This document shows positions 1 to 64,000 of a stretch of 64,000 bases of DNA, piece by piece. This DNA comes from Fidelibacterota bacterium (GTDB lineage Bacteria > Fidelibacterota > Marinisomatia > SCGC-AAA003-L08 > JACNLC01): the NCBI GenBank assembly GCA_014381725.1, contig JACNLC010000061.1, positions 2-64,001 on the forward strand. The letters run 5' to 3'. The position numbers were made by a program, and so were the translations under genes. The number at the start of each line of letters is the position of its first letter. Positions within the stretch are counted from its first letter, which is position 1. Below the pieces are notes generated by a model. The model had not been told where the DNA came from. It made no database searches and saw nothing but the letters and a program-made list of their open reading frames with translations.

Positions 1-22
1 GTGAAGGTTTCAAAACTAATCG

Positions 23-54
23 TAAGGGCGAGTGCAAACTTGCCCTTATTTTTT
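23..54 (+). terminator. Rho-independent terminator of an upstream off-window gene
   Basis: An 11-bp stem TAAGGGCGAGT/ACTTGCCCTTA (one G-U pair) closes a GCAA loop and is followed directly by TTTTTT. Confidence 0.7.
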
Positions 55-290
55 GAACACCGAACATCGATTAACGATTCTTGGTACATTGTAGTAGATT
101 ATTGAACTTGTAAATTTGTCCTACCAACGAATAAAACACTCTGGAGTGCCACCCAAAATCGTCGCAAATGCTATTTACGATTATAGATGACAATTAAGAC
201 TTTAACTTACACGAAAGTGGATACTATTTGTGTTGATTTGTCGATTATGTTGCATTTTTATATTTCAAAATAAATTATTTTATATTAAAT

Positions 291-310
291 TAGACCGACT
301 GGTCGGTATA
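291..310. promoter_or_regulatory. Candidate TetR operator overlapping a -10-like TATAAT
   Basis: Near-perfect palindrome TAGACCGAC-TG-GTCGGTATA. Its right arm runs into TATAAT (307-312), about 20 nt upstream of the TetR gene start. Confidence 0.5.
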
Positions 311-327
311 ATATTTAAAGGAAATGT

Positions 328-942
328 ATGGCAGCAAATAAATCAAAAGAAGAAAGACAGCATCAAATACTCGAAGCAGCGTTAGAAGTCTTCGTGAAAA
401 AGGGCTATTCTGAAACTAGAATGAGTGACATAGTAGATAAGTCCGGTCTGAGTAAGGGAGCAATCTACCATTATTACAACAGCAAACGAGATTTATTTCT
501 ATCTCTAATCGATCATTGGGAAACGCATACATTTCCAGATTTCTATTCAAAAGACGACGAAAAATCTGCATCTGAAATTCTTAGAGGTTTTGTCTCTGAA
601 ATAATTGATACATTCCAAAACCGAAAATATGTATTTCTTGCCGAATTAGAGTTTTGGGCATTATCAAATCGAGATGAAGAAATTCGCAGTCGAACGAAGC
701 AATTATATGCTAAAATTTTGTCACTATTCGAAAAAGTAATACAAAAAGGAATTAGCGACGGAGAATTTGATATTATTGATCCAAAAAAATCAGCACTAGT
801 AATTATGACTTCATTACAAGGAGTAATTTGGTTCACAATTTTTGAACACCAAGATTTCACAGTAGAAGAATACTTAAACGATGTGATGGATCAAATGATA
901 TTAGGTTTCAAACAACCATTGAAAAAATTGGAGTTAAAATGA
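328..942 (+). CDS. TetR/AcrR family transcriptional regulator (FadR-like by context)
   Basis: N-terminal TetR HTH (ILEAALEVFVKKGYSETRMSDIVDKSGLSKGAIYHYYNSKRDLF). It lies directly upstream of, and overlaps by 4 nt, the beta-oxidation genes. Confidence 0.9.
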   Translation: MAANKSKEERQHQILEAALEVFVKKGYSETRMSDIVDKSGLSKGAIYHYYNSKRDLFLSLIDHWETHTFPDFYSKDDEKSASEILRGFVSEIIDTFQNRKYVFLAELEFWALSNRDEEIRSRTKQLYAKILSLFEKVIQKGISDGEFDIIDPKKSALVIMTSLQGVIWFTIFEHQDFTVEEYLNDVMDQMILGFKQPLKKLELK

Positions 943-2705
943 AAAAAGGCGCAAGTTTTATAGTAACTAATGTAGATAAAGGGAGTGTATTCTCTAAAGA
1001 ACAGTTTACGGAAGAACACAAAATGTTTGAAGAAGCTGTAAGTGAATTCGGTAGAGATAGAATTTTACCAGTTGTTAAAGAACTAAATGTATTCAACACA
1101 GAACTTACTCGTGAAATATTTTCTGAAATGGGTGAATTGGGCTTTCTTGCTGTGGATTTTCCAGAAGAATATGGTGGATTAGCTTTGGATAAAGTTACAA
1201 CTCTAATTGTTGCTGAAAAATTAATGACAGGTGGAAGTGCTTCAATTCTAGTTACTGTGTCAGATCATACTGGTATTGGAACTTTACCCATTATTTGGTA
1301 TGGAAGTCCAACTCAGAAAGAAAAGTATCTCCCAAAATTAGCTTCAGGCGAATGGATGGGATCTTTTGCTTTAACAGAATCTGAAGCAGGTTCTGATGCC
1401 CTTGCTGGGAAAATGACCGCAACACTAAATAAAAAAGGTACGCATTACATTCTTAACGGAACTAAAATATTTGTTACAAACGGAAGTTGGTCAGAAGTTT
1501 GCGTTACATTTGCAAAAGTGGATGAAAAATTTACAGCTTTTATCATCGATAAAGATTGTCCCGGTTGGGTAGTTGGTCCCGAAGAACATAAATTGGGCAT
1601 CAAAGGGTCATCTACTTGTACATTCTTCTTTGAGGATTGCAAAGTACCGGTAGAAAATGTATTAGGTAAGGTTGGTCAAGGAGCGGCTATTGCTTTTGAT
1701 GTTCTTTATACTGGTAGATACAAACTTGGAGCTACTACAATGGGTGGTTCTAAATATGTAATTGATATAGCTATTGAATATGCACTTGAACGAGAACAAT
1801 TTAACCATAAAATAACCGATTTTGGAATGATTCGTAGAAAATTTGCGGATATGGTTATTAAATCCTGGGAAGCAGATACAGTAACATATATGACAGCTGG
1901 AGCCATTGATGAAGCTATGCAGGAAATTCCTCGAAGCAATAAATCTTACTACAAAATTCTTCAGAAAGTGATTGAAGATCATGGTATTGAAGCTTCCATA
2001 TCTAAAATTGTTGGTTCAGAAGCTCTAGCTCATAATGTTGATGAAGGAGTTCAAATTTTTGGAGGAGCTGGCTTTATAGAGGATTACGCAATTGCTGGGA
2101 TGTATCGTGATGAGAGAATCAACAGAATTTTCGAAGGCACTAGCGAAATCAACCGTTTACTTATTGGTGGAACTTTGCTCAAAAAAGCAATATTGGAAGA
2201 AATACCAATTCGTGAAATGATTTCAGAACGAGAAGAGAATTGGATTCCAAAATTGGATATAGCAGAGAATGATCCACTTTACAAAGAAGCACATATCGTT
2301 GAATTTTCACGAACTTTATTAATACAGACACTCAATGAACTAATCTTGAAATTTGGTCAAGATTTGAAGAACGAACAATGGGCGTTAGAACACTTATCAA
2401 ATTTGGTAATTTCATTAGCTATAATGGATAGTGGTTTAAAGAGATATTTCAATTTACCAAATGAATATCAACATAAAGATATCGTTATAGACATTTTAGT
2501 AGCTTCAATCAGTTATCATTCTAACAATATTCAACAATGCATAAAAGAAATCTACAATTGGATATTTGATGAAAATGATGCACAAATTAAATTTAGTAGA
2601 ATACAAAATAAAATGGAAGAATTGAAATATTGTCCGCAAACTATTTCAGCCAAACAGAGAATAGCTGATAAATTGGTTCAATTAAAACATTACTTTTTAG
2701 ATTAG
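939..2705 (+). CDS. fadE: Long acyl-CoA dehydrogenase (about 590 aa, Bacillus FadE/YusJ-like)
   Basis: Acyl-CoA dehydrogenase motifs (FALTESEAGSDA, IFGGAGFIEDYAIAGMYRDERINRIFEGTSEINR) plus a C-terminal extension. Confidence 0.9.
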   Translation: MKKGASFIVTNVDKGSVFSKEQFTEEHKMFEEAVSEFGRDRILPVVKELNVFNTELTREIFSEMGELGFLAVDFPEEYGGLALDKVTTLIVAEKLMTGGSASILVTVSDHTGIGTLPIIWYGSPTQKEKYLPKLASGEWMGSFALTESEAGSDALAGKMTATLNKKGTHYILNGTKIFVTNGSWSEVCVTFAKVDEKFTAFIIDKDCPGWVVGPEEHKLGIKGSSTCTFFFEDCKVPVENVLGKVGQGAAIAFDVLYTGRYKLGATTMGGSKYVIDIAIEYALEREQFNHKITDFGMIRRKFADMVIKSWEADTVTYMTAGAIDEAMQEIPRSNKSYYKILQKVIEDHGIEASISKIVGSEALAHNVDEGVQIFGGAGFIEDYAIAGMYRDERINRIFEGTSEINRLLIGGTLLKKAILEEIPIREMISEREENWIPKLDIAENDPLYKEAHIVEFSRTLLIQTLNELILKFGQDLKNEQWALEHLSNLVISLAIMDSGLKRYFNLPNEYQHKDIVIDILVASISYHSNNIQQCIKEIYNWIFDENDAQIKFSRIQNKMEELKYCPQTISAKQRIADKLVQLKHYFLD

Positions 2706-2717
2706 GAGAAAATAACA

Positions 2718-3848
2718 ATGGAAAAATATTCAGTAATTATAGATGGTTTAAGAAGTCCAGTTGGAATTAAAAATGGTAACCTAATTGGAATTCGTCCAGT
2801 CGATTTAACAGCTCAAGTAATCAAAGGGTTACTTGAAAGAAATCCTAATGTAAAACCTGAAATAATAGAAGATGTTGTATTAGGTTGTGCATTTCCCGAG
2901 GGGAATCAAGGGATGCTTGCTGCGAGGGGAATCTCAGTTTTGTCTGGAATTCCAAAAGAATCTGGAGCTAAGGTAGTTAATAGATTTTGCGGGTCTTCTA
3001 TGGATGCTCTTCACCAACTAAGTCAGGCAATAAACAGTGGAGATATTGACGCTGGAATTGCTTGCGGAGTTGAAGATATGTTTGGAGTTCCAATGGGAGG
3101 ATATAATCCTACATTTCATCCTGAATTGTACAAAATGGGTTTGTATATGGGTATGGGCGAGACAGCAGAGAATCTTGCAAAGGATTTAGATATTTCTAGA
3201 GATGACCAAGAAGAATTTGCCATTCAATCTCATAAAAAAGCTTTAGACGCAATTCAAAACGGACGATACGACAACGAGGTTGTTCCAATTGAATACAATG
3301 GTCACTTGGTTAAGAAGGATGAGGGACCTCGTGAACCAGATGTAGAAAAAATTAAATCGTTATCTCCAGCATTCGATGCTAATGGCACTATCACACCGGC
3401 GACTTCCAGTCCTATTTCAATTGGAGCATCAGCGGTAATTGTTATGAGTAACACAAAAGCTGATAAATTAAATTTGAAACCTGAATTTAGAATTGTAAGC
3501 CGAGCTATTGCTGGAGTTGATTGGACTCGAATGGGGGCAGGTCCACTTCCTGCAACCGAAAAAGCCCTAGCAAAAGCTAGATTAACTATGGAAGATATTG
3601 ATGTTATAGAACTCAACGAAGCATTTGCAGCACAGTCGTTGTATGTAATTCGTAAAGGTGGATGGGACAGCAGTAAAATCAATCTGAACGGTGGCGCAAT
3701 TGCAATTGGCCATCCACTTGGATGTTCGGGAACTAGAATATTGGTTACGCTAATGAATGTTATGAAACAGCAATCATCTCGATATGGTTTGGCAACAATG
3801 TGTATAGGTAGTGGACAAGGAATAGCGACAATTATTGAAAGAATATAG
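2718..3848 (+). CDS. fadA: Acetyl-CoA acyltransferase / 3-ketoacyl-CoA thiolase
   Basis: Thiolase signatures: NRFCGSSMDA (active-site Cys), NLNGGAIAIGHPLGCSG, CIGSGQG. Confidence 0.92.
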   Translation: MEKYSVIIDGLRSPVGIKNGNLIGIRPVDLTAQVIKGLLERNPNVKPEIIEDVVLGCAFPEGNQGMLAARGISVLSGIPKESGAKVVNRFCGSSMDALHQLSQAINSGDIDAGIACGVEDMFGVPMGGYNPTFHPELYKMGLYMGMGETAENLAKDLDISRDDQEEFAIQSHKKALDAIQNGRYDNEVVPIEYNGHLVKKDEGPREPDVEKIKSLSPAFDANGTITPATSSPISIGASAVIVMSNTKADKLNLKPEFRIVSRAIAGVDWTRMGAGPLPATEKALAKARLTMEDIDVIELNEAFAAQSLYVIRKGGWDSSKINLNGGAIAIGHPLGCSGTRILVTLMNVMKQQSSRYGLATMCIGSGQGIATIIERI

Positions 3849-3850
3849 TT

Positions 3851-6202
3851 ATGGACAAATTTCAAATTAACAAAGTAGCCATTTTGGGTTGCGGTGTGAT
3901 GGGAAGTCAGATAGCGGCACATTTTACTAATGCCAAAATTCCTGTTTATGCTTTTGATATAAATCAAGAAACAGCAGAAAAAGGAATAGCGTTCAGCAAA
4001 AAATTAAAACCAAATCCTTATTACAATCCAAAATCTATCGGATTGATAACTCCAATGAATTATGATGACCATATTGAAAAAATAGCTGAATGCGATTGGA
4101 TTATTGAAGTAATTGCTGAACGGTTGGACTTAAAACAATTGGTTTATCAAAGGATTACTCCTCATCTTAAAAAAGATGCAATTGTAACATCAAATACATC
4201 TGGAATATCATTATCTGAGCTAACCTCTGAGTTGAATGAGGATGTAAGAAAACGATTTTTCATTACTCATTTTTTCAATCCTCCTCGATATATGAAATTA
4301 TTAGAGATTATTCAATCTTCAGATAATGATCCTGAAATTATTGCATTTTCTGTTAAATTTCTCGAAGAGGTTTTAGGCAAAGGAGTTGTGTATGCAAAGG
4401 ATACTCCTAATTTTGTTGCTAATAGAATTGGCGTATTTGGATTAATGGCAACACTAAACGCTGCTAGAAAATTTAATTTATCAATTGAAGATGTTGATGC
4501 TCTTACCGGAACACTTATCGGAAGGCCAAAGAGTGCAACTTTCAGAACTGCGGATGTAGTTGGTTTGGATACATTAGCGTTTGTTGCTCAAAATGCATTT
4601 GACAAATGTGAAGATGATGAACAAAGAAAAATCTTTGAACTTCCGGATTATCTTAGAAAGATGCTTGAGAATAAATGGTTAGGGCAAAAATCAGGTCAAG
4701 GATTTTATAAAAAAATAAGTAAAGGGAATATCCATTCTCTTGAGCTGGATTCTTTAGAGTATTCTCCACAAAACAAGAAACGATATCATGGAGTTCGCCT
4801 TGCTCGCGAAAACACAAAACTGGATGGCAAAATTCACGATTTGGCGTATGCAACTGATACTGCTGGAAAATTCACTTGGGATGTGCTATCCGGAACTTTG
4901 ATATATTCCGCAAATCGTTTGATTGAAATTACTGATAATATTGTCAATATCGATAGAGGAATGCGTTGGGGATTTGGTTGGGAAAGAGGTCCATTTGAAC
5001 TTTGGGATATTCTAGGTCTTGAAAAATCAGTTACCAAAATGAAAGAAGAGGGCAAACATATTCCATCTTGGATAAAGCAAATGATTGACGATGGAATCAC
5101 CAAGTTTTATGATTTTATAGATGGGATTGAGTGTCTTTATTGCCCAACTGAAAAAATGTATAAACCAATTCCAGTTCACCCAAAAAGTAAAACATTCAAA
5201 ATGTTAAGGAAATCTGGTAAGCTGATTAAACAGAATTGGTCTGCATCAGTCGTAGATTTAGGTAATGAAGTAGCAGGAGTTGAGTTTCATTCTGTTTTGA
5301 ATTCTGATTTGAATCCAATTGATGGCTCGATTATGGAAACTTTGCAATGGGCAACAAACTGGGTAAAAGAAAATAGATATAAAGGATTAGTTATTTCCAG
5401 TGACAGCACACATTTTTCAGCAGGTGCTAATTTGAATTTGATACTAAATTCTGCTATGCGAAGAGCTTGGGATGAAGTTGAACAATTGAGTAAGAGTATG
5501 CAAGACATTCTACAAGAATTACGATTTGCTCCATTTCCTGTAATTGCAGCTCCTTTTGGAATGGTTCTTGGTGGAGGTTACGAAACTATCGGTGCCTGTG
5601 ATAAAAGAGTTTCAGCAGCTGAACTTTATTGCGGGCTGGTAGAAGTTGGTGTTGGATTGATTCCAGGTGGAGGCGGAAACCTTAGGATGATACTAAATCT
5701 TACCGACAAGATGGCACCGGCACGACCTGGGCCATTTCCCATTGCAATGAAAACATTTGAAGCAGTCGGATTTGCTAAAGTATCAAGTTCAGCAAAAGAA
5801 GCACAAGCTCTCGGATATTTAACAAAAAATGACAAAATCGTTATCAATCGTGATTATATTCTATCAGAAGCTAAATCTGAAGTTTTGAAAATGGCTAAAG
5901 ACTATACTCCACCGGAATATCGAGAAGACATTATTCTGCCTGGAGAAGATGGGCGATTGGTGATGGAATCATCTATAAATGATTTTTTGAAAACCGGAAA
6001 AATAAGTGAACATGATGCTCTAATTGCAACAAAACTCGCTTATGTTTTGACAGGAGGTGACAAAGGAGGTAGTCTTTCTCCAATTGATGAACAATATTTA
6101 TTGGATATAGAGCGAGAGAAGTTTGTCAGTTTATGCGGTGAAAGTAAAACTATTGACAGAATTCAGTATATGCTAAAAAAGGGGAAACCACTTAGGAATT
6201 AG
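3851..6202 (+). CDS. fadN: Bifunctional 3-hydroxyacyl-CoA dehydrogenase (N-terminal) / enoyl-CoA hydratase (C-terminal), FadN-type
   Basis: N-terminal Rossmann motif (AILGCGVMGSQIAAHF) and a C-terminal crotonase fold (FSAGANLNL, VLGGGYE). The domain order matches Bacillus FadN/YusL. Confidence 0.9.
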   Translation: MDKFQINKVAILGCGVMGSQIAAHFTNAKIPVYAFDINQETAEKGIAFSKKLKPNPYYNPKSIGLITPMNYDDHIEKIAECDWIIEVIAERLDLKQLVYQRITPHLKKDAIVTSNTSGISLSELTSELNEDVRKRFFITHFFNPPRYMKLLEIIQSSDNDPEIIAFSVKFLEEVLGKGVVYAKDTPNFVANRIGVFGLMATLNAARKFNLSIEDVDALTGTLIGRPKSATFRTADVVGLDTLAFVAQNAFDKCEDDEQRKIFELPDYLRKMLENKWLGQKSGQGFYKKISKGNIHSLELDSLEYSPQNKKRYHGVRLARENTKLDGKIHDLAYATDTAGKFTWDVLSGTLIYSANRLIEITDNIVNIDRGMRWGFGWERGPFELWDILGLEKSVTKMKEEGKHIPSWIKQMIDDGITKFYDFIDGIECLYCPTEKMYKPIPVHPKSKTFKMLRKSGKLIKQNWSASVVDLGNEVAGVEFHSVLNSDLNPIDGSIMETLQWATNWVKENRYKGLVISSDSTHFSAGANLNLILNSAMRRAWDEVEQLSKSMQDILQELRFAPFPVIAAPFGMVLGGGYETIGACDKRVSAAELYCGLVEVGVGLIPGGGGNLRMILNLTDKMAPARPGPFPIAMKTFEAVGFAKVSSSAKEAQALGYLTKNDKIVINRDYILSEAKSEVLKMAKDYTPPEYREDIILPGEDGRLVMESSINDFLKTGKISEHDALIATKLAYVLTGGDKGGSLSPIDEQYLLDIEREKFVSLCGESKTIDRIQYMLKKGKPLRN

Positions 6203-6294
6203 TAAGAATTAGTAGAAGACAGTCAGGCGAAAATATATTCGTAAATTATATGGTTTCGTTGTGAAAAGTTAATAAGTTCATAAAGTTACTAGTA

Positions 6295-6323
6295 GGGGCG
6301 AGTCATTGATTTGTCCCTTTTTT
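6295..6323 (+). terminator. Rho-independent terminator after the fad cluster
   Basis: Stem GGGGCGAGT/ATTTGTCCC (contains G-U pairs), loop CATTG, then TTTTTT. Confidence 0.55.
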
Positions 6324-6501
6324 GTTTCCCAAAAAAGTGTCTTTTAATAAGTGATAAATTACCTAAATTTAGAGATAGTTGCAGAGGATAGAATCCTGTA
6401 GTAAGTAAATTGAAAGGTAAAGTATTGAAATAAATCCGATTTACCATTTTAATGAGGTAAAATTGGGAATAGAATTGATAAATGTTATTACAATTGTGGA
6501 G

Positions 6502-7809
6502 ATGAAACAGCAAATAAAGGAATATTTAACTTTTTTCAAATTTTTCAGAAGAAAGTTAGAACTATCAAAAATTTATAATAAGTGGCTGATAGCTAATAAA
6601 CCTTTACATACTAAATATTACAATATACTTGGTATAGTATTGTTAGCCCTTTTGATACCTTTTGATTTTCTTCTCTTTGAAAAAGGATTGATTTACACTC
6701 GCATCCGGTTTCTTGCAATATCAGTTATTTTTATTAATTTAGTTATCTTTTATAAGTTTAGCTGGAAACAACAATTTGTAAAGAAAGATAGTTTTAAACT
6801 ATCCTTGTTTTTACCAGGAATAATTTGGAATATTATTTACACTTTTTACTTATATTCCACTACTGGAGAAGACTATACGATTGTACTTCTTGCAAATTTC
6901 TTGGTTATAATTATTTCCACTTTATTTTTGTATCGTTATTGGAGAGAACAATATACTATTAATTTTGTATCTATTTTGCTATTGGGTGTTGCAGGTTATT
7001 TAAAACCTAGTATTTCTCATGATTGCCTATTGTTGGCAGGTTTTCATGGAGTTTCATTTATCACAGCATTATTCTATCGTAGAAAATTCATTGAATCTGT
7101 TTTTGAAAAATTTAACTTAACATCGTCGCTAGTACCTAGAAAAATAGCAAGTATTATAGCAATTTCTGATAGCGATTTATCACTCGAAGGAATATTTGAT
7201 GTTAAAGAACGATTTACTGTTTGTTTATGTTCTGACTGGAGAGATTATCAAAGTTTGGCTTCAAAATATGATCCGAAATATATTGGTAAATTGTTTGAGC
7301 ATTTTTATGACATCGTATTTGAGGAACTTGATATTAATATACCAGATGGTAATTATTACGCAGATTGGACAGCTGACGAATTATTTATTATTTTCTATAG
7401 TGAAACAGACGACAAAAGAGAAACTCTACTTAATGCTTTAAGATTTGCTCAAACACTAGCGAGTAAAGTATATGATCGTGTTGTATCAGAAATTGAAGTA
7501 GAACTAAAATATGATATTGGACTGGCTAGTGGGATGGGGTTACTCGGTTTACAAGGACCACGAAAACTTAAGAAAACTACAATTACTAGTGAAACAGCAG
7601 GGACTGCAAAAAGGTTGGAAACTGAAGCTAAATATATAAGAAATAAAACCATGGATTGTAGCAATTACCCACTCTTAGTTATGGATAATTATCTAAAGGA
7701 AAATACTAAAGAAATTGAGGAATTTAGTGATGGGAATTGTAAAGACATTATTGCAAAAACAAAAGATATTAAAGATAATCAATTTTATTTATGGCAATAC
7801 AAAAATTAG
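6502..7809 (+). CDS. Multi-pass membrane protein with a divergent class III nucleotidyl-cyclase-like C-terminal domain
   Basis: About 6 hydrophobic helices precede a segment resembling a cyclase homology domain (FTVCLCSDWRDYQSL, ADWTADELFIIF, TITSETAGTAKRLE). The ATG at 6502 is preferred over the TTG at 6463. Confidence 0.5.
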   Translation: MKQQIKEYLTFFKFFRRKLELSKIYNKWLIANKPLHTKYYNILGIVLLALLIPFDFLLFEKGLIYTRIRFLAISVIFINLVIFYKFSWKQQFVKKDSFKLSLFLPGIIWNIIYTFYLYSTTGEDYTIVLLANFLVIIISTLFLYRYWREQYTINFVSILLLGVAGYLKPSISHDCLLLAGFHGVSFITALFYRRKFIESVFEKFNLTSSLVPRKIASIIAISDSDLSLEGIFDVKERFTVCLCSDWRDYQSLASKYDPKYIGKLFEHFYDIVFEELDINIPDGNYYADWTADELFIIFYSETDDKRETLLNALRFAQTLASKVYDRVVSEIEVELKYDIGLASGMGLLGLQGPRKLKKTTITSETAGTAKRLETEAKYIRNKTMDCSNYPLLVMDNYLKENTKEIEEFSDGNCKDIIAKTKDIKDNQFYLWQYKN

Positions 7810-7942
7810 AAATGATAGTTTTGTGATTTATATCACATAAATTGGATATTAAAATATTTTATCTAAATTAATGATAGTTGGTTGATTAAATTATATACAG
7901 AGATTTGAACGAACATTCTAAAAATGGAGGAATTTTAAATTA

Positions 7943-8734
7943 ATGCGTCTTGAAGTATTTATAAATAAACCAGAGCAGGATGCAAATGATACACCTATTA
8001 TTTTTATACATGGTGCTTGTCATTCTGCTTGGTGTTGGGCAGAACATTTTCAAAACTATTTCGCTGATAAGAAATTTGAATCGCACGCTATTAGTTTGAG
8101 CGGGCACGGTAATAGTTACAGTTGTAAGAATATTAAATTAAAAAGAATATCAGACTATGTGAATGATGTTCGATATATTGCATCAAAATTTGATAAACCA
8201 CCGATATTAATTGGACATTCAATGGGTGGCTATATTGCACAGAAATATGCTAAAGATCACAAAGCATCTGCACTAGTTTTAATGAATTCAGTAGCACCTA
8301 TAGGGTTTTACAAAACACTTTTAAAATTAGCAAGGAGACATCCTCTTAAATTCTTAAAATCTACTTTAACTTTTAATATATCTTCATATCTTACAAATCC
8401 TAGGATATTTAGAGATTTATACTTTACAAAAGATACTCCCAAACATATTGTAAATAAATACAATCATTTACTTCAAGACGAATCTTATATGGCATTTTTG
8501 GACATGTTATTTACTAGAGTACCTAAATCAAGTTTTGAGGATCTGCCGATATTGGTCATCGGAGGGGAAAACGATAAAATCACATCCCAAAATGATATCA
8601 AACAAACTGCAAAATATCTAAATGCTAAAGATGTTAAAGTATTTGCAAATATGGCACACGATATGATGCTAGAATCAGAGTGGCAATCAGTTGCTGATTT
8701 TATAATAGCTTGGTTAAACGGTATAAAATCGTAA
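7943..8734 (+). CDS. Alpha/beta-fold hydrolase
   Basis: Nucleophile elbow GHSMGG, an oxyanion-region HG (FIHGACHS), and a C-terminal His (MAHDMM). Confidence 0.8.
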   Translation: MRLEVFINKPEQDANDTPIIFIHGACHSAWCWAEHFQNYFADKKFESHAISLSGHGNSYSCKNIKLKRISDYVNDVRYIASKFDKPPILIGHSMGGYIAQKYAKDHKASALVLMNSVAPIGFYKTLLKLARRHPLKFLKSTLTFNISSYLTNPRIFRDLYFTKDTPKHIVNKYNHLLQDESYMAFLDMLFTRVPKSSFEDLPILVIGGENDKITSQNDIKQTAKYLNAKDVKVFANMAHDMMLESEWQSVADFIIAWLNGIKS

Positions 8735-8863
8735 CAAAAACAAATATTTGACACATTCATAGTTCTTATTCCAAATAAAAATATTCGTGAATATTTATGT
8801 TGGATTATCCAGTAGAGTTTGGGTATTATTAACTCTGTTTTCCAAAAAGAAAAGAAAGGGATA

Positions 8864-10663
8864 ATGATGAAGTATAATACAATTTCCAAAATGTTTTTAA
8901 ATACAGTTGAGCAATTTGCACACAACCATATCTTGTATTACAAGTGTAAAAACGAGTGGATAGGACTTACAGGTAAAGATATTGAAGTTACCGTAAATGA
9001 TATTTCTTTTGCTCTAAAATCAATTGGTATTGATGCTGGAAACAAAATTGCAATCCTATCAAATAATTCTCCACGATGGGCAATGACTGATTACGGCATA
9101 ATTTGCTCTGGAGCTGCCACAGTTAGCGTTTATCCAACTCTTATCGATAAACAAGTAGAATATATTCTTAAAGATTCTGGTTCTAAAGTAGCTTTTGTTG
9201 AAGATAAAGAACAATTCGACAAAGTTAATAATGTATGGAGTAATTGTCCTGATTTAGATTTAGTTGTAGTAATGGACGATTCAGATCAATCTGATGATAA
9301 GCGAGTAATTAATTTTAAAGAAATGCTAGACAAAGGTACTGAATATGCTAAGACATACGGCAAAACACTTAAAGAATTAGTTGAAGACGCAAATCCTGAA
9401 GATTTGTTAACATTGATTTATACATCTGGAACGACTGGTACACCAAAGGGTGTTATGCTTACTCATCAAAATTTAGTATCTAATATGCTTGATATTCTTG
9501 ATAAAATTAGTATTACAAGTAAAGATACATTATTATCTTTCTTACCTCTTAGTCATGTCTTCGAAAGGATGTCTGGACACTTTACAGCATTCAGTAAAGG
9601 CGCGAAAATTTATTATGCAGAGAGCATTGAAACAGTACCACAGAATATGACAGAAGTTAAACCAACACTTATGATTAGTGTCCCAAGATTGTATGATAAA
9701 ATGTATGCGAAAGTACTAGATGGTATTAAATCTGCTCCTTCAATAAAACAGAAATTATTTTGGTGGGCACTTGGAGTTGGTACTAAAGTATCGACTTTAA
9801 AATTAGCTAAGAATTCAATTCCATTTATGTTAAACAAAAAATTTGGCTTAGCTAATAAATTAGTATTTTCAAAAATCAAAGAGAAAGTTGGTGGGAGACT
9901 GAGATTTTTTGTATCTGGAGGAGCTCCACTTTCTAAAGAAGTAGCAGAATTTTTTTCAGCAGCTAATATCACAATTCTCGAAGGTTATGGACTCACTGAA
10001 ACAAGTCCTATACTAACTGCAAATACAGAGGAAGAAATTCGTTTTGGGACTGTAGGTAAAGCAATGTCGAGTGTTGATATTAAAATTGCAGATGACGGCG
10101 AGATTCTAGCCAAAGGACCTAATATAATGAAAGGTTATTACAAAAGTCCAGAAGCAACAAAGGAAGTAATTGACAAAGATGGTTGGTTTCATACAGGAGA
10201 TATTGGAGAATTCGACGAAGAGGGATTTTTGAAAATTACAGATAGAAAGAAGAATATTCTCATAACTTCAGGTGGGAAAAATGTTGCTCCGGCTCCAATT
10301 GAAAATTCAATTCTAAATTCAGTGTATATAGATCAAATTATAATTATTGGAGATAAAAGAAAATTCTTAAGTGCATTAGTTGTTCCAGCGTTTGAAAGCG
10401 TAGTTAAATATCTAGAATCAAAAGATATTTCTTTGACCGATAATAATGCAATAATAGAACATTCTGCAGCTAGAGAACTAATCAACTCTGAAATCGAAAA
10501 AGGTATGCAGAACTTTTCAGACTATGAAAAAGTAAAACATTTTGAATTATTATCTGAACCATTTACAATTGAAAGTGGAGAATTAACTCCAACACTAAAA
10601 GTAGTTCGCAAAGTAGTAGAATCGAATCATGATGAACTTATAGAAAATATTTATAACAATTAA
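8864..10663 (+). CDS. Long-chain fatty acid-CoA ligase (AMP-forming)
   Basis: AMP-binding motifs YTSGTTGTPKGV, GYGLTETS, TGDIG and ITDRKKNIL. The ATG at 8864 is preferred over the track start at 8819. Confidence 0.9.
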   Translation: MMKYNTISKMFLNTVEQFAHNHILYYKCKNEWIGLTGKDIEVTVNDISFALKSIGIDAGNKIAILSNNSPRWAMTDYGIICSGAATVSVYPTLIDKQVEYILKDSGSKVAFVEDKEQFDKVNNVWSNCPDLDLVVVMDDSDQSDDKRVINFKEMLDKGTEYAKTYGKTLKELVEDANPEDLLTLIYTSGTTGTPKGVMLTHQNLVSNMLDILDKISITSKDTLLSFLPLSHVFERMSGHFTAFSKGAKIYYAESIETVPQNMTEVKPTLMISVPRLYDKMYAKVLDGIKSAPSIKQKLFWWALGVGTKVSTLKLAKNSIPFMLNKKFGLANKLVFSKIKEKVGGRLRFFVSGGAPLSKEVAEFFSAANITILEGYGLTETSPILTANTEEEIRFGTVGKAMSSVDIKIADDGEILAKGPNIMKGYYKSPEATKEVIDKDGWFHTGDIGEFDEEGFLKITDRKKNILITSGGKNVAPAPIENSILNSVYIDQIIIIGDKRKFLSALVVPAFESVVKYLESKDISLTDNNAIIEHSAARELINSEIEKGMQNFSDYEKVKHFELLSEPFTIESGELTPTLKVVRKVVESNHDELIENIYNN

Positions 10664-10674
10664 GGAATAGAGAA

Positions 10675-11673
10675 TTGTCACAGATTACTTATAAGGATGC
10701 AGGGGTTGATATTGACGCTGGGCAAGAAGCTGTAAAACGAATTAAAAATAGTGTACAATCAACATTTACAAAGAATGTTTTAACCGATATTGGTTCATTT
10801 GGTGGTTGTTTTCAATTTCCTCAAGATCAATATAAAAATCCAGTTTTGGTTTCTAGTGCAGATGGAGTTGGAACCAAATTGAAAATAGCAATTTTATCTA
10901 ATAAACACAATACTGTAGGGCAATGTTTAGTAAATCATTGTGTAAATGATATCCTTGCCCTTGGTGCGCAACCACTATTCTTTTTGGATTATTTTGCTTG
11001 TGGGAAGTTAGTCGTTGATGTCTTTGAGAATGTTGTTGATGGATTTTCCGTTGCTTGCAAGGAAAATAATTGTGCTCTAATCGGCGGAGAAACAGCAGAA
11101 ATGCCCGATTTTTATCAATTCGGTGATTACGATATTTCAGGTACTATCGTTGGTGTTGTTGACAAAGAAAATTTAATAACCAACAGAAAAACATCATCAG
11201 GAGATATTTTAATTGGATTACCTTCCACTGGTCTTCATACAAATGGATATTCTCTTGCTCGAAAGGTTTTACTTTCCCATTTTGATGTTGAGGATTTTGT
11301 TGACCAATTAGATAATACCCTTGGTGATGAGTTATTATCAGTACATAAATCATATTTACCAATTGTAAAAGATATTATTGACAAAGAGTGGTTAACTGGA
11401 ATTAGTCATATTACTGGAGGAGGTATCATTGGAAATACTAAAAGGATTTTGCAGGATGGGCAAGAATTAGCTCTAGATTGGAGTGCTTGGGAATGGCTTC
11501 CAATATTCAAGTTGATACAAAAATTAGGGAATGTTCCTACTGCTGATATGCGAAATAGTATGAATCTTGGGATTGGAATGATTCTAGTTGTTAAACCTGA
11601 AGGACTTCAACAACTTGTAACACATCTTGAATTAAAAAAAGAACAATTTATTAAATTAGGAACTATAAAGTAA
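10675..11673 (+). CDS. purM: Phosphoribosylformylglycinamidine cyclo-ligase (AIR synthetase)
   Basis: N-terminal YKDAGVDIDAG, followed by VSSADGVGTKL and GGETAEMP. TTG start. Confidence 0.92.
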   Translation: MSQITYKDAGVDIDAGQEAVKRIKNSVQSTFTKNVLTDIGSFGGCFQFPQDQYKNPVLVSSADGVGTKLKIAILSNKHNTVGQCLVNHCVNDILALGAQPLFFLDYFACGKLVVDVFENVVDGFSVACKENNCALIGGETAEMPDFYQFGDYDISGTIVGVVDKENLITNRKTSSGDILIGLPSTGLHTNGYSLARKVLLSHFDVEDFVDQLDNTLGDELLSVHKSYLPIVKDIIDKEWLTGISHITGGGIIGNTKRILQDGQELALDWSAWEWLPIFKLIQKLGNVPTADMRNSMNLGIGMILVVKPEGLQQLVTHLELKKEQFIKLGTIK

Positions 11674-12666
11674 ATGTCTGTAACTATTCTAGGTGCTGGA
11701 ACTTGGGGAAGTGCTCTATCTGGTGTTTTGGCTGATAATGGAGAAGAAGTGTTCTTGTGGGAACCAATCCCTGAGTTTGCACAACAATTAGCCAAAACTA
11801 GGAAACACCCAAATTTAGAAAAATTTAGTTTTAGTAATAATATAAAAATAATTCAGAATATAGAAAAACTACCTTCATCAGAAGTTGTAATCTTAGCTAT
11901 TCCTAGTCAATATTTGCGCATTGTATTGAATAATTTTCAAAATATTGATCCTTCGACAATACTTGTTTCTGTTGCAAAAGGAATAGAAAAGACAACATTG
12001 ATGAGAATGTCTGAAATGATAAAAGATGTTACCAATATATCAGAGGAAAATATTGTGTCACTTTCTGGTCCAAGTCATGCAGAAGAAGTTAGTAACAAAC
12101 TTCCTACAGCGGTAGTATCTGCATGCATTAATATTGAAAATGCCAGGGTAATTCAGCAACTATTTTCAAATTCATATTTCCGTGTATATGCAGGTAATGA
12201 TATTATTGGAGTAGAGCTTGGTGGATCAGTTAAAAATATCATTGCAATCGCTGCGGGGATTTGTGACGGTGTTGGTTTTGGTGACAATACAATGGCTGCA
12301 CTGATTACGAGAGGTCTTGAAGAAATTGTTAGACTTGGTGTTGCAATGGGAGCAAAAAGAGAAACATTTTCGGGGTTAAGCGGAATTGGAGATTTATTTG
12401 TTACAGCAAATAGTCTTCATAGTCGAAATCGTTATGTCGGAAAGCGTATAGGAGAAGGGGATACTCTACAAACTATATTAAATGAAATGCAAATGGTTGC
12501 AGAAGGTGTAGAAACAACAAAATCAGTCAATGATTTAATTAACAGTGAACAAATCGAAATGCCAATTTGCGAGCAAGTTTATCAAGTACTTTTTGAGAGT
12601 AAAGATCCCAAAAAGGCTATTTTTGATTTGATGGGACGAGAGCTTGTCGATGAACATCCCTGTTAA
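11674..12666 (+). CDS. gpsA: NAD(P)H-dependent glycerol-3-phosphate dehydrogenase
   Basis: ILGAGTWGSALS Rossmann motif, SGPSHAEEV, and GSVKNIIAIAAGI. Confidence 0.92.
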   Translation: MSVTILGAGTWGSALSGVLADNGEEVFLWEPIPEFAQQLAKTRKHPNLEKFSFSNNIKIIQNIEKLPSSEVVILAIPSQYLRIVLNNFQNIDPSTILVSVAKGIEKTTLMRMSEMIKDVTNISEENIVSLSGPSHAEEVSNKLPTAVVSACINIENARVIQQLFSNSYFRVYAGNDIIGVELGGSVKNIIAIAAGICDGVGFGDNTMAALITRGLEEIVRLGVAMGAKRETFSGLSGIGDLFVTANSLHSRNRYVGKRIGEGDTLQTILNEMQMVAEGVETTKSVNDLINSEQIEMPICEQVYQVLFESKDPKKAIFDLMGRELVDEHPC

Positions 12667-12772
12667 TAGTAGCAATATTAACAATAATAGATGAAAAGTG
12701 TAATAATTATTGTTTGAAAATAGAATATTTGCATAACTTCGCGTGCTTTTTGGAGGTTGAAAAGGGGTTTTT

Positions 12773-12846
12773 GCCCTCGTAGCTCAATCGGATAGAGCGT
12801 TCGCCTCCTAAGTGAAAGGCTTCCGGTTCGATTCCGGACGAGGGTA
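12773..12846 (+). tRNA. tRNA-Arg (anticodon CCT)
   Basis: Hand-folded cloverleaf: acceptor GCCCTCG/CGAGGGT, D arm GCTC..GAGC, anticodon stem TTCGC/GTGAA with loop CTCCTAA, T arm TCCGG-TTCGATT-CCGGA. Length is 74 nt. Confidence 0.9.
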
Positions 12847-12868
12847 CAAAAATAGATAAGGAAATAAA

Positions 12869-13552
12869 ATGACAAAAAAAAGTGACTTAAAACATGACCC
12901 GATTAGGGAGTATATCGTAAAAGCAATATCTTTTACAAATGATTACAAAAATAGAATTGTTCAAGTAAGTATTGGGATTATAGTGATATTGTTCGCTGTA
13001 TATTGGTTAAAAGGACAAGCAGAACAAAAGGAAGAAAATGCTGCAACTTCATTTGGCATTGCTCTTAATTCTTATATCGAAGCTGGAAGTGATTCTCTTA
13101 AAAGATCAGTGGCTTTGGCTGACTTTCAGGAGGTAGTTGATAATTATGAAAGCTCCAAAGCTGGTAATTACTCTAAATTCTATTTAGCAAAAGAACACTT
13201 TGACAATGCGAACTATAATGAAGCTTCAATATTGTTAAATCAGATAAAATCTAAAACCGATGATATTGTTTTGCAATCCTACATTTTAAATATGCTGGGA
13301 AATATTGCCTCTAATAATGGAGAAGTAGATAAGGCTATCCAACATTATTTAAAAGCTGCAAAGCTAGTTCAAGTGGATGCATTGAGTGACAATTTTAAAG
13401 TAAATGCTATACGAGCTTACATCGTAAATCAGCAGTTTGATAAAGCTATATTGATTTTAGAATCTCTTCTTGAAAAAGATAATTTGAAGTATACTGTAAA
13501 AAATGAGATTGAAATGTTGCTTGCTGAAGCAGAATATCTATCAAATAATTAG
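12869..13552 (+). CDS. Membrane-anchored TPR-like protein (YfgM-like)
   Basis: One N-terminal TM helix (IVQVSIGIIVILFAVYWL) is followed by a helical, repeat-like region. No catalytic motif was recognised. Confidence 0.6.
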   Translation: MTKKSDLKHDPIREYIVKAISFTNDYKNRIVQVSIGIIVILFAVYWLKGQAEQKEENAATSFGIALNSYIEAGSDSLKRSVALADFQEVVDNYESSKAGNYSKFYLAKEHFDNANYNEASILLNQIKSKTDDIVLQSYILNMLGNIASNNGEVDKAIQHYLKAAKLVQVDALSDNFKVNAIRAYIVNQQFDKAILILESLLEKDNLKYTVKNEIEMLLAEAEYLSNN

Positions 13553-13598
13553 AAGAATACTTGGAATAAGACAGTAAAATATCATAATTTTGTTGCCG

Positions 13599-13626
13599 GG
13601 AAAGTGGGTCTAATCACCCACTTTCC
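13599..13626 (+). terminator. Stem-loop downstream of the TPR gene (weak terminator)
   Basis: 11-bp stem GGGAAAGTGGGT/ACCCACTTTCC with loop CTAATC. The U-tract is poor (GCTTATAT). Confidence 0.4.
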
Positions 13627-13677
13627 GCTTATATAGGAAAATTTATATGACAAAACGAAAAGTATAGAGGTTAATTC

Positions 13678-14955
13678 GTGATAAATAAAGAGATAATTGA
13701 AGCATTTTCTACTGTAGCAAGAGAAAAAAATCTTGATCGAACCAATTTAGGGACGATTATAGAAGAACTATTTATGACTTTAATCCATAAAAAATACGGT
13801 GAAGAGCGAGAAAATTTTAGTGTAATTGCAAATATGGATAAGGGTGAAATTGAAATTTATCAAGAGAAATTAATTGTTGAAGAAGTTACAGATCCAGTCA
13901 TAGAGATAAGTCTCGAAGAAGCTTTGAAAGTTGAATCTGATTTAATGGTTGGAGATCCGTTTATTGAAGTTGTCGATCCATCGGCTTTTGGGCGTCGCCT
14001 AATTCATACAGCAAAACAGTATCTAAGCCAGAAAATTCGGGATGTAGAAAAACAATCTGTTTATGATGAATATATAAATCAAGTTGGGGATATAATTATG
14101 GGCTATATTCATCAAGTACAAAAGGATAGTATTTTTATTAATTTGGATAAAGTAGAATTGCGTTTACCAAAAAGTGAACAAATTGAAAATGACAGATACT
14201 TTCGTGGGGAAGCCATCAGAGGAATCATAAAGAGTGTTGAACTAACCGCAAAAGGTCCTGAAATAATAATGTCGAGAGCTGATAATCAATTTTTAGTTCG
14301 ATTGTTCGAGATGGAAGTCCCTGAAATTGAAGATGGAATAATAGAGATAAAGAATGTTGCTCGAGTTCCCGGAGATAGAAGTAAAATTGTTGTATTTTCA
14401 TCTGATAAGAGAATTGATGCTGTTGGTGCTTGCGTGGGTATGAGAGGAAGCAGAATTCAGACAATTGTCCGTGAACTTAATGGTGAAAAAATTGACATCA
14501 TAAGTTGGAGTGACAAACCTGAAATATTAATTTCACGGGCTTTAGCACCTGCAAAACCGATCACTCTATATCTTGATGAAGAACGCCCGCAAGTTACTGC
14601 AGTTTTCGAAGATGAAGAATTACCAATAGCAATTGGGCGTAATGGACAAAACATCAAGTTAGCATCAGAGGTAACTAATTATAAAATTGATGCTGTAAGA
14701 AAATCTGATTATGAAGGTACAAAAAATACAGTCATTTATCTTGATGAAATTGCAGGAATATCAACATCACAAGTAGAGCAGTTATCAGATTTGAATATTC
14801 ACACAAGTAGTGATTTTCTTGATATTGAGAGAAGTGAACTGCTTTCAATAAAAGGTTTTGGAGAGAAAACTATTGATAGAATTACTGATCTTCTAATGGT
14901 TGCAGAGAATGCTGCTGAAGAAAATACAATTCCTGAAGAGGAGACTTCTAAATAG
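13678..14955 (+). CDS. nusA: Transcription termination/antitermination factor NusA
   Basis: N-terminal domain, S1 region (GDIIMGYIHQV) and KH motifs (GACVGMRGSRIQ, IAIGRNGQNIKLA). It lies upstream of infB. GTG start. Confidence 0.92.
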   Translation: MINKEIIEAFSTVAREKNLDRTNLGTIIEELFMTLIHKKYGEERENFSVIANMDKGEIEIYQEKLIVEEVTDPVIEISLEEALKVESDLMVGDPFIEVVDPSAFGRRLIHTAKQYLSQKIRDVEKQSVYDEYINQVGDIIMGYIHQVQKDSIFINLDKVELRLPKSEQIENDRYFRGEAIRGIIKSVELTAKGPEIIMSRADNQFLVRLFEMEVPEIEDGIIEIKNVARVPGDRSKIVVFSSDKRIDAVGACVGMRGSRIQTIVRELNGEKIDIISWSDKPEILISRALAPAKPITLYLDEERPQVTAVFEDEELPIAIGRNGQNIKLASEVTNYKIDAVRKSDYEGTKNTVIYLDEIAGISTSQVEQLSDLNIHTSSDFLDIERSELLSIKGFGEKTIDRITDLLMVAENAAEENTIPEEETSK

Positions 14956-14958
14956 CTT

Positions 14959-17583
14959 ATGACTGAAACAACAGCAAAAAAGAGGATTTTTCATATTGCT
15001 AAAGAGTTGAATATCTCTCACGATGATATTATCAAGTTTCTCAAGAATGAGGGTGTTGAGGTTACTACCCTCATGTCACTTGTAGATGCTGATGTATATG
15101 ATATGATTCTCGGTGAATTTTCAAAAGAAAAAAAACAAATTGATCGTTTTCGCAAAGAACAATCTCGCAAGGTTGCGGTTGATACTCGCAGGAAATCTGA
15201 TATCAAGAAAGTTGACAAAAAGAAGAAAGTTAAAGATAAAATAGTAGCATCCAAGAAAGAAGATGAACCTAAACCAGAAATCCTCAATAAAATAAAGAGT
15301 GAATCTGACAGAATTAAGAAAGTACGAGACGAAGAAGAAAAGAAACAAAAAAAAGAAAAAGAAATATCCACTGAAATTTCTAAAGTAGATTCCGAAGTTC
15401 AAGATACTGAAAAAACAAAACCAACTGTTGAACCAAAACCTAAATCTTCTTTGAAAATTATTCACCGTCCAACTGAAGAAGAAAAAGATAGCATTCAAAA
15501 AGCTAAACAACAAGCTATAATCGATAAGCAAAACAAAAAGAAGAATAAAAATAAAAAACCAGATTCATCAATTGACAAAAAGAAAGCAATTGAATCCCAA
15601 AAAACAGATAAACCAAAGAAACCAAGAAAAATAAAGAAAGTTAACATTGCTTCTATTGCAGATAAAATATCTCAAACTAAGAGTGGTGGAAAATCTAAAG
15701 AAGCAGATAAAAAGAAGAAAAGTCTAAAGCATCCACTTCCACAATTTGGAAAGAAAACAAAGAAGAAGGACAAGAAGTTAGATAAACAATCTAAAGATAT
15801 AATTGATGAAACAAGCACCAATAAGAATACACTCAAAGTAGTCGAATTCACTAGCGTAGATGAACTTGCTCAAGCAATGAATGTAAGTTCAAACGATGTA
15901 ATTAGAACTTGTGTTGGTTTGGGTATCATGGTTACAATCAATCAACGATTGGATATGGAAACTATTTTCCTAATAGCTGACGAATTTGGTTTCGAGGTGG
16001 AGAGTGATACTAGTTTAGAAGAAGATATAACTCAAATTGAAGAAACTGAAGAAGACATCGAAAACGCTACTCCTAGACCTCCTGTGGTTACAATAATGGG
16101 TCATGTGGACCATGGTAAAACTTCTCTGTTAGATTATATTCGTAATGAAAATGTAGTAGCTGGTGAATCTGGCGGAATTACACAGCATATTGGTGCATAT
16201 GAAGTTGTTTTAGAAGCAGGAAATCGCATAACATTTTTGGATACACCCGGACATGCTGCATTTACAGCAATGAGAGCAAGAGGAGCTCAAGTTACTGATA
16301 TTGTTGTTATTATTGTTGCAGCTGATGATGCAGTTATGCCACAAACTATTGAAGCAATTGACCACGCTCAAGCTTCTGGAGTTCCAATAATTATTGCAAT
16401 TAACAAAATTGACAGACCAGCAGCAGATATTGACAATGTAAAAAGAACTTTATCTGAACGAAATATTCTTGTGGAAGATTGGGGTGGCAAATATCAATCT
16501 GCGGAAATATCAGCTAAAACGGGACAAGGTATTGACGATCTACTCGAAAAAATCCTATTAGAAGCTGAAGTATTAAACCTAAAAGCTAATAAAGACACTT
16601 TAGCTAATGGAGTTGTCATTGAATCTAGACTCGACAAAGGACTAGGTCCAGTTGCTACTTTATTAGTTAAAAAAGGTACTTTGAAAAAAGGTGATATTTT
16701 TGTTTGTGGAACACAATTTTCCAAAATCAGAGCACTAATGAATGAACGAGGAGTTCGATTAAAAGAAGCTTATCCGTCAGATCCTATTCAGGTTCTAGGT
16801 TTTACTGAAGTTCCCAAAGCAGGTGATATTCTTACAGTATTTGATGACGAACGAGAAGCAAAGAAAATTGCGACACAACGCTCACAACTAAAGCGAGAAG
16901 CTGAACAAAGACGCTTCAGACATTTAACCCTTGACCAGATTGGTAAACAAATTGCTGAAGGACAAGTACAAAATTTAAATATTATTATCAAAGGTGATGT
17001 TGATGGTTCAATTGAAGCTCTTAGTGATTCTTTGATGGAATTATCAACTCCAGAAGTTGCTGTTAATATAGTTCACAGATCAGTCGGAATGATAACTGAA
17101 ACTGATGTTTCTTTGGCTTCAGCATCAAATGGAGTAATATTAGCATTTAATGTGAGCGCTTCCCCTGAAGCTAAAGTCCTTTCTAAAACTCAGGCTGTGG
17201 AGATTAGAAATTACTCTATTATTTATAATGCAGTAAATGATGTGAAACTTGCTTTAGAAGGATTATTGAAACCAGAAGAAATAGAAGCAGCTCACGGTAT
17301 AGCAGAAGTTAGAGCGCAATTTAAAATTGGAAGAAAAGATGTTATTGCAGGATCTTATATTACTTCTGGAAAAGCAATAAGAAATGCTCTGCTTAGGATT
17401 GTTCGAGATGATGAAGTTATTCATACGGGCAAATTAACAACTTTAAAGAGATTTAAGGATGATGTAAACGAAGTTAAAGAAGGTTTTGAGTGTGGAATCT
17501 CTGTAGATGGATTTTCTGATTTTGAAGTCGGAGATAAAATTGAATTCTATGAAATTAAAAAAGTTAAGAGGACTCTGAAATAA
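14959..17583 (+). CDS. infB: Translation initiation factor IF-2
   Basis: GTPase motifs GHVDHGKTS, DTPGH, NKID. The Lys/Glu-rich N-terminal region is typical of IF-2. Confidence 0.95.
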   Translation: MTETTAKKRIFHIAKELNISHDDIIKFLKNEGVEVTTLMSLVDADVYDMILGEFSKEKKQIDRFRKEQSRKVAVDTRRKSDIKKVDKKKKVKDKIVASKKEDEPKPEILNKIKSESDRIKKVRDEEEKKQKKEKEISTEISKVDSEVQDTEKTKPTVEPKPKSSLKIIHRPTEEEKDSIQKAKQQAIIDKQNKKKNKNKKPDSSIDKKKAIESQKTDKPKKPRKIKKVNIASIADKISQTKSGGKSKEADKKKKSLKHPLPQFGKKTKKKDKKLDKQSKDIIDETSTNKNTLKVVEFTSVDELAQAMNVSSNDVIRTCVGLGIMVTINQRLDMETIFLIADEFGFEVESDTSLEEDITQIEETEEDIENATPRPPVVTIMGHVDHGKTSLLDYIRNENVVAGESGGITQHIGAYEVVLEAGNRITFLDTPGHAAFTAMRARGAQVTDIVVIIVAADDAVMPQTIEAIDHAQASGVPIIIAINKIDRPAADIDNVKRTLSERNILVEDWGGKYQSAEISAKTGQGIDDLLEKILLEAEVLNLKANKDTLANGVVIESRLDKGLGPVATLLVKKGTLKKGDIFVCGTQFSKIRALMNERGVRLKEAYPSDPIQVLGFTEVPKAGDILTVFDDEREAKKIATQRSQLKREAEQRRFRHLTLDQIGKQIAEGQVQNLNIIIKGDVDGSIEALSDSLMELSTPEVAVNIVHRSVGMITETDVSLASASNGVILAFNVSASPEAKVLSKTQAVEIRNYSIIYNAVNDVKLALEGLLKPEEIEAAHGIAEVRAQFKIGRKDVIAGSYITSGKAIRNALLRIVRDDEVIHTGKLTTLKRFKDDVNEVKEGFECGISVDGFSDFEVGDKIEFYEIKKVKRTLK

Positions 17584-17948
17584 ACCAATTCGGACATAAA
17601 CCATACAAACGAGCAGATCGTCTATCTGACGAAATTAAAGAAATATTGGGTGGTATTTTCATTAGCGAATTTAATCTTACTAATTCAGGATTAATGACTG
17701 TTACCAGAGTGAAAGTATCTGATGATTTGCAAAATGCAAAAGTGTTTGTAAGTTTTATAAATGAGAAAAAAGAAATTTCTGAATTGATTGAGGATTTAAC
17801 ATCTCACGATAAACAAATCAGATATTATCTTGGTAATAAACTTGGTATCAAATATGTACCAAAATTGAAATTCTTTCACGACGATACTTTGATTACAGCA
17901 GAAAGAATTAACAAACTAATGAAGAAAATCCATAAGGATGAAGATTAA
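17580..17948 (+). CDS. rbfA: Ribosome-binding factor A; the 5' end probably uses a non-canonical ATA (first canonical start is TTG at 17646)
   Basis: The RbfA-like N-terminus (KRADRLSDEIKEILGGIF) is encoded in-frame upstream of the first canonical start. AAGAGGA lies 7 nt before ATA 17580, which overlaps the infB stop. Confidence 0.8.
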   Translation: MNQFGHKPYKRADRLSDEIKEILGGIFISEFNLTNSGLMTVTRVKVSDDLQNAKVFVSFINEKKEISELIEDLTSHDKQIRYYLGNKLGIKYVPKLKFFHDDTLITAERINKLMKKIHKDED

Positions 17949-18607
17949 TGGATAAAATAGTTCCATTTTGGAAACCTGTCGGATTGACTTCATTTGATGT
18001 AGTAAGAAGAGTAAAATCTAAAGTGAAACCTTCAAAAGTTGGTCACGCAGGAACTCTTGATCCATTTGCAGAAGGTATTTTAATCCTGTGTATTGGTAAA
18101 ATGACTCGTAAGGTTGAGAGTTTGATGGACTTAAAAAAAGAGTATATAGCAACCATTAAACTTGGAGAAACTACTGATACTTTAGATACAGAAGGTAAAA
18201 TTACAGAAACTTCAGATATCCCAAAATTGAGTAGAAATGAAATAGAAAGTATTTTAAGTTCATTTATAGGTGAAATTGAGCAAATTCCCCCGATGTATTC
18301 GGCGCTAAAAAAGGATGGTGTGCCATTATACAAACTTGCACGAAAAGGAATTGTAGTAGAAAGAAAACCTCGATTGATAAATATCTACGAAATTGAATTA
18401 TTGTCCGAAACAAATGAGGATTCTATTTCAATTCGTGTTGTTTGTGGACGAGGAACTTATATTAGAACATTAGCAGATGACATTGCAAAAAAAATAGGGA
18501 CTGTTGGATATTTGACATCCCTTACAAGAACTAAAATTGGAAATTATTGCGAGAATAATGCTATTAAATTGGAGGATATTCCTAGATGGTTGTCATCCGT
18601 AGCATAA
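17948..18607 (+). CDS. truB: tRNA pseudouridine(55) synthase
   Basis: KVGHAGTLDPFAEGIL (catalytic Asp motif) and PPMYSALK. Confidence 0.92.
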   Translation: MDKIVPFWKPVGLTSFDVVRRVKSKVKPSKVGHAGTLDPFAEGILILCIGKMTRKVESLMDLKKEYIATIKLGETTDTLDTEGKITETSDIPKLSRNEIESILSSFIGEIEQIPPMYSALKKDGVPLYKLARKGIVVERKPRLINIYEIELLSETNEDSISIRVVCGRGTYIRTLADDIAKKIGTVGYLTSLTRTKIGNYCENNAIKLEDIPRWLSSVA

Positions 18608-19530
18608 ACGAAACTTCTATTACAGAAAGATGCGTTGTTACATTAGGAAACTTCGATGGGATTCATTTAGGTCATTCAGCAATTCTAAATAAAACGGTTG
18701 AACTTGCTAAGCAGAAGAATTTAAAGAGTGTAGTAATTACTTTTCATCCTCATCCAAAACGAGTTTTAGAGACAGAAATATTAGATAATAAATATCTCAT
18801 TACAGATTTACAAACAAAATCGGAATTGATAGGAAAAAATGGAATTGATTATTTATTGGTTATTCCTTTTGATGAAAAACAAGCAGAGATATCTGCCGAC
18901 GAATTTCTTAGAGATTTAATTATAGAGAAATTTCAACCAACAGATATTGTAACAGGATACGATCATCATTTTGGTTTTGAGCGTAAAGGAAATTCAGAAT
19001 TTCTAAAATCACATTCTGAATTATATAATTACGAATTTCATATTGTTAAACCAATCTTAATTGATGACGAGATTGTTAGCAGTTCAAAAATTCGAAATTG
19101 TTTAGCATCTAATCAAATTATTGATGTAAACAAAATGTTAGGAAGACCTTATAAAGTTATAGGCCGAGTTGAAAAAGGACTTGGTAGAGGAAAACAGTTA
19201 AATTTTCCAACTGCAAATATTGTTCCAATTGATGAAAATCAAATCATTCCATCTGATGGTGTTTATTGCGTAACAGTGGAAATAGAAGAAAATACTTTCA
19301 GAGGTATGTGCAATATAGGAAATCGTCCAACTTTTGAAGAGAATTCAGAAACTTCTATAATTGAAGTAAATTTATTTTCAGAAGATCAGAGAGATATCTA
19401 TTACAAGGACATTGTTGTGAAATTTCACAATTTTGTAAGAGATGAAAAGAAATTTGATTCTGTAGAGAATCTGAAAGAACAATTGCAAATTGATAAAATA
19501 TTTTGCAAGAAACAATTAATTGAAGTGTAG
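18586..19530 (+). CDS. ribF: Bifunctional riboflavin kinase / FMN adenylyltransferase
   Basis: GNFDGIHLGH and GYDHHFG motifs, plus the C-terminal kinase segment (GRGKQLNFPTANI). Confidence 0.92.
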   Translation: MVVIRSINETSITERCVVTLGNFDGIHLGHSAILNKTVELAKQKNLKSVVITFHPHPKRVLETEILDNKYLITDLQTKSELIGKNGIDYLLVIPFDEKQAEISADEFLRDLIIEKFQPTDIVTGYDHHFGFERKGNSEFLKSHSELYNYEFHIVKPILIDDEIVSSSKIRNCLASNQIIDVNKMLGRPYKVIGRVEKGLGRGKQLNFPTANIVPIDENQIIPSDGVYCVTVEIEENTFRGMCNIGNRPTFEENSETSIIEVNLFSEDQRDIYYKDIVVKFHNFVRDEKKFDSVENLKEQLQIDKIFCKKQLIEV

Positions 19531-19549
19531 AAAAGGGAGTTATAAACTA

Positions 19550-19819
19550 ATGTCAATTACTAAAGAAAAAAAACAAGAACTAATAGGTCAGTTTGGCAAG
19601 AATGCTGAGGATTCAGGAACACCTGAATCACAAATAGCAATCTTAACAGAGAGAATTAACACAATTACTGATCATGTTAAAGTAAATAAAAAGGATCATA
19701 GTGGCAGACGCGGTTTGATACAATTAGTATCAAAACGAAGAAAATTACTTGATTACTTAAAAAAACGAAACCCTAATGGATATGTAGAACTTATTAAGAA
19801 GTTAAATATCCGAAAATAA
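19550..19819 (+). CDS. rpsO: 30S ribosomal protein S15
   Basis: GTPESQIAILTERINTITDHVKVNKKDHSGRRGL. The ATG at 19550 is preceded by AAAGGGAG, so the track start at 19520 is probably too long. Confidence 0.92.
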   Translation: MSITKEKKQELIGQFGKNAEDSGTPESQIAILTERINTITDHVKVNKKDHSGRRGLIQLVSKRRKLLDYLKKRNPNGYVELIKKLNIRK

Positions 19820-19843
19820 GGGAAATAATAATAAGGAAATAAA

Positions 19844-22006
19844 ATGATAGAAAAATCGTTAAATGTTGCAGGTCGTACGATGACGATCGAGACAGGGAAA
19901 ATGGCTAAACAAGCCAATGGATCGGTTGTGATGAAGTACGGTGAGACTGTAGTATTAGTTACTGCAACAGTAAAGAAAAAAGCTGGAGAAGATCGTGGGT
20001 TTTTCCCACTTTCAGTAGATTACAGGGAAAAATACTATGCTGCTGGGAAAATACCCGGTGGTTTTTTTAAGCGTGAAGCTCGTCCATCTGAAGGTGAGAT
20101 AATTGCATCTCGTCTAACTGACAGACCGATTCGTCCTCTTTTCCCGAATGACTTCAGAAATGATGTTCAAATACTGATAAATGTATTATCATACGACGGC
20201 GAAAATGAAGCAGATGTATTAGGAACAATAGGAGCTTCTGCAGCTCTTGCAATTTCTGAAATACCCTGGAATGGTCCAGTAGCATCAGTTCGAGTTGGAA
20301 AAATTGAGGATAAATTCGTTATAAATCCTCTAAAAACTCAATTAGAATCAAGTGAAATGGAAATAATTATTTCAGGAACTGAAGATTCAATTGTAATGGT
20401 GGAAGGCGAATCTAATTTCATTACTGAAGAGAATTTATTAGCTGCTATCCAATATGGCCATGAAGCTATTAAAGATATTATTAAACTGCAAAAAGAACTG
20501 ATAAAAGAAATCGGTAAAGAAAAAATGATAGTTCCTGAGAAAGAAGTAAACAAGGAATTACTAGATGCAGTTGATAAGTTGATACAAGGTAAAATAGAAC
20601 CTTTAAATGCACCTAAAGAGAAAATGCAAAGATATGGTGACATTGAAGATTTCACTCAAGATATTGTTAATCAACTAGAAGAACAATATCCCGAAGAAGA
20701 AAAAGCAATCAGAAATAGAGTAGATGATGCTATAACTGCAGATTTAAGAACAAAAACTCTCGGTGGTGTTCGTGCAGATGGTAGAGGACTAAAAGATATT
20801 AGAGATATCACAATTGACACTTCTGTTTTACCAAGAGCACACGGATCTTCACTATTTACTCGAGGTGAAACACAAGCTATATGCGTAGCAACTTTGGGTG
20901 GTAAAAAAGATGAACAGATGATTGATAATCTAGAAGGTGTTTCATACAAAAGATATATGTTGCATTACAATTTTCCACCATTTAGCGTTGGTGAAGTTGC
21001 AATGAGATTTGGAACATCAAGGAGAGAAGTTGGTCACGGTAATCTTGCAGAACGATCTATCAAGAGAATTCTGCCAGACCATGATGATTTTCCATATACA
21101 ATCCGTCTAGTTTCTGAAATTCTAGAGTCTAACGGATCTTCATCTATGGCAACTGTTTGTGGTGGAGTAATGTCATTGTTGGATGCAGGTGTTCCAATAA
21201 AAAATCCTGTGGCTGGAATTGCTATGGGCTTGATTATGGAAAACGAAAATGAATATGCAATCCTCACAGATATTTTGGGAACTGAAGATCATCTTGGTGA
21301 TATGGATTTCAAAGTAGCTGGAACAAAAGATGGAATTACTGCGATACAGATGGATTTAAAAGTAGAAGGTTTGCCTGTTGAAATTATGCGAAATGCTCTA
21401 GCTCAAGCAAACGAAGCTCGCTTAGCTATCATAGATAAAATGATAGAAGCTCTTCCTGAACCTAGAAAAGAATTATCGCAATATGCTCCGAAGATTCTAC
21501 AAACTCAAGTCCCAGTTGATTTAATTGGCGTATTAATTGGTCCTGGTGGGAAAAATATTAAAAAGCTAATTGAAGATTATGCATGTGAGATATCAGTCGA
21601 AGAAGATGGAAAAGTTTTACTCTACGGAACAGACAAAGAAAGTCTAGAGGATCTCAAATCTGTAATTGATAAATATTCACTTGTACCTGAAGCTGGACAA
21701 GAATATGATGGAGTTATTGAAAAAATAATGGATTTTGGCGCTTTTGTTGGTATTACACCTACTGTTTCTGGTTTAATTCACATATCTGAACTTAAATGGG
21801 AACGAGTAAACAAAGTCGAAGATGTTGTGAAAGCCGGTGAGAAAGTGAGAGTAAAACTGCTTAAAAAAGATGAAATGGGAAGATATAATTTCAGTTTAAA
21901 AGCACTTGAACCAAAACCTGACAACTTACCAGAACAGAAACCACGGGAAGATCGTCGAGATAGAGGAGGAAGACCCCCTCGAAGAAGTAACAATAGAAAT
22001 AAGTAA
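19844..22006 (+). CDS. pnp: Polyribonucleotide nucleotidyltransferase (PNPase)
   Basis: Two RNase PH domains (RADGR, GSSSMA, TEDHLGDMDFKVAGT), KH and S1 domains, and an Arg-rich tail. Confidence 0.95.
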   Translation: MIEKSLNVAGRTMTIETGKMAKQANGSVVMKYGETVVLVTATVKKKAGEDRGFFPLSVDYREKYYAAGKIPGGFFKREARPSEGEIIASRLTDRPIRPLFPNDFRNDVQILINVLSYDGENEADVLGTIGASAALAISEIPWNGPVASVRVGKIEDKFVINPLKTQLESSEMEIIISGTEDSIVMVEGESNFITEENLLAAIQYGHEAIKDIIKLQKELIKEIGKEKMIVPEKEVNKELLDAVDKLIQGKIEPLNAPKEKMQRYGDIEDFTQDIVNQLEEQYPEEEKAIRNRVDDAITADLRTKTLGGVRADGRGLKDIRDITIDTSVLPRAHGSSLFTRGETQAICVATLGGKKDEQMIDNLEGVSYKRYMLHYNFPPFSVGEVAMRFGTSRREVGHGNLAERSIKRILPDHDDFPYTIRLVSEILESNGSSSMATVCGGVMSLLDAGVPIKNPVAGIAMGLIMENENEYAILTDILGTEDHLGDMDFKVAGTKDGITAIQMDLKVEGLPVEIMRNALAQANEARLAIIDKMIEALPEPRKELSQYAPKILQTQVPVDLIGVLIGPGGKNIKKLIEDYACEISVEEDGKVLLYGTDKESLEDLKSVIDKYSLVPEAGQEYDGVIEKIMDFGAFVGITPTVSGLIHISELKWERVNKVEDVVKAGEKVRVKLLKKDEMGRYNFSLKALEPKPDNLPEQKPREDRRDRGGRPPRRSNNRNK

Positions 22007-22016
22007 ACTTATTAGA

Positions 22017-22046
22017 ATGTCCCGATTAACTTCGGGACATTTTTTA
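22017..22046 (+). terminator. Rho-independent terminator of pnp
   Basis: Perfect 9-bp stem ATGTCCCGA/TCGGGACAT, loop TTAACT, followed by TTTTTATT. Confidence 0.8.
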
Positions 22047-22050
22047 TTAT

Positions 22051-22836
22051 ATGAAAATTCAATCGATACCCACACTAACTTATCATAAAATTGATTTTGG
22101 TTTTGAACTTGGATTAAACAAAATTCACCCTAGTAAATTCAATAAACATATTCAGCTACTTTCTAAAAAAGGGTATAAAGCGATTACAACAAAATGCGAA
22201 TATTCATCAAAGAAAGTGTTTATTACATTTGATGATGGATATCAAAATGTACTTCTTAACGCCCTACCGATTATGCAAAAAGTTAAATTTAAGGGAATCA
22301 TTTTTGTTAGTTCTAATTTTATTGGTAAAATTAACAATTGGGATATTAACTTTGGTCTTAACAAAAATCGACATCTTTCAAAAGTAGAAATACAAGAATT
22401 AAGCAACAATGGTTGGGAGATTGCGAGCCACGGGCATAATCATTATGCATACTCTAAGTTAAAATTGAGCGAAATTAGAGAAGATCTAATTAAATCGAAA
22501 AATATCCTCGAGGATTTAACAGGTAAAGAAGTTATTTCTTTCACTTCGCCATTTAATATAATGCCTAAGGAAGTTTGGGAATTACTTTCAGAAGTTGGAT
22601 ATAAAAATATTTTTATTCAAAAATCGTTGTTTAGTGAAAACAATAAGGAATTTAGAGATTTAAACATTATTGAAAGACGCTCAGTTTATTGTATTGATTC
22701 ATCCAAAAATATACAAAAGAAAATTCTTAATTCATCTAAATTTGAATTAATCAAAGAAAATACAATTCACTCGTGCTCAAAATTGACAGTATATTTTAAA
22801 AAAATTGAGGAAGCAAATTTGCTTCCTCAATCATAA
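22051..22836 (+). CDS. Polysaccharide deacetylase (NodB homology) family protein
   Basis: TFDDGY motif and HGHNH-type His cluster (IASHGHNHYAY). Confidence 0.75.
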   Translation: MKIQSIPTLTYHKIDFGFELGLNKIHPSKFNKHIQLLSKKGYKAITTKCEYSSKKVFITFDDGYQNVLLNALPIMQKVKFKGIIFVSSNFIGKINNWDINFGLNKNRHLSKVEIQELSNNGWEIASHGHNHYAYSKLKLSEIREDLIKSKNILEDLTGKEVISFTSPFNIMPKEVWELLSEVGYKNIFIQKSLFSENNKEFRDLNIIERRSVYCIDSSKNIQKKILNSSKFELIKENTIHSCSKLTVYFKKIEEANLLPQS

Positions 22837-22849
22837 ATATTTTAGTATA

Positions 22850-24127
22850 TTATTTCAACAGCATTAGTTTTTGAGTTTGTGATTTCTCTCCAATTATTAG
22901 CTTAGCAAAGTAAATTCCGCTAGGTTGGTTCGAAGCATTCCAAATTACTTGATGATAACCTAATTCTTTTCTACTATTGACCAATGTTTCAACTAATTGA
23001 CCATTTACATTATAGATATCCAACGCTATGTCACTATTAACCATCAACTGATAACTAATAACTGTTTTGGGATTAAACGGGTTTGGATAAGCACTTACCA
23101 ATTGATAATTGATAGTTGATAATTGGTTATTATTATTTGCTTCATTTTCAAAAAATGCGAATGATCCAGGAATAGCTCCAACTTCATAGTTTGCCAATTC
23201 AGTTCCATTATCATCTAACACAACTACATTATCTGGAGCAGAATAATCAGATAATCCAAAATATATTTTATCATTAAAAAATGCCATTGAATAAACATCA
23301 GCATACTCTCCAATTTGAGAATCATCAACAAAGTTAAGAAAATCATCTAATTGTTGAATTCCACTTTCCCACATACGATAAATATCATTGTTTACCACAG
23401 CTAAATCAGCATTATATAAAAATGTCAGTCCGTGATCAACAGAAAGTACTTCACCAGTTTCAAGGTTAATATTTGAAGTACCGGAATATGTGTTCCAGAT
23501 GTCATCGTAATACATATTGGTTACAAAAATGAAGTTGTCGTGAATGAGCATTTGTCCAGGACCATCACCAACAATATAACTATTTACAATTTCATTTGAT
23601 GAAGGATCAATTGTTAGCACTTGATTACCAGCAGACCAATCAGAATTTTGAATGATAGAAGTATATAAATATGTTCCATCTGTAACAATATCTTCTGGCA
23701 TTCCAGCTACTGAAATCGGTTCGAAGAATTCAAAAGTCTCTAGATCCAAAACTGCAATACTCTCAGAATACCATTCAGTGATATATCCAACTTCATTCAG
23801 AACCGTCATTTCTCTAGGACCTGAAAAATTTGTACTCACAGATTGATAATGTGAAAGTGTTCCATCTTCAGAAATATCGTAAATTTCTATACTACTACTT
23901 CCGTTGTTGATTATGTATAACCTATTTCCGTCAACTGTCATTGATTGACCAGTGTCTCCAACAGGATTATTCGGACCCTCAATCAGATTATTTGCACCAT
24001 CAACCATCCAAAGTGATGCATTTGCACCTTGATAGTTGCCTTCACAAAGTATATATGAAGTTTGTTGAGCAAATATAAATCCGATTGATAATGTCAATAG
24101 GAGTGTGTATGTTATTATGTTTTTCAT
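22850..24127 (-). CDS. Secreted beta-propeller-like protein with a T9SS C-terminal sorting domain (candidate B12-locus surface protein)
   Basis: Signal peptide, ILCEGNYQGANASL motif, and repeated blade-like segments. The C-terminal ~80 aa (AYPNPFNP...GIYFAKL...QKLMLLK) is Por_Secre_tail-like. It lies 14 nt downstream of the riboswitch-controlled receptor. Confidence 0.7.
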   Translation of the reverse strand: MKNIITYTLLLTLSIGFIFAQQTSYILCEGNYQGANASLWMVDGANNLIEGPNNPVGDTGQSMTVDGNRLYIINNGSSSIEIYDISEDGTLSHYQSVSTNFSGPREMTVLNEVGYITEWYSESIAVLDLETFEFFEPISVAGMPEDIVTDGTYLYTSIIQNSDWSAGNQVLTIDPSSNEIVNSYIVGDGPGQMLIHDNFIFVTNMYYDDIWNTYSGTSNINLETGEVLSVDHGLTFLYNADLAVVNNDIYRMWESGIQQLDDFLNFVDDSQIGEYADVYSMAFFNDKIYFGLSDYSAPDNVVVLDDNGTELANYEVGAIPGSFAFFENEANNNNQLSTINYQLVSAYPNPFNPKTVISYQLMVNSDIALDIYNVNGQLVETLVNSRKELGYHQVIWNASNQPSGIYFAKLIIGEKSQTQKLMLLK

Positions 24128-24141
24128 TTGATTTACCTTTC

Positions 24142-26220
24142 TTATTTTTCTATTGTTAGTTTAGTTGAAATACTTCGACCAGGATTTGGGTACCCGAAAA
24201 CAGTTTGATATTGTTCATTAAAAACATTTTCTAATAATATCTGCAATTCAAATTTGAACCACTTAGAATACAGACTTTTCCCAAAGCTGAAATCTACAGT
24301 GTGATATTTGGGAAGCATTAGATCTTCTAAATCGTATAAACGAATCCTCTCTGATGTAAATTTCCAATTAGTTGAGAGTGAATATCCTTTGTAATGGCTT
24401 GAATGTTGAAATGAAGCAATATATTTTGGAGTGTGCATCAATGGTTTTCCAAGATGTAGTGAATCCAGCGACTTATCATAGTTTTTGGACACATTATGCG
24501 AAAAGTTCACAGAAAAACGAAAGAGAGGATTTTGTGAAGCATCTAGATTAATATCGTATCCATAAGATAATGCTGAACTGATATTTTCTGGTGACCACAT
24601 ACCGCCATTTTTGGGTTTCCAACGAATAAGATTTTCATACGAAATATGATAAAGTGAGACATTCAGATTGGAATGAAATAAATTGAATTTACTTCTTAGA
24701 TAAATATTCCTAGAAAATTCTGTTTTTAAGTTTAAATTGCCAAACGGTACCCAATACAAATCGTTAAAATTAGGGCGTTTGTAATTTCTTGATATTGAAA
24801 GCGATAGTTTGTCAATTATTTTAGAAATATTCCATTCTGTGATAAGTTCACTAACTTGAACAGGATTTTGATTTTTCTCTACATCATTTCTCAATGCAAA
24901 GATAATTCGGAATGGGTGAGATGTATAATCGAACTCCCAAAGAAAAGCCAAAACTGATTTGGATGTATCAATTGAATTGCTACTTTTACTGTTAATATTA
25001 TCGTGATGGATTGAAAAATGATTATAACCTAAAGTAGTTTCAAGATGTTGAGAAATGGTTTCTATTTTATGCGTTGCATCTACTGGAAAGCTGTGGTTAC
25101 TTACAAAATGTAAGGAGTTTTGTTTTCTAATTATTGAATATTTTGTCGAATCTCGCTCAATTTTAATTGATTGAAAGCCAAAATTATCATCCATTGTTGA
25201 ATAATCGGGTGATGAGTATATGTTTTCTGAATTTATTCTATTATTATCAACCGCCATAACCGATGTAGAAATTGAGAATCCTTTCTGTAATTTATGATTT
25301 ATACTCAAATAATAAAATTGTTGGTCAATCTTGTTGATGATATTGGTAAAAATCTTATCCATAAACACAGGTATTTGATTATAAGAGCCATCTTCTTTAT
25401 ATGAATAGTTGCCATCAAATCTATATTTTCCAACAGAAGCGTTAATTGTAAGGTTAGAAAATTTCTTCCCAATAAATAATGTGTGTTGCTTTAGACCAAA
25501 AGTTCCAGTTGAATATGAATATTTCAGTTTTTCATTTGGAGGTGCAAAATTGAGAACTCCTGTGATTGCAGAAGAACCAAATCGAGCAGATGAACCTTGT
25601 GGATAAAAATGAACTTCATCAATTAAAGCAGATGGAATTTGCGAAATATCTGCATTACCATTTTGTTCGCTGTTAATCTGAACTCCATCAAACATAATTG
25701 AAAACCTATCACCTTGGCCACCGTGCAAAGATACAGTGCTAACAGATGCAGGTCCGCCATACGATTTGATACTGATTCCTTGTAATTTACCCACAATATG
25801 TGTTGTGGTTGAAGAATTATTAATATGTACATTGTGAAGAGTAAGTGGTTTAAGTGGATGAAAATCAAGTTGATTGTTATGTTTAGTTTCTGTTACTACA
25901 ATTTCTTCGGAAACTAAAACAATTGGAGTGAGATAAATAATAGCAAAATTTGTGTTATTTGTTTTATATGACTCGGATTTATAACCTAATTTTGATAAAG
26001 ATATTTCAGAGGAATTTGTTAGAATTTCAAAACGACCATGTTTATTGGAATAGATAACTTCAGTATCAGAATTTACAACAACATCAATTATAGGTTGATG
26101 AGTAATTTCATCGAGAATAACTCCAGAAAATTCATTAGCGAAAATTCCGCCTAACAATATGCTTATCAATACTAAAAACCCCGACCTTCTAAAAGGTGGG
26201 GTATATGCAGGTTTTTTCAA
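24142..26220 (-). CDS. TonB-dependent receptor (BtuB-like by riboswitch context)
   Basis: N-terminal carboxypeptidase-regulatory-like domain, plug segment (SGSSARFGSSAITGVLNF) and a beta-barrel ending in an aromatic-rich strand. TTG start. A cobalamin riboswitch lies immediately upstream. Confidence 0.85.
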   Translation of the reverse strand: MKKPAYTPPFRRSGFLVLISILLGGIFANEFSGVILDEITHQPIIDVVVNSDTEVIYSNKHGRFEILTNSSEISLSKLGYKSESYKTNNTNFAIIYLTPIVLVSEEIVVTETKHNNQLDFHPLKPLTLHNVHINNSSTTTHIVGKLQGISIKSYGGPASVSTVSLHGGQGDRFSIMFDGVQINSEQNGNADISQIPSALIDEVHFYPQGSSARFGSSAITGVLNFAPPNEKLKYSYSTGTFGLKQHTLFIGKKFSNLTINASVGKYRFDGNYSYKEDGSYNQIPVFMDKIFTNIINKIDQQFYYLSINHKLQKGFSISTSVMAVDNNRINSENIYSSPDYSTMDDNFGFQSIKIERDSTKYSIIRKQNSLHFVSNHSFPVDATHKIETISQHLETTLGYNHFSIHHDNINSKSSNSIDTSKSVLAFLWEFDYTSHPFRIIFALRNDVEKNQNPVQVSELITEWNISKIIDKLSLSISRNYKRPNFNDLYWVPFGNLNLKTEFSRNIYLRSKFNLFHSNLNVSLYHISYENLIRWKPKNGGMWSPENISSALSYGYDINLDASQNPLFRFSVNFSHNVSKNYDKSLDSLHLGKPLMHTPKYIASFQHSSHYKGYSLSTNWKFTSERIRLYDLEDLMLPKYHTVDFSFGKSLYSKWFKFELQILLENVFNEQYQTVFGYPNPGRSISTKLTIEK

Positions 26221-26229
26221 TCCTACACC

Positions 26230-26340
26230 TCAATCCTCGAAGGTTTTGTAGTTAAAGGAAGTATCTGGCTCGTCGGTAAAACGACTTACAGTTGCGGGTC
26301 AGCTTCGGACTTACACCGAATTCCTTCCAAATTATCTATT
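26230..26340 (-). promoter_or_regulatory. Cobalamin (B12) riboswitch
   Basis: The minus-strand reading is GGAAGGAATTCGGTGTAAGTCCGAAGCTGACCCGCAACTGTAAG...GAGCCAGATACTTCC. This matches the conserved GGTG.AA.TCC / GCTG.CCCGCAACTGTAA core and a B12-box-like AGCCAGATAC. Confidence 0.85.
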
Positions 26341-26389
26341 GCAAAAAGCACCAAAAATTAAGGGAAATAATTGGTTAATTCTAACACTC

Positions 26390-27385
26390 TTATTCAGTTT
26401 TGAATAATTTTTGATCCATATGATATTGGACGAAGTCAGCGTTTGATTTGAATTCTACTATATTTGTTGCACCCATATAGCTGAATGAACTTCGTAAACC
26501 TGCTTCGATTTGGTCAATGATATTTTGGACTCCGCCTTTATATTCCACAATAGTTTCATCACCTTCGATATAATATGGATTTTTCTTACTTTTTCGTTGA
26601 ACTGCAAATGATGCTGAACCTCTATAAGCTTTATAGAGGTTCCCGTTGTACTTCAAGATATTGCCTTCGGATTCTTTGGTTCCAGCAAACATTCTGCCCA
26701 TCATAACTAAATCTGCGCCAAGTCCAAGAGCTTTAGAGATATCTCCAACTGAAGCAACTCCACCATCAGCAATAATCAATGATTTGCATTTATTTTTATC
26801 TTTGAAAGATTTGCATTCTTGAAGGGCAGATACAATCCCCTGTCCAACACCAGTCATAATTGATGTTGTGCACATAGAACCGTTTCCGATTCCCACACGA
26901 ATAGCATCAACACCAAGATTTGATAGATATTCAAATCCTTCTTCTGAAGCAACATTTCCGCAAATAAGAAAAGTATCGCTAAGATTTTTTATAAACTCGA
27001 TGATTGGTTCGCTGGCAGTATTGAATCCATTAGCGACATCAACAATGAAATATCTTGCTCCGATATTGTGAAGCTGTGAAACCAAATTTTGTTCTTCCAA
27101 TCCAACAGCGATGATTGCATCCATATTTTCTGAAACAAGTGTCCTGTAATCATTAATTCGTTCTTCGTCGCTAGAAAACCGATGAATCATACCGATCATA
27201 TCGTTTTCACAAAATGCTTTACACATATTAATTCCACAAATTGTATCCATCGGTGACGGAAGAATGGGCATACGCAATTTGTGATTATTGAAATTAGTGG
27301 AGAGATCAATTTGATTTCTAGAATGAACTTTAGATAAAGTTCTAGGAACCAATGAAATGTCTTTGTAAGTGTGTGTAGTTTTCAT
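26390..27385 (-). CDS. IMPDH/GMP reductase family protein without a CBS insert (GMP reductase-like)
   Basis: YKDISLVP, PILPSPMDT, catalytic loop GIGNGSMCTTS, and IADGGV..GDISKALGLGADLVMMG. Confidence 0.8.
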   Translation of the reverse strand: MKTTHTYKDISLVPRTLSKVHSRNQIDLSTNFNNHKLRMPILPSPMDTICGINMCKAFCENDMIGMIHRFSSDEERINDYRTLVSENMDAIIAVGLEEQNLVSQLHNIGARYFIVDVANGFNTASEPIIEFIKNLSDTFLICGNVASEEGFEYLSNLGVDAIRVGIGNGSMCTTSIMTGVGQGIVSALQECKSFKDKNKCKSLIIADGGVASVGDISKALGLGADLVMMGRMFAGTKESEGNILKYNGNLYKAYRGSASFAVQRKSKKNPYYIEGDETIVEYKGGVQNIIDQIEAGLRSSFSYMGATNIVEFKSNADFVQYHMDQKLFKTE

Positions 27386-28414
27386 TTATTTACCCTGTAT
27401 AATTGTTCTAATTGGAAATGGAATTTCAATTCCTTCTTCATCAAATCGTTTTTTTAGCCGTTTCACAAATTCGTGTTTTACAATGTATTGTGAATTGTAA
27501 TCTGTCGCTTGCATTACTGCTGTAAAGTCAATACTAGAATTGTTGAAAGTATGGAAGCGAATCACCGGAGCAAAGTCTGGATTACCCCCTTTAACATTAT
27601 TGACAACATCAACAGAGACTTCCAAAGCGATTGATTCAACTTTCTCTAAATCGCTGTCATAAGCAACACCACAATCAACTTTTACTTTTAGATTATTGTT
27701 TGGGATGCTAAAATTCACAACAGTGGCTATCGCTAGTTCGGAGTTTGGAACAACAATTGTATTGTTTTGTCTGTCGATTAAAGTAGTATTTCTTAATGTG
27801 ATATCTGTAATATTTCCTTCCATACCTGAACTCAGTTGAATGAAATCACCAGTATGAAGTTGTTTTGTCATTAAGATTTGCAAACCTGCAAAAAGATTAG
27901 CTAGTGTATCTTTTAATGCAAAACCAGCAGCCATACTTCCAACACCCAATGCACCGAGAAGAGGAGTGATAGAAACTCCAAAAGTTTGAAGAATCATCAT
28001 AATTCCAATTCCAATAACGACACCTTTAATTAGGTAGTTGAATAATCCTGTATTTTGAAATTCCCCATTAATTTTAGAAGTGTAGATATTTAGTATTGAA
28101 ACAAGGATATTTGCAAACGCAAGAGATCCAGTTAGAATTATAATAACTGTTAGAATCTGTGTAATTGGCTCAGAAATAGAATTTGGGAATGCATCTGTAT
28201 CAAAAGCAAGAAAAATTCCACCTAGAACCAACCATATACTCATATATCTACTGATGATTTTTAAGAATATATCATCACCTACCCAATCTGTTTTTTTTGC
28301 AAGTATCTTTAGTCGCTTAATAATTATTTTACTAAAGAGTAATGCACACAAAAAACCCAATAAAATAAAAGTAAGAGGTAATAAATATAGTTTGTAAGAA
28401 AGTATAAATTCCAT
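27386..28414 (-). CDS. Mechanosensitive ion channel (MscS family)
   Basis: N-terminal TM helices, a pore helix (GALGVGSMAAGFALKDTLANLFAG) and the beta-domain (GDFIQL...GNITDITLRNT). Confidence 0.85.
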   Translation of the reverse strand: MEFILSYKLYLLPLTFILLGFLCALLFSKIIIKRLKILAKKTDWVGDDIFLKIISRYMSIWLVLGGIFLAFDTDAFPNSISEPITQILTVIIILTGSLAFANILVSILNIYTSKINGEFQNTGLFNYLIKGVVIGIGIMMILQTFGVSITPLLGALGVGSMAAGFALKDTLANLFAGLQILMTKQLHTGDFIQLSSGMEGNITDITLRNTTLIDRQNNTIVVPNSELAIATVVNFSIPNNNLKVKVDCGVAYDSDLEKVESIALEVSVDVVNNVKGGNPDFAPVIRFHTFNNSSIDFTAVMQATDYNSQYIVKHEFVKRLKKRFDEEGIEIPFPIRTIIQGK

Positions 28415-28484
28415 TGTATCTCCTTTTTATTGGCCATGAAACCACGCGAAATCTACAATAATTACTAAAATAAAATCAGATTTA

Positions 28485-29861
28485 TTATTGAATCTTGTAT
28501 TTTTTGATATAATGATTAAGCGAAGTTCGTGGTATTCCCAAGATTCTAGCAGCTTGGCTTCTGTTATTTTCAGAAGATACTAGGGCCTGCTCGATAACTT
28601 GTTTTTGAGTTTCGTGTAAGATATTCAATTTATCATCTGGATTAATTTTCACATTAAACAAATAAGAATTATCATTTGGTGGAGTAAGTTCCATATCTTG
28701 TCGCAAAATATCAGGTAATTTAAGTTCTTTTCCCTTTACCAATAACATAGCTCGTTCAATATAATTTCGTAACTCTCTTATATTGCCGTTCCACGAGTAA
28801 GTCAGCAAAAATGTTTCTGCGTCTTTGTCAATTTTATTTACAGATTTATTGAATATTTGATTAAACTCATCAATATAATATTTAGATAACAACAATATAT
28901 CTTCATGTCGGTTTTTTAGTGGAGGTAAAGCAATATGAGCAACATTCAACCTATAGTATAAATCAGAACGAAATTCTCTATTATTTACTTTTTCAATTAA
29001 ATCAGCATTAGTTGCTGCAACAAACCTTACATCAACCTTTTTAGGCTTAACTCCGCCAACTCTGTAAATCTGATTACTTTCCAAAAAATGCAAAAGTTTG
29101 GATTGTAAGTCTAGATTGAGATCACTTATTTCATCTAAGAGTAATGTTCCGTTATTTGCTAATTCGATTAATCCTTGTTTCCCAGATTGACTAGCACCAG
29201 TAAAAGCACCTTTCTCGTATCCAAATAGTTCACTTTCTAACAAATCTCTGGGAATTGCTGCACAATTTATTGATATGAAAGGACCATCAAATCTCGGGCT
29301 GGAAAAGTGTATATATTTTGCCAAATAACTTTTTCCTGTTCCTGTATCTCCTGTTAATAGAATGGTAGCGTCCGTATTTGCGTATTCTTTTGAAAGTTCA
29401 ACTACTTGTTTCATAAGAGAAGATTCTGCAACAATATTGGGTAAAGAAGCATCTTTACTACATTTTAACTTGAGTTCATTTACTTCTTTTTTTAGACGGA
29501 GCGTATCTAAAGCCCGTTGCACAGTGTATTTAATAAATTCAGAATTTTCTTCCTTTTGAATAAAATCGTATGCACCGTTTTTCATTGCTTCCACAGCCAA
29601 ATCAATTGTTCCATAAGCAGTTAAAATGATAAATGATGAGTTTGGATATTTCTCGTTAAATTCCTTCAAAACCGTAAGTCCGTCAGTTTCACCAAGTTGG
29701 TAATCTAGAAGAACTAAGTCAATTTCATTATTATCCATAACTTTCCGTGCTTCACAAATAGTTATTGCGGTATGAATAACTTTATCAGAATCTGCTAAAA
29801 CTCGTTTTATAGAATTACAAACAAGTTGTTCATCATCAAAAATTAATATGTTAAATTTCAT
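28485..29861 (-). CDS. Sigma-54-dependent response regulator (NtrC family)
   Basis: REC domain (DLVLLDYQL), AAA+ sigma-54 activator domain (GDTGTGKS, ESELFGYEKGAFTGA, GTLLLDEI) and a C-terminal Fis-type HTH (NRSQAARILGIPRTSL). Confidence 0.92.
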   Translation of the reverse strand: MKFNILIFDDEQLVCNSIKRVLADSDKVIHTAITICEARKVMDNNEIDLVLLDYQLGETDGLTVLKEFNEKYPNSSFIILTAYGTIDLAVEAMKNGAYDFIQKEENSEFIKYTVQRALDTLRLKKEVNELKLKCSKDASLPNIVAESSLMKQVVELSKEYANTDATILLTGDTGTGKSYLAKYIHFSSPRFDGPFISINCAAIPRDLLESELFGYEKGAFTGASQSGKQGLIELANNGTLLLDEISDLNLDLQSKLLHFLESNQIYRVGGVKPKKVDVRFVAATNADLIEKVNNREFRSDLYYRLNVAHIALPPLKNRHEDILLLSKYYIDEFNQIFNKSVNKIDKDAETFLLTYSWNGNIRELRNYIERAMLLVKGKELKLPDILRQDMELTPPNDNSYLFNVKINPDDKLNILHETQKQVIEQALVSSENNRSQAARILGIPRTSLNHYIKKYKIQ

Positions 29862-31759
29862 TTAATTAACCCCTGTTTATGTGGTAGAAAAATAAAGAAA
29901 GTTGTACCAAAGTCTTTTTCACTTTCTACATAATATTTAGCATTGTGTTGTTCCAAAATTCTCTGAACAATTGCAAGTCCTAGACCAGTACCATTGGTAA
30001 AAGTTGAGTAAAACGGATCATAAATTCTATCTAATTCCTCTGTTTCAATACCTATTCCTGTGTCCTGAATTGAAATTTTAATATGGTTTTTCATTAATTT
30101 GGATTCAATTGTAAGAGTTCCAGCATTTCCCATAGCATTCATTGCATTCATCATCAAATTTAAAAATACTTGTTCAAGCTGATGAGAATCTGCTTCAATT
30201 TGTGATATTTCATCGTGGAATTTTGTATCAATCCGAATTGATGATTTTTCATACTGTTTTTTGACTAGACTCAAACTTTTCTTGATTGATTCACGAATGT
30301 CTATAGATTTAAACTCAGGTTTATGTGGTTTTGAATAATCTAAAATAGTAGTAACAATTTTATGAATTCTTGTTACACTATCTTGTAATTCTGGGTAAAT
30401 TTCATCAAACTCGTCTGAATTTAAATTTTTATTCAGATAATCGAGATTGTTGTTCAGAGCAAAAAGTGGATTTCTAATTTCGTGAGCAATTCCGGAGGAT
30501 AATTGTCCCAAAGCGAACATCTTTTCAGTTTGGATTGCATATTTCTCGATTTGTTTTCTCTCGCTTATATCACGAATATAGATGAAAGTCAAATTCTCAG
30601 CTTCACCAAGAGATAACCCTTTGATTTTATAAATTTCGACATGTTTTTCAGTTGATTCTTTAGTAAGTAAAATAGCTTCAAAATGCTCTGAATCAGAGTT
30701 TGAAATATCTGAAATATGGTGGATTTTTTCTATATCAATTAAATCTGAAAAGTTACAGTTATGTAAATCTGATTCATTATAACCAGTTAGGTAAGACAAT
30801 TTTGGATTACTCTCAATAATTGTTCCATTTTGGAGTGTAATTGCAACAGCTTCGAGAGATTTCTCAATCAAGCTATGATATTTTTTCTCTGAATCCTTCA
30901 GCTTTTTAGTAAATGTGTTAATTCTTGAACTCATATCGTTTAATGTACGAGCTAAACTACCAATTTCATCATTTGAGCTTATTGGTAATTTCAAATGATA
31001 ATTATCATCCTTGAGAGCTTGAGCTGAATCTTCGATTTGTCGCAAAGGATGAATTACACTTTTACGGATTGCGATAAAAATCAAAACTCCTAATAGTCCA
31101 ATTGATAAACCACCTAAGCCGATAAGGAAAAGCACATTTGACGATCGAGCATTAAGGTAGGAATTTATTGAAAGTAAAATACTGATACCCCCGCGGATAT
31201 CTCCAACTTCATAACCCTGATAAGCGTGACAGCTCAAACAGGATTGCTGAGTATAAAGAGGAGTGAAATACCGGAAGTAATGTCTCCCGGAAATCTCCTC
31301 AATCTGAAAATATTCTCTATCGTCGGTCAAGAGTGAATCGCTATAAAAATTGAGGGCTGCTTGCTCAAAATGATCAGGTTTATTTTCCGGGTTAATATAT
31401 TTCTCACTCGCCATGTGATATGAAAAATCTCCATCGAGTTTATCGCTCAGTTCACTGAGTTCTCTTGTAACAAGTGCAGGATTTTTCAATAAAAGAGTAT
31501 CTCCACTCGAAGTAATCAATTCAGGATGAGGTAGAAATATGCTTGGTTCCATACCAGGTTTTTTCTTGACGAGAACTCCGTCGTGGTCAGATATCCATTT
31601 CCTTGTTATCAATACATTTTCTTTAATTGCACGAGCAGTAGTGAGAATACTCTCTTCACTTTGTCTGTTTACTCGCAAAATGAGTAGTGAGAAAATAACT
31701 GAAATAATACTTGTAACAAGTAACCCAACAATTAAAATAATTTTTGTAGTTAATCGCAT
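29858..31759 (-). CDS. Sensor histidine kinase with a periplasmic DUF3365/Tll0287-like haem-c sensor domain, HAMP, PAS, HisKA and HATPase
   Basis: Between two TM helices: ...LKNPALVTRE...INPENKPDHFEQAAL...YFRYFTPLYTQQSCLSCHAYQGYEVGDIRGGISI (one CxxCH). This is followed by HAMP, PAS, an H-box (SGIAHEIRNPL) and N/G boxes (NLMMNA, DTGIGI, GTGLGL). Confidence 0.88.
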   Translation of the reverse strand: MRLTTKIILIVGLLVTSIISVIFSLLILRVNRQSEESILTTARAIKENVLITRKWISDHDGVLVKKKPGMEPSIFLPHPELITSSGDTLLLKNPALVTRELSELSDKLDGDFSYHMASEKYINPENKPDHFEQAALNFYSDSLLTDDREYFQIEEISGRHYFRYFTPLYTQQSCLSCHAYQGYEVGDIRGGISILLSINSYLNARSSNVLFLIGLGGLSIGLLGVLIFIAIRKSVIHPLRQIEDSAQALKDDNYHLKLPISSNDEIGSLARTLNDMSSRINTFTKKLKDSEKKYHSLIEKSLEAVAITLQNGTIIESNPKLSYLTGYNESDLHNCNFSDLIDIEKIHHISDISNSDSEHFEAILLTKESTEKHVEIYKIKGLSLGEAENLTFIYIRDISERKQIEKYAIQTEKMFALGQLSSGIAHEIRNPLFALNNNLDYLNKNLNSDEFDEIYPELQDSVTRIHKIVTTILDYSKPHKPEFKSIDIRESIKKSLSLVKKQYEKSSIRIDTKFHDEISQIEADSHQLEQVFLNLMMNAMNAMGNAGTLTIESKLMKNHIKISIQDTGIGIETEELDRIYDPFYSTFTNGTGLGLAIVQRILEQHNAKYYVESEKDFGTTFFIFLPHKQGLIK

Positions 31760-31887
31760 AAATTTAATATCATAGAATCATCTTTAATGTGAAATTAGAA
31801 ATCTGAAATTGTCCGAACCAATTGAAAATATTCCGTGATTCAACCAAACAAAATTACAGCAAAATTTAATTACAAACCAATGAGAAT

Positions 31888-31924
31888 CTGACCGTATATC
31901 GTCATCTGTTTTGTATATGGTCAG
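31888..31924. promoter_or_regulatory. Inverted repeat in the divergent control region
   Basis: CTGACCGTATA-N15-TATATGGTCAG, with 10 of 11 positions complementary. Confidence 0.3.
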
Positions 31925-31928
31925 TGTA

Positions 31929-31945
31929 TTGTGATAATATCACAA
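31929..31945. promoter_or_regulatory. Perfect palindrome, candidate upstream activator site for the sigma-54 activator
   Basis: TTGTGATA-A-TATCACAA (8-bp arms). Its right edge (31945) lies 55 nt upstream of the -24/-12 element. Confidence 0.4.
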
Positions 31946-32000
31946 AGCTAATAATTGTAACTATATGATATAACACGGGTTAGTAAGAATTGAAACAGTT

Positions 32001-32016
32001 TGGCAGGATATTTGCT
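32001..32016 (+). promoter_or_regulatory. Sigma-54 (-24/-12) promoter
   Basis: TGGCAG-GATAT-TTGCT matches TGGCAC-N5-TTGCW. It is 70 nt upstream of the porin ATG and divergent from an NtrC-type activator gene. Confidence 0.7.
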
Positions 32017-32085
32017 AATGAATATTGTGTAAAAAGCATCTTGTATGTTTTTTAAACTGTAAATAAAAAAGGAGAATAAACAGTT

Positions 32086-33441
32086 ATGATAAAGCGATTA
32101 ATAGTTATTGGAATATCAGCTTTGTTTATCAGTGGTGCTGTTGCCACAGATTTCAAAGTTGGTGGTGTTTACACAGCTTGGGCACAAAATCAAGTTGGTT
32201 TTACTTTTGACCAAGAAACTTACGATATGAATTATGTTGTTCAAATGCTAAGATTCAAAGTTCAAGGTATTGCAAACGAAAACTTGAAATTTGTAACTAG
32301 GTTTGATATGGCTCAAGGTTGGTGGGGCGTTGATAATATGCTCCGTGGCGTAGAGCGTTGGGAGAAAACAGGCGCAAGTAGTTTGTTTGACTTCAAAGAT
32401 ACAAACTATCTAATGCATATTGACCAAGCGTATGTTGATTTTAACTGGGATATTTACCACCCTTTAAATGTTAAAATTGGTCGTCAATGGTTTGGTTTGG
32501 GTAACAAACTAATGGTTGATAACAATTATGATGGTATTCAACTTAATGCTAAAGGTCTAACTCTCGGTTGGGCAAAGGTCTCCGAAGGAGCTGATAACAC
32601 AACGGATGTTGGTGCTCACAATGGTGATTCTGATTTATATTTAGGAAGTTATAAAAAGGCATTTGGTAATTTGGAATTGAATGCTTTTGGTTTTTATTAT
32701 AATGAAGCAATTACCCCTGACGATACAACAGCATATATTTTGGACGATTTGCAATTCTTCCGCAATAAGGATGCGGCTACTGTTACGCAACTGATGGCTG
32801 GTGGACTTGCTGGAAATTACAAAAAAGGTGCATTGACTGCTGATTTTGAATTTGATTATTTGATGGGCACAGACGGCATCAATGATTTGGATTTGACGGG
32901 TTTCAATTTGTACACTAAGGTAGGATATGCTGTAAGTGACAAACTAAAATTCGGTAGTATTTTTGGAATGGGTTCTGGCGATGATGCAAGTTCAGATGGC
33001 TTCACCAATGTGAATAAACTCCGAACCTCGGGTTTCTTCTATATGACAGAAATTTGGGAAGATTCCATTATGCCTGACGAAGAAGGAATTACACCACAAG
33101 GTCTGGGTGCGCCGAAAGTAAAAGCATATCGTGAACTTGAAAATACAACTATTTTTCAAGGAAATGTGGACTACAAAATCAGTGGTAACACATCATTATT
33201 TTTGAGCGGTAGTTACATTCAAGCAACAAGTGAAATCAAATCTGATACTGGTGAAGGTTCTCAAGATCTTGGAATGGAAGTGGACTTCCGCTTGAAACAT
33301 AACATCCAAAAGAATTTGTTTTTGATGCTTCGCGGTGGATATTTTATTCCGGGTGATGCAGCAGCCTATCTAGTGAATGGTCATAATGATTCATTAGATC
33401 CTGCTTATGAACTTAAAGGTATGGTTGTTTATAAATTCTAA
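32086..33441 (+). CDS. Outer-membrane beta-barrel porin-like protein
   Basis: Signal peptide (LIVIGISALFISGAVA), alternating beta-strand pattern, and a C-terminal aromatic residue (..GMVVYKF). Confidence 0.7.
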   Translation: MIKRLIVIGISALFISGAVATDFKVGGVYTAWAQNQVGFTFDQETYDMNYVVQMLRFKVQGIANENLKFVTRFDMAQGWWGVDNMLRGVERWEKTGASSLFDFKDTNYLMHIDQAYVDFNWDIYHPLNVKIGRQWFGLGNKLMVDNNYDGIQLNAKGLTLGWAKVSEGADNTTDVGAHNGDSDLYLGSYKKAFGNLELNAFGFYYNEAITPDDTTAYILDDLQFFRNKDAATVTQLMAGGLAGNYKKGALTADFEFDYLMGTDGINDLDLTGFNLYTKVGYAVSDKLKFGSIFGMGSGDDASSDGFTNVNKLRTSGFFYMTEIWEDSIMPDEEGITPQGLGAPKVKAYRELENTTIFQGNVDYKISGNTSLFLSGSYIQATSEIKSDTGEGSQDLGMEVDFRLKHNIQKNLFLMLRGGYFIPGDAAAYLVNGHNDSLDPAYELKGMVVYKF

Positions 33442-33453
33442 TTAGTTAATCGG

Positions 33454-33475
33454 TGGGGTGGCGTTCGTCACCCCA
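33454..33475 (+). other. Intercistronic hairpin between the porin and cytochrome genes (possible attenuator or mRNA stabiliser)
   Basis: TGGGGTG-N8-CACCCCA followed by TCATTTATT. Confidence 0.3.
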
Positions 33476-33497
33476 TCATTTATTAGAGGAACTTACA

Positions 33498-33881
33498 ATG
33501 AAATATTTTAAAAGTGGTTTAATCGGTAGTGTTTTAGCGTTGAGTTTAGTAGTATTTCTTATTTCTTGTGTTCAAACAGAATCACCCTCACTAGATTTAT
33601 CAAACAGAACTATACACCAAGAAGTTGATTTCGATATCAGCTGTATGGAATGCCACGAAGAAGTTACACCAGAAATCGTTGAGAATTGGGTAGAAAGTGG
33701 TCACGGAATATTGAATTATGGTTGTTATATTTGCCACGGAGATGGTTCAGTTGAATTTAATGTATTACCAAAAACAGATAATTGTATAGCATGCCATTCA
33801 TCAAGTGAAGGACATTTAATGCGAATGGAATATGAGGGCTGTTTTGATTGCCACGATGGACACACGCTAAGTGCACATTAA
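33498..33881 (+). CDS. Small tetrahaem c-type cytochrome lipoprotein (NapM-like by context)
   Basis: Four CxxCH motifs (CMECH, CYICH, CIACH, CFDCH) in about 100 aa, with a signal peptide and lipobox (FLISC). The ATG at 33498 is preceded by AGAGGA. Confidence 0.8.
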   Translation: MKYFKSGLIGSVLALSLVVFLISCVQTESPSLDLSNRTIHQEVDFDISCMECHEEVTPEIVENWVESGHGILNYGCYICHGDGSVEFNVLPKTDNCIACHSSSEGHLMRMEYEGCFDCHDGHTLSAH

Positions 33882-33912
33882 AAAATAATCAGTTTATAAA
33901 GAGGAGACAAAA

Positions 33913-36198
33913 ATGAAGAAAATATCAAGAAAAGAATTTATTAAAACATCAGCTGCAGTTTCTGCAGCCGCAGGTATAGGTGTTTCTCTATTTCCAGGAA
34001 TGACCTATGCAAAAAATTCCAGTAGTATGAATTGGCATAAATCAGTTTGTCGTTATTGTGGTGTAGGTTGTGGTGTAATGGTTGGTGAAAAAGATGGTAA
34101 AGTTGTAGCTGTGAAAGGTGATGAGTTGAACCCAATTAACAAAGGTCATCTTTGCGTGAAGTCACTTTATCTACCAAAAGCGATTAATTCCAAAACTCGT
34201 TTAGCTCATCCAATGATTCGCAAAAATGGTAAATTGGAGAAAGCATCTTGGGAAGAAGCATTGGATTTAGTTGCAAAGAAATTCAATCAAATACGTAAAG
34301 CTCACGGAGGAAATGCGTTAGCATTTTATGGTTCTGGTCAGGCAGAAACTGAAGAAACCTATATGGCTAACAAACTTTTCAAAGGTTGTATTGGTACCAA
34401 TAATGTAGAAGGAAATCCACGACTTTGCATGGCAAGTGCTGTAGGTGGTTATCTCACAAGTTTGGGTGCTGATGAGCCAGCGGGTCTTTACGAAGATATA
34501 GAAAAATCGGAAATGTTTTTACTTGTCGGTTCGAATACTGCTGAAGCACATCCGATTGTTTTTGAACGAATTATGCGTCATAAAAACAAAAATCCCAATG
34601 TGAAAATCGTAGTGATTGATCCAAGAAAAACTCCGACAGACCAAGTTGGAGATTTACATCTATTTCCGAATCCTGGTTTTGATCTAGCAATTTTCAATGC
34701 AATGGCTTTTGTTTTAATTAATGAGGGTTACGCAGATAAATCATTTGTTGAGAAACACACATTTATCAAGGATAATAAAAAGAACATTCACACATTTGAG
34801 GATTATAAAAAATTCCTCGAAGATTTTACTCCTGAAAAAGCGGAGAAAATTAGTGGAGTTCCTGCACAACAAATCATCAAAGCTGCAAGAATGTTTGGAA
34901 AAGCCAAGACTTCTATGTCGCTTTGGACAATGGGTTTGAATCAACGAATTGGTGGAGTTTGGGCAAATAATCTAATCCATAACTTACATTTGTTAACCGG
35001 CAAGATTGGTGTACCGGGCAGTGATTCCTTTTCATTAACTGGTCAGCCCAATGCCTGCGGAGGTGTTCGTGAAGGTGGTGGATTATGTCATCTATTACCG
35101 GGGCATCATTTAGTTGTTAAAGAAGCTCATCGTAAAAAGGTTGCAAAAGTTTGGGGAGTACCAGCGAGCAACATTCAACCGAAACCTGGTAAACATACTA
35201 TTGCGATGTTTTCTGCACTAAATGCGGGTGAAATCAAAGGTATCTACATTATGTGTACAAATCCTGCACATTCATTACCTAATTCCCGTAAATATTGGAA
35301 AGGTTTGAAAGAACAGTTTGTAGTTGTTGCAGAATCATTTTTCCCAACAATGACAACTGAATATGCCGATGTTGTGCTTCCAGCCGCATTTTGGACGGAA
35401 AAAGAAGGTGTTTACGGGTGTACAGAACGACGCTCTCAGTATATGCCTAAAGTGGTTGAACCACAAGGTGAAGCTATTTGGGATGCCTTTATACTTCGTG
35501 ATTTAGCAAAGAAAATGGGGTTTGATAAAGAATTTGCTAAATACGAAACTGCTGAAATTATGTGGGACGAATACCGAGGACTTACTGCAGGTAAAGATAT
35601 GAACTTAATGGGTGCACCATACAGTCGTTTGAAGAAAGTTCGTGGATTAACTTGGCCTGTGCCAACGGAAGACCATCCAGGAACTTACAAACGATTTACT
35701 GATGGTGACCCGATTTATGATTCTAAATGGTCAAGTAAAGCGAAGAGTGATGGACGAAGAATGTGGTTTTACGGTCCTAAAGCGAAAGATGGAAAAGCGA
35801 CTATCTGGATGAGACCACATAAAGACCCTGCTGAAGTACCAAGCAAGGAATATCCTTATGCTTTGACCACAGGTCGTGTATTGGAACATTGGCATACATT
35901 AACGATGACAGGAACTTCTCCACAACTAAATCGTGCAGTGCCAAAAGCGTATGTGGAAATTCATCCAAGCGATGCCAAAAAAGAAGGCATCAAAAATAAA
36001 GAAATGGTTTTGGTTGAATCTCCACGAGGTAAACTTGAAATTGAAGCTAGAGTCATTGACAGACCAATTCCAGGAACGATATTTGTACCTTGGCATTGGC
36101 CAGAATCTCCGATTAATGTGCTTTGTAATGATGCGTTTGATCCTGGTTCAAAAGAACCTGAATACAAAGTTGCAGCTGCGAAGATAACCAAAGCTTAA
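33913..36198 (+). CDS. napA: Periplasmic nitrate reductase catalytic subunit, monomeric type (molybdopterin oxidoreductase)
   Basis: Tat-like signal (SRKEFIKTSAAVSAAAGIG..TYA), [4Fe-4S] motif CRYCGVGCGV...C, Mo-ligand region NPRLCMASAVGGY, GSNTAEAHPI, and a C-terminal DPGSKEPEYKVAAAKI. A NapD gene is adjacent. Confidence 0.85.
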   Translation: MKKISRKEFIKTSAAVSAAAGIGVSLFPGMTYAKNSSSMNWHKSVCRYCGVGCGVMVGEKDGKVVAVKGDELNPINKGHLCVKSLYLPKAINSKTRLAHPMIRKNGKLEKASWEEALDLVAKKFNQIRKAHGGNALAFYGSGQAETEETYMANKLFKGCIGTNNVEGNPRLCMASAVGGYLTSLGADEPAGLYEDIEKSEMFLLVGSNTAEAHPIVFERIMRHKNKNPNVKIVVIDPRKTPTDQVGDLHLFPNPGFDLAIFNAMAFVLINEGYADKSFVEKHTFIKDNKKNIHTFEDYKKFLEDFTPEKAEKISGVPAQQIIKAARMFGKAKTSMSLWTMGLNQRIGGVWANNLIHNLHLLTGKIGVPGSDSFSLTGQPNACGGVREGGGLCHLLPGHHLVVKEAHRKKVAKVWGVPASNIQPKPGKHTIAMFSALNAGEIKGIYIMCTNPAHSLPNSRKYWKGLKEQFVVVAESFFPTMTTEYADVVLPAAFWTEKEGVYGCTERRSQYMPKVVEPQGEAIWDAFILRDLAKKMGFDKEFAKYETAEIMWDEYRGLTAGKDMNLMGAPYSRLKKVRGLTWPVPTEDHPGTYKRFTDGDPIYDSKWSSKAKSDGRRMWFYGPKAKDGKATIWMRPHKDPAEVPSKEYPYALTTGRVLEHWHTLTMTGTSPQLNRAVPKAYVEIHPSDAKKEGIKNKEMVLVESPRGKLEIEARVIDRPIPGTIFVPWHWPESPINVLCNDAFDPGSKEPEYKVAAAKITKA

Positions 36199-36218
36199 TA
36201 TTATTTGTGTGATAATTG

Positions 36219-36258
36219 CGGGGTGTTTGTTTTTTCCTATTGTTTGTCAAACACCCTG
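36219..36258 (+). other. Stem-loop after napA
   Basis: GGGTGTTTG (36221-36229) pairs with CAAACACCC (36248-36256) around an 18-nt loop. There is no clear U-tract. Confidence 0.3.
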
Positions 36259-36287
36259 TAATTTTAATAATTAACCAAAGTTATTTT

Positions 36288-36857
36288 ATGGATAAAAAAA
36301 CTCACACTGCTCTTTCGCGTAAATCATTTTTTAAGGAATTTGTTCAACATTTTTCTGAAGAAATGAAATTAGATACAAGTCAATACAACGAGATGTTTCA
36401 ATCGGTTACATTACCTCCAGGAGCAAAATCTGTCGAAGATTATATCGAAAAGTGTAACAAATGTTACGATTGTGTCTCGGTTTGTCCACATTCATCAATA
36501 AGAGTAAGACACGATGAAAATGAAAAATTATCAGGATTTCCAATTATTGAACCTAGATTGGAAACTTGTCAATTTTGCGATGATAGATTATGTGTTGAAT
36601 CTTGTAAAACTGATGCGTTATCAAGTAGCTTTCAAGATAATATTGTTTCGGAATTGAATATTGATAAAGAAATTTGTCATTCTTTCAATGAGCGACTTTG
36701 TTATACTTGTGTTACAAACTGTCCAAAAACCGGAGAAGCAATCGCAATGAATAAAAAAGGAAATCCTGAAATCAATAATGAGCTTTGTAATGGATGTGGA
36801 ATATGTATTCAAGTATGTCCAGCAGAAGAATCTGCAATCAAAATTAAATCATATTAG
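36288..36857 (+). CDS. napF: NapF-like cytoplasmic 4x[4Fe-4S] ferredoxin
   Basis: Vestigial Tat-like motif SRKSFFKEF with no hydrophobic region, an LPPGA motif, and four Cys clusters (CNKCYDCVSVCP, CQFCDDRLCVESC, C..CYTCVTNCP, CNGCGICIQVCP). The ATG at 36288 is preferred over 36216. Confidence 0.65.
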   Translation: MDKKTHTALSRKSFFKEFVQHFSEEMKLDTSQYNEMFQSVTLPPGAKSVEDYIEKCNKCYDCVSVCPHSSIRVRHDENEKLSGFPIIEPRLETCQFCDDRLCVESCKTDALSSSFQDNIVSELNIDKEICHSFNERLCYTCVTNCPKTGEAIAMNKKGNPEINNELCNGCGICIQVCPAEESAIKIKSY

Positions 36858-36868
36858 GAGAAAGAATT

Positions 36869-37114
36869 ATGGCAATCACAGGAGTAGTGATATTAGTAGA
36901 ACCAAACAAGGCAGAAGAGATTTTATACGAAGTGAGTCATTTAGATGATGTAACAACTTATGGATTACATAAAGAAAATAATATTGTAGCAGTTATTGAA
37001 GGTGAAAATTCCAAAAACCTAGAAAATAAAATTAACCAAATAAAAGATAAAATAGATGGAATTCTAGGAATATTTCCTGCTTATGCAAATTATGAAGAAG
37101 AGATAGACGAGTAA
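36869..37114 (+). CDS. napD: NapD-like Tat proofreading chaperone
   Basis: 81 aa, with ITGVVILVEPNKAEEI...NIVAVIEGEN matching the NapD ferredoxin-like fold pattern. It sits within the nap cluster. Confidence 0.75.
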   Translation: MAITGVVILVEPNKAEEILYEVSHLDDVTTYGLHKENNIVAVIEGENSKNLENKINQIKDKIDGILGIFPAYANYEEEIDE

Positions 37115-37119
37115 ACTAA

Positions 37120-37635
37120 ATGCTTTTTGAATGGATAAATAGAATTTCAAAACTTCATAATCCACTTCGCCCGCCCGGCGCAGTAAAGGAACATGAATTT
37201 GTTGATACCTGTATTCGCTGTAGAAAATGTGAAGAAGTTTGTCCATATCAATCCATAAAAATGTTAAATGGAGTACACGGAACTAAGATGGGAACTCCGG
37301 TAATTATATCGAGAGAAACACCTTGCTATCTATGTGAAGATTTCCCTTGTGTTGATGTTTGTCCGAGTGACGCTCTTAGACAAGTAAAAACAAATAAAGA
37401 TGTGAAAATGGGAATCGCTAAAATCGATAAAGATACCTGTTTTGCTTTTAACGGAATTTTGTGCAGAGCTTGTTTTGAACGATGTCCCATTTATCGAGAA
37501 GGTATTGTTATGGAAAATCAACTCTATCCTAAAGTTCAAGAAGAATATTGTGTTGGTTGTGGAATTTGTGAAAATGTTTGTCCTACTGAAAATGGTTCAA
37601 TCTTTGTGGAAAGCAGACATCCGATAGTTGTATGA
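37120..37635 (+). CDS. napG: NapG/MauM-like 4x[4Fe-4S] ferredoxin lacking an N-terminal Tat signal
   Basis: LRPPGAVKEHEFVDTCIRCRKCEEVCP, then CYLCEDFPCVDVCP, C..CRACFERCP and CVGCGICENVCP. An in-frame stop 3 nt upstream of the ATG excludes a longer N-terminus. Confidence 0.7.
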   Translation: MLFEWINRISKLHNPLRPPGAVKEHEFVDTCIRCRKCEEVCPYQSIKMLNGVHGTKMGTPVIISRETPCYLCEDFPCVDVCPSDALRQVKTNKDVKMGIAKIDKDTCFAFNGILCRACFERCPIYREGIVMENQLYPKVQEEYCVGCGICENVCPTENGSIFVESRHPIVV

Positions 37636-38501
37636 TGAATAATTTCACTTCCAATATACACTATTTTAGACGGATATCTCAAGTCCTCGCAATTGGATTA
37701 ATAATCATTATTCCGTTTTCTAATTTACTTGGTATCCATTGGGTTTCTGGTACTTTATACAGTATGAGTTTTGGCTCGCTCGATTTCTCTGACCCAAGTT
37801 TGATTTTGCAAACATTGGTTTTAGTTAAAAAGATTTCACTACCATTTTTTATATCGGGGATTATTCCATTATTGTTGGCAATGTTCTTAGGGAAAGTGTT
37901 TTGCAGTTGGATATGTCCATTTCATTTACTCTCTGAATGGGCTTACAAGTTAATTAAAAAAATCAAAAAGATATCTTCAACGGCTAACAAAAATCCAAAA
38001 CGAAATTTTAATTTAGTAATATTTTTTGGATTGTTATTATTCATATTTCTATCTGAAGTTCCAATATTCTCTTTGGTTTCTCTTCCTGGAATAATATCTT
38101 CTCAAGTTGCTGATTTAGTTATTATTAGAACATTAGGAATAGAGATATTTATTATAATTTTAGTTCTACTTTTGGAGATGTTTTCATTATCTCGTTTTTG
38201 GTGTAAATATGCTTGTCCCGTTGGTTTAAGTCTTGGATTAACTAAATTCAAAAATTCACTGAGTATTGTTTGTGACTCATCAAAATGTGGTAAATGCCCA
38301 CAGAGGAAGCAAAATCCCTGCAAAACAGCTTGTTCGTTCAATCTAAATCCAAAAGAATTAGGAATTTATCCAGTTTGCAACAATTGTATTGAATGCGTAT
38401 CAGTATGTAATGAAAATAATGGTGCTTTACAATTGACATTCAATTTAGTAAAAAAAACTAATATTAGAAATAAAAACAACAACCATAATAAAGGAGAATA
38501 A
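37632..38501 (+). CDS. napH: NapH-like membrane-bound iron-sulfur protein
   Basis: Four TM helices with two CxxxCP motifs (CSWICPF, CKYACPV) and a C-terminal Cys-rich Fe-S region (CGKCP..C, CNNCIECVSVC). There is a 4-nt overlap with the napG-like gene. Confidence 0.8.
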   Translation: MMNNFTSNIHYFRRISQVLAIGLIIIIPFSNLLGIHWVSGTLYSMSFGSLDFSDPSLILQTLVLVKKISLPFFISGIIPLLLAMFLGKVFCSWICPFHLLSEWAYKLIKKIKKISSTANKNPKRNFNLVIFFGLLLFIFLSEVPIFSLVSLPGIISSQVADLVIIRTLGIEIFIIILVLLLEMFSLSRFWCKYACPVGLSLGLTKFKNSLSIVCDSSKCGKCPQRKQNPCKTACSFNLNPKELGIYPVCNNCIECVSVCNENNGALQLTFNLVKKTNIRNKNNNHNKGE

Positions 38502-38504
38502 TCA

Positions 38505-38972
38505 ATGAAGAAAGGAGAAGGACAGAAGCAAAATCGAAAAGAATTCTTGAAGAAATTCGGGATATTTGGTGTTTTGATTTTGGCTGTCGGAAGTTTTGTC
38601 AAGAATCTGATTGTGTTCGTCTCTCCGGAAAGTAAAACTAAAAGTACACATCGATATTTAGTTGGTAAAAAAAGTGAGATATCGGTAGGAAAATCTAAGG
38701 AAATTTCAATTCAGGGTAAACCTGCTTTTGTGGTTCGATTAGATGAAGGTTTTAAAGTATTTTCCGGAGTATGTACTCATTTAGGATGTATTATCAAATG
38801 GGAAGAAAACAATAACAGATTCTTTTGCCCTTGCCATAATGGAGTTTTTGATAAAACAGGGAAAGTTGTTTCCGGACCACCACCTGAACCACTTAAAGAA
38901 TTTGAGGTAGAAGAAGACGGGAATTTGGTGTTTATTCAAGTTGAGGATAAACGGAAAGGACCTTGGGTATGA
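38505..38972 (+). CDS. Rieske [2Fe-2S] protein of a cytochrome bc-type complex
   Basis: Rieske boxes CTHLGC and CPCHNG. N-terminal RKEFLKK is followed by a TM helix (Tat-type anchor). Confidence 0.9.
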   Translation: MKKGEGQKQNRKEFLKKFGIFGVLILAVGSFVKNLIVFVSPESKTKSTHRYLVGKKSEISVGKSKEISIQGKPAFVVRLDEGFKVFSGVCTHLGCIIKWEENNNRFFCPCHNGVFDKTGKVVSGPPPEPLKEFEVEEDGNLVFIQVEDKRKGPWV

Positions 38973-40006
38973 GTGCAAAAGAATGGATAAACGAACGATT
39001 TCCAATTAAAGGGAAATCTTTGACAGAGACACTTTTAAAGGAAGAAATTCCTATACATATGAAAAAGTGGTTATTTGCAATGGGAACAACGCCATTTATA
39101 TTGTTTCCTCTTCAGATAATTACAGGTATGTTACTTGCTTTCTATTTCATTCCGTCGACGGAAATGGCATTCGAAAGTGTTCGATATATTACTGAAGAAG
39201 TAAGAATGGGATTTTGGATAAGAGGAATTCATCATTGGGGAGCGAATTTAATGGTGATTTCAATATTCCTGCATATGATGAGAGTATTCTTTACACATTC
39301 CTATAGAAAACCTCGTGAATTGAATTGGGTAGTTGGGTTTGTACTATTATTTTTAACCTTAACCATTTCATTTACAGGTTATTCTCTGACTTACAATCAA
39401 GTATCATTTTGGGCTGCAACGGTAGGAACTAATTTAGTAAAGGAAGTTCCATTTATTGGTACAGCTCTTTTAGAAATGATGCGAGGTGGTGGGGATGTAA
39501 CAATAAATACTCTAACTCGGTTTTACACACTTCATGTGTGGTTACTTCCGATAATTATAACTTTGATAGTTGTATTCCACATTGTGATGATAAGGTTGCA
39601 CGGTATTTCTGAACCAAAGGAATTTGAAAAAGGACATTACGAATTTTATCCGAATCATTTGTATAAAATTATTATCGTAACTCTTTTTCTAATTTCATTT
39701 TTGAGTCTGATGGCAGTCTTGTTACCTCCTGGGTTAGGGGAGCCTGCAGACCCGGCGAATACTCCGTTGCATATCAAACCCGAATGGTACTTTTTCCCAG
39801 TATTCTTATTTTTAAGATTAGTACCGTTAAGTGTGGGGTTATCGTTAACAGGTTTAGCGGTTTTACTAATGACATTCTGGCCATTTTTTGAAACATTGTT
39901 TTCTAAAAATGAGAAAACGAGAAATGTAATTAGCAGAATAGTTGGAAGTATAGCAATCATAATTTTGATTGTATTTACAATTATCGAATCATTTTCACTC
40001 ATTTAA
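38969..40006 (+). CDS. Cytochrome b (fused b6-like N-terminal domain plus subunit IV-like C-terminal domain)
   Basis: Haem-ligand helices (GIHHWGANLMV..FLHMMRVF; YTLHVWLLP..FHIVMIRLHG) and Qo-site PEWYFFP. The ATG at 38969 overlaps the Rieske stop (ATGA). Confidence 0.9.
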   Translation: MSAKEWINERFPIKGKSLTETLLKEEIPIHMKKWLFAMGTTPFILFPLQIITGMLLAFYFIPSTEMAFESVRYITEEVRMGFWIRGIHHWGANLMVISIFLHMMRVFFTHSYRKPRELNWVVGFVLLFLTLTISFTGYSLTYNQVSFWAATVGTNLVKEVPFIGTALLEMMRGGGDVTINTLTRFYTLHVWLLPIIITLIVVFHIVMIRLHGISEPKEFEKGHYEFYPNHLYKIIIVTLFLISFLSLMAVLLPPGLGEPADPANTPLHIKPEWYFFPVFLFLRLVPLSVGLSLTGLAVLLMTFWPFFETLFSKNEKTRNVISRIVGSIAIIILIVFTIIESFSLI

Positions 40007-40030
40007 AAATTAAAAAGGAAAGGAAATTCT

Positions 40031-41647
40031 ATGAAAAATGTGAAAATACAACAATGGTTAATAGGCATATTTAGCGTATTGCTTATAGGAAGTCTAATGA
40101 TAGTCGCAAGTGTAGAAATTAAAAGAACATCAGGTGATTCTCACGAAATTGATGTTGATGAAATTTCAGCAAGATGTATAAAGTGCCACGAAAAAGAAAA
40201 CATAGCTGTTAAACAAGTACATGCTTGGGAAGAAAGTATGCACGCTTTAAAAGGCATTGGATGTTATGAATGTCACGAAGCTCAAAAAGATGACTTTGAT
40301 GCATTCTATTGCGAAAGTAGTGACTTATTGGTTGCACGACATCCCACACCGAAAGATTGTTCGGAATGCCACGAAAAAGAAGTCGCTGAGTTTGCTAATA
40401 GCAAACACGCACATCAATTTTGGTTATTTGCAAATGCAGACAGAGCAACATTTGAAATGCCGATTGCAACTCGACACGGATGCGAAGAATGCCACCAAAT
40501 CGGTAATCTTTGGCCTGATGGTAGTGTTGGGGAATGCGATGCTTGTCACAGTAAACACTCATTCAGTATGGAAGTTGCAAGACAACCGGAAACTTGTGGT
40601 GAATGTCATATTGGTCCGGACCATCCGCATATTGAGATTTATAATGAATCCAAACACGGAAACATTTTCAAGGCGAGAGGTAAACATTGGGATATGAATT
40701 ACAACACTACTAACAATGAAGAAATACCTTTTGAAGCACCAGTTTGTGTTACTTGCCATATGGACGGAAATGAAACTCAACCTATGACGCACGATGTTAG
40801 TGCTCGTTTGGCATGGGAATCGCAAGCACCGTGGAGTTATCGCACGGTTTGGGATGAAGAAAATTTGGGTAGTTGGGATGTAAAACGCGGTAGAATGGAA
40901 GCTATTTGCAATTCTTGTCACGCGCCAGATTTTGTGGATGTATATTTTCTAACGGCTGACTTGGTGAATTTGCAATACAATGAAATCCGTCGAGAGTTTG
41001 TCTATTGGACGCAAAAACTGACAGCAGACGGCACAATTGACCGTCTTGAAAAAGATGGAAAATTCTATTCCAATCCAGTTATCAGTGGTTGGGATGAAAA
41101 ACCAGAGGAATTGATGTATTATGCGTGGCATCACGAAGGTCGTCGTTTCCGTCATGGTGCACTTATGATGGGAGCAGACTTTACTCAGTGGCATGGAATT
41201 TGGGAAATCCAAGAAGATATGGTTGAACTAATTACTTGGGCAGCAGAACACGGCGATCACGAGGCTGAAAAATGGGTTAATTCAAATGATCCTGCAAAAT
41301 TTCGCCCCTATGCATTGTATGATATTCCGGGAAATGAATGGGGTATAAATGCAAAAGCAAATACAACACCATTTGTTTATAACAATCATCCAGATTATTG
41401 GGAGCGTGTGTATAAAAATGTAAAAAAAGCATACGACGAAGGTTTGCTCACAAGAGACCAATGGAATTTGTGGTTAAATCGTTACGAAAACAAAGACCAT
41501 TTTCTTGGATTAAAGTATACAAACGATGCTAAAGTTGATTCAACTTGGAACTTTTATAAAGATAGAAATGCTATTGATAAAGAAGCATTCATCAAGCAAG
41601 CTGTTAAATTAGATTTACCGGGGAAATCATTCTACGATGATAAGTAG
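40031..41647 (+). CDS. Octahaem c-type cytochrome of the hydroxylamine oxidoreductase (HAO) family
   Basis: Eight CxxCH motifs. Blocks are collinear with HAO: CEECH..CDACHSKHSFSMEVARQPETCGECHIGPDHPHIEIYNESKHG, APVCVTCHMDG, ICNSCHAPDF. An N-terminal hydrophobic anchor or signal is present. Confidence 0.85.
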   Translation: MKNVKIQQWLIGIFSVLLIGSLMIVASVEIKRTSGDSHEIDVDEISARCIKCHEKENIAVKQVHAWEESMHALKGIGCYECHEAQKDDFDAFYCESSDLLVARHPTPKDCSECHEKEVAEFANSKHAHQFWLFANADRATFEMPIATRHGCEECHQIGNLWPDGSVGECDACHSKHSFSMEVARQPETCGECHIGPDHPHIEIYNESKHGNIFKARGKHWDMNYNTTNNEEIPFEAPVCVTCHMDGNETQPMTHDVSARLAWESQAPWSYRTVWDEENLGSWDVKRGRMEAICNSCHAPDFVDVYFLTADLVNLQYNEIRREFVYWTQKLTADGTIDRLEKDGKFYSNPVISGWDEKPEELMYYAWHHEGRRFRHGALMMGADFTQWHGIWEIQEDMVELITWAAEHGDHEAEKWVNSNDPAKFRPYALYDIPGNEWGINAKANTTPFVYNNHPDYWERVYKNVKKAYDEGLLTRDQWNLWLNRYENKDHFLGLKYTNDAKVDSTWNFYKDRNAIDKEAFIKQAVKLDLPGKSFYDDK

Positions 41648-41698
41648 ATTTTGCTTCGTTCAATTATTTGGACAGCAGTAAATTACATAAGTAAAAAT

Positions 41699-41724
41699 GC
41701 GGAGGTTGTTGATGCAACCTCCGC
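41699..41724 (+). terminator. Perfect 10-bp stem-loop at the end of the respiratory operon (terminator or processing site, no clear U-tract)
   Basis: GCGGAGGTTG-TTGATG-CAACCTCCGC, followed by AAAACTCC. Confidence 0.35.
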
Positions 41725-41810
41725 AAAACTCCGAGTTATTTTTCCTACTTTCAATGAATATGGAAAAGTAACCGATAGGGTGAAATGGGAAACGATTTTA
41801 CCTCCCGAAC
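41725..41810 (+). promoter_or_regulatory. Candidate molybdenum cofactor (Moco) riboswitch
   Basis: CTCCGAG ... GGAAAAG ... CCGATAGGGTGAAATGGGAAAC ... CCTCCC lies directly 5' of moaA. This resembles, from memory, the conserved blocks of the Moco RNA motif. Confidence 0.5.
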
Positions 41811-42851
41811 TTGGAAAGGAGATTTGAAATAATTTTACAAACAAAAAATAATTCCTATAATGGAATTTCTAAACAACTCAGCGATAACTTCGGAAGGAAG
41901 ATTACATATCTGCGTGTAGCAATTACAGACCGTTGTAACTTGCGATGCAAATATTGTATGCCCGAAAATGGTATCCAATCAATCCCACACGAAAATGTTT
42001 TAACTTTTGAAGAACATCTAAGAATAATCCGATTGTCTTCAAAATTTGGTGTTAACAAAATAAGAGTTACTGGAGGAGAACCATTTGTTAGAAAAGGTAT
42101 AATCAAGTTCTTGCGAGATGTTAAACAAATTTCTGGAATTGAGAACATACACATAACAACTAATGGAATTAGCACATCTAAGTTTGCAGATGTGTTAAAT
42201 GAAATCGGAATTTCCGGAATTAATTTAAGCCTCGATACTTTGGATGAACAGAGATTCCATAAAATTACACGCCGAGATTTATTCGCAAATGTATGGAAAT
42301 CAATACAAAAAATAATTGAGTTAGAAATTCCGTTAAAAATCAATGCTGTTATTCAAAATGATTTCAACACCGATGAAATCATACCATTAGCAAATTTAGC
42401 TAAAGAATATCCGATTGATGTCCGATTTATTGAAGAAATGCCTTTTAATGGGACTGGAAAATTTACTTCAAAACCGTTCACAGGGAAACAGATTTATCAA
42501 ACTTTAGAGGAAGAATATCCAGACATAGAGCAAATTCTGAATAATGGTTCTACAGCTAAAATGTATAAAATTCCTGAGTTTACTGGAAAAGTTGGAATTA
42601 TAGGAGCATACTCGCGAACCTTTTGCTCCGCTTGTAATCGAATTCGATTAACATCAACTGGAATGCTAAAAACCTGTTTATACGATGATGGAATACTAAA
42701 CTTGAAAGATTTGTTGAGAAGTAATGCATCGGATAGTGATATTATAAGAGAAATCCAAAATAGTATTGGAAACCGAAATAAAGATGGATTTGTGTCTGAA
42801 TCTTTGAAAAAAACGAAAAACTATAATGCAATGGTGAACATTGGGGGATAA
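41811..42851 (+). CDS. moaA: GTP 3',8-cyclase (radical SAM, Moco biosynthesis)
   Basis: YLRVAITDRCNLRCKYCMP, RVTGGEP, and a C-terminal CSACNRIRLTSTGMLKTCL. The start is uncertain (TTG 41811, or ATA 41829 located 7 nt after AGGAG). Confidence 0.9.
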   Translation: MERRFEIILQTKNNSYNGISKQLSDNFGRKITYLRVAITDRCNLRCKYCMPENGIQSIPHENVLTFEEHLRIIRLSSKFGVNKIRVTGGEPFVRKGIIKFLRDVKQISGIENIHITTNGISTSKFADVLNEIGISGINLSLDTLDEQRFHKITRRDLFANVWKSIQKIIELEIPLKINAVIQNDFNTDEIIPLANLAKEYPIDVRFIEEMPFNGTGKFTSKPFTGKQIYQTLEEEYPDIEQILNNGSTAKMYKIPEFTGKVGIIGAYSRTFCSACNRIRLTSTGMLKTCLYDDGILNLKDLLRSNASDSDIIREIQNSIGNRNKDGFVSESLKKTKNYNAMVNIGG

Positions 42852-44000
42852 ATGAGCAAATTGAAAAACAAATTTGCGTTTTCAGAAATTACCGGTGCAT
42901 TAGGAGACCTTGGAACAACTCTACCAATTGCGTTTGCGTTGATAGTGATAAATGGATTTCCACCTGAAAGAATTTTCTTTTTGTGGGGAATAGTATATAT
43001 TCTTTCGGGTTGGTTTTACAAAGTGCCTATATCGGTTCAGCCATTGAAAGCGATGGCAGTTATTGCTATTGCCAACGAATATTCTGCGGATATGTTATCT
43101 TCTACAGCTTTCTTTTATGGAATTTTACTAATCATACTATCTTCTACAGGTGCTATTAAGTGGCTACAAAAGTGGTTTTCCGATGCGTTGGTGAAAGGTA
43201 TTCAAATGGGTATCGGACTTATCCTTGCGAAGAAAGCAGTAGTTTTAGTTTGGGAAAAAGGTCTTATATTGAATTTATCCGAATCGTCTTTATTGCTGAA
43301 TTTCACTATTTTTGTTACAGTGATATTAGCAATATGGGTTTTGCAGTTCAAACGAAAAATTCAGATAATTCTACCACTATGCGTTATTGGGATTATTGTA
43401 GTCCTGTATTTTGGAGTTAATCAGGATTTCAGTCAGTATTTAGGTAGAGTTGTTTTGTTCACTAAACCGAATGTTTCGTTGCTACTCAATAGTTTTGTTT
43501 TGCTGATGCTTCCACAATTACCATTGACATTGGGAAATGCAGTTTATGCAGCATCGGATAGTTGCCACATTTTGTGGAAGGAGCAATCGGAACGAGTGAA
43601 TCCAACTCGACTTGGAACTTCTATTGGATTGAGTAATGTTGCTATCGGATTAATGGGAGGATTTCCAATTTGTCACGGAGCTGGGGGAATTGGTGCTCAC
43701 GCTCAGTTTGGTGGTAAAACTGGGGGAACTACGATTATCATAGGCTCAATTTTAGTGATTATCGCAATAATACCGTCGGCATCCATATTTTTATTTTTAA
43801 TTCCTGTACCGATTTTGGCTGCGTTGTTACTTTTCGATAGTTTGCGAATGGTCAGCTTTGTGAAAAACTTACTTCAGACAACTGAAATGATAGTTGCTGT
43901 TACAGTTGGAATTATAGCATTTGCTACAAGAAATTTATTTATTGCATTGGTTATAGGATTTATTTTGGAATGGATAATTAAGCGAAAATCCGATAGCTAA
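42852..44000 (+). CDS. MOT1-family (SulP-related) putative molybdate transporter
   Basis: Long collinear similarity to plant MOT1 as I recall it: GALGDLGTTLPIAFAL, VPISVQPLKAMAVIAI, VKGIQMGIGL, PQLPLTLGNAV, PICHGAGGIGAHAQFGGKTGG. Confidence 0.75.
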   Translation: MSKLKNKFAFSEITGALGDLGTTLPIAFALIVINGFPPERIFFLWGIVYILSGWFYKVPISVQPLKAMAVIAIANEYSADMLSSTAFFYGILLIILSSTGAIKWLQKWFSDALVKGIQMGIGLILAKKAVVLVWEKGLILNLSESSLLLNFTIFVTVILAIWVLQFKRKIQIILPLCVIGIIVVLYFGVNQDFSQYLGRVVLFTKPNVSLLLNSFVLLMLPQLPLTLGNAVYAASDSCHILWKEQSERVNPTRLGTSIGLSNVAIGLMGGFPICHGAGGIGAHAQFGGKTGGTTIIIGSILVIIAIIPSASIFLFLIPVPILAALLLFDSLRMVSFVKNLLQTTEMIVAVTVGIIAFATRNLFIALVIGFILEWIIKRKSDS

Positions 44001-44036
44001 TAGAGAAGGGTTAACATTAAATAAGGAGAAAACAAT

Positions 44037-44945
44037 ATGATAGATGTAAGTCCAAAATTTAATACATTGAGATGGGCAACAGCTGAAGGTGTTTTAACGG
44101 CATCTGCTGAAGTGATACAAAGAGTAAAAGAGAATACCGTTCCGAAAGGAGATGTTCTTCAAGTAGCAAGGGCTGCGGGAATTCAAGCGGCAAAACGAAC
44201 AGCAGACTGGATTGTATTCTGCCATCCATTACCACTCGATTGGGTCGGGATAAAATTTGAAGTGGAAGAAACTCAGATTCGAGTAATTTCCGAGGTGAAA
44301 GCTGTTTGGAAAACCGGTGTGGAAATGGAAGCGATGTCAGCTGTGATGGGTGCAATGTTAAATATTTACGATATGCTCAAACCTTTGGATGATGAAATAA
44401 TTTTTAATGAAATTAAACTAATCAAAAAGAAAGGTGGGAAAAGTCAATTTACAGATTCATTTGAACCGGCCATTACATCAGCAGTCTTAGTTATTTCGGA
44501 CTCAACTTACAAAGGTGATAGAAAAGATAAGTCTGGAGTGATTATTAAGGAATTTTTAGAAAAACAACCTGTGGATGTTAAATTCTACGAAATTCTACCT
44601 GATAAACCTGAAATGATTACCGAAAGATTAACTCAACTTGCGGATGATGAGAAAATTCAGTTAATAATTACAACAGGGGGAACTGGCTTTGGTCCGAAAG
44701 ATTTTACTCCTGAATCTACCAAACCGATACTGGATAAGGAAGCTCCAGGAATTACAGAAACTATAAGAAAGCACGGAAAAGAACGCACTCCTTATGCAAT
44801 GTTGTCAAGGGAAATTGCAGGTATTCGTGGTGATTCGTTAATCATCACATTACCGGGAAGCTCAAAGGGTGCGAAAGAAAGTCTGGAAGCATTATTCCCG
44901 GGCTTATTGCACATTTTCCCTATGATGTGGGGCGGTGGACATTAA
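44037..44945 (+). CDS. moaC: Fusion protein: cyclic pyranopterin monophosphate synthase MoaC (N-terminal) plus MogA/MoaB-type domain (C-terminal)
   Basis: MoaC block (KGDVLQVARAAGIQAAKRTADWIVFCHPL, TGVEMEAMSAV..IYDM), then a MoaB/Mog block (VLVISDS, IITTGGTGFGPKDFTPE). Confidence 0.88.
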   Translation: MIDVSPKFNTLRWATAEGVLTASAEVIQRVKENTVPKGDVLQVARAAGIQAAKRTADWIVFCHPLPLDWVGIKFEVEETQIRVISEVKAVWKTGVEMEAMSAVMGAMLNIYDMLKPLDDEIIFNEIKLIKKKGGKSQFTDSFEPAITSAVLVISDSTYKGDRKDKSGVIIKEFLEKQPVDVKFYEILPDKPEMITERLTQLADDEKIQLIITTGGTGFGPKDFTPESTKPILDKEAPGITETIRKHGKERTPYAMLSREIAGIRGDSLIITLPGSSKGAKESLEALFPGLLHIFPMMWGGGH

Positions 44946-44992
44946 GAATTTAAGATTGAAAATTCTATGCTAAAAGCTAAATAGGAAAAAAA

Positions 44993-46195
44993 ATGATTAC
45001 AGATAAAGAAGCAACTCGACTAATAAATGCAAATTTACCGACGATTAATATCGAGGTTGTTGCCTTGATGGATTCTTTGGGTAAAGTATTGGCTGAAGAT
45101 GTAATATCTCCGGTATCATCTCCGCCATACACGAACAGTGCGATGGATGGATTTGCAGTAAAATGGGATAATATTTTTGATAACATTGATTGCAAACTCG
45201 AAATCATCGGAGAAAGTCAAGCAGGAATTCCTTACAAAGGAAATGTAAATACGGGTCAAGCGATAAGGATTAACACAGGAGCTATTGTCCCTGAAGAAGT
45301 TGACACAGTAGTTCCAATTGAGGATTGTTCTTCCGATGATAAATTCGTTGTAATTCACTCTGCGAAAAAACTTGGACAGCATGTTCGTTATACCGGAGAG
45401 GAGTTCAAAAAAAGAGATGTATTACTCGAAAAAAATACAATAATTGAACCTGCTCAAATCGGACTTTTGTCATCAGTTGGGGTAAAGGACATTTCAGTTT
45501 ATCAAAGTCCAACTGTAGCCGTTGTTGTTACCGGCACGGAATTAGTTGAATTTGATACATCTGCAGAAGCATATCAATTACGGGATTCTAATACTCCGAT
45601 GCTGAAAGCAGCTCTGAGATACACCGGAGTTGAAAATATATCCTCATATCGTGTGGGTGACAGTCTTGAAAATACAATTGATGTTTTAGACGAAGCTCAG
45701 AAATCTAACCAAATTATAATTGTTACCGGTGGAGTTTCGGTTGGGTTACACGATTATGTAAAAGAAGCATCTAAAGCACTTGGATTTACCGAAATATTTT
45801 GGAAAGTTCGCCAAAAACCCGGTAAACCATTTTATTTTGCAACAAATGGAAACAAGTTGTTGTTTGGACTTCCCGGGAATCCTGTTTCAGCATATATGGG
45901 ATTTATACATTATATAGACCCGATTATACGAAAACTTCAAAAATTACCTGAGCAACCTCACATATTGGAAGGTCGTTTGGTTGATGGATTCCAAAATAAA
46001 AAAGACAGAACGCAATTCGTTCGTGTTAAAATTGAATTTGATGGAGAAACCCAGAATGTAATTGTTTCAAAAAAACAAGGATCGCATATGTTGACATCAA
46101 TTGCAGAGACTGACGGGTATATCCGTGTTGATGGAAAATCGAAACTTGATGCGAATAAGTTGGTTAATGTGATTTTATTTCCAGGTAGAGTATAA
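44993..46195 (+). CDS. moeA: Molybdopterin molybdenumtransferase
   Basis: NSAMDGFAV, IIVTGGVSVG, FWKVRQKPGKP and GLPGNPVSA. Confidence 0.9.
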   Translation: MITDKEATRLINANLPTINIEVVALMDSLGKVLAEDVISPVSSPPYTNSAMDGFAVKWDNIFDNIDCKLEIIGESQAGIPYKGNVNTGQAIRINTGAIVPEEVDTVVPIEDCSSDDKFVVIHSAKKLGQHVRYTGEEFKKRDVLLEKNTIIEPAQIGLLSSVGVKDISVYQSPTVAVVVTGTELVEFDTSAEAYQLRDSNTPMLKAALRYTGVENISSYRVGDSLENTIDVLDEAQKSNQIIIVTGGVSVGLHDYVKEASKALGFTEIFWKVRQKPGKPFYFATNGNKLLFGLPGNPVSAYMGFIHYIDPIIRKLQKLPEQPHILEGRLVDGFQNKKDRTQFVRVKIEFDGETQNVIVSKKQGSHMLTSIAETDGYIRVDGKSKLDANKLVNVILFPGRV

Positions 46196-46626
46196 TGGGA
46201 ACAATTGAAGCAATTTGTATCAGTAAAAAAAAGGGAATAGTTAAGAAGGAAATTCCTAGTGCTACATTAGTAAAAGATAGTGGGATTGAAGGAGATGCTC
46301 ACGCTGGAGATTGGCATCGTCAGGTTTCGTTACTTGCAGGCGAGAGTATTGATGTTGCAAAGGAAAAACTTCCCACACTTGCCAGGGGGGCATTTGCAGA
46401 GAATATCATCACGCGGGATATCGAACTACGCGAACTAAAAATAGGTGACCAACTAAAATTGGGAGATTCGGCCATTTTGGAGATTACTCAAATTGGAAAA
46501 GAATGCCATACGGCTTGTGCTATCAAGAACATTATAGGCGATTGCATAATGCCGAAAGAGGGTATTTTTGCAAAAGTGATTGACGGTGGAGAAATAAAAG
46601 CTGGTTCGCAAGTGGAGAAAATTTGA
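46195..46626 (+). CDS. MOSC domain-containing protein
   Basis: About 140 aa with ITRDIELRELKIGDQLKLGDSAILEITQIGKECH, which is typical of small MOSC proteins. It sits within the Moco cluster. Confidence 0.7.
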   Translation: MGTIEAICISKKKGIVKKEIPSATLVKDSGIEGDAHAGDWHRQVSLLAGESIDVAKEKLPTLARGAFAENIITRDIELRELKIGDQLKLGDSAILEITQIGKECHTACAIKNIIGDCIMPKEGIFAKVIDGGEIKAGSQVEKI

Positions 46627-47175
46627 TTAATAGTTATTCAACTTCTCAAAATCTTCAGGTGAATTTACATTTAAAAATTGTGATGATAATGCATCTGCAT
46701 TGACTGTTCTAGAAGGATGATTACTGATAAAATCCATCAACTTGTAATTTCCATTTTGTAAATTCTTTTCCAAATCTTCGGTGAGTGATTTATGATACAA
46801 TGCACACATTGGTTGAAGTCTATCCTTTACGGTTGGAATTATTATTTTTACCTTGTCAGAAATAGTCTGAGTTAACAAATTTACTGTTTCTTTTCCGACC
46901 ATAGGCATATCAACTGCTACGAATAAATTCCAATCTGATTTAGTTGAAGATAATCCTGTATAAATGCCTGTCATCGGACATTGAGTTTCTATTTTGTCAG
47001 GTAAGAATGGCAGTTTTGAGTGAGTTCGTATTTTCCCGATAATTGTTACATTATCAAACAAAGTTTCTAAGCGATTATATAGTATTTTGGTGAAAGTTAA
47101 ATCCTCAATTGTTGCAATTGATTTGTCAGAGCCGAATCGTCGGCTTTGTCCACCGGTAAGAATATATGCGTTCAT
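46627..47175 (-). CDS. mobA: Molybdenum cofactor guanylyltransferase
   Basis: N-terminal YILTGGQSRRFGSDK, followed by VAVDMP. Confidence 0.85.
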   Translation of the reverse strand: MNAYILTGGQSRRFGSDKSIATIEDLTFTKILYNRLETLFDNVTIIGKIRTHSKLPFLPDKIETQCPMTGIYTGLSSTKSDWNLFVAVDMPMVGKETVNLLTQTISDKVKIIIPTVKDRLQPMCALYHKSLTEDLEKNLQNGNYKLMDFISNHPSRTVNADALSSQFLNVNSPEDFEKLNNY

Positions 47176-47280
47176 TTGTATTTTATCTTCATAAACTTAG
47201 TCCAAAATTAATTGAAATTGATACAATAATAAAATTTAAAATAAAGTATTTTGAATTAATAAGGTGCCTGCTTTAATATA

Positions 47281-47298
47281 TGACTGACTACACAGTCA
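47281..47298. promoter_or_regulatory. Candidate operator of the second TetR regulator
   Basis: TGACTG-ACTACA-CAGTCA inverted repeat located 19 nt upstream of the TetR ATG. Confidence 0.4.
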
Positions 47299-47316
47299 AT
47301 AATAAAAGGATTTGAT

Positions 47317-47904
47317 ATGGCACCTAGAACTCGAGAACAATTTCAAAAGATGAGGGAGAAGAGTCAAGGGAAGATTTTAAAATCTGCTTTAGAGCTGTTT
47401 TCTCAAAAAGGATTTCATCAAACTTCTATAGATGCGATTGCAAAATATGCAGAAATTTCGAAAGGTCTGATTTACAATTATTTCGACAGTAAAGAAGAAA
47501 TTTTGCTGGATATTGTAACAGATGGATTCAAACTTATCAAAGAACTTGAGAATTTCGTCCCTACTTCACTCACTCCAAAACAAAAATTTGACACTTTGTT
47601 AACCGTAACATTCAACTCAATAAAAGAAAATAGTGAATTTTGGAAGATGTTTTTCCATTTGTTATCGCAACCAGATGTGATAACAAAATTATCTTCAGAA
47701 GTAGATAAAATGTATAGTAGTCTTTTCAAAATGCTTGAACTTCATTTATCTGAATTAGGGGTAGAAGATGTAGAAAATCAGGCAAAGTTACTCGGCGCTA
47801 TGATTGACGGAGTGGCAATTCATTATTATTTAAACCAAGAACATTATCCAATTGATTTAATGAAAGATAAAGTTATTCAACTGTATTGCGGAGAAGAAAA
47901 ATGA
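47317..47904 (+). CDS. TetR/AcrR family transcriptional regulator
   Basis: HTH region ILKSALELFSQKGFHQTSIDAIAKYAEISKGLIYNYFDSKEEIL. Confidence 0.9.
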   Translation: MAPRTREQFQKMREKSQGKILKSALELFSQKGFHQTSIDAIAKYAEISKGLIYNYFDSKEEILLDIVTDGFKLIKELENFVPTSLTPKQKFDTLLTVTFNSIKENSEFWKMFFHLLSQPDVITKLSSEVDKMYSSLFKMLELHLSELGVEDVENQAKLLGAMIDGVAIHYYLNQEHYPIDLMKDKVIQLYCGEEK

Positions 47905-48653
47905 GAAAATTCTATTCAACGATATTTATCTTGATGTTATGTTCAACTAAATTATTCGCAACAGAACTTACAGCAGATGCAATCCTTGATTCGATGAATA
48001 CCGTTATGTCACCAGAAAACTCTAAAGCAACAATGAAGCAGGTGATTGTAACAACATCCGGTAGAGAACGAATTTTTGAGTATGAATATTATTCCGGTAA
48101 TAAGGGCAAAAATTTATTGATGCGATATATCAAACCGAAGAAAGTCAAGAATAACGCATTTCTGATTGCCAATAACGGTGATGATATAACTGTATATTTC
48201 CCAAGAACTCGACGAACTCGCAAGCTTGCATCACACGCTAAAAAACAAAAAGTGCAAGGAAGTGATTTCTCGTATGAGGATTTCTCAGGAAGTGAAAGCT
48301 GGAAAGAGGATTACACTGTAAAATTATTTGAAAGTTCGAACAAGAATTTGTATTCACTAGAATTTATTCCAAAAGACGATATTATCACTTCGTATTCCAA
48401 AATGCAAATTTTAGTCCGTAAAAGCGATTATTATCCAACTGAACTGAAATACTACGATGATAAAGGAATTCATCATAAAACCTTGTTCTTGGAGGATATT
48501 AGAGTAATTGAAGAATTTCCAACTGCTATGGCTATGCGAATGGTAAATCACATTGAAAAAACTGAAACACGAATGGAAATTTTGGATATCACTTATAATA
48601 TTACTTTTGATGAGAACTTTTTTACAGAACGAAATTTGAAGAAAGGGAAGTAG
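47901..48653 (+). CDS. LolA-like outer-membrane lipoprotein-sorting family protein
   Basis: Signal peptide, then a pattern typical of LolA_like/DUF1329-type proteins (..RTRKLASHAKKQKVQGSDFSYEDF..). The ATG at 47901 overlaps the TetR stop (ATGA). Confidence 0.65.
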   Translation: MRKFYSTIFILMLCSTKLFATELTADAILDSMNTVMSPENSKATMKQVIVTTSGRERIFEYEYYSGNKGKNLLMRYIKPKKVKNNAFLIANNGDDITVYFPRTRRTRKLASHAKKQKVQGSDFSYEDFSGSESWKEDYTVKLFESSNKNLYSLEFIPKDDIITSYSKMQILVRKSDYYPTELKYYDDKGIHHKTLFLEDIRVIEEFPTAMAMRMVNHIEKTETRMEILDITYNITFDENFFTERNLKKGK

Positions 48654-48716
48654 TGGAGGAATGGCAACAGTAGCAGTAAGCAGTTGCAGTAGGCGGTGTA
48701 AAGAAAAAGGAAAATT

Positions 48717-49838
48717 ATGAGAAATTTAGTTATATTATTTTTATTATCAACAATTCTCTTCTCACAATTAACCGAAATATCTGGTTATGTTGAAAGCGAG
48801 GGAGATGGATTTATTATCGGAAGCCCGCAGTATTTTGGTTATAACAAACTTCGGTTGGACTTGGATGCTTATCCGACAGATGCACTCACAATAAAAGCTT
48901 CAATATCTTCAAAATTATTTTGGGGAAAATCCGAATGGAGTTTTGGAGATTTTATGCCAGTTAGTGAAGAGTTAGCATCTACGACTTATACAATTTCAGA
49001 TACAACTAACATTGATTTCCTATATTCACAATTGGATCTTGAATGGATGCACCTAACTATAGGTAAACAACCGCTTTCTATGGGTGGAGGTTTTGTCTGG
49101 AATCCAACCAATATTTTCATTCAAAAAGATTTACTCGATCCAAGTTACGAACTAGTAGGAATTAACTCCTTTAGGGCCAGCTTACCAATCAATAAAAGTG
49201 AACTTGACATTATCATCCAACCAAATGATAATTTAGAATCAAACATTTACTCAGCGTTTAATACGAATTTATTTAATCATAATCTTTCTTTGGTCGGTTT
49301 GCAAATGAATCAAATAGAATTAAACGAAGAATTTTCGGAAGAGTCATCAAAAGTTTTAGGACTTGGTTTTTCGACAGTAGGTGAAATATTTGGTTTAGGA
49401 ATATGGTCAGAATATTTGTTAAAATCGGATATTAATTTTGATAATCCACAAAACGAATTTGTTATTGGTGGAGATTATACTTTCGATTTTCAAACTTATG
49501 TGATGTTAGAAGCATTTCATCAAGATAACGGAGCGGAATTTAATACAGCTTACAACGACATTGACTTACTCAATTATGTAGCTGGAAATACAAAAGCCCT
49601 TGCTAAAGACTATGTTTTCGGGATGCTAAAACATCCCTTGGGAGAATATTCAAGTATTAGTTTAAGTGGAATCTATAACTATTCGGATAATAGTTATATA
49701 GCTATACCACAAGTTGATTGGAATCCCATTGATAATCTAGATTTGATGGTTAGCATTTTTAAATCGGTAGGGTCAGAAAAAACAGAATTTGAAGTGCAAA
49801 ATATTGGTGGAAGACTTCGGATGAGAGTGTATTTTTAG
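48717..49838 (+). CDS. Hypothetical outer-membrane beta-barrel protein
   Basis: Signal peptide, alternating strand pattern, and a C-terminal ..RLRMRVYF. It sits between the LolA-like and MMPL genes. Confidence 0.55.
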   Translation: MRNLVILFLLSTILFSQLTEISGYVESEGDGFIIGSPQYFGYNKLRLDLDAYPTDALTIKASISSKLFWGKSEWSFGDFMPVSEELASTTYTISDTTNIDFLYSQLDLEWMHLTIGKQPLSMGGGFVWNPTNIFIQKDLLDPSYELVGINSFRASLPINKSELDIIIQPNDNLESNIYSAFNTNLFNHNLSLVGLQMNQIELNEEFSEESSKVLGLGFSTVGEIFGLGIWSEYLLKSDINFDNPQNEFVIGGDYTFDFQTYVMLEAFHQDNGAEFNTAYNDIDLLNYVAGNTKALAKDYVFGMLKHPLGEYSSISLSGIYNYSDNSYIAIPQVDWNPIDNLDLMVSIFKSVGSEKTEFEVQNIGGRLRMRVYF

Positions 49839-49867
49839 TCAAATTTGAACAAATTAAGGAATAAAAT

Positions 49868-52534
49868 ATGCGTCAGAAATTATTAAAACAATTAGCAGAA
49901 TTTACTGTCAACAAAACTTGGTTATCACTGTTGATGGTTGTTGCTCTAACAATAATTTTGGGTGGACTTGCAAGCACATTGGAAATGAATCCCGGATTTA
50001 CTGATATGTTACCTGAAGACAGTTCAATTGGAATAGAATATGAAAATATAATTGATGAATTTGACAATGCACTGAATATCATCGTTCTTGTTGAAGGAGA
50101 CGAACAGAATATCAAAGATTTTGCCGATCATATTTCTCCTCGATTGCTTGAGCTTGAAGATTGGGTAGCTCGAGTGGATTACAAACTCCCTGCTGAGTTT
50201 CTCAAGCGAAATGGATTAAAACTATTATCCGAATCTGAACTTGAAAATTACACAGAAATGTTCACCAATCCGAATCTCATACCTTTTTTAAAAAATCTTA
50301 ACGATAGTTTCGAAAAGGAATACAAAGGTGATGAATCTATTGACACTAAGAAAAAAGAGACTTCAGCAGTTCGTTTTCTAGATGGGATTGAAGAATTTGT
50401 TGATATCCAATCTGAAGTGTTTCGCGGTGATATTGACAAGCAATTTGGGAAAAAAGCTGTAGAAGCGATTACCGTAGGGGATACATATATGGTTTCTCCT
50501 GACAAACAGATTCTACTTATGATGATTGAACCTGCATTCAATATTATGGAGGATATGTATTTAGTGGTTGATGCAGTAAATGGTATCGAAAGTTTGGTTA
50601 AAGATGAATCAGCGAAATTTGATGTATTCGCCGGATTAACCGGTTCCATAGCTTTGCAGCGAGATGAAATGCACGCAATGGAGGAGGATTCGTTTACTAT
50701 CACGATTATTGCATTGGTTGGAATTTTGATTCTGTTCATAGTTTCTTTTAGAATGTGGATTAGCCCAATACTTGCAATTTTGACAATTATTCTCGGAGTT
50801 ATATGGGCGTTAGGTTTTGCGAGTTTGTTAATCGAATATCTGAGTATGATGACTGCAATGATGGGTATTATTTTAGTTGGACTTGGTATTGACTTTAGTG
50901 TGCATATCATTTCGGTTTATACTGAAAAACGAAATTCTGGGTTTCCCGTGTTGGAATCTATGATTGAAACTCTCCAAAAAGCTGGCCCCGGAATAATTAC
51001 AGGTGGAATAACGACTGGTTCTGCATTTTTGACAATGATGATTTCTGATAATCGTGGGATGTATGAATTTGGTCTCGTCGCTGGATGTGGGATTATAATT
51101 ACAATGTTGGCAACTATAATTATTCTTCCGACTTTGCTAGTTGTTCGAGAGAGAGTTACCAAGAAATTTGACAAACTGGTGCAACCAAAAGATGTATCAT
51201 ACAGATTTCTTGGATTTATCGCTGAGAAATTTTCTATGAGATATTTATTCAGTTTCATTTGTTTGATGATTTTGTCGATTTTTCTTTTTTATAGAGCAAG
51301 CTCCATTGAAGTTGACTATAATTACCTAAATATGGAACCGGAGGGTTTGGAGTCTATTTTATTACAGGACAAAATGATTGATGCGTTTGATATGTCAACC
51401 GATTATGTATTGTTTACATTGGATGATTTAGACGAAATGCGACAAGTTACAGAAAAGGCAAAAGAAATGAAAACTGGTGGTAGTGTTGAAAGTATCACGG
51501 ATTATCTCCCTGACGATAAGACAGAAGCACAACGGTTTCATTTTATCCGTAATTTGAGAAGAAAACTAAATTCTACACAGGTAGCTAAACGACTTACAAC
51601 AGAACAAGTTGAGCAGTTTATCCTCGAACTTGAAAGATTAGAGTTCAATATAATTGAGTTGCAGGATATGGCATATATTGGTGGACAAGATAAAATTTAT
51701 GACAAAGCGATTTATCTTGTTGGTGAAGCTGATGATACAACTTACACAGGGAAATTGACATCCTTGTTATCATCGATAGATGAAAAAGATATTTTGCTTC
51801 CGTTAACATATTTTCAGCAACAGTTTGCAGGTGAGTTTAAGGCCTCAATTTTGGAAATGGCAAATACAGAACCTTTAACTTTGCAAAATCTACCGAGTGA
51901 AATCAGAAATCGTTTTATCGGAAATAGTGGAGAGATGTTTTTGGTAACCGTGTATCCCAAGAAAAATATATGGGAAGATGTGAATTATCTTTACATCTTT
52001 GCAGAGGAATCCAAAGAAGTCAGCGAAAAAGCTACAGGATTTCCGCTCATTTTTATAGAGTTGATGGAAGTATTTACAAAAGATGGAGTTAGGGCAACCA
52101 TTTTGGCAATTCTTGCTGTATTTCTGATTTTGTGGATTGATTTTAGAAGTGTAAAATATGCGTTACTCGGAATGACACCGCTCATTATTGGAGTAATATG
52201 GATGGTTGGTTCAATGGAGTTGTTCGGGCAAATGCTTACAATGGTCAATATTATGGCTATCCCGCTTATAATCGGTATTGGAATTGATGACGGAGTTCAC
52301 ATTTTACATCGGTATAAAATCGAGAAAAATCTCTATGAAGTTTATCGCTCAACAGGAAAAGCAGTTTTATTGACATCATTAACCACAATGCTTGGATTTG
52401 GCTCTTTATGGTTTGCTACTTATCGCGGACTTGGTAGTATGGGAATTGCATTATTTATTGGTGTTGGAACTTGCTTTTTGGCAACATTATTTGTGATTCC
52501 AGTCATTTTAGGGTGGACCAAAAACGGAAAGTAA
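49868..52534 (+). CDS. RND-superfamily MMPL-type exporter (HpnN-like)
   Basis: Two 6-TM bundles, each preceded by a large soluble loop, plus conserved GIDFSVH / GIGIDDGVH motifs. Confidence 0.85.
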   Translation: MRQKLLKQLAEFTVNKTWLSLLMVVALTIILGGLASTLEMNPGFTDMLPEDSSIGIEYENIIDEFDNALNIIVLVEGDEQNIKDFADHISPRLLELEDWVARVDYKLPAEFLKRNGLKLLSESELENYTEMFTNPNLIPFLKNLNDSFEKEYKGDESIDTKKKETSAVRFLDGIEEFVDIQSEVFRGDIDKQFGKKAVEAITVGDTYMVSPDKQILLMMIEPAFNIMEDMYLVVDAVNGIESLVKDESAKFDVFAGLTGSIALQRDEMHAMEEDSFTITIIALVGILILFIVSFRMWISPILAILTIILGVIWALGFASLLIEYLSMMTAMMGIILVGLGIDFSVHIISVYTEKRNSGFPVLESMIETLQKAGPGIITGGITTGSAFLTMMISDNRGMYEFGLVAGCGIIITMLATIIILPTLLVVRERVTKKFDKLVQPKDVSYRFLGFIAEKFSMRYLFSFICLMILSIFLFYRASSIEVDYNYLNMEPEGLESILLQDKMIDAFDMSTDYVLFTLDDLDEMRQVTEKAKEMKTGGSVESITDYLPDDKTEAQRFHFIRNLRRKLNSTQVAKRLTTEQVEQFILELERLEFNIIELQDMAYIGGQDKIYDKAIYLVGEADDTTYTGKLTSLLSSIDEKDILLPLTYFQQQFAGEFKASILEMANTEPLTLQNLPSEIRNRFIGNSGEMFLVTVYPKKNIWEDVNYLYIFAEESKEVSEKATGFPLIFIELMEVFTKDGVRATILAILAVFLILWIDFRSVKYALLGMTPLIIGVIWMVGSMELFGQMLTMVNIMAIPLIIGIGIDDGVHILHRYKIEKNLYEVYRSTGKAVLLTSLTTMLGFGSLWFATYRGLGSMGIALFIGVGTCFLATLFVIPVILGWTKNGK

Positions 52535-52542
52535 TATATTAA

Positions 52543-52918
52543 GGTTCTTCACAATAAACGATACTTTTCGTTGTGAACCTTAAAACATTGCCAGAATCCC
52601 TGTACAGTCGCAAGCTCCTTACCGGGTAGGAAGGATTACCCCGCAGAGCTGGGCAGGCAGGATTAATAGATATACAGGATTTATCTCAATTATTAGTTTA
52701 GTAGATTGTTCTTTTTATCTTGACAGAAAAAGAACCAAAAAGGTCAAGGTGACACTCAATTTGCTAAAACAAATACTTTCATTCCTAAAAGAAATAAACT
52801 TGTCAGTCAGTTGACTGACTTCAGACAGCATTTCTTTTTAAACGGAATTCAACTTTTGTTTTTATACGCAAATTGAGTAAGGCCAAATTCAATAAAGTAC
52901 TCAAATCTGTGAAGAACC
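52543..52918. repeat. MITE-like repeat, copy A (376 bp, with an extra GC-rich insert)
   Basis: Terminal inverted repeats GGTTCTTCACA / TGTGAAGAACC. The left 22 nt and right ~243 nt are about 90% identical to 57854-58161. Confidence 0.7.
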
Positions 52919-53096
52919 TATATCAATTGGGACTCTTGTCTCGAAATAAACACAACATAGGATAGGTAAGTTTCTACTGTAGAAGTTCTTAAAGTAAAAA
53001 GTATGGTTTTCACGAGCGAGCGGTTTATAAAAAATATGACGACTCTTTTAATTCTTGCAGCAATTTCAGTAAAATGATTATATTTACCTAGAACTT

Positions 53097-53270
53097 ATGA
53101 AACAAAAAACCCAAATTTCGCCGGTTGAAACACTGGACTCTACTGCAGGATATGATATCCGAACCATTCAGGATTTATTAGGTCATAAAAGCTTACAAAC
53201 AACCATGGTTTACACGCATGTAATGAACAAAGGACCAATGGGTGTGAAAAGTCCCGGGGACAATTTATGA
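53097..53270 (+). pseudogene. intI: Integron integrase C-terminal fragment (truncated)
   Basis: Translation ...[41 protein letters not shown] matches the IntI C-terminus (GYDIRTVQ.LLGH...TTMIYTHVL..G..GV.SP.D). The upstream ~260 aa of an integrase are absent. Confidence 0.7.
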
Positions 53271-53290
53271 AAGACAAATTTCAATTATGT

Positions 53291-53451
53291 TTATCCCGCT
53301 GTTTTGGCGGGTTATCACATTTGAAAAAAGAGGTAATAATTCATATAAATGAATTTATTACAGCAAGTTACAAACAAAAACAAGAAAATGATTATACCGC
53401 TTGTTTGGCGGGTTATACAATATTATCTAAGCGGTATAATCACGGTTAGAA
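53291..53451 (+). other. attI-like region: two 27-nt direct repeats plus an inverted repeat and a GTTAGAA core
   Basis: TTATCCCGCTGTTTTGGCGGGTTATCA (53291) and TTATACCGCTTGTTTGGCGGGTTATAC (53392), then TATACCGC...GCGGTATA, and GTTAGAA at 53445-53451. Confidence 0.4.
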
Positions 53452-53483
53452 AGATTAAGAGTTAGTACAAAGGAGATAAACAA

Positions 53484-53837
53484 ATGAAGGCTCTGGAAAA
53501 AACACTCATCAGCACACTATTATTATTTGTTGTTTATTCTTGTGCGCCAACTACTCCAAGAATGACAACTAAAGAAATTATGCAGACTTGGATAGGTTCT
53601 CATCAATCTGAATTGATAAGACAGTGGGGTGCATACACAAGGACAATCGATGATGGTGCTGGCGGGAAAATTCTTATTTGGGAAGAACATTTTACAAAAA
53701 GTTCTACTACTACGCCATTTACGCTCTTTGGTACAACTTATTATTCACATAGTGGTGGTGGTAGCGGTGTGCGTTATCGTGATGTTTTCATAAATAAAGA
53801 TGGTGTTATTACTAATATAAAGTGGGGGAAGAGATAA
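53484..53837 (+). CDS. Cassette-encoded small lipoprotein of unknown function
   Basis: Signal peptide with lipobox (LLFVVYSC). AAAGGAG lies upstream. No recognised domain. Confidence 0.65.
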   Translation: MKALEKTLISTLLLFVVYSCAPTTPRMTTKEIMQTWIGSHQSELIRQWGAYTRTIDDGAGGKILIWEEHFTKSSTTTPFTLFGTTYYSHSGGGSGVRYRDVFINKDGVITNIKWGKR

Positions 53838-53850
53838 ATTTTATTAATCT

Positions 53851-53983
53851 TTCTAACCCTCACTCCACCGGACGGCTAAACTTGTGCGGTGAATTTGAGA
53901 TTTGTAGACAAAATGAAGACTTGTGTAATAAGGAAATTTAGTAGAATTGTCACGCCGTCCGCCGGTGAGTTTATTCGTTATCT
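53851..53983 (+). repeat. attC recombination site, long form (133 bp)
   Basis: TTCTAAC-CCTCACTCCACCGGACGGC ... GCCGTCCGCCGGTGAG-tttattc-GTTATCT. It is an imperfect palindrome with unpaired bases. Confidence 0.55.
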
Positions 53984-54109
53984 GCTAGGAGATTTCATAT
54001 TCTAAATGCAATAAAAACAGAAAAGAAAACAGGACAAGAGCCTTTTACTTTTAACGGAAAATCTTTACCAGAAAGCACTCTTTCCTTTTGGCAATGGTCA
54101 AGCTCAGAA

Positions 54110-54577
54110 TTGTTAGGAAATGCACTCAGGGGAGTTTTGGCAGAATTTATTGTTGCTTCAGCAATAGATGTTTTGGAAAAACCAAGAGAAGAATGGGATG
54201 CTTACGATTTAGTAACAAAACAAGGGCTAAAAGTTGAAATAAAATCATCTTCATATTTACAAAGTTGGAGACAAGACAGGCTTTCAAATATCATATTTGG
54301 AATTCAACCAACGCTAGTTTGGGAGGATATGAATAAGCGGAGTCAACAACCACAGCGACAAGCTGATATTTATGTGTTTTGTGTGCTTTCACACAAAGAT
54401 AAAGACACAGTTAATCCACTAAACTTAGACCAATGGGATTTTTATATTTTAGACACAGAAGTTTTAAATAGAAAAATACCGAAACAAAAAACCATAACTT
54501 TATCCAGTTTGCTAAAATTAGAACCAGTAAAAGTAAAATATGATGCTTTAAAAAATGAAATTAGTAAAAGCAGATAA
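54110..54577 (+). CDS. Cassette-encoded PD-(D/E)xK nuclease-like protein; the reading frame probably begins upstream near 53999
   Basis: D..E-x-K arrangement (EWDAYDLV...LKVEIKSS). The frame is open from 53969 and the upstream segment (FTFNGKSLPESTLSFWQWSSSEL) looks coding. AGGAG lies 7 nt before ATT 53999. Confidence 0.6.
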   Translation: MLGNALRGVLAEFIVASAIDVLEKPREEWDAYDLVTKQGLKVEIKSSSYLQSWRQDRLSNIIFGIQPTLVWEDMNKRSQQPQRQADIYVFCVLSHKDKDTVNPLNLDQWDFYILDTEVLNRKIPKQKTITLSSLLKLEPVKVKYDALKNEISKSR

Positions 54578-54628
54578 CAAATCATTCCAGCCGACCGCTA
54601 ACGCGGCAGCTGAATTCATTCGTTAGCC
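54572..54628 (+). repeat. attC recombination site, short form (57 bp)
   Basis: AGATAAC-aaatcattc-CAGCCGACCGC-taac-GCGGCAGCTG-aattcattc-GTTAGCC. The R'' box overlaps the cassette stop codon. Confidence 0.55.
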
Positions 54629-54786
54629 CCACAGCAACTGGAGCAAAAAAACATAAAGTGATGTAGAACTGTCAAACAGCATCTTTGAATATGAACTCTT
54701 AGAGATAGAAAAACGAAAACAAAAAGTGATTAATCAATAAAAATATCTCTTGTTAAAAGATAACCAAATTCCGTAATATACGCTAT

Positions 54787-54801
54787 TGTTAATCATTCTC
54801 A
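54787..54801. promoter_or_regulatory. Fur box
   Basis: TGTTAATCATTCTCA matches the 7-1-7 Fur consensus TGATAATnATTATCA at 13 of 15 positions. It lies about 130 nt upstream of fur. Confidence 0.6.
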
Positions 54802-54932
54802 ATAACAGGCATTATTTATTCTATAGATGAGAGAATTGACCTTGATTTTGGAGTCAGGGTTGATATTTTTCAATCGGAATTCAATTATCATTTACTGCCT
54901 GGAATTACATTAGTATTCTAATTGGAGGGAAA

Positions 54933-55376
54933 ATGAATACAGAACCTTATTTGGAAGATTTTAAACGAATTCTAAAAAAAGAGAACTTGAGATATACTTC
55001 TCAGCGAGTTGAAATATTAAAAGAAATTGCAAGTAGTAATCATCATTTAGAATGCGAAGATATTTATTTTTCATTACGAGAAAAGGGAGTGGATGCTTCA
55101 TTGGCAACAATTTATAGAACAATGGATTTACTAGTTAAGCATCAGTTTGTGCGAAAATTGAATATAGGTGAAGGTCGTGCTCGTTACGAAAATAAAATTG
55201 ACGGTGAACATCACGATCATTTGATTTGTACGGAATGTGGAAATATTATTGAATTTGTTGAAAATGATATTGAAGTTCTGCAAGAAGAAATCGGCAAGAA
55301 ATACGGATTTAAACTAACCAAACACATACACCAACTTTATGGAATTTGTGAGGATTGTCAAAATGAAACTGACTGA
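54933..55376 (+). CDS. fur: Fur family transcriptional regulator
   Basis: Winged-helix region (ATIYRTMDLLVK), the metal site HHDHLICTECG, and a C-terminal CEDC. Confidence 0.9.
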   Translation: MNTEPYLEDFKRILKKENLRYTSQRVEILKEIASSNHHLECEDIYFSLREKGVDASLATIYRTMDLLVKHQFVRKLNIGEGRARYENKIDGEHHDHLICTECGNIIEFVENDIEVLQEEIGKKYGFKLTKHIHQLYGICEDCQNETD

Positions 55377-55593
55377 ACTACGAAAAGGTGATAAAGCACT
55401 CATTGTAAAACTCGGCGGAGATAATAGACTTCGTACCCGGCTTTTAGAACTGGGAATGCAAAAAGGTGCTGAAATTGAAGTAGTTAAATATGCTCCCCTA
55501 AAAGATCCATTAGAACTAATATTGCGTGGTTATCATTTGTCGTTACGCATAAAGGATGCGGATAATATAGAGGTAGAAATTGATGAAAAATAG
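55363..55593 (+). CDS. feoA: Ferrous iron transport protein A
   Basis: LTELRKGDKALIVKL..RLLELGMQKGAEIEV SH3-like FeoA pattern. The ATG at 55363 is preferred over 55339. Confidence 0.88.
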   Translation: MKLTELRKGDKALIVKLGGDNRLRTRLLELGMQKGAEIEVVKYAPLKDPLELILRGYHLSLRIKDADNIEVEIDEK

Positions 55594-57712
55594 TGGATTA
55601 AACATCGCAATTGCAGGGAATCCAAATAGTGGAAAAACTACTATTTTCAATGCGATTACAGGTGCTCGACAAAGGGTTGGAAATTGGCCGGGCGTAACTG
55701 TAGAACGAAAAACTGGTTATATCAATAGAGGTGAAAATAGGTGGAATTTTATTGATTTACCGGGAACATATTCTCTCTCTGCATTTTCTCAGGAAGAAAT
55801 TATTGCTAGAAATTACATTACAGATGAACAACCTGATGTTGTTGTCAATATCGTTGATGCTTCAAATATCGAGAGAAATCTATATTTAACTACACAACTG
55901 ATTGAACTTGGTTGTCCATTGGTAATTGTTTTGAATATGATGGATATCGCAAAAGAGAAAGGTGTGGAAATTGATATTGAGACATTATCAACTCTTTTGG
56001 GAGCTCCAATCGTTCCAGTAGTTGGTTCAACTGGTGAAGGGGTAGAACACATTCTCGATAAAATTGATAGAGTGGTTACTCACGAATCACAAAAAAGTCG
56101 AAAACTCCAGATCAATTATCATAGAGATATTGAAGCTAAAATTGAAGAAATTATAAGAGAAATTGATGAAGTTGATGTTTCTAACAATCATAGATGGACG
56201 GCCATAAAATTGTTGGAAAATGATAGTGAAATCCTTAAGCGAGTAAATATCGGAGAACAGATACAAAATAAAGTCAAATCTTTGAGACAGAATATTGAAA
56301 ATTTGTTCAAAGATAATACTCAAGCTATATTTTCCAATGCACGGTATGGATTTATTCAAGGAGCTGTTAAAGAATGTGTGACAATTCATAAAATTGATCG
56401 TGTAGATGTTTCAAAAAAAATAGATTCCGTTTTAACAAATAAATATCTTGGGTTACCAATTTTTGCCTTATTGATGTGGTTGACATTTAAATTTACTTTC
56501 GATGTAGGCCAATATCCAATGGCTTGGATTGATGGATTGGTTTCAGCTTTGGGTGCTTTTTTGAGTTACATTCTACCTAACGGAACTTTATTGCAAAGTC
56601 TTGTTGTAGATGGAATTGTCGCTGGAGTTGGTGGAATTGCGATATTTCTACCAAATATATTCATTTTGTTTTTTGTGATAGCAATACTCGAAGATTCTGG
56701 TTATATGGCTCGTGTTGCGTTTATTATGGACAGAGTAATGCACACAATTGGACTTCACGGAAAAGCATTTATTCCGATGATGATGGGATTTGGCTGTAAT
56801 GTCCCTGCGATTATGGGAACGAGAATTTTGGAAACTAAAAGAGACCGAATTTTGACAATTCTACTGAATCCATTTATGAGTTGTTCAGCACGATTGCCAG
56901 TTTACATTCTAATTGCTGGTGCTTTTTTCCCAAATAATGCCGGAACTGTAATTTTTGGAATGTATATACTTGGAATTGTTTTGGCAATTTTGAGCGGTAA
57001 ACTATTCAGCTATACTGTTTTGAAGGGAATTTCAACTCCATTTGTGCTAGAATTACCTCCATATTTAGTTCCAAAGTGGAGTAGTATTTTTCTACATACT
57101 TGGGAAAGAGGATTCATTTTTATAAGGAAAATGGGTGGTGTGATTCTTATCGGTTCCATAATCATCTGGGCATTGGGGGCTTTCCCGCAAGAAGTAACAC
57201 TTTCAAAAGATTATGATAAAGAGATATCTGTAATTCAAGAACAGATTAATATCAGTTCCAATGATGATTTATCTTCAAAAATTCAAGAGTTAAAATTCAA
57301 ACGAGATGCCGAAACGATTGAACAGAAATGGATTGGCAAAATTGGAAATACAATCGAACCAGTTATTCGTCCGCTTGGATTTACTTGGCGAGAAGGAGTC
57401 GCATTATTAACAGGATTTATAGCAAAGGAAGTGGTAGTTTCTACTTACGGAGTTTTATTTGGTGTTGGAAACGAAGCCGATGAAACCAATTTAGGAATAA
57501 GAGAGTCTTTGCTCCGCTCAGGTATGACTCCGTTAATTGCGTTTGGATTTTTAATATTCACTCTGATTTACACACCGTGTCTCGCAACTATTGTTGCAAT
57601 TAAAAGAGAAACACAATCGTGGAAATGGGCAAGTTTCTCTGTGATATACTCATTAGCTCTTGCGTGGATTTTAGCATTCTTGATTTATCAGATTGGTAGT
57701 GCAATTGTTTAA
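55583..57712 (+). CDS. feoB: Ferrous iron transporter B
   Basis: N-terminal G-domain (GNPNSGKTT, DLPGTYS, NMMD) and a polytopic permease domain. Confidence 0.95.
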   Translation: MKNSGLNIAIAGNPNSGKTTIFNAITGARQRVGNWPGVTVERKTGYINRGENRWNFIDLPGTYSLSAFSQEEIIARNYITDEQPDVVVNIVDASNIERNLYLTTQLIELGCPLVIVLNMMDIAKEKGVEIDIETLSTLLGAPIVPVVGSTGEGVEHILDKIDRVVTHESQKSRKLQINYHRDIEAKIEEIIREIDEVDVSNNHRWTAIKLLENDSEILKRVNIGEQIQNKVKSLRQNIENLFKDNTQAIFSNARYGFIQGAVKECVTIHKIDRVDVSKKIDSVLTNKYLGLPIFALLMWLTFKFTFDVGQYPMAWIDGLVSALGAFLSYILPNGTLLQSLVVDGIVAGVGGIAIFLPNIFILFFVIAILEDSGYMARVAFIMDRVMHTIGLHGKAFIPMMMGFGCNVPAIMGTRILETKRDRILTILLNPFMSCSARLPVYILIAGAFFPNNAGTVIFGMYILGIVLAILSGKLFSYTVLKGISTPFVLELPPYLVPKWSSIFLHTWERGFIFIRKMGGVILIGSIIIWALGAFPQEVTLSKDYDKEISVIQEQINISSNDDLSSKIQELKFKRDAETIEQKWIGKIGNTIEPVIRPLGFTWREGVALLTGFIAKEVVVSTYGVLFGVGNEADETNLGIRESLLRSGMTPLIAFGFLIFTLIYTPCLATIVAIKRETQSWKWASFSVIYSLALAWILAFLIYQIGSAIV

Positions 57713-57851
57713 TTCTTGGACAGATATCTTAGTTACAATTATTCTTATTGGAGCAATTATTTTTTCAGTAAAGTATATTTGGAAATTAGTTTATAAATCT
57801 AATAAATGCGAAAATTGTGAGATAAAGTCAAAGTGTAATGATAGTCATTAA
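57699..57851 (+). CDS. Small FeoB-associated Cys-rich membrane protein (not in the ORF track, under 60 aa)
   Basis: The frame is open from 57684. It encodes one TM helix (ILVTIILIGAIIFSVKYIW) followed by KCENCEIKSKC. The start is uncertain (TTG 57693, GTG 57699 or TTG 57705), and it overlaps the feoB 3' end. Confidence 0.5.
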   Translation: MQLFNSWTDILVTIILIGAIIFSVKYIWKLVYKSNKCENCEIKSKCNDSH

Positions 57852-57853
57852 GT

Positions 57854-58161
57854 GGTTCTTCACAATAAACGATACCACTTCCATCGACTTTCATGTCTAA
57901 TGTGTTCATAAAGAGATAACTGGATTAATCTCAATTATTAGTTTAGTTACTTGTTCTTTTTCTGTCAAGAGAAAAAGAACCAAAAAGGTCAAGGCGACAC
58001 TCAATTTATAAAACAACTATTTTCATTCCTAAAAGAAATAAACTTGTCCGTCAGTGACGGACTTCAGACAGCATTTCTTTTTAAACGAAATTCAACTATT
58101 GTTTTTATACGCAAATTGAGTAAGGCCAAATTCAATAAAGTACTCAAATCTGTGAAGAAAC
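57854..58161. repeat. MITE-like repeat, copy B (308 bp)
   Basis: Terminal inverted repeats GGTTCTTCACA / TGTGAAGAAAC. ATTAAGT flanks both sides (57847-57853 and 58165-58171). Confidence 0.7.
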
Positions 58162-58267
58162 AATATTAAGTAAGTGCAGAATATTAGAAAATACCCTAAT
58201 TATTGAGTTGTACTTTATCTAAATAATCCTTCAATGTTTTAATACAAAAGTTGTATTTTCGACCGTT

Positions 58268-59218
58268 ATGAAACTAACACAAATTAGAGATTTTGAGGTA
58301 GGCAAGTCCATTCAGGGATTTTACCTTTGCAAACAAAAGCACATCCGTCGCACACGAAACGGTGACATTTTCATAGATTTAACTTTACAGGATTCTACAG
58401 GCACAATTTCAGCTAAAATGTGGGATATGGTGGATAAATTTCAAAATCGCTTTGAACAATCTGATCCCGTTGCTGTCAAAGGAAAAGTTGATGAATTTAA
58501 TAACGAAATTCAGTTAACAATTACTCAAATCAATTTCGCCGACGATGAAAGATACAAAAAGTATGGTTTTAATCCAGATGATTTGGTTAGAACAATAAAT
58601 GAACCAATCGATGATTTATTTAAAGAATTAGATCGTTTAATTTCTGATATAAAACCAAAGAAACTCTCAGAATTACTTAATAATATCTTCAAAAAATATA
58701 ATGAAAAAGTAATAGTTTTACACGGCTCAGAAGATTTCCATCATCCGGAACGAGGAGGATTTCTAAAGCATTTGGTTTCGACTGCAATTCTTGCAGAAAA
58801 AGTAGCAGATTCTTATTCTGATATTGACAAGGATTTGCTCGTTGCCGGTTGCCTCCTTCACGATATTGGTAGAGTGAAAGAGTACGATCTCGGTTTAGAA
58901 CCCACAAAAAACGAAACTGGTCATCTCATTGATCATACTATTTTAGGAAGAGAAATTCTTCTAGAAGAAATATCAAAAATCAAGAATTTCCCTAAAGAAT
59001 TAAGATTAAAGTTGGAACATATAATTGTTTCTCACCAAGGTAATCGTTATCAAATGAACAATTCTCAATTCAAATTTCCTGAAGCGTTGGTTGTCCATTA
59101 CCTAGATAAAATTGATGGGCAACTAGATATGATGCTTCGGATTATTGAAGAAGATAGTAATCCTGGAGATTGGACAGATGCAAAAAATTATTTTCGCACT
59201 GAGTTGTGGAAAATATAG
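58268..59218 (+). CDS. OB-fold plus HD-domain 3'-5' exoribonuclease, YhaM-like
   Basis: N-terminal OB fold (FIDLTLQDSTGTISAKMWD) and an HD domain (HHPERGGFLKHL, LLHDIGRV, SHQG, HYLDKID). Confidence 0.8.
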   Translation: MKLTQIRDFEVGKSIQGFYLCKQKHIRRTRNGDIFIDLTLQDSTGTISAKMWDMVDKFQNRFEQSDPVAVKGKVDEFNNEIQLTITQINFADDERYKKYGFNPDDLVRTINEPIDDLFKELDRLISDIKPKKLSELLNNIFKKYNEKVIVLHGSEDFHHPERGGFLKHLVSTAILAEKVADSYSDIDKDLLVAGCLLHDIGRVKEYDLGLEPTKNETGHLIDHTILGREILLEEISKIKNFPKELRLKLEHIIVSHQGNRYQMNNSQFKFPEALVVHYLDKIDGQLDMMLRIIEEDSNPGDWTDAKNYFRTELWKI

Positions 59219-59252
59219 AGAAAATCGCTTTAAATTTAGTAGCTAGATTTAT

Positions 59253-59792
59253 ATGAAAGGATTATCGATGCAACCAAGAAGAATGACAATTATTGCAATT
59301 ATATTATTAACTGTTTTATCAAGATTTATTCCACATCCGCCTAATTTTACACCAGTAATTGCTATTGGATTATTTGGTGGTGCTTACTTCAATAGAAAGA
59401 TATTAGCAATTGCCGTTCCGATGGTTGCGATGTTTGTTTCCGATTACTTTTTGGGATTTCATACATCAATGATTTTTGTATATTTGTCGTTAACCATAAT
59501 TGTTGGATTCGGAATATTGTTGCAGAGTAAATTGAAAATTGGAACTGTAATTGGTGCATCAATTGGAAGTGCAATCCTATTTTATCTTATCACTAATTTT
59601 GGTGTTTGGGCAATTGGAGCGTGGTATCCTAAAACTATCGATGGTTTGATTGCTTGTTACATTGCAGGAATTCCATTTTTGAAAAATACTTCAGTCAGTA
59701 GTTTGCTTTACACAGGAGTAATATTTGGAGCTTTTGAATTATTAAAAAGAACGGTTCCTGCACTTCAACCGATAACAATCAAAAATAAGTGA
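59253..59792 (+). CDS. Integral membrane protein of unknown function (about 5 TM helices)
   Basis: Strongly hydrophobic throughout. The N-terminal RFIPHPPNFTPV motif is reminiscent of uncharacterised transporter-like families. Confidence 0.6.
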   Translation: MKGLSMQPRRMTIIAIILLTVLSRFIPHPPNFTPVIAIGLFGGAYFNRKILAIAVPMVAMFVSDYFLGFHTSMIFVYLSLTIIVGFGILLQSKLKIGTVIGASIGSAILFYLITNFGVWAIGAWYPKTIDGLIACYIAGIPFLKNTSVSSLLYTGVIFGAFELLKRTVPALQPITIKNK

Positions 59793-61342
59793 TTTATAGA
59801 AAATCAAATTACCAAAAACACGGTTGGGATGTTATTCTCCTCCGTGTTTTTTTATTTCTGATATCTCTCTCTGTAGTAGTTTCAGAAAATGGGATTCCAA
59901 TTTCACTAGATTTAGTCGGACAATCTGAGTTCTATCTATCAGAAAAAAATCCTTTTATTTTGGCAGATAATTCAATAGGCGCTATCAAATTTGATGGCTC
60001 ACTTGGTTATCCATTTGGAAGTTATAGAATTATCTCTTTTCCAGAACATAATTTACCTGATTCGATAAATACTATTTCTTTTTTAAATTGGAAACAAGGA
60101 GATTACGATTATCGTGAGATAGATATTGGTGCTAAATCTGGTTCGTTAATTGATGGTCAACTTTCCTTTAATGGATTTGGAAGATCTTTCCCTGGAATGT
60201 ATGGTAATTTGGGAGATGGAAATGTGCTACAGAACTATTTCTTGAATTATAAAAAAATAACAGATAATTCTATTATGGAAATAGGTTCATTCTACCATTT
60301 AGAAAATACTGGATTACCCTTATCTGCTGATGTTATTGATAGGTATTCTGAATCATTCCAAAATGGTATTCTATATGAACAAAATTCGGATTCTTATCAA
60401 TTTAAAATTACATCTTCATTTCAGTCGGGAATAATGAACTTAGGCGAAGAATCTTATGAGCATTTTACATTTTGGAATTTTACTTCAATAAATTACAATC
60501 TTAGTAACAATTTTAATTTATTTTGGGAGTTTAACTCGAAAAACTCTTCGATTGAAAATGACAGTACTAAAGATTATTCATTTAGAATTTTACAATTTGG
60601 TGGAAAATGGAATAGGAGTTCTTATTTTTTAACAATGAAGCTAGGAATAGATGAAGCAAATAATTTAGTCCCATTGCTAAATTTAGGATATTTAGGCAAA
60701 TATATCAATTTCAAGTTATCAAGAGAGTTAGAAGGATATACCGAAATAGATGATACAACTTCTAGAAATAATTATATAAGAAATTCTATCTCAATGAAAT
60801 TGAATTATCATAAATTTTCATTTGACTCAGATTTTTCATATTTAGTGTGGAATAATCAGTTAATTCCGATGGTTTCTTCCAACTTAAGTTATTTAGAAGA
60901 TAATGTTAAATTTGAATTTAGTGGGTATTTAGTCCAATCTGATGATGTACCTATTGACAAATATTTTAGAACTTCAATATCAGTTTCTCCTCAGTCAGAG
61001 TTTCGCTTATTCAAGTATTTGGAGAAATTACCAATTATTGGATTATTATCAACTGCACCATCAAAAAGATTCAGAACATTTGCTGAGATTGATGGTTCGT
61101 ATTATCATTATCAAGGTAATAATATATTGGATTTTACTTCATTCCATGGAATTACAAACCAAGAAAATTCAACAGCAGGATTTGCAAGTCAACTTAATAT
61201 TGCATTTGGGTTTCAGACATCTAAATTTAAATTTTCTTATAAAATCCAGAATATTTTAAATTCACAAAATGTAATGTTTGATACAATGCAACCTTTGACT
61301 ATGTTTTCATTTTTAGAGGTTGAATGGTTGTTTGAGAATTGA
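59789..61342 (+). CDS. Hypothetical secreted or outer-membrane protein
   Basis: N-terminal hydrophobic segment, then an Asn/Ser/Tyr/Phe-rich region with beta-strand-like periodicity. GTG start overlaps the upstream stop. Confidence 0.5.
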   Translation: MIYRKSNYQKHGWDVILLRVFLFLISLSVVVSENGIPISLDLVGQSEFYLSEKNPFILADNSIGAIKFDGSLGYPFGSYRIISFPEHNLPDSINTISFLNWKQGDYDYREIDIGAKSGSLIDGQLSFNGFGRSFPGMYGNLGDGNVLQNYFLNYKKITDNSIMEIGSFYHLENTGLPLSADVIDRYSESFQNGILYEQNSDSYQFKITSSFQSGIMNLGEESYEHFTFWNFTSINYNLSNNFNLFWEFNSKNSSIENDSTKDYSFRILQFGGKWNRSSYFLTMKLGIDEANNLVPLLNLGYLGKYINFKLSRELEGYTEIDDTTSRNNYIRNSISMKLNYHKFSFDSDFSYLVWNNQLIPMVSSNLSYLEDNVKFEFSGYLVQSDDVPIDKYFRTSISVSPQSEFRLFKYLEKLPIIGLLSTAPSKRFRTFAEIDGSYYHYQGNNILDFTSFHGITNQENSTAGFASQLNIAFGFQTSKFKFSYKIQNILNSQNVMFDTMQPLTMFSFLEVEWLFEN

Positions 61343-61360
61343 TAAAGAGAAAAGGTAAAT

Positions 61361-61660
61361 ATGGAAAAATTAAGTAGTTCACAAAAACAATATTTAAGAG
61401 GATTAGCACATCATTTATCTCCAATGATTTTTGTAGGTAAAAATGGAGTTACTGACGGAACTATAATTTCAACAATAAAAGCACTTGATGCACATGAATT
61501 GATTAAAGCAAAATTCAACGAGCATAAAGATAAGAAAAAAGAACTGTCAAATTTGATTTCCGATAAAACTAACTCAGAAATTATAGGTAGAATAGGAAAC
61601 ATCGTAATATTGTATAAACAACAGCCCGATCAAGATAAGCGTAATATTAAATTACCTTAA
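61361..61660 (+). CDS. yhbY: YhbY-type CRM-domain RNA-binding protein (ribosome assembly)
   Basis: LSSSQKQYLRGLAHHLSPMIFVGKNGVTDGTI...HELIKAKF. Confidence 0.85.
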   Translation: MEKLSSSQKQYLRGLAHHLSPMIFVGKNGVTDGTIISTIKALDAHELIKAKFNEHKDKKKELSNLISDKTNSEIIGRIGNIVILYKQQPDQDKRNIKLP

Positions 61661-61734
61661 TTTATTCATTGTTTGATTATATATAAATATCGTAAACTAT
61701 TTAAGGGCATATGCCCATAATAAAGTAAATTATC

Positions 61735-62169
61735 ATGCCGAGACCGCATAAAAAGAGAAATGTATGCTTTGAGCTTAAATCATCTTGTTTTAAGCCCAAG
61801 GGTATTCCAATGTCAAATATAGAATCTGTAAATCTTTCGCTTGACGAATTAGAAGTAATGCGTTTGAGTCATTTAGAAGGATTATATCAAGAAGATACTG
61901 CAAGGATTATGGATGTTTCTCGACAAACCGTTGGTAGAATACTAAATTCAGCTTATCTGAAAATTACAGATGCATTTCTGAATGGTAAAGCAATTAATAT
62001 TGAGGGAGGAAATGTTGAGTTTTCATGTAGATTCCATTGCTATGAATGCAATCATGAGTGGAAAACTACTTGTATTCCAAAACGACCATCCAAGTGTCCA
62101 AAATGTGAAAGTCCGACAATTGATAATTTACCTCGTTGCTGTGATAACGAGAAAAAGAGCATCAGTTAG
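61735..62169 (+). CDS. DUF134 (UPF0251) family protein with a C-terminal zinc-ribbon
   Basis: MPRPHKKR...FKPKGIP and LSLDELEVMRL..EGLYQEDTARIMDVSRQTVGRIL (sigma-70 region-4-like HTH), followed by CYEC...CPKC. Confidence 0.8.
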   Translation: MPRPHKKRNVCFELKSSCFKPKGIPMSNIESVNLSLDELEVMRLSHLEGLYQEDTARIMDVSRQTVGRILNSAYLKITDAFLNGKAINIEGGNVEFSCRFHCYECNHEWKTTCIPKRPSKCPKCESPTIDNLPRCCDNEKKSIS

Positions 62170-62221
62170 TATATAAGCGTGATATTTATATTTTCAGTGA
62201 ATAAGGTAGAAAGGGAATAAG

Positions 62222-62542
62222 ATGAAAGAACCTCTAACGATTAAAGAAGTATCCTCCGTAGCAAAAGTTCTTAAGATTTTAGCACATCCTACGCGAATTA
62301 AAATTGTAGAATATCTTGAGAATGAAGAAAAAAATGTAACTTCAATACAAGATATGATTGGCATTGATCAATCTGGTATCAGCCAGCATTTAAAGAAAAT
62401 GTATGTCAATGGAATTTTACGAAAACGAAGAGATGGTGTAAAAATCTACTATAGAGTAAATAATCAAATGATTAAAGGTGTTTTACAATGTATCCGTAAT
62501 TGTAGGCATCATGAAAAATATGGATATACTCTTGATCAATAA
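62222..62542 (+). CDS. ArsR/SmtB family transcriptional regulator
   Basis: LKILAHPTRIKIVEYLENEEKNVTSIQDMIGIDQSGISQHLKKM. Confidence 0.88.
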   Translation: MKEPLTIKEVSSVAKVLKILAHPTRIKIVEYLENEEKNVTSIQDMIGIDQSGISQHLKKMYVNGILRKRRDGVKIYYRVNNQMIKGVLQCIRNCRHHEKYGYTLDQ

Positions 62543-62646
62543 TTTAGAATTAAATAAATTAGTTTGAAAGAGTTAGAAATAAATGTTATACTCTCGCCAG
62601 TTTGTATGTATGTATTTAGCGAAAACGATTTAAAAGAAAGAAAAGT

Positions 62647-63393
62647 TTGACTGATATTCAAAAAGAATTATCGTTTTGGGAACATCTTGAAGAATTAAGA
62701 TGGTCTATTATCAAAATTCTTCTCGCTGTACTTTTAGGTGGTATAATTTCATATATATTTTCAGATGAAATCCTCGGTTTCTTAACGCAACCATCAAAAG
62801 ATCTTAGTATCGATCTTAATCTTCAAGTTTTGAAAGTAACTAGTATGTTTATGGTAAAAGTTGGTATAGCTGTTATGGGTGGTATTTCACTTGGAATCCC
62901 AATCATTATTTATCAAACTTGGAAATTTATTTCACCAGCTTTTGAACAAGACTATAGTTGGAGTATTATTTTAATAGTATTCTTTGCTACATTACTATTC
63001 TTTGTTGGTTTAGCTTTTGGTTATTACATTATTATCCCGTTTAGTTTAGGATTTTTCACTTCTTTAACATCAGCTACAGTTTCAGTAAATTACAATTTTA
63101 CTCTAGATGGATACCTTAGTTATATAATGTGGTTGATGTTTGCTTGTGGACTTGTATTTCAGTTACCGATGCTGACCATATTCTTCACAAGAATAGGTTT
63201 TTTAACTCCAAAAGCTCTGCGAAGTTACCGGAAGTATGCGTTTGTATTTTTCTTAATCTTAGCAGCTATTCTTACACCTCCTGATCCTTTAAGTCAGATT
63301 TTAATTGTAATACCATTATTTTTGCTATATGAAGTGAGTATCATTATTTCAAAATTTTTCGTCAAAAAAATGAATCGTCCTAAGCAGAGTTAA
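62647..63393 (+). CDS. tatC: Twin-arginine translocase subunit TatC
   Basis: SFWEHLEELRWSIIK and six TM helices, with PPDPLSQ near the C-terminus. TTG start. Confidence 0.9.
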   Translation: MTDIQKELSFWEHLEELRWSIIKILLAVLLGGIISYIFSDEILGFLTQPSKDLSIDLNLQVLKVTSMFMVKVGIAVMGGISLGIPIIIYQTWKFISPAFEQDYSWSIILIVFFATLLFFVGLAFGYYIIIPFSLGFFTSLTSATVSVNYNFTLDGYLSYIMWLMFACGLVFQLPMLTIFFTRIGFLTPKALRSYRKYAFVFFLILAAILTPPDPLSQILIVIPLFLLYEVSIIISKFFVKKMNRPKQS

Positions 63394-63520
63394 ATATTGT
63401 TAGTTTTAGAAATAAAAGTCATATAATTTAAGATATACAGTTTGGAGTAAAATCCGAAGTAAATCCATTAGAATCATAGGTGGATAGAAAACAAATAGAA
63501 AATTAATTTAGGAGGAAATT

Positions 63521-63724
63521 ATGGGTGGATTAGGACCTTGGGAAATTATCATAATATTAGTGGTTATTTTGTTAATATTTGGAGGTAAGAAACTTCCTGA
63601 ACTTGCAAAAGGTCTTGGACAAGGACTAAGAGAATTCAAAAAAGCTACAAAAGAAATTAAAACTCAAGTAGATGATTCAGTAAATGAAATTGATGATGTA
63701 AAAAAAGAAATTAAAAAGGACTAA
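63521..63724 (+). CDS. tatA: Twin-arginine translocase subunit TatA/E
   Basis: [42 protein letters not shown]. Confidence 0.92.
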
Positions 63725-63768
63725 CTCTAATTTTGAATATTTTTAGTAGTTAACAATTATTTACTGCG

Positions 63769-64000
63769 ATTATTAATACCTCAAATTCAGTTATCGTAAT
63801 TGGTGCAGGTGCATCAGGACTTGTTGCGGCTGGCAACGCATCTTCATTAGGTGCAAAAGTAATATTACTAGAAAAAATGAAACGCCCTGGAAGGAAATTA
63901 CTAATTTCTGGAAAAGGGCGTTGTAACATTACCAACATAGCACAAGTTAATGAATTCATACCTCATTTTGGCAAAAAAGGAAAATTTCTTTACCAAGCAT
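63769..64000 (+). CDS. HI0933/BaiN-like FAD-dependent oxidoreductase (5' partial, runs off the window)
   Basis: VIVIGAGASGLVAAG...KVILLEKMKRPGRKLLISGKGRCNITN. No canonical start lies between the in-frame stop at 63751 and the GxGxxG motif. ATT 63769/63772 are the only near-cognate candidates. Confidence 0.7.
   Translation, partial: MINTSNSVIVIGAGASGLVAAGNASSLGAKVILLEKMKRPGRKLLISGKGRCNITNIAQVNEFIPHFGKKGKFLYQA

Follow-up and report, generated by a model that had tools for sequence, protein, structure and literature searches.

A candidate nitrate-to-ammonium respiratory module with a Rieske/cytochrome b pair and an octahaem cytochrome in a Candidatus Marinimicrobia bacterium

What might be respired by way of a gene cluster in which a Nap nitrate reductase set runs directly into a Rieske protein, a cytochrome b and an octahaem cytochrome c? 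The cluster lies in a 64-kb window (the whole stretch of DNA that was analysed) from a Candidatus Marinimicrobia (Neomarinimicrobiota) bacterium. An earlier note on this DNA had read it as a route from nitrate to nitrite and on to reduced nitrogen, a reasonable reading in view of the NapA type, the HAO family, the loss of a Tyr, the gene junctions and the promoter. We estimate a probability of about 0.65 that it represents a DNRA-type nitrate-to-ammonium respiratory module, with the electron path and regulation proposed below.

Gene content of the cluster

All ten open reading frames were recovered in place, co-oriented on the + strand (32086-41647). Three starts were refined (napM, ATG 33498, 127 aa; ferredoxin 1, ATG 36288, 189 aa; cytochrome b, ATG 38969, 345 aa) and match the public gene calls for the source contig. 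The nine recomputed junctions are, in gene order, 56, 31, 89, 11, 5, -4, 3, -4 and 24 nt, which bears out the range given in the earlier note, with a 4-nt overlap at one extreme and an 89-nt gap at the other. Families were assigned by Pfam, NCBIfam and PDB searches; these upheld the earlier assignments, and every motif quoted for NapM, NapA, NapH, the Rieske protein, cytochrome b and the octahaem protein was found on translation.

The first gene (32086..33441, +), as in nearly all related loci, encodes an outer-membrane porin, placed by family searches with Alginate_exp / Desulfovibrio-type trimeric porin-like proteins. It is followed by a NapM-like tetrahaem c-type cytochrome (33498..33881, +), a lipoprotein with four CxxCH motifs, a signal/LISC lipobox and cytochrome c3/c7 Pfam matches. 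The molybdoenzyme (33913..36198, +) falls within NapA, as previously supposed: NapA was its top NCBIfam match, and it matched the D. desulfuricans enzyme (2JIO) over the full length with 792 bits, where E. coli NapA gave 509 and Fdh 445. It is a periplasmic nitrate reductase of the monomeric Desulfovibrio type, with the motifs CRYCGVGCGV and NPRLCMASAV and an R-K variant of the Tat motif (SRKEFIK). The NapF-like poly-[4Fe-4S] ferredoxin (36288..36857, +; Pfam, NCBIfam) has at its N-terminus a vestigial Tat-like SRKSFFKEF motif with no hydrophobic h-region, and is missing where the cluster occurs in KSB1 and Ignavibacteria. Next come the NapD chaperone (36869..37114, +; Pfam NapD, E = 2e-11), a NapG-like four-cluster ferredoxin that has no signal peptide (37120..37635, +; NCBIfam NapG 157 bits, below cut-off) and the membrane quinol dehydrogenase subunit NapH (37632..38501, +; Pfam, NCBIfam), with CSWICP, CKYACP and a C-terminal Fe-S motif.

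Among window ORFs of at least 90 aa, CxxCH motifs were confined to a sensor kinase (one), NapM (four) and the octahaem protein (eight). By this count the 64-kb window encodes no NapC, NrfH, NrfA, NapB or NirS, in agreement with what had been said of NapC, NrfH, NrfA and NirS. NrfA, NirS or NirK may be encoded elsewhere in the genome, of which the window covers 64 kb.

The Rieske, cytochrome b and octahaem proteins

The Rieske [2Fe-2S] protein (38505..38972, +) has an R-K Tat motif, a TM anchor and the CTHLGC and CPCHNG boxes, including the disulfide cysteines. Unlike the Rieske proteins of bc1 and b6f complexes it has neither the Ser nor the Tyr that raises their potential, and it would be predicted to be of low potential. 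The cytochrome b (38969..40006, +) is of the fused b6 plus subunit-IV type according to Pfam, PDB and a residue check, with ~7 TM helices, His90/His104 and His191/His206 at b6-type spacing, and PEWY at residue 273. It contains no Cys and therefore no haem ci site. That this pair oxidises quinol, as the earlier note held, is a reasonable reading; that it is a dedicated replacement for the usual point of electron entry does not follow. Since NapGH is retained, the pair would be an additional or alternative quinol oxidase and not a simple replacement, and NapGH itself could act as quinol oxidase for NapA.

The octahaem protein (40031..41647, +) has eight CxxCH motifs, is anchored in the membrane by its N-terminus and ends in a clade-specific region of ~130 aa. 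Its PDB relatives belong to the HAO family only (IhOCC, Kuenenia HAOr, HOX, HDH and NeHAO); assignment as Otr, ONR or MccA was rejected on these matches, and the HAO-like reading of the earlier note held against the tetrathionate- and sulfite-type octahaems. Together with the CxxCH motifs and the alignment, these relatives point to an eHao-like protein of the reductive type. At the position aligned to NeHAO Tyr491 we found Phe373 or Gln386 and never Tyr, in an alignment of ambiguous register with an NeHAO reference checked only as to its length, its numbering and the positions of three fragments. On this alignment the cross-linking Tyr is taken to be lacking and the protein hence to be of the reductive type. 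HAOs that have no cross-link are reductases (PMC8042395). All eight CxxCH motifs and the pair D197-H198 were invariant across 55 octahaem homologues.

Based on family and context, the path of electrons and substrates would be as follows. Nitrate and nitrite would enter through the porin, and periplasmic NapA, matured by NapD and NapF, would reduce nitrate to nitrite, drawing its electrons directly from the lipoprotein NapM. The octahaem protein would then reduce nitrite, most likely to ammonium; it is taken to lack the oxidative Tyr cross-link and keeps the Asp-His active-site pair. Electrons from menaquinol would enter via the Rieske/cytochrome b pair, whose genes stand between napH and the octahaem gene, and NapGH would form a second quinol-linked module, possibly facing the cytoplasm. 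The anchored octahaem protein probably replaces cytochrome c1/f as third subunit, a complex suggested by gene adjacency and the conserved anchor only. In that case the periplasmic reduction of nitrate and nitrite would become electrogenic through a Q-cycle.

Three other roles for the octahaem protein were weighed. In the first it would be a nitrite reductase that forms NO, feeding denitrification or NO-dependent chemistry, in the manner of Kuenenia HAOr (kustc0458) or of the HAO-like subunit proposed for the anammox Kuste4569-4574 Rieske/cytochrome b complex. HAOr, the closest assayed HAO with no cross-link, makes NO and not ammonium from nitrite with physiological donors (PMC8042395), and the same conversion was proposed for the anammox Rieske/cytochrome b complex with its HAO-like octahaem (PMC12954380). 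However, kustc0458, although the second-best PDB match, is only ~21% identical to our protein, and neither NO or N2O reductase genes nor further cytochromes c were found in the window. Campylobacterota eHao enzymes and a Beggiatoa octahaem reportedly yield ammonium from nitrite. Caldithrix abyssi, which has an orthologous cluster, reportedly reduces nitrate to ammonium in its original species description. Its genome paper ascribes the conversion of nitrite to ammonia to the cluster's eHao (PMC5317091), and we consider NO formation unlikely here.

Secondly, the octahaem protein might only transfer electrons, as a c1/f substitute or a wire by which the Rieske protein feeds NapM and NapA, with no nitrite reduction by the module. 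Its gene follows that of cytochrome b directly, where a cytochrome c subunit would be encoded; the protein carries a conserved TM anchor, and the nearby genes include none for a monohaem cytochrome c. The Asp-His pair by the sixth CxxCH (C189-H193), invariant family-wide, argues instead for catalysis. The Rieske, cytochrome b and octahaem genes also occur as a triad with no nap genes within 7-10 kb in seven loci, one adjoining a gene for an HPP-family putative nitrite transporter; the triad therefore has a role apart from NapA, and a wire is very unlikely. Highly improbable, finally, is a detoxifying role, in which hydroxylamine or NO side products of Nap are scavenged outside energy-conserving respiration. 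HAO-family reductases do turn over NH2OH and NO in vitro (PMC8042395), and free hydroxylamine features in the proposed reverse-HURM pathway (cited in PMC6896113). A main respiratory route is the better fit to the tight coupling with a dedicated Rieske/cytochrome b pair, the sigma-54 promoter shared with nap and the conservation across phyla. The ORF list and CxxCH counts of the window showed no recognisable hcp gene.

Distribution and prior description

Contiguous nap-Rieske-cytochrome b-HAO arrangements were found at 24 loci in Neomarinimicrobiota, Calditrichota (including a Caldithrix abyssi MAG), KSB1 and others. Conservation of the cluster in Neomarinimicrobiota, Calditrichota, KSB1 and Ignavibacteria is newly seen here, as is its conserved core, the Rieske-cytochrome b-octahaem triad, which is found both with and without nap. 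Cytochrome b was encoded directly upstream of the octahaem gene in 66 of 75 judgeable loci. Also new is the difference in anchoring: all triad-linked octahaems (61/61) had a conserved N-terminal TM helix, whereas the nine stand-alone octahaems had mostly cleavable signal peptides, including those of all Desulfuromonadales-type and Deferribacter loci.

The novelty implied for the gene combination was not sustained, because both the synteny and the hypothesis were published in 2017. Kublanov et al. described napM-napA-...-napH-Rieske-cytochrome b-eHao in C. abyssi, in the identical nine-gene order, and proposed the identical electron-transfer hypothesis; C. abyssi grows by nitrate reduction and has no NrfA (PMC5317091). 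The Marinimicrobia cluster is a further member of this known type.

Regulation, transcript structure and cofactor supply

A sigma-54 type -24/-12 element, TGGCAGGATATTTGCT (32001..32016, +), lies 70 nt ahead of the porin start codon. The pattern TGGCAG-N5-TTGCT has its sole match in the window here; taken by itself, such a match arises by chance in 24% of shuffles. TGGYAY-N5-TTGN was found ahead of the porin gene in 29/35 related loci, versus 1.7% of background. Upstream is a putative enhancer (UAS) palindrome, TGACCGTATATCGTCA (31889-31904). The window has no other strict TGAC-N8-GTCA; a degenerate second copy, GTTTTGTATATGGTCA (31908-31923), follows 19 nt downstream. In 19/35 related loci, versus 2.5% of background windows, TGAC-N8-GTCA occurred ~110 nt ahead of the -24/-12 element, frequently in two tandem copies 19 nt apart, and both elements occurred jointly in 19/35 versus 0.2%.

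Divergent from the cluster are genes for an NtrC-type sigma-54-dependent response regulator (28485..29861, -; Pfam receiver, Sigma54_activat AAA+ and HTH_8) and a sensor histidine kinase (29858..31759, -). The kinase has an extracytoplasmic Tll0287-like haem-c domain (PF11845, E = 4.5e-22, one CxxCH) followed by HAMP, PAS, HisKA and HATPase. A homologue of the regulator adjoins the cluster in many related loci, and a homologous Tll0287-type kinase is divergent from one triad locus that has no nap genes. The sigma-54 control first proposed is backed by the conserved -24/-12 element and upstream palindromes and the adjacent activator, comparative evidence that supports this promoter as the probable driver of the cluster. 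The kinase would phosphorylate the activator, which on the tandem TGAC-N8-GTCA sites would fire the promoter ahead of the porin gene.

A GC-rich hairpin followed by AUUUAUU lies between the porin gene and napM (33452..33477, +; region -24.5 kcal/mol, z = -5.2) and is possibly a partial terminator or stabiliser; a 16-bp hairpin occupies the 89-nt gap between napA and the ferredoxin gene (36215..36262, +; region -23.7 kcal/mol, z = -4.2). Both may split or attenuate the transcript, which may therefore not be single and uniform. They favour a reading in which porin, napMA and napF-to-hao are transcribed separately, with only the porin gene under the sigma-54 element. So do the Ignavibacteria, in which the triad and nap form distinct units and a -24/-12-like element accompanies each. 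In our cluster, however, no further -24/-12 element was found save a relaxed-pattern match at 41189 in the octahaem gene, the junctions from napD to hao span -4 to 24 nt, and the gene order is kept in at least three phyla; separate transcripts are thus unlikely. At 3 nt, the junction between napH and the Rieske gene is too short to hold a terminator or promoter, in favour of the continuity that the earlier note assumed there.

The hairpin reported near 41699 is real and stable (41698..41725, +; 10-12 bp, region -31.6 kcal/mol, z = -6). It is not the clean terminator it had been taken for, because it abuts a molybdenum cofactor (Moco) riboswitch aptamer, and no U-tract follows it on the + strand. 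The first nucleotides of the aptamer (41717..41837, +; Rfam RF01055, 78 bits, gathering score 36, E = 3e-17) are shared with the 3' arm of the hairpin, an arrangement newly seen here. Beyond the aptamer, Pfam and public gene calls identified moaA, a MOT1-type molybdate transporter, a moaC-moaB/mog fusion, moeA and MOSC (41958..46626, +), followed by a MobA-like nucleotidyl transferase (46627..47175, -; Pfam NTP_transf_3), to which the guanylylation step of bis-MGD synthesis is assigned by family. The riboswitch-controlled operon would provide molybdate and the bis-MGD cofactor for NapA.

Gene content of the nap-Rieske-cytochrome b-octahaem cluster

Ten co-oriented genes were located at 32086-41647 (+), in the order porin, napM, napA, ferredoxin, napD, NapG-like ferredoxin, napH, Rieske, cytochrome b and octahaem (40031-41647), as the earlier note had described. 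Three start codons were corrected (napM, ATG 33498; ferredoxin 1, ATG 36288; cytochrome b, ATG 38969), and with these starts the junctions measured 56, 31, 89, 11, 5, -4, 3, -4 and 24 nt, in keeping with the range given earlier; every motif that had been quoted was also found in the sequence. Pfam and NCBIfam assigned the products to the families porin, small multihaem cytochrome, molybdopterin oxidoreductase, two poly-ferredoxins, NapD, NapH, Rieske, cytochrome b and multihaem HAO-like protein. A CxxCH screen of the ORFs of at least 90 aa in the 64-kb window returned only a divergent histidine kinase, NapM (four motifs, with an LISC lipobox) and the octahaem (eight motifs). No NapB was detected in the 64-kb window by this screen, the tetrahaem NapM being present instead, and no further c-type cytochrome genes were found there.

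The molybdoenzyme aligned end-to-end (residues 39-761) with the D. desulfuricans NapA structure (2JIO/2NAP) at 792 bits, compared with 509 bits for E. coli NapA and 445 bits for FdhF. Its NCBIfam scores were 671 bits for NapA, 583 for Fdh-alpha and 474 for NasC, all under the curated equivalog cut-offs. Both sets of scores favour NapA and rule out a Nas or Fdh identity, and as judged from them the enzyme is a monomeric NapA of the Desulfovibrio type, which bears out the Nap assignment made previously. The [4Fe-4S] cysteine motif CRYCGVGCGV and NPRLCMASAVGGY are identical to those of the D. desulfuricans enzyme in the alignment. The Mo-ligand Cys sits in NPRLCMASAVGG, and the Tat signal and the N-terminal [4Fe-4S] motif are both present.

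The Tat motif of NapA is SRKEFIK, an R-K variant, while R-R is found in 35/35 orthologues; that of the Rieske protein is NRKEFLK, again R-K, while 53 of the 55 Rieske orthologues from related loci carry R-R. Both Tat substrates of the cluster (N-termini encoded at 33913-33950 and 38505-38560) are therefore R-K proteins, and a tatC gene lies in the window at 62647-63393. The R-K motifs may reflect a lineage-specific relaxation or co-variation of Tat recognition. Ferredoxin 1 resembles NapF and has a vestigial SRKSFFKEF without a hydrophobic region, the SRK being kept in 15/19 orthologues. Ferredoxin 2, which has no signal peptide, is the more NapG-like of the two by HMM (157 bits).

The Rieske protein contains CTHLGC (residue 90) and CPCHNG (residue 108), the disulfide cysteines, and a transmembrane (TM) segment after NRKEFLK; its best PDB matches are b6f-type and Kuenenia Rieske proteins. 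Its second box reads CPCHNGVF, as opposed to CPCHGSxY. By comparison with the box residues of bc1 Rieske proteins, this suggests a low-potential, menaquinol-adapted Rieske centre. The cytochrome b is a fused b6 and subunit-IV protein with Cytochrome_B and Cytochrom_B_C domains, the b6-type 14/15 spacing of its haem histidines (His90/104 and His191/206), and PEWY at residue 273. It contains no Cys and therefore has no haem ci site. No gene for a c1, f or dihaem third subunit was found in the window, the anchored octahaem being the only adjacent cytochrome c, and the octahaem may fill the role of the c-type third subunit of a Rieske/cytochrome b complex.

The octahaem protein and the conserved gene triad

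Among solved structures, the sequence relatives of the octahaem all belong to the HAO family (Ignicoccus IhOCC, Kuenenia kustc0458 HAOr, KsHOX, Brocadia HOX, HDH and N. europaea HAO, NeHAO), which agrees with the earlier family call. An AlphaFold model (pLDDT 82, pTM 0.83) was compared by Foldseek, and the top 8 matches were again all HAO family at probability 1.0, with TM-scores of ~0.3 that are low as expected because the model is haem-free. Otr, ONR and MccA appeared among neither the PDB sequence matches nor the Foldseek matches, and these identities were ruled out.

The eight CxxCH motifs and Asp197-His198 are invariant among 55 homologues. The GPDHPH segment of the octahaem aligns with GVDHNN of NeHAO, GIDHDE of KsHOX and GPDHPD of kustc0458, which hold the distal Asp-His pair at the catalytic haem. 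Because the haem motifs and this pair are both invariant, and the pair is aligned with that of known enzymes, the comparison argues for a catalytic protein and not a pure electron carrier.

HMMER alignments of the octahaem ended at about residue 381-403, short of the position of the NeHAO cross-link tyrosine, and its C-terminal 238 aa alone gave no PDB match. The NeHAO sequence used for the comparison (Tyr467 mature, Tyr491 precursor) was partly validated, by its length of 570 aa, three fragments at positions 99, 163 and 398, eight CxxCH motifs and Tyr at 491. In three modes of MAFFT, Tyr491 was placed opposite Phe373, inside a long helix of the model. In a loop-to-loop register bridged through IhOCC it was placed opposite Gln386, in an inter-helix turn, and this register is favoured by the AF2 secondary structure. 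Neither residue is a Tyr, i.e. the cross-link tyrosine is absent in both registers. The Caldithrix abyssi orthologue is also reported without it (PMC5317091); in a C. abyssi MAG (locus L026), where the cluster has the same layout, the octahaem is 71% and NapA 75% identical to the window proteins. Since HAOs without the cross-link behave as reductases (PMC8042395), the octahaem is predicted to belong to a reductive, eHao-like HAO subgroup with nitrite/hydroxylamine reductase activity.

At 50% clustering the octahaem clade formed a separate cluster with a C-terminal region of ~130 aa (residues ~405-538). Alignment over that region is confined to this clade and a single other representative, and the remaining HAO-family representatives stop near 405. 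It is helical and modelled with confidence. A docking function of this extension for Rieske/cytochrome b was considered and ruled out, as stand-alone homologues from Desulfuromonadales and Deferribacter match to residue 538.

The N-terminus of the octahaem correlates with gene context. A TM helix (…WLIGIFSxLLIV…VAGVEMKK) located 48-54 residues before haem 1 is conserved in 61/61 octahaems linked to Rieske and cytochrome b genes. Most of the 9 stand-alone octahaems, including all of the Desulfuromonadales type and that of Deferribacter, have a cleavable signal peptide (…SAYA|) instead. That the anchor is conserved in different phyla suggests that the helix packs specifically on a membrane partner and, indirectly, that the octahaem belongs to the Rieske/cytochrome b complex as a subunit.

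For the synteny survey, one genome per species was scanned with the family alignment, and 80 loci were scored for the window proteins. The contiguous arrangement porin-napM-napA-(Fd)-napD-napG-napH-Rieske-cytochrome b-octahaem occurred in 24 loci from Neomarinimicrobiota, Calditrichota (including the C. abyssi MAG), KSB1 and others; the gene order of the window is identical in L026 and the 23 other loci. Ten loci, mainly from Ignavibacteria and Melioribacteraceae, had Rieske-cytochrome b-octahaem followed by the kinase and activator genes and then a separate porin-nap unit. The three-gene set, or triad, had no NapA within 7-10 kb in 7 loci, mainly from Thermodesulfobacteriota, and lay on a contig too short to judge nap in 25 loci from various taxa. 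The octahaem was without adjacent Rieske/cytochrome b in 9 loci (Desulfuromonadales, Deferribacter and others), and at a contig edge, with the arrangement not judged, in 5 loci from various taxa. Cytochrome b is directly upstream of the octahaem gene in 66 of the 75 judgeable loci. The triad thus emerges as the conserved core, with nap attached to it in a lineage-specific way.

Some single loci depart from these arrangements. In the Kryptonia loci L039 (3233-6700) and L041, napG/napH-like genes and a molybdoenzyme 33% identical to the window NapA precede the triad, and moaA, moaCB and moeA come after it, as in the window. Locus L007 has napH-Rieske-cytochrome b-octahaem at 67-75% identity and no match to NapA, NapM or the porin in the 7.8 kb upstream of 7875; the cluster may have been rearranged or have degenerated at this locus.

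Comparison with known systems and a possible mechanism

The earlier note had left undecided whether this gene combination had been described. It has been at the genome level, since the same cluster and a near-identical hypothesis are given for C. abyssi (PMC5317091), and both cluster type and hypothesis are thus already published. Cabys_2564-2556 comprises napM, napA, napG, …, napH, Rieske, cytochrome b and eHao, without NapB, NapC or NrfAH, and Kublanov et al. 2017 propose that Rieske/cytochrome b oxidises quinol and donates to NapM and/or eHao, generating pmf (PMC5317091). The window shares the nine-gene order from napM to eHao, the lack of NapB, NapC, NrfA and NrfH, and the proposed role of Rieske/cytochrome b. 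It differs in coming from Neomarinimicrobiota and not Calditrichota, in the -12 half of its promoter element (TTGC versus TTGA/TTGT) and in its Tat motifs (R-K versus R-R). The published account omits the porin gene, the sigma-54 element and upstream activator sites, the Tll0287 kinase and the Moco riboswitch (PMC5317091), and both clusters are known at the gene level.

The napMADGH clusters of D. desulfuricans and Deferribacteres likewise have monomeric NapA, tetrahaem NapM, NapD, NapG and NapH and no NapB, and in these systems the HAO-type octahaem next to nap was proposed as nitrite reductase (PMC6896113). Those clusters, however, are without Rieske/cytochrome b; D. desulfuricans has NapC, and the Deferribacter octahaem (L078) has a cleavable signal peptide and not a TM anchor. 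In Campylobacterota the partner of the eHao gene encodes a NapC/NrfH-type tetrahaem quinol dehydrogenase, and a pairing with Rieske/cytochrome b is not known there. Campylobacterota eHao (Haase et al. 2017) and IhOCC (PDB 4QO5), the best PDB match, are also HAO octahaems without the Tyr cross-link and are reported to have nitrite/hydroxylamine reductase activity; IhOCC, however, is only ~20% identical to the octahaem, and the window clade has the extra C-terminal region of ~130 aa.

Anammox bacteria provide another parallel. In Kuste4569-4574 a b6-like Rieske/cytochrome b complex has an HAO-like octahaem (Kuste4574) in its operon, all subunits co-migrate experimentally, and the complex is proposed to reduce nitrite to NO (PMC12954380). 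The b6-like Rieske/cytochrome b and the HAO-like octahaem are shared with the window, and the Kuenenia Rieske is among the top PDB matches. The anammox complex differs in its NAD(P) oxidoreductase, its further hexa-/octahaem subunit, split b6 and SUIV, anammoxosome location and proposed product NO; no genes for a NAD(P) oxidoreductase or an extra hexa-/octahaem subunit lie between or beside the Rieske, cytochrome b and octahaem genes of the window. In Campylobacter and Wolinella the Qcr (Rieske/cytochrome bc) complex supplies Nap and Nos electrogenically (Garg 2018 and Hein 2017, as cited in PMC6896113), which is the same principle of a Rieske/cytochrome b, not NapC, feeding periplasmic N-oxide reductases. 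Qcr is encoded in a housekeeping operon with a dihaem cytochrome c and is unlinked to nap, whereas the window has a dedicated Rieske/cytochrome b within the nap-hao unit and no c1-type subunit. The pMHC of cable bacteria is linked to nap but not to Rieske/cytochrome b.

In a literature search that covered only part of the subscription journals, no account was found of the cluster in Marinimicrobia or of eHao with Rieske beyond Caldithrix, and none of how widely the triad is distributed, of its anchor and regulators, or of the link to the riboswitch. The novelty of the cluster is limited, as it adds a further phylum to a type that is already published and known from its genes. What is added here is the triad as a conserved module, the correlation of the anchor with Rieske/cytochrome b adjacency, the conserved sigma-54 element and upstream activator sites, and the Moco riboswitch at the 3' boundary.

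The functional reading in the earlier note, with nitrate taken to nitrite and on to NH2OH/NH4+ (or NO) and Rieske/cytochrome b as quinol oxidase, is sound. Menaquinol would be oxidised by the Rieske/cytochrome b pair, and the Rieske centre would pass electrons to the anchored octahaem, where nitrite would be reduced, most likely to ammonium. Electrons would also reach NapA through the lipoprotein NapM and reduce nitrate to nitrite. A Q-cycle would make both reductions electrogenic, which Nap and Hao alone are not. NapGH is also present and may serve as a second, perhaps cytoplasm-facing, module. Ammonium was reportedly measured as the end product in the original species description of C. abyssi, and the physiology of that organism lends the mechanism indirect support. 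C. abyssi grows by nitrate reduction without NrfA, and its genome paper assigns the conversion of nitrite to ammonia to eHao (PMC5317091). The main uncertainty concerns the product, which could with lower probability be NO, as Kuenenia HAOr makes NO with physiological donors (PMC8042395) and NO is proposed for the anammox Rieske/cytochrome b-HAO complex.

The triad may be a self-contained, three-subunit menaquinol:nitrite oxidoreductase in which the anchored octahaem replaces c1/f, nitrite ammonification becoming electrogenic in itself through a Q-cycle. Such a complex would supply the energy-conserving nitrite reductase that seems to be missing from many lineages without NrfA (Neomarinimicrobiota, Calditrichota, KSB1, Ignavibacteria and Thermodesulfobacteriota), under the control of a dedicated haem-c (Tll0287-type) sensor kinase and with nap attached only in some phyla. 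We put this reading forward tentatively, at a probability of roughly 0.35. If true, the proposal made for Caldithrix in 2017 would hold more broadly, for a modular and catalytic complex of bc type that is widespread outside anammox bacteria. If the octahaem is the catalytic third subunit, the triad would represent a new class of Rieske/cytochrome b complex outside anammox, and its genes would be DNRA markers missed by nrfA-based surveys. The cluster bears on the route from nitrite to ammonium in NrfA-less bacteria and on the energy coupling of the non-electrogenic Nap and Hao, for which it is a concrete, widely conserved candidate, with a dedicated Rieske/cytochrome b quinol oxidase predicted to be wired to NapA and an HAO-type reductase. 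These questions matter for whether nitrogen is retained or lost in anoxic marine waters and sediments, habitats in which Marinimicrobia and Calditrichota abound.

Promoter, regulators and molybdenum cofactor genes

Two divergent regulator genes lie upstream of the cluster. One encodes a histidine kinase whose extracytoplasmic domain is of the Tll0287-like haem-c type, the other an NtrC-type sigma-54 activator. The -24/-12 element TGGCAG-N5-TTGCT (GG-N10-GC type) reported in the earlier note was located at 32001-32016; 24% of shuffled windows are expected to contain such a match by chance alone. In the comparison of 35 loci, 29 had TGGYAY-N5-TTGN at 60-220 nt before the porin gene (background 1.7%), and 19 had TGAC-N8-GTCA palindromes, often a tandem pair 19 nt apart, ~110 nt further upstream (background 2.5%). 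Both features together occurred in 19/35 loci against a background of 0.2%. Of the two copies in the window, the first reads TGACCGTATATCGTCA (at 31889) and the second, 19 nt downstream, is degenerate. Because the element and the palindromes are conserved at orthologous positions, beyond the weak lone match, control of the unit by sigma-54 and its enhancer-binding protein is well supported as a prediction. Where the Ignavibacteria loci are split, a second -24/-12-like element stands in front of the Rieske gene.

The strict pattern TGGCA-N6-TTGCW seemed absent in the Calditrichota loci, and inspection of the intergenic regions showed a -12 half of TTGA/TTGT there. This half, in place of the canonical TTGC, was found upstream of the porin gene in Calditrichota, KSB1 and relatives (L008, L012, L014-L016, L018, L020, L022, L023, L026, L028 and L073), and these loci keep the -24 half TGGCA/TGGTA and the spacing. 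Either a lineage-specific -12 preference of sigma-54 or the use of another sigma factor could account for it.

Transcription could be attenuated by two stable hairpins, one following the porin gene (-24.5 kcal/mol) and one within the napA-ferredoxin gap (-23.7 kcal/mol). The 3-nt napH-Rieske junction and the Rieske-cytochrome b overlap leave no room for signals. The hairpin with which the earlier note had ended the operon is real (41698-41725), but its role as a simple intrinsic terminator is not supported, as it has no + strand U-tract and its 3' arm is overlapped by a Moco riboswitch (RF01055, 41717-41837 (+)). The riboswitch matched the full-length model at 78 bits (gathering threshold 36) and lies directly upstream of moaA; it also overlaps the listed TTG start of moaA, the real start being at ~41958. 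Downstream of it are moaA, a MOT1 molybdate transporter gene, moaC-moaB, moeA and a MOSC gene, with mobA convergent. An operon for Moco biosynthesis and molybdate uptake is physically coupled to the nap cluster, and its transcription may come from a promoter of its own or by read-through out of the nap-hao unit. With sensor, activator, structural genes and cofactor supply, the region would thus form a self-contained nitrate-respiration island.

A kinase of the same Tll0287-like haem-c type as that of the window (29858-31759 (-)) is also found beside the nap-less triad of locus L081 (6424-8112), there with an OmpR-type regulator. Because this kinase type accompanies a triad without nap, its signal is suggested to be nitrite-, NO- or redox-related and not to be nitrate. 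Genes for an HPP-family membrane protein (14415-14966 (-)) and a PilJ-domain chemoreceptor (12703-14367 (+)) adjoin the same triad. The HPP family contains nitrite transporters, which makes this protein a putative one, and such neighbours fit a role of the triad that centres on nitrite.

Two further RNA features were recorded in the window. A cobalamin riboswitch (RF00174, 26240-26370 (-), 49.8 bits) precedes a TonB-dependent receptor gene (24142-26220 (-)), which is followed by a gene for a T9SS-sorted protein (22850-24127 (-)). A tRNA gene (12773-12846 (+); Rfam tRNA, 66 bits) is located amid housekeeping genes.

Follow-up and report, generated by a model that had tools for sequence, protein, structure and literature searches.

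For a gene cluster of Caldithrix abyssi, Kublanov et al. (2017) proposed that a Rieske/cytochrome b pair passes electrons to NapM and/or to the octahaem cytochrome εHao, possibly in an electrogenic manner (PMC5317091). The electron route considered here has thus already been published for a cluster that is orthologous to ours. C. abyssi makes ammonium from nitrate without NrfA, and the orthologue of our octahaem protein is its only candidate nitrite reductase (PMC5317091). In the R/b-3 complex of the anammox bacterium Kuenenia stuttgartiensis, the HAO-like protein Kuste4574 has been proposed as the nitrite reducer, and all subunits were reported to co-migrate. For Campylobacter jejuni, the dependence of Nap on a Rieske/cytochrome bc complex has been shown experimentally (Garg, Taylor and Kelly 2018, PMC6195509). 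Besides the C. abyssi and anammox work, a Nitrospina octahaem protein has been noted to adjoin a bc-like operon. In our literature search, which covered few subscription journals, no earlier account of a Rieske/cytochrome b/octahaem unit spread over many phyla was found.

We analysed a stretch of 64,000 nucleotides (“the window”, G+C content 34%) from Candidatus Marinimicrobia. It carries an operon in which napMAGDFH is followed by genes for a Rieske protein, a cytochrome b and an octahaem cytochrome of the HAO family; the last three are referred to as the trio. The features of the locus are as follows.

28485..29861, minus strand: sigma-54-dependent response regulator, divergent from the operon (Pfam Response_reg, Sigma54_activat, HTH_8)
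29858..31759, minus strand: sensor histidine kinase with a Tll0287-like periplasmic domain (Pfam Tll0287-like, HAMP, PAS_9, HisKA, HATPase_c)
32001..32016, plus strand: putative sigma-54-type -24/-12 promoter-like element TGGCAGGATATTTGCT (pattern match)
32086..33441, plus strand: outer-membrane porin-like protein at the head of the cluster (Pfam Alginate_exp; NCBIfam DESULF_POR1 under its cut-off)
33498..33881, plus strand: NapM-like tetrahaem cytochrome c (four CXXCH motifs, weak Pfam c3/c7 matches; lipobox LISC)
33913..36198, plus strand: NapA, catalytic subunit of the periplasmic nitrate reductase (Pfam Molybdop_Fe4S4, Molybdopterin, Molydop_binding)
36288..36857, plus strand: NapG-like poly-ferredoxin (NCBIfam NapG, E 4.5e-25; several Pfam Fer4 families)
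36869..37114, plus strand: NapD chaperone (Pfam NapD, E 2.2e-11)
37120..37635, plus strand: NapF/NapG-like cytoplasmic ferredoxin without signal peptide (NCBIfam NapG, E 5.1e-46; NapF, E 6.3e-14)
37632..38501, plus strand: NapH, membrane quinol-dehydrogenase subunit (Pfam Fer4_5; NCBIfam NapH/MauN, E 5.8e-29)
38505..38972, plus strand: Rieske 2Fe-2S subunit with N-terminal anchor helix (Pfam PF00355, E 1.6e-16)
38969..40006, plus strand: cytochrome b of 345 aa with fused b6-like and subunit-IV-like halves (Pfam, NCBIfam)
40031..41647, plus strand: octahaem cytochrome c of the HAO family (eight CXXCH motifs; PDB sequence and fold matches)
41698..41725, no strand assigned: G+C-rich hairpin, 50 nt past the octahaem stop codon, with a T-run on the minus-strand side

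The genes from napG to the octahaem gene are separated by -4 to +24 nt, and no terminator-like site was found on the plus strand between 33477 and 41647; the nap genes and the trio would accordingly be read as one tightly packed transcription unit, of which the hairpin at 41698..41725 is the probable end. The next transcription unit is marked by a Moco riboswitch, which begins at 41717, and downstream lies an operon for Moco biosynthesis. Another hairpin (33452-33477) overlaps the longer GTG start of napM. The translation start of NapM is presumably Met16 of the listed ORF and that of NapG presumably Met25; by its lipobox, NapM is a probable lipoprotein. The gene order is identical in the metagenome contigs L081 and L082 and in the Calditrichia locus L083, while the KSB1 locus L084 has the same genes with napD ahead of napG. 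The porin gene keeps its leading position in L081, L083, L084, the Ignavibacteriae locus L085 and the C. abyssi locus L089. The Tll0287-like sensor kinase, whose periplasmic domain contains one CXXCH motif (SCLSCH), is a conserved neighbour of the cluster in related loci, and the response regulator also neighbours it in L081, L083 and L089. The element TGGCAGGATATTTGCT is the single match of its pattern in the whole window, where 0.26 would be expected by chance, and comparable elements precede the porin gene of L081 and that of L085; it may function as a sigma-54-type promoter. Upstream of the stand-alone trios of L085, L001 (Melioribacteraceae) and L086 no such element was found. We consider the gene content and order of the cluster, together with its orthology to that of C. 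abyssi, to be established.

The Rieske protein matches the NCBIfam models of both bc1 and b6f Rieske proteins (E 1e-18 to 1e-19). It carries the cluster boxes CTHLGC at residue 90 and CPCH (CPCHNGVF) at residue 108, and its membrane anchor is a hydrophobic helix at residues 14-32 accompanied by the Tat-like motif NRKEFLKK. The preliminary description had recognised b6-like and subunit IV-like halves in a single cytochrome b ORF, and the domain models bear this out: Pfam places Cytochrome_B at residues 29-210 and Cytochrom_B_C at residues 259-339, and NCBIfam places cytochrome b6 at residues 5-216 and b6f subunit IV at residues 227-336. The separate b6 and subunit-IV polypeptides of a cytochrome b6f sensu stricto are not what this single ORF encodes. 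The haem ligands His88/His102 and His189/His204 and the PEWY motif at residue 271 are invariant across the homologue alignment; the helix-D pair has the b6f-type spacing of 14 residues and the helix-B pair a spacing of 13. Seven hydrophobic helices are assigned, six from the scan and helix B from its His pair. The cysteine that binds haem ci/cn in the b6 type (YC.GG) is missing, since cytochrome b has LFAMGT with Ala in the column that we take to be that of haem ci; some Calditrichia homologues have YCSGA or YCAGA at this position.

The two genes overlap by ATGA, as had been reported, with the TGA stop at 38970-38972 and the ATG start at 38969-38971. Such 4-nt overlaps are a common operon feature and unremarkable by themselves. 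That cytochrome b starts at this ATG, and not at the TTG at 38963, is confirmed by P0001, a database protein of a Candidatus Marinimicrobia MAG with 100% identity along 345 aa. In the orthologous loci the junction reads ATGA (L081, L083, L089) or TAATG (L084, L085).

The octahaem protein belongs to the HAO family. Its best PDB sequence matches are 4qo5 (5.5e-41), 6h5l (4e-26) and 1fgj/4fas (~7e-26), and its profile was aligned through the haem motifs to 1fgj/4fas, 4n4j, 6h5l and 4qo5. In a Foldseek search all ten matches at E <= 0.001 were HAO-family chains with TM ~0.45; the underlying model has a pLDDT of 70.7 and a haem core that is poorly modelled without the haems, and it was used for fold-family assignment only. 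By sequence and by fold, the top matches are the reductive HAOs IhOCC (4qo5) and Kustc0458 (6h5l). At its N-terminus the protein has a hydrophobic membrane helix (residues about 9-28). An uncharged N-terminal stretch of 18-23 residues is present in all 51 trio-linked octahaem proteins, with Leu22 and Glu29 conserved in 51/51 and Val25 in 48/51. Stand-alone homologues (P0233, P0240; L087, L088) have cleavable signal peptides of the AxA type in place of the anchor helix. The homologues without a Rieske/cytochrome b pair are 50-53% identical, and their existence implies that the enzyme can use other donors.

How widespread is the arrangement? We compared 86 cytochrome b loci, 80 of which form a broad but not exhaustive sample from a pattern scan of a genome collection; the scan matches listed contained no Marinimicrobia or Calditrichia loci, and the close relatives were obtained by exact-protein look-ups. 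A Rieske gene followed by cytochrome b and, directly downstream of it, an HAO-family octahaem gene with eight CXXCH motifs is present in 51 of the 86 loci listed, from more than 10 phyla. In these listed loci the octahaem-linked cytochromes b form one neighbour-joining clade, from which a pentahaem-linked clade (Geobacteraceae, Nitrospirota) and a monohaem-linked clade (Bacillota, Actinomycetota) are both separate. Pairwise distances of cytochrome b correlate with those of the octahaem protein (r = 0.84), of the Rieske protein (0.76) and of NapA (0.61). The trio is a conserved and co-inherited unit, and it stands apart from the nap operon in L085 and L001. What is new in this work is the three-gene unit, conserved across many phyla, and its invariant anchor helix.

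A complex of the bc or b6f type would be expected to have a c-type partner, and the preliminary description had noted that no monohaem c1/f-like gene lies beside the pair. This holds well beyond the immediate neighbourhood. Among the stop-to-stop frames of the whole window, CXXCH motifs occur only in the sensor kinase (one), NapM (four) and the octahaem protein (eight), and a c1/f-like monohaem gene is therefore absent from the window. The window contains no cytochrome f gene, and neither a second bc complex nor an alternative complex III. The pair had also been described as flanked by a tetrahaem and an octahaem cytochrome, one or both of which would take the c1 role. The octahaem gene does follow at a distance of 24 nt, but the tetrahaem gene lies 4.6 kb upstream and is not adjacent. 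NapM is moreover found in only 7 of the 51 trio loci listed, and in L085, L001 and L033 it sits in nap operons that are separate from the trio; it tracks the nap operons and not the trio, and a c1 role for NapM was therefore rejected as the main reading. Adjacency, co-inheritance with the pair, a common clade of the linked cytochromes b and a conserved N-terminal helix make the octahaem protein the leading candidate for the place of c1/f.

Could the pair instead be a general complex III whose position here is fortuitous and which passes electrons to soluble carriers serving other reductases or oxidases? In favour of this, C. abyssi has no other Rieske/cytochrome b genes (PMC5317091). The place directly upstream of the octahaem gene is, however, kept across phyla with the genes overlapping or abutting, and the cytochromes b with this partner make up a monophyletic clade that the partner defines. 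Moreover, C. abyssi possesses an alternative complex III and no soluble monohaem cytochromes c (PMC5317091). Together with the lack of any monohaem cytochrome c in our window, these observations make a chance placement very improbable.

The operon carries its own quinol dehydrogenase for Nap. It encodes a NapG-like protein with a Tat-type signal (SRKSFFKE) and an intact NapH, in which hydrophobic segments and two CX3CP motifs (CSWICP, CKYACP) were read from the sequence; the window lacks a gene for a NapC/NirT-type protein. NapGH is a recognised NapC-independent quinol dehydrogenase. The earlier contention that electron supply here is unlike the NapC or NapGH routes was overstated, as the operon itself encodes both NapG with its Tat signal and NapH with both motifs. 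With a NapGH route to NapA available, the Rieske/cytochrome b pair is dispensable for nitrate reduction here, and NapGH and NapM probably serve NapA. NapA itself matches the NCBIfam NapA model with E 1.9e-201 and 671 bits, which is under the equivalog cut-off of 904, and its Tat-like signal SRKEFIK has RK instead of RR.

Loci of other phyla count against this division of labour. Behind the trio, many loci of Acidobacteriota, Planctomycetota, Gemmatimonadota and Myxococcota carry NapA and then a NapB-like tetrahaem lipoprotein, with no NapC or NapGH nearby, so that the module may feed nitrate reductase elsewhere and possibly also here. The pair would then be the quinol oxidase for both steps, passing electrons through NapM and/or the haems of the octahaem protein to NapA and also to the octahaem protein's own active site, and nitrate reduction would be electrogenic as well. 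A NapA-like gene lies within 10 kb in 31 of the 51 listed trio loci; in C. jejuni, Nap activity needs QcrABC (PMC6195509), and Kublanov et al. listed this route as one option (PMC5317091). For the present locus we nevertheless consider it unlikely, in view of the NapG with its Tat-type signal and the intact NapH in the same operon, and of the scarcity of NapM in trio loci and its physical separation from the trio described above.

Which reaction would the octahaem protein catalyse? In N. europaea HAO, the cross-linking Tyr467 sits in GGWTYTEGW. The tentative counterpart in our protein, placed via IhOCC, is GADFTQWHGIW (residues 381-391), which contains no Tyr, although position 384 is Tyr in 43 of the 51 homologues. 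A direct alignment with N. europaea HAO was not significant: the HMM alignments end before the C-terminal domain, a search with the C-terminal 63 residues gave no matches, and when the Tyr467 peptide was aligned locally the score fell under those of shuffled controls. Kublanov et al. state that the C. abyssi orthologue lacks the cross-linking Tyr (PMC5317091). HAOs without the Tyr cross-link act as nitrite reducers, both nitrite and hydroxylamine are reduced by εHao enzymes, and Kustc0458 converts nitrite to NO (PMC8042395). The trio might be a real module whose octahaem protein makes NO from nitrite, as in anammox HAOr, or removes hydroxylamine or NO, and does not take part in respiratory ammonification. 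Kustc0458 is among the top matches by sequence and fold, a cytochrome P460 gene directly follows the octahaem gene in L084, and nrfHA lies immediately upstream of the trio in L085, which suggests that nitrite ammonification is maybe not the only or main job of the module. On the other hand, the best sequence match is IhOCC and not Kustc0458, the activities of the εHao enzymes cover nitrite as well as hydroxylamine, and C. abyssi yields ammonium from nitrate with no other nitrite reductase gene. The window contains neither a NO reductase nor a nosZ gene. We therefore regard NO formation or detoxification as an improbable function, and ammonium as the most probable product.

Taken together, we favour, as rather likely, a scheme with two respiratory modules in one unit, in which the octahaem protein occupies the c1 position and the trio acts as a menaquinol:nitrite reductase. 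The first module, consisting of NapM, NapA, NapG, NapD, NapF and NapH, would reduce periplasmic nitrate to nitrite, with NapGH as the quinol dehydrogenase for NapA and NapM as a lipoprotein haem relay. The second module would comprise the Rieske protein, cytochrome b and the octahaem protein. Menaquinol would be oxidised at the Qo site (PEWY) of the b6-type cytochrome b, and a low-potential Rieske cluster would pass one electron to the haem chain of the octahaem protein, which could take the place of cytochrome c1/f because its own N-terminal helix would hold it at the membrane. Its five-coordinate catalytic haem would then reduce nitrite, with ammonium as the most probable product. The process would be electrogenic if the second electron returns via haems bL and bH to a Qi site, and such a Q-cycle in the pair is plausible. 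From the sequences we infer that the three proteins associate, which way electrons flow, what the product is and that a Q-cycle operates.

One structural point bears on the assembly. Rieske/cytochrome b complexes are dimers. The characterised HAO-family enzymes are trimers (PMC8042395), and this implies a symmetry mismatch for a complex of fixed stoichiometry. For the anammox complex, AlphaFold3 failed to dock the HAO-like Kuste4574 (PMC12954380).

Might the trio represent a distinct, ancient and as yet unnamed class of energy-conserving quinol:nitrite (or NOx) reductases, with an anchored HAO-family enzyme as the c1 equivalent? We put this forward tentatively, as a possibility that is somewhat less than even. 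Such a class would span more than 10 phyla, including Marinimicrobia, Calditrichota, Ignavibacteriota, KSB1, Acidobacteriota, Planctomycetota, Gemmatimonadota, Nitrospinota, Myxococcota, Bacillota and others, and would often be wired to NapA-NapB without another quinol dehydrogenase nearby. Periplasmic nitrate and nitrite reduction via NapC, NapGH or NrfH is generally held to be non-electrogenic. A nitrite-reducing enzyme as the direct acceptor of a Rieske/cytochrome b pair would save extra energy per electron, and HAO-dependent nitrate/nitrite ammonification would be proton-motive, unlike the NrfH- and NapC-dependent routes. It would also be a widespread DNRA route that is overlooked by nrfA-based surveys. 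In oxygen-deficient seawater, where Marinimicrobia are abundant, an energy-conserving conversion of nitrite to ammonium or NO that escapes notice would matter for the balance between retention and loss of marine nitrogen, and for gene surveys restricted to nrfA, nirS and nirK. The conservation of the trio and its invariant anchor helix provide testable targets in cultured Caldithrix abyssi. Such a class would be the non-anammox counterpart of R/b-3, a poorly understood complex for which the trio offers a simpler model.

Of the known systems, the C. abyssi cluster (Cabys_2564-2556, L089) is the closest. All ten genes recur there in an unchanged order, the divergent Tll0287-like kinase, the sigma-54 regulator and the leading porin gene included, although it belongs to another phylum. 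The encoded proteins are 34-74% identical (NapA 74%, octahaem 70%, cytochrome b 62%, Rieske 52%), with 48% for NapM against the C. abyssi NapM region. The Tat-type motifs here have RK, whereas C. abyssi NapG is reported to have a twin-arginine signal (PMC5317091), and the Moco riboswitch and Moco biosynthesis operon downstream of our cluster are replaced by other genes in C. abyssi.

Like the anammox complex R/b-3 (kuste4569-4574), the trio combines Rieske and b6-type proteins without cytochrome f and has an HAO-like octahaem partner. R/b-3 differs in that its b6 and subunit-IV polypeptides are split and that it has one more multihaem subunit, with six or eight haems, as well as a subunit that is a NAD(P) oxidoreductase (PMC12954380). 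Genes for an NAD(P) oxidoreductase or an additional multihaem subunit are found neither in nor beside our cluster; in our cluster a fused cytochrome b has the octahaem protein as its sole c-type partner. As in C. jejuni QcrABC, a menaquinol-oxidising Rieske/cytochrome b complex would drive periplasmic nitrogen-oxide reduction, which is electrogenic there (PMC6195509). The C. jejuni complex is, however, a general menaquinol:cytochrome c reductase that serves oxygen respiration too, is not described within a nap cluster, and has a partner that is not of the HAO family (PMC6195509).

The nitrate reductase genes resemble those of Desulfovibrio desulfuricans-type Nap (napCMADGH) in having NapM, NapA, NapD, NapG and NapH and no NapB. 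They differ from these in lacking NapC, in having a NapF-like protein and in the Rieske, cytochrome b and octahaem genes that are appended. With epsilonproteobacterial εHao, Ignicoccus IhOCC and Kuenenia HAOr, finally, our octahaem protein shares the eight CXXCH motifs and a similar sequence and fold, and it is distinguished from them by its position directly after the Rieske/cytochrome b pair and by the N-terminal membrane helix that it keeps.

The genes for the Rieske protein, the cytochrome b and the octahaem cytochrome c (the trio) close a series of ten closely spaced genes on the plus strand (32086-41647), each of whose assignments is backed by Pfam and NCBIfam. The order is porin-like outer-membrane protein, NapM-like tetrahaem cytochrome, NapA, NapG-like ferredoxin, NapD, NapF/G-like ferredoxin, NapH, Rieske, cytochrome b and octahaem. 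From napG to the octahaem gene the spacing varies between a 4-nt overlap and 24 nt, and no terminator-like sites were found on the plus strand from 33477 to the octahaem stop codon. A G+C-rich hairpin lies 50 nt 3' of that stop (G+C content of the window, 34%).

Features of the gene cluster and its surroundings
28485-31759, minus strand: sensor kinase (Tll0287-like periplasmic domain, one CXXCH, SCLSCH) and sigma-54 response regulator, divergent from the operon
32001-32016, plus strand: sigma-54-type -24/-12 element, TGGCAGGATATTTGCT
38505-38972, plus strand: Rieske protein (Pfam, NCBIfam)
38969-40006, plus strand: cytochrome b (Pfam, NCBIfam)
40031-41647, plus strand: octahaem cytochrome c (Pfam, NCBIfam)
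41717-41837, plus strand: Moco riboswitch (Rfam RF01055, 78 bits)
41811-46626, downstream of the riboswitch: moaA, MOT1-type molybdate transporter, moaC-mog fusion, moeA, MOSC protein
46627-47175, minus strand: mobA

The sigma-54-type element, the sole match in the window, is located ~70 nt upstream of the porin gene, which fits control by the adjoining sigma-54 regulator. Similar elements are seen in a metagenome contig (L081) and before the nap operon of an Ignavibacteriae locus (L085), and the kinase and regulator are kept beside the cluster in Caldithrix abyssi (L089), in L081 and in a Calditrichia locus (L083). The kinase suggests that redox state or nitrogen oxides are sensed by means of a haem. 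In a Clostridiales MAG (L086) a Tll0287-like kinase is likewise encoded close by, there accompanied by OmpR-type (Trans_reg_C) regulators. Directly 3' of the octahaem gene the Moco riboswitch opens the next unit, for Moco biosynthesis, so that cofactor supply for NapA adjoins the operon under separate regulation; moaA probably starts further downstream than the listed TTG (41811), which falls inside the riboswitch. NapH retains both CX3CP motifs. The Tat-like motifs of NapA (SRKEFIK, 33913-33960), NapG (SRKSFFKE, 36288-36340) and the Rieske protein (NRKEFLKK, 38505-38560) all carry RK and not the usual RR; tatC is found in the same window (62647-63393).

Elsewhere in the window, a cobalamin riboswitch (26240-26370, minus strand; RF00174, 49.8 bits) upstream of a TonB-dependent receptor gene (24142-26220, minus strand) probably makes up a B12 uptake system with it. 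A short plus-strand ORF (53097-53270), situated in a 1.6-kb stretch without a long ORF (52534-54110), resembles at its end the C-terminal catalytic region of a tyrosine recombinase and is likely an integrase remnant. Three long plus-strand ORFs gave no Pfam match at E <= 1e-5: 6463-7809 (448 aa), 48717-49838 (373 aa, between a LolA-like gene and an MMPL-family transporter gene) and 59789-61342 (517 aa).

The preliminary description had reported overlapping Rieske and cytochrome b genes, a cytochrome b with b6-like and subunit IV-like halves in one ORF, and no adjacent c1- or f-like monohaem gene, and all three observations hold. The Rieske stop codon overlaps the cytochrome b ATG in the ATGA at 38969-38972, an ordinary operon feature, and a database protein with 100% identity along 345 residues confirms this start. 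According to NCBIfam, the N-terminal half of the protein resembles cytochrome b6 and residues 227-336 resemble b6f subunit IV. The haem ligands are His-88/His-102 and His-189/His-204, PEWY is found at residue 271, and there are seven membrane helices, helix B being inferred from its His pair; 14 residues separate the histidines of helix D, as in b6. The position of the haem-ci cysteine is occupied by Ala in the window, by Val in C. abyssi, and by Ala or Val in the other Marinimicrobia sequences of the cytochrome b alignment (A1). Three Calditrichia proteins (P0017, P0026, P0029) do have a Cys there, within YC.GA (A1 columns 40-46, cytochrome b residues ~36-40), and the extra haem (ci) may be limited to part of the clade. 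Box II of the Rieske protein, CPCHNGVF, contains neither the Ser nor the Tyr to which ubiquinol-type clusters owe their higher potential, suggesting a low-potential centre of the menaquinol type. In the entire 64 kb, CXXCH occurs in only three reading frames, those of the sensor kinase (one), NapM (four) and the octahaem (eight); a c1- or f-like monohaem protein is therefore absent from the window.

Which cytochrome could take the place of c1? The tetrahaem and/or the octahaem had been proposed, both as flanking genes, yet only the octahaem gene is adjacent, directly 3', while the tetrahaem gene lies 4.6 kb upstream. We compared 88 further related loci, 80 from a cytochrome b profile scan of species-representative genomes (among the matches listed) and the rest from exact-protein look-ups, using the window proteins as BLAST queries against all their ORFs. 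Cytochrome b is present in 86 of them, and among the matches listed an octahaem homologue with eight CXXCH motifs directly follows it in 51 of these 86, or in 47 of the 59 loci in which cytochrome b shares 40% identity or more with that of the window. Six of the other 12 have no haem-protein ORF scored beside cytochrome b; three of these fall within the octahaem-linked clade, where the sequence ends just after cytochrome b (L020, L030) or the octahaem ORF begins past the search window (L021). In the remaining six, which lie outside that clade, cytochrome b is followed by mono-, nona- or dodecahaem ORFs. Because just 7 of the 51 trio loci (among the matches listed) have a NapM-like gene, NapM was ruled out as the conserved partner of the Rieske/cytochrome b pair; judged by gene neighbourhood, that partner is the octahaem.

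The phylogenetic placement that had been suggested supports this pairing: neighbour-joining groups all cytochromes b that are linked to an octahaem in a single clade, and other clades have a pentahaem partner, in Geobacteraceae and Nitrospirota, or a monohaem partner, in Bacillota and Actinomycetota. Pairwise distances of cytochrome b correlate with those of the octahaem at r = 0.84, of Rieske at r = 0.76 and of NapA at r = 0.61, shared species history adding to all three values. The octahaem-linked clade comprises Marinimicrobia-like contigs, Calditrichia, KSB1, Ignavibacteriae/Melioribacteraceae, Bacteroidales, Acidobacteriota, Planctomycetota, Gemmatimonadota, Nitrospinota, Binatia, Myxococcota, Spirochaetia and a Clostridiales MAG. 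The loci from Ignavibacteriae and Melioribacteraceae have the trio by itself, with a nap operon (porin, NapM, NapA, NapD and onward) several kb off behind a two-component system; another locus (L033) has its nap operon and the trio in divergent orientation.

Many loci of Acidobacteriota, Planctomycetota, Gemmatimonadota and Myxococcota have the trio followed by a NapA-like gene (41-45% identity) and a tetrahaem lipoprotein of 180-210 aa whose N-terminal half matches Pfam NapB (~12.7-15.7 kb in L007, L009, L023 and L037; 14.9-18.7 kb in L033). Neither NapC nor NapGH is present near these genes, leaving Rieske/cytochrome b as the sole quinol dehydrogenase in the cluster. By gene content this is a different wiring of the trio to nitrate reductase, and the pair may feed nitrate reduction there too. 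These loci speak for the wider claim of the preliminary description, which had extended such a role to the window as a route unlike those of NapC or NapGH; however, napG and napH sit in the same operon, and because of their presence we regard this wider claim as unlikely.

The N-terminus of every octahaem linked to Rieske/cytochrome b consists of a short basic segment, 18-23 uncharged residues, a Glu and a basic region. Although the 51 linked proteins are only ~30% identical overall, Leu-22 and Glu-29 are invariant, and Val-25 and Lys-7 are kept in 48 and 45 of them, respectively. The homologues that are not beside Rieske/cytochrome b (L087, L088; 50-53% identity) have ordinary AxA-type signal peptides. 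Since invariant residues are unexpected in a cleaved signal peptide, the N-terminus would appear to be a retained membrane helix with specific contacts, like those made by the anchors of cytochromes c1 and f. After each stand-alone octahaem (in Desulfuromonas and another MAG) lies an ORF of 172-174 aa without a Pfam match (L087, 8717-9241; L088, 4427-4945), which may encode an alternative membrane partner.

In sequence and profile searches against solved structures, only HAO-family proteins scored above noise: Ignicoccus IhOCC (4qo5, E 5.5e-41), Kuenenia HAOr Kustc0458 (6h5l, E 4e-26), Nitrosomonas HAO (~7e-26), and Kuenenia HOX, a Brocadia HAO-like protein and hydrazine dehydrogenase (2e-23 to 9e-20). 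An AlphaFold2 model (pLDDT 70.7) retrieved the same set by fold, with the two reductive enzymes on top. HAO relatives without the tyrosine-haem cross-link are reductases, among them εHao, which acts on nitrite and hydroxylamine, and HAOr, which converts nitrite to NO (PMC8042395). Tyr-467 of Nitrosomonas HAO sits in GGWTYTEGW, and its putative counterpart stretch in the window octahaem, bridged through IhOCC, is GADFTQWHGIW, with no tyrosine; the direct alignment is not significant. Kublanov et al. describe the C. abyssi orthologue as lacking the cross-linking tyrosine (PMC5317091). Because C. abyssi grows by reducing nitrate to ammonium with NrfA absent (PMC5317091), the product of the window octahaem, 70% identical to that of C. 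abyssi, would most likely be ammonium. A cytochrome P460 gene directly 3' of the octahaem in a KSB1 locus (L084, 13003-13491), and a NapH-like gene, nrfH and nrfA directly before the trio in L085 (5061-8284), were also seen; the P460 gene and nrfHA bear on the octahaem's substrate.

We propose that the unit comprises two modules. NapMAGDFH would reduce nitrate, with NapGH as its quinol dehydrogenase. In the trio, menaquinol would be oxidised at Qo, one electron passing from the Rieske cluster along the haem chain of the membrane-anchored octahaem to nitrite; if the second crosses the membrane via the b haems to a Qi site, the step would be electrogenic. The span from menaquinol to nitrite/ammonium, ~0.4 V by textbook potentials, is ample for a Q-cycle. 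That the trio is a functional unit with the octahaem as Rieske acceptor seems to us somewhat the better bet. Against a fixed complex speaks the mismatch between trimer (HAO) and dimer (Rieske/cytochrome b) symmetry, and docking of the anammox HAO-like subunit by AlphaFold3 failed (PMC12954380); further caveats are the octahaem homologues that occur alone and the single locus in which nrfHA adjoins the trio.

The trio is not a b6f complex, as its cytochrome b is fused and it lacks the haem-ci cysteine and cytochrome f. In anammox R/b-3, too, a Rieske/cytochrome b unit of the b6 type is paired with an octahaem resembling HAO (PMC12954380), but the window is not of this type because it has neither the NAD(P) oxidoreductase nor the further multihaem subunit, and its cytochrome b is not split. 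Nap-dependent respiration through a Rieske/cytochrome bc complex was shown genetically in Campylobacter jejuni (PMC6195509). The breadth and monophyly of the trio and the invariant, putative anchor helix were not found in the literature searched, whose coverage was incomplete, and may at best hint at novelty; the nearest prior statements are a Nitrospina genome note (octahaem beside a bc-like operon) and the C. abyssi paper (PMC5317091). It is conceivable, if rather doubtful, that the trio defines a widespread class of quinol:nitrite reductases that are proton-motive and in which an HAO enzyme stands in for c1.

The cytochrome b and octahaem have identical counterparts in a Candidatus Marinimicrobia MAG, and their nearest named relatives are Calditrichia, including C. 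abyssi (cytochrome b, ~60%). All ten genes recur on the C. abyssi chromosome in unchanged order (34% to 74% identity), preceded by the same divergent Tll0287-like sensor kinase and sigma-54 response regulator. For this cluster (Cabys_2564-2556), with no canonical bc1 and no monohaem cytochrome c nearby, Kublanov et al. (2017) proposed that Rieske/cytochrome b donates to NapM and/or straight to the octahaem εHao, a route that could yield proton-motive force, and NapGH was named as an alternative donor to NapA (PMC5317091). The finding of the preliminary description is real and right in outline, partly wrong on NapM and NapGH, and largely anticipated; its interpretation is thus in essence this published hypothesis, and the window adds a new member, from Marinimicrobia, to the cluster type known from the C. 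abyssi genome.

Follow-up and report, generated by a model that had tools for sequence, protein, structure and literature searches.

The window analysed here, a stretch of 64,000 nt from a Candidatus Marinimicrobia MAG (FCB group), very probably contains what is left of a small, sedentary chromosomal integron whose layout was co-oriented ("inverted"). In its present form the locus belongs to an already known kind, the inverted-type CALIN that retains an intI pseudogene. An earlier sequence-only reading had proposed a small inactivated CALIN-like array with an intI stub in an FCB-type genome, and the stub, the attC sites, the cassette boundaries and the host all support that proposal. The end of the ORF, the GTTAGAA box and both palindromes are present exactly where that reading had placed them. 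For the window itself the outcome is confirmatory and not surprising, and the locus, though well documented, is an ordinary representative of its kind. Its features are as follows:

52544-52918, strand not given: MITE-like repeat, between the upstream MMPL transporter gene and the stub
53097-53270, + strand: intI stub ORF of 57 codons; codons 17-57 (53145-53267) and the stop derive from the 3' end of an integron integrase gene, codons 1-16 are unrelated
53271-53444, + strand: attI-like region, from repeats, folds and alignment to related loci
53445-53451, + strand: GTTAGAA, R box at the junction of attI and cassette 1; crossover G/TT between 53445 and 53446
53446-53977, + strand: cassette 1, 532 bp, bounded by G/TT boxes
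53851-53983, + strand: attC1, 133 bp, TTCTAAC...GTTATCT, from covariance model R2
53978-54622, + strand: cassette 2, 645 bp, which recurs in the L182 array
54572-54628, + strand: attC2, 57 bp, AGATAAC...GTTAGCC, from covariance models R1 and R2

Integrase gene remnant

The 57-codon ORF had been read as ending in an IntI-type C-terminus. In the NCBIfam profile search the stub matched positions 274-315 of the 315 positions of TIGR02249 with an E-value of 2e-15, and its match to the XerC model was weaker (E 1.1e-9). No Xer model fits the motif LLGH...YTHV and the tail after the catalytic Tyr as well as TIGR02249 does. The closest intact relative is P0021, an IntI of 326 aa with 93% identity to the stub; it scored 444.6 bits on TIGR02249 (cut-off 265) over positions 1-314 in one stretch. 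An IntI is a tyrosine recombinase with an additional domain between patches II and III; the match of P0021 spans this IntI-specific insertion, and the same region falls in the deleted part of the window gene. The best profile match and the kinship with P0021 bear out the IntI-type C-terminus, and a grouping with Xer or phage integrases, which had been named as the result that would overturn it, was not what the fragment gave. Judged by these similarities, the recombinase fragment is derived from IntI and not from Xer or phage.

A tblastn search with a near-full-length relative gave a match restricted to 53145-53267, with 93% identity, and no further IntI-like pieces were found upstream of 53145 or elsewhere in the 64-kb window. 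The missing N-terminal part had been estimated at ~260 aa, but it is larger: with relatives of 326 aa and homology that begins at 53145, about 285 aa are absent. Comparison of the window stub with other stubs and with intact genes showed 11-22 synonymous and 3-5 non-synonymous codon changes, a pattern similar to that between intact intI genes.

attI region and cassette junction

The attI-like region of ~175 nt has conserved counterparts in six or more related loci; in L175, L092, L087, L091, L174, L176 and L178 it can be aligned with the stretch that separates the stop of intI from the first cassette. Compensatory changes are found in its palindromes across the aligned loci, and the region is conserved beside both intact and decayed intI of the same lineage. 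It carries a GTTACAA box (53367-53373) and two direct repeats with hairpins. The sequence-only reading was right that there are two direct repeats, but not about their length: they cover 53287-53335 and 53388-53436 (49 nt, 73% identity), and the 27 nt given for them correspond roughly to the conserved core. Likewise an inverted repeat does precede GTTAGAA, but it is a perfect repeat of 14 bp (53389-53402 and 53429-53442) in place of the 8 bp described; it ends 2 nt before the crossover box and has a fold z of -3.8 to -4.8. The junction GTTAGAA is at the position where near-identical contigs of sister loci switch cassettes. We assign the region as the attI site for cassette insertion, with putative integrase-binding sequence. 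A 60-codon ORF across attI was considered as a gene and rejected; its frame is not conserved among relatives.

attC sites

The attC sites are defined by R'' (..AAC) and R' (GTT..) boxes at the ends of an imperfect palindrome of ~57-141 bp, and both palindromes of the locus have this form. In attC1 the parts are R'' TTCTAAC, L'' CCACCGGAC, a long variable loop, L' CCGGTGA and R' GTTATCT; in attC2 they are R'' AGATAAC, L'' CAGCCGAC, L' GCAGCTGA and R' GTTAGCC. Unpaired bases had been reported for the sites, and an unpaired T and an unpaired G were seen as extrahelical bases on the '' arm of attC2.

No family was found in the locus by an Rfam scan at gathering thresholds, and no Rfam attC model matched. 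A surrogate covariance model was trained on 21 attC sites from 13 loci of other phyla only, in an alignment with 90% of the structure paired and covariation of 0.53 (0.15 in shuffles); the training sites were chosen by a heuristic and the E-values are rough. With model R2, which has natural loops, attC2 scored 34.8 bits (E 5e-7) and attC1 23.0 bits (E 7e-4), both on the + strand, with the attC1 match extending over the full model. These two sites, at exactly the coordinates first given for them, were the only significant matches in 64 kb (next best E = 3.3), and both palindromes thus score as attC with a model built on other phyla. The arms-only model R1 found attC2 (33.3 bits, E 1.4e-6) and missed the long-loop attC1, while R2 misses the very long attC (~170-190 nt) in L092 and a degenerate site in L007. 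When the 3,990 pairs of AAC...GTT from the two strands of the window were ranked by a terminal-stem score, ranks 1, 2, 3 and 7 belonged to this locus. The terminal-stem score was used in place of the raw folding energy of whole AAC...GTT intervals, which did not separate the sites, and a subset of single geometry in place of an alignment of attC arms by sequence only, which put the 3' arms out of register.

Folding of the bottom strands, which had been suggested as a check, gave a clearly more stable bottom strand for attC2 (-12.7 kcal/mol, z -4.1, vs -8.0 for the top) and a weak difference for attC1 (-13.8 vs -12.2). The GC content is 0.42 in attC1 and 0.49 in attC2 vs 0.336 in the window, in line with the earlier remark that the sites are richer in GC than their surroundings. 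Homologues of attC1 are found among the attC sites of L092 and L007, and 23 nt of it are identical in the attC of the cassette adjoining the intact intI in L176. The 3' arm of attC1 also coincides in part with a terminator-like pattern.

Gene cassettes

Two ORFs, each trailed by a palindrome, had been noted, and they correspond to two cassettes (53446-53977 and 53978-54622) with boundaries at G/TT. The ORF of cassette 1 (53484-53837) encodes a predicted lipoprotein-like product of 117 aa, with no family in Pfam, NCBIfam, PHROG or PADLOC. The gene of cassette 2 ends at 54577, its stop TAA lying within R'', and N-terminal alignment points to ATT at 53999 as the probable start codon, with AGGAGA 7 nt upstream. 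Its predicted product of ~192 aa belongs to the family PF26887 (T4 endonuclease IV-like) in precomputed annotations and has 1,551 homologues; the NCBI call on the identical contig L002 is also 192 aa. In local scans against Pfam, NCBIfam, PHROGs and PADLOC this protein had no significant family match.

Cassette 1 starts with TTAGAAAGATTAA (53446-53458), a sequence complementary to TTAATCTTTCTAA, which lies immediately ahead of where the R'' box of attC1 ends. The cassette start and its own attC R'' share 14 complementary nt in cassette 1 (GTTAGAAAGATTAA and TTAATCTTTCTAAC) and 9 nt in cassette 2 (GTTATCTGC and GCAGATAAC). Complementarity between a cassette start and its own R'' is the signature of a circular intermediate expected of integron cassettes.

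Cassette 2 was also found in another place. Positions 53976-54627 of the window are 95.4% identical in nucleotides to positions 627-1278 of L182, an unrelated array with five attC sites; the neighbours differ on both sides, and the homology stops at both crossover boxes. This alignment shows that cassette 2 is mobile and occurs as a unit in a second array, and the sharing of a cassette between this lineage and an unrelated attC array is direct evidence that cassettes are exchanged in the ocean.

Orientation and related loci

The stub, both cassette ORFs and both attC model matches are all on the + strand, as expected from the co-oriented intI that had been proposed, and the same order is the rule among relatives. 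The intact relatives L176, L178/L179 and L180 have intI, a homologous attI and cassettes in this order on one strand, and L176 uses the attC family of the window attC1. Among the matches listed for IntI relatives, 18 loci had downstream co-oriented arrays and six were canonical. Scans of genomes and metagenomes with the stub alignment listed relatives of 57-79%; the closest Marinimicrobia loci were not among these matches and were reached via exact-protein look-ups.

Intact IntI genes exist in Marinimicrobia MAGs (e.g. P0029). The intI stubs of Marinimicrobia occupy several different chromosomal sites, nested stubs recur across the lineage, and the arrays are very short, with 1-5 cassettes. 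L174, whose intI has internal deletions, and L087, with a stub of 51 codons, occupy one and the same site, which follows a beta-eliminating lyase gene.

Beside this 51-codon stub, contigs of the sister locus are 99.75% identical over 6,330 nt and then become unrelated exactly at G/TTAG. The first cassette differs among them: L087 has GTTAGGC at the junction and a Cys-rich ORF, L088 and L089 have GTTAGCC and a different ORF. Divergence at the cassette junction is found beside intact intI too, between L178 and L179. Comparison of cassette turnover across genomes had been suggested. Different first cassettes are seen at the sister locus, and at the window's own locus no turnover was found among the ten contigs with the exact locus, all 100% identical.

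Comparison with known integrons

A CALIN is a cluster of attC sites lacking an integron integrase, intI remnants were found near 15 of 279 CALINs, and intI oriented as the attC sites has been described (Cury et al. 2016, PMC4889954). A complete integron has a functional intI adjoining attI, and here 41 codons of intI are left; a CALIN has at least two clustered attC sites and no intI gene, and here the two attC sites are separated by 589 nt and intI is a stub. As in a CALIN with an intI pseudogene, the window combines a pair of attC sites not more than 4 kb apart with an adjacent C-terminal intI remnant, and functional intI is absent; unlike it, the remnant shares the strand of the cassettes and abuts a conserved attI. 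Because of these two differences, the platform itself is retained, and not just the array.

The locus resembles the inverted integron-integrase group (Treponema and others) in having intI, attI and cassettes on one strand with attI after the 3' end of intI, but it differs in its host (Marinimicrobia/Fidelibacterota), its truncated integrase and the 1-5 cassettes of the lineage arrays. Repeated inactivation of intI across a lineage by frameshifts and deletions, with arrays kept, is shared with the chromosomal integrons of Xanthomonas; these are canonical (divergent) in orientation and share a single ancestral site, ilvD, whereas the Marinimicrobia stubs are at several sites. Like the VCR of the Vibrio superintegron, a highly similar attC family of the lineage is common to cassettes and genomes, the attC1 type being found in L176, L092 and L007. 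However, the superintegron has hundreds of cassettes and the window lineage one to few, with a short classical attC type (attC2) mixed in.

In a literature search, we found no integron description for Marinimicrobia/Fidelibacterota. The locus offers a clean dissected example of a co-oriented chromosomal integron and its decay in an abundant uncultured marine phylum.

Proposed history of the locus

The ancestral layout would have been intI, attI and cassettes in this order, all on the + strand. A deletion probably took ~285 codons from the 5' side of intI, so that 41 in-frame codons at the 3' end of the gene remain, together with the attI region and two promoterless cassettes that each end in a functional-looking attC. 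The truncation may be fairly recent, because the stub keeps the substitution pattern of the intact gene. By itself the locus would be unable to recombine, and its attI and attC sites may still be substrates for an integrase supplied in trans. Transcription of the cassettes might come from an upstream promoter in the stub/attI region or from read-through; a scan for sigma-70 consensus promoters was at chance level (10 found vs 8.4 expected), the promoter type of the host phylum being outside the tool.

Alternative explanations

The stub with attI might not be a dead remnant but an orphan docking site, served by an integrase elsewhere in the genome or population, where cassettes are still inserted and excised. 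We regard it as a real possibility, though a doubtful one. The cassette swap beside the 51-codon stub and the recurring nested stubs suggest an integrase acting in trans, and intact IntI such as P0029 is available in Marinimicrobia MAGs. The attI and both attC of the window are intact, L178 and L179 show an equivalent pattern next to intact intI, and CALINs are described as mobilisable in trans (Cury 2016, PMC4889954). Against it, the window locus is invariant in the ten contigs, a second intI is absent from the 64-kb window, and homologous recombination importing another array behind a shared stub could also give the pattern of the sister locus.

Nested stubs beside a conserved attI and the swap at the sister locus raise the question of whether integrase-less platforms stay active in trans in the lineage as a whole. 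It is rather unlikely, in our view, that Marinimicrobia stubs with intact attI are live orphan docking platforms exchanging cassettes via an integrase encoded elsewhere, and that the final 22-55 intI codons have been kept in frame, repeatedly and at several independent chromosomal sites, because this DNA has a function, such as a cassette promoter or the integrase-binding sequence of co-oriented integrons. The wider pattern also bears on where the cassette promoter is located in inverted integrons.

Decay of a resident integron is also to be weighed against arrival of the stub, attI and cassettes already truncated, within a larger mobile segment such as the 5.6-kb stretch with fur-feoAB that is bracketed by MITE-like repeats. 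A second direct copy of the repeat (57853-58161) follows feoB, so that the segment lies between two copies that are ~90-95% identical and have terminal inverted repeats; ATATTAAG is found directly at the outer end of each copy, and mobilisation of a MITE-flanked integron has been reported. But the putative target duplication is ambiguous, as ATTAAG precedes the inner copy too, fur-feoAB is ordinary chromosomal cargo, and decay in situ is documented at the sister locus, which makes the import improbable. There are 226 nt between the MITE-like repeat and the truncation point, so the two are not adjacent, and these 226 nt had no match to any sequence retrieved.

A Xer or phage integrase remnant beside unrelated repeats or terminators, with no integron at all, is hardly credible: the stub alone does match XerC/XerD (E 1e-9 to 4e-8), in Pfam it passes only the generic Phage_integrase model, and the terminator-like pattern lies over the 3' arm of attC1, but this reading is refuted by the identity to P0021, an unambiguous IntI, by the attC model that scores both palindromes and nothing else in 64 kb, and by the mobility of cassette 2 as a unit, while the best NCBIfam match is the integron integrase, tail after the catalytic Tyr included, and the boundaries obey cassette logic.

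The intI remnant and its identity

The locus in the window is very probably a decayed, co-oriented chromosomal integron in a genome of the FCB group (Marinimicrobia), with a stub of the integrase gene intI, an attI conserved in the lineage and two genuine cassettes. A decayed co-oriented integron was what the sequence-only reading had proposed, and this was correct in substance, as judged from the IntI stub, the attC sites scored by a model, the mobility of cassette 2 and the intact co-oriented relatives. The main features are as follows.

53097-53270 (+): ORF of 57 codons, containing the intI stub
53287-53335 and 53388-53436: 49-nt unit in two copies at 73% identity, a small G+C hairpin in either
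53389-53402 and 53429-53442: perfect 14-bp inverted repeat, fold z about -4 to -5
53445-53451: GTTAGAA box, 2 nt beyond the inverted repeat
53851-53983 (+): attC1, imperfect palindrome of 133 bp, TTCTAAC...GTTATCT, G+C 0.42
54572-54628 (+): attC2, imperfect palindrome of 57 bp, AGATAAC...GTTAGCC, G+C 0.49

The 57-codon ORF ends as the sequence-only reading had quoted, and its IntI-type C-terminus was confirmed: the best match in NCBIfam was TIGR02249, a model for integron integrases (positions 274-315 of 315, E 2e-15), and this match takes in the tail beyond the catalytic tyrosine. Likeness to recombinases is limited to codons 17-57. With a near-full-length relative as tblastn query, 53145-53267 was aligned at 93% identity and no further integrase-like piece was found within the 64-kb window. 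The N-terminal part is thus missing as had been noted, but the loss is ~285 residues rather than ~260.

Because the IntI-specific insertion lies within the deleted part, the nearest intact relative was sought. The gene of contig L173 is 93% identical to the stub but is broken by a 1-nt frameshift; its repaired product (326 aa), protein P0021, is intact in other assemblies with 100% identity. With TIGR02249 (cut-off 265), P0021 gave a score of 444.6 bits in a single stretch covering model positions 1-314, and the Xer models matched it in two separate pieces only. Dozens of full-length proteins at 60-75% identity followed P0021, several of them named integron integrase by their sources; one of these is P0029, from a Candidatus Marinimicrobia MAG. 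Grouping of the fragment with Xer or phage integrases is ruled out by this 93%-identical IntI and by the TIGR02249 match of the stub, which is ahead of XerC (1.1e-9) and XerD (3.9e-8).

MAGs of Candidatus Marinimicrobia, which NCBI places in Fidelibacterota, FCB group, carry annotations of a protein identical to the stub. This placement matches the FCB-type genome proposed from the sequence.

attI region

Direct repeats, an inverted repeat and GTTAGAA had been described downstream of the stub; all are present, but the inverted repeat is of 14 bp and not 8. The ~175 nt from the intI stop to the first G|TT crossover point could be aligned in the window and in contigs L175, L092, L087, L091 and L174, and visibly similar sequence stands at the corresponding position in L176, L178 and L179. 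The common elements are a hairpin right after the intI stop, whose stem shows compensatory substitutions (CCCGC/GCGGG in the window vs CCTGC/GCAGG in L173 and L176), a GTTA box, and a co-varying inverted repeat whose end is 2 nt ahead of the crossover (GATTATAC/GTATAATC in the window vs GTATATAC/GTATATAC in L087).

An ORF of 60 codons (53267-53449) runs through the entire attI region, starting with an ATGA that overlaps the stub stop and ending with the TAG within GTTAGAA. In this it resembles the short ORFs that lie in attI of class 1 integrons. Because a 2-nt indel in relatives disrupts the frame, it is probably not a conserved gene.

attC sites

Two ORFs on the + strand are each trailed by an imperfect palindrome, as had been seen, and both palindromes are richer in G+C than the window (0.336). 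The Rfam scan gave no family within the integron locus. A surrogate attC model was built from ~170 loci encoding IntI relatives in other phyla. Candidate sites were AAC...GTT intervals with strong terminal stems, oriented by the rule of C before GTT and no G after AAC, which gave perfectly consistent strands in every array. The training set drew on 13 loci for 21 sites, non-redundant and all of a single geometry, with Marinimicrobia and the window excluded. In it the imposed R/L-box structure was 90% paired, and the covariation score was 0.53 vs 0.15 for shuffles and about 0.06-0.11 for partners slid.

The arms-only model (R1) found 54572-54628 (+) with 33.3 bits (E 1.4e-6) and nothing else in the window below E 0.8. 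The model keeping natural loops (R2) recovered both palindromes at exactly the coordinates first proposed: 54572-54628 (+) with 34.8 bits (E 5e-7) and 53851-53983 (+) with 23.0 bits (E 7e-4), the next-best match having E 3.3. These E-values are rough owing to shortened calibration, yet far separated from background. A model-free scan ranked the terminal stems of the 3,990 AAC...GTT pairs in the window, and those at the top were all within the integron locus. The bottom strand of attC2 folds more stably than the top strand (-12.7 vs -8.0 kcal/mol, z -4.1), as expected of attC, with unpaired T and G in the '' arm.

Rank 5 in the architecture scan went to another AAC...GTT interval (34581-34717), whose terminal stem is strong and A/T-rich; it was scored by neither R1 nor R2 and is probably an unrelated palindrome or terminator. 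Contig L092 has very long sites of the attC1 family (1700-1895 and 2525-2690, about 170-190 nt), in which the L-box region is internally duplicated and which the surrogate model missed.

Cassettes

Recombination occurs at G|TT, so complementarity is expected between the opening bases of a cassette and the R'' box in its own attC. Cassette 1 opens with TTAGAAAGATTAA and TTAATCTTTCTAAC precedes its attC (14 complementary nt including the G); cassette 2 opens with TTATCTGC and its attC starts with GCAGATAAC (9 complementary nt). The stems lengthen accordingly when the circular junctions are rebuilt. A copy of cassette 2 was found in metagenome contig L182 at 95.4% nucleotide identity, within an array of five model-positive attC sites and with other genes on either side; the alignment covers window 53976-54627, with the R' boxes of attC1 and attC2 at its two ends. 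Both cassettes are therefore real by boundary logic and mobility signatures, mobility being shown for cassette 2.

The cassette 2 product belongs to PF26887, a family named from T4 endonuclease IV, with >1,500 homologues whose named sources include Thioglobus and Sulfurimonas. In its gene (53999-54577) no ATG, GTG or TTG stands at the N-terminus common with the homologues. The ATT at 53999 lies 7 nt past AGGAGA and is aligned to the initiator Met of homologues P0145 and P0150, and Ile stands at this place in the closest homologues (P0141-P0144) too; ATT seems likely to be the start codon. NCBI calls a 192-aa product on an identical contig. Cassette 1 encodes a lipoprotein-like protein of 117 aa with no family match.

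Intact co-oriented relatives

Contig L176 shows the order intact intI (P0021), attI, GTTATGT, DUF975 cassette and attC. With the window it shares 81% identity in a block of 195 nt that takes in the 3' end of intI and the beginning of attI, and in its attC the first 23 nt past R'' are identical to attC1. L178/L179 and L180 have an intact intI in the same order, L180 with several cassettes, one carrying a ParE toxin gene. By this shared order the window locus is one of a family of chromosomal integrons that are short, co-oriented and specific to the lineage. For the IntI relatives fetched, the array was downstream and co-oriented in 18 loci and canonical in 6. The co-oriented layout was already described (Cury et al. 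2016, PMC4889954) for the 'inverted integron-integrase group', which the window locus resembles in having intI co-oriented with the cassettes.

Immediately upstream of intI in L176 (920-2141) are genes for a bAvd accessory protein and an RVT_1 reverse transcriptase, a pair typical of a diversity-generating retroelement.

Recurrent stubs and decay

Stubs were recurrent in Marinimicrobia-type contigs. Independent loci at different chromosomal sites retain only the last 22-55 intI codons beside a conserved attI, always in frame to the native stop, and with the window they form a nested series of 5' truncations:

L007: about 47 codons, in the ispE-prmC interval
L175: about 47 codons
L092: about 55 codons, then three attC1-type cassettes
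L087: 25 intI codons kept, in an ORF of 51 codons
L091: about 24 codons, then an acetyltransferase cassette

L174 and L087 occupy one chromosomal site, behind a beta-eliminating lyase gene. L174 mostly retains intI, with two internal deletions, and L087 has only the 51-codon ORF, which documents stepwise decay in place.

Between the window stub and other stubs or intact genes there are 11-22 synonymous and 3-5 non-synonymous codon changes. This is the pattern also seen between intact genes, so the truncation was probably recent; alternatively, selection may act on the stub. Repeated intI inactivation with arrays retained is well known in Xanthomonas, and the Marinimicrobia stubs resemble that case. 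CALINs with intI pseudogenes nearby were also described (Cury et al. 2016, PMC4889954). The window locus is a solid case from an under-described phylum, unsurprising to a specialist; the recurrent stubs, with possible cassette exchange in trans, are most worth following.

Possible cassette exchange beside a stub

Over 6,330 nt, in which the 51-codon stub and attI lie, contigs of the L087 site from different samples share 99.75% identity, but L087 is unrelated to L088 and L089 from exactly the crossover box on (position 6330). Past this junction L087 has GTTAGGC, a Cys-rich ORF and an attC of 39.5 bits; in L088 and L089, GTTAGCC and another ORF stand there. A parallel with intact intI is given by L178 and L179, 99.9% identical up to GGTTA (position 8181) and then unrelated. 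Both switches are read as cassette replacement at population level. For the L087 site, the simplest reading would be that an integrase acting in trans exchanged the cassettes after the truncation; the alternative is homologous recombination importing another array behind a common stub. No such switch or cassette turnover was visible at the window's own locus, where the ten contigs with the stub are all 100% identical.

Genomic surroundings

On one side of the integron remnant is an MMPL transporter gene, on the other fur-feoA-feoB. A MITE-like repeat occurs in two direct copies (52544-52918 and 57853-58161), which enclose the stub, attI, both cassettes and fur-feoA-feoB. They have ~255 nt in common at ~90-95% identity and 11-nt terminal inverted repeats (GGTTCTTCACA / TGTGAAGAACC). 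ATATTAAG adjoins the outer end of both copies and may be the target duplication of a composite, though this is ambiguous. The distance from the repeat to the truncation point is 226 nt, so the repeat alone does not explain the intI deletion.

GC skew on the + strand is positive over most of the window. In sedentary integrons, attC bottom strands are reported on the leading-strand template; if + is the leading strand, those of the window would lie likewise.

Directly downstream of the remnant comes the regulatory region of the fur-feoAB operon. A TTGTTAATCATTCTCAATAACA palindrome resembling a Fur box stands at about 54787-54808; fur itself (54933-55376) begins about 125 nt further on. The Rfam scan also gave a molybdenum-cofactor riboswitch (41717-41837, 78 bits) and a cobalamin riboswitch (26240-26370, 49.8 bits), both unrelated to the integron.
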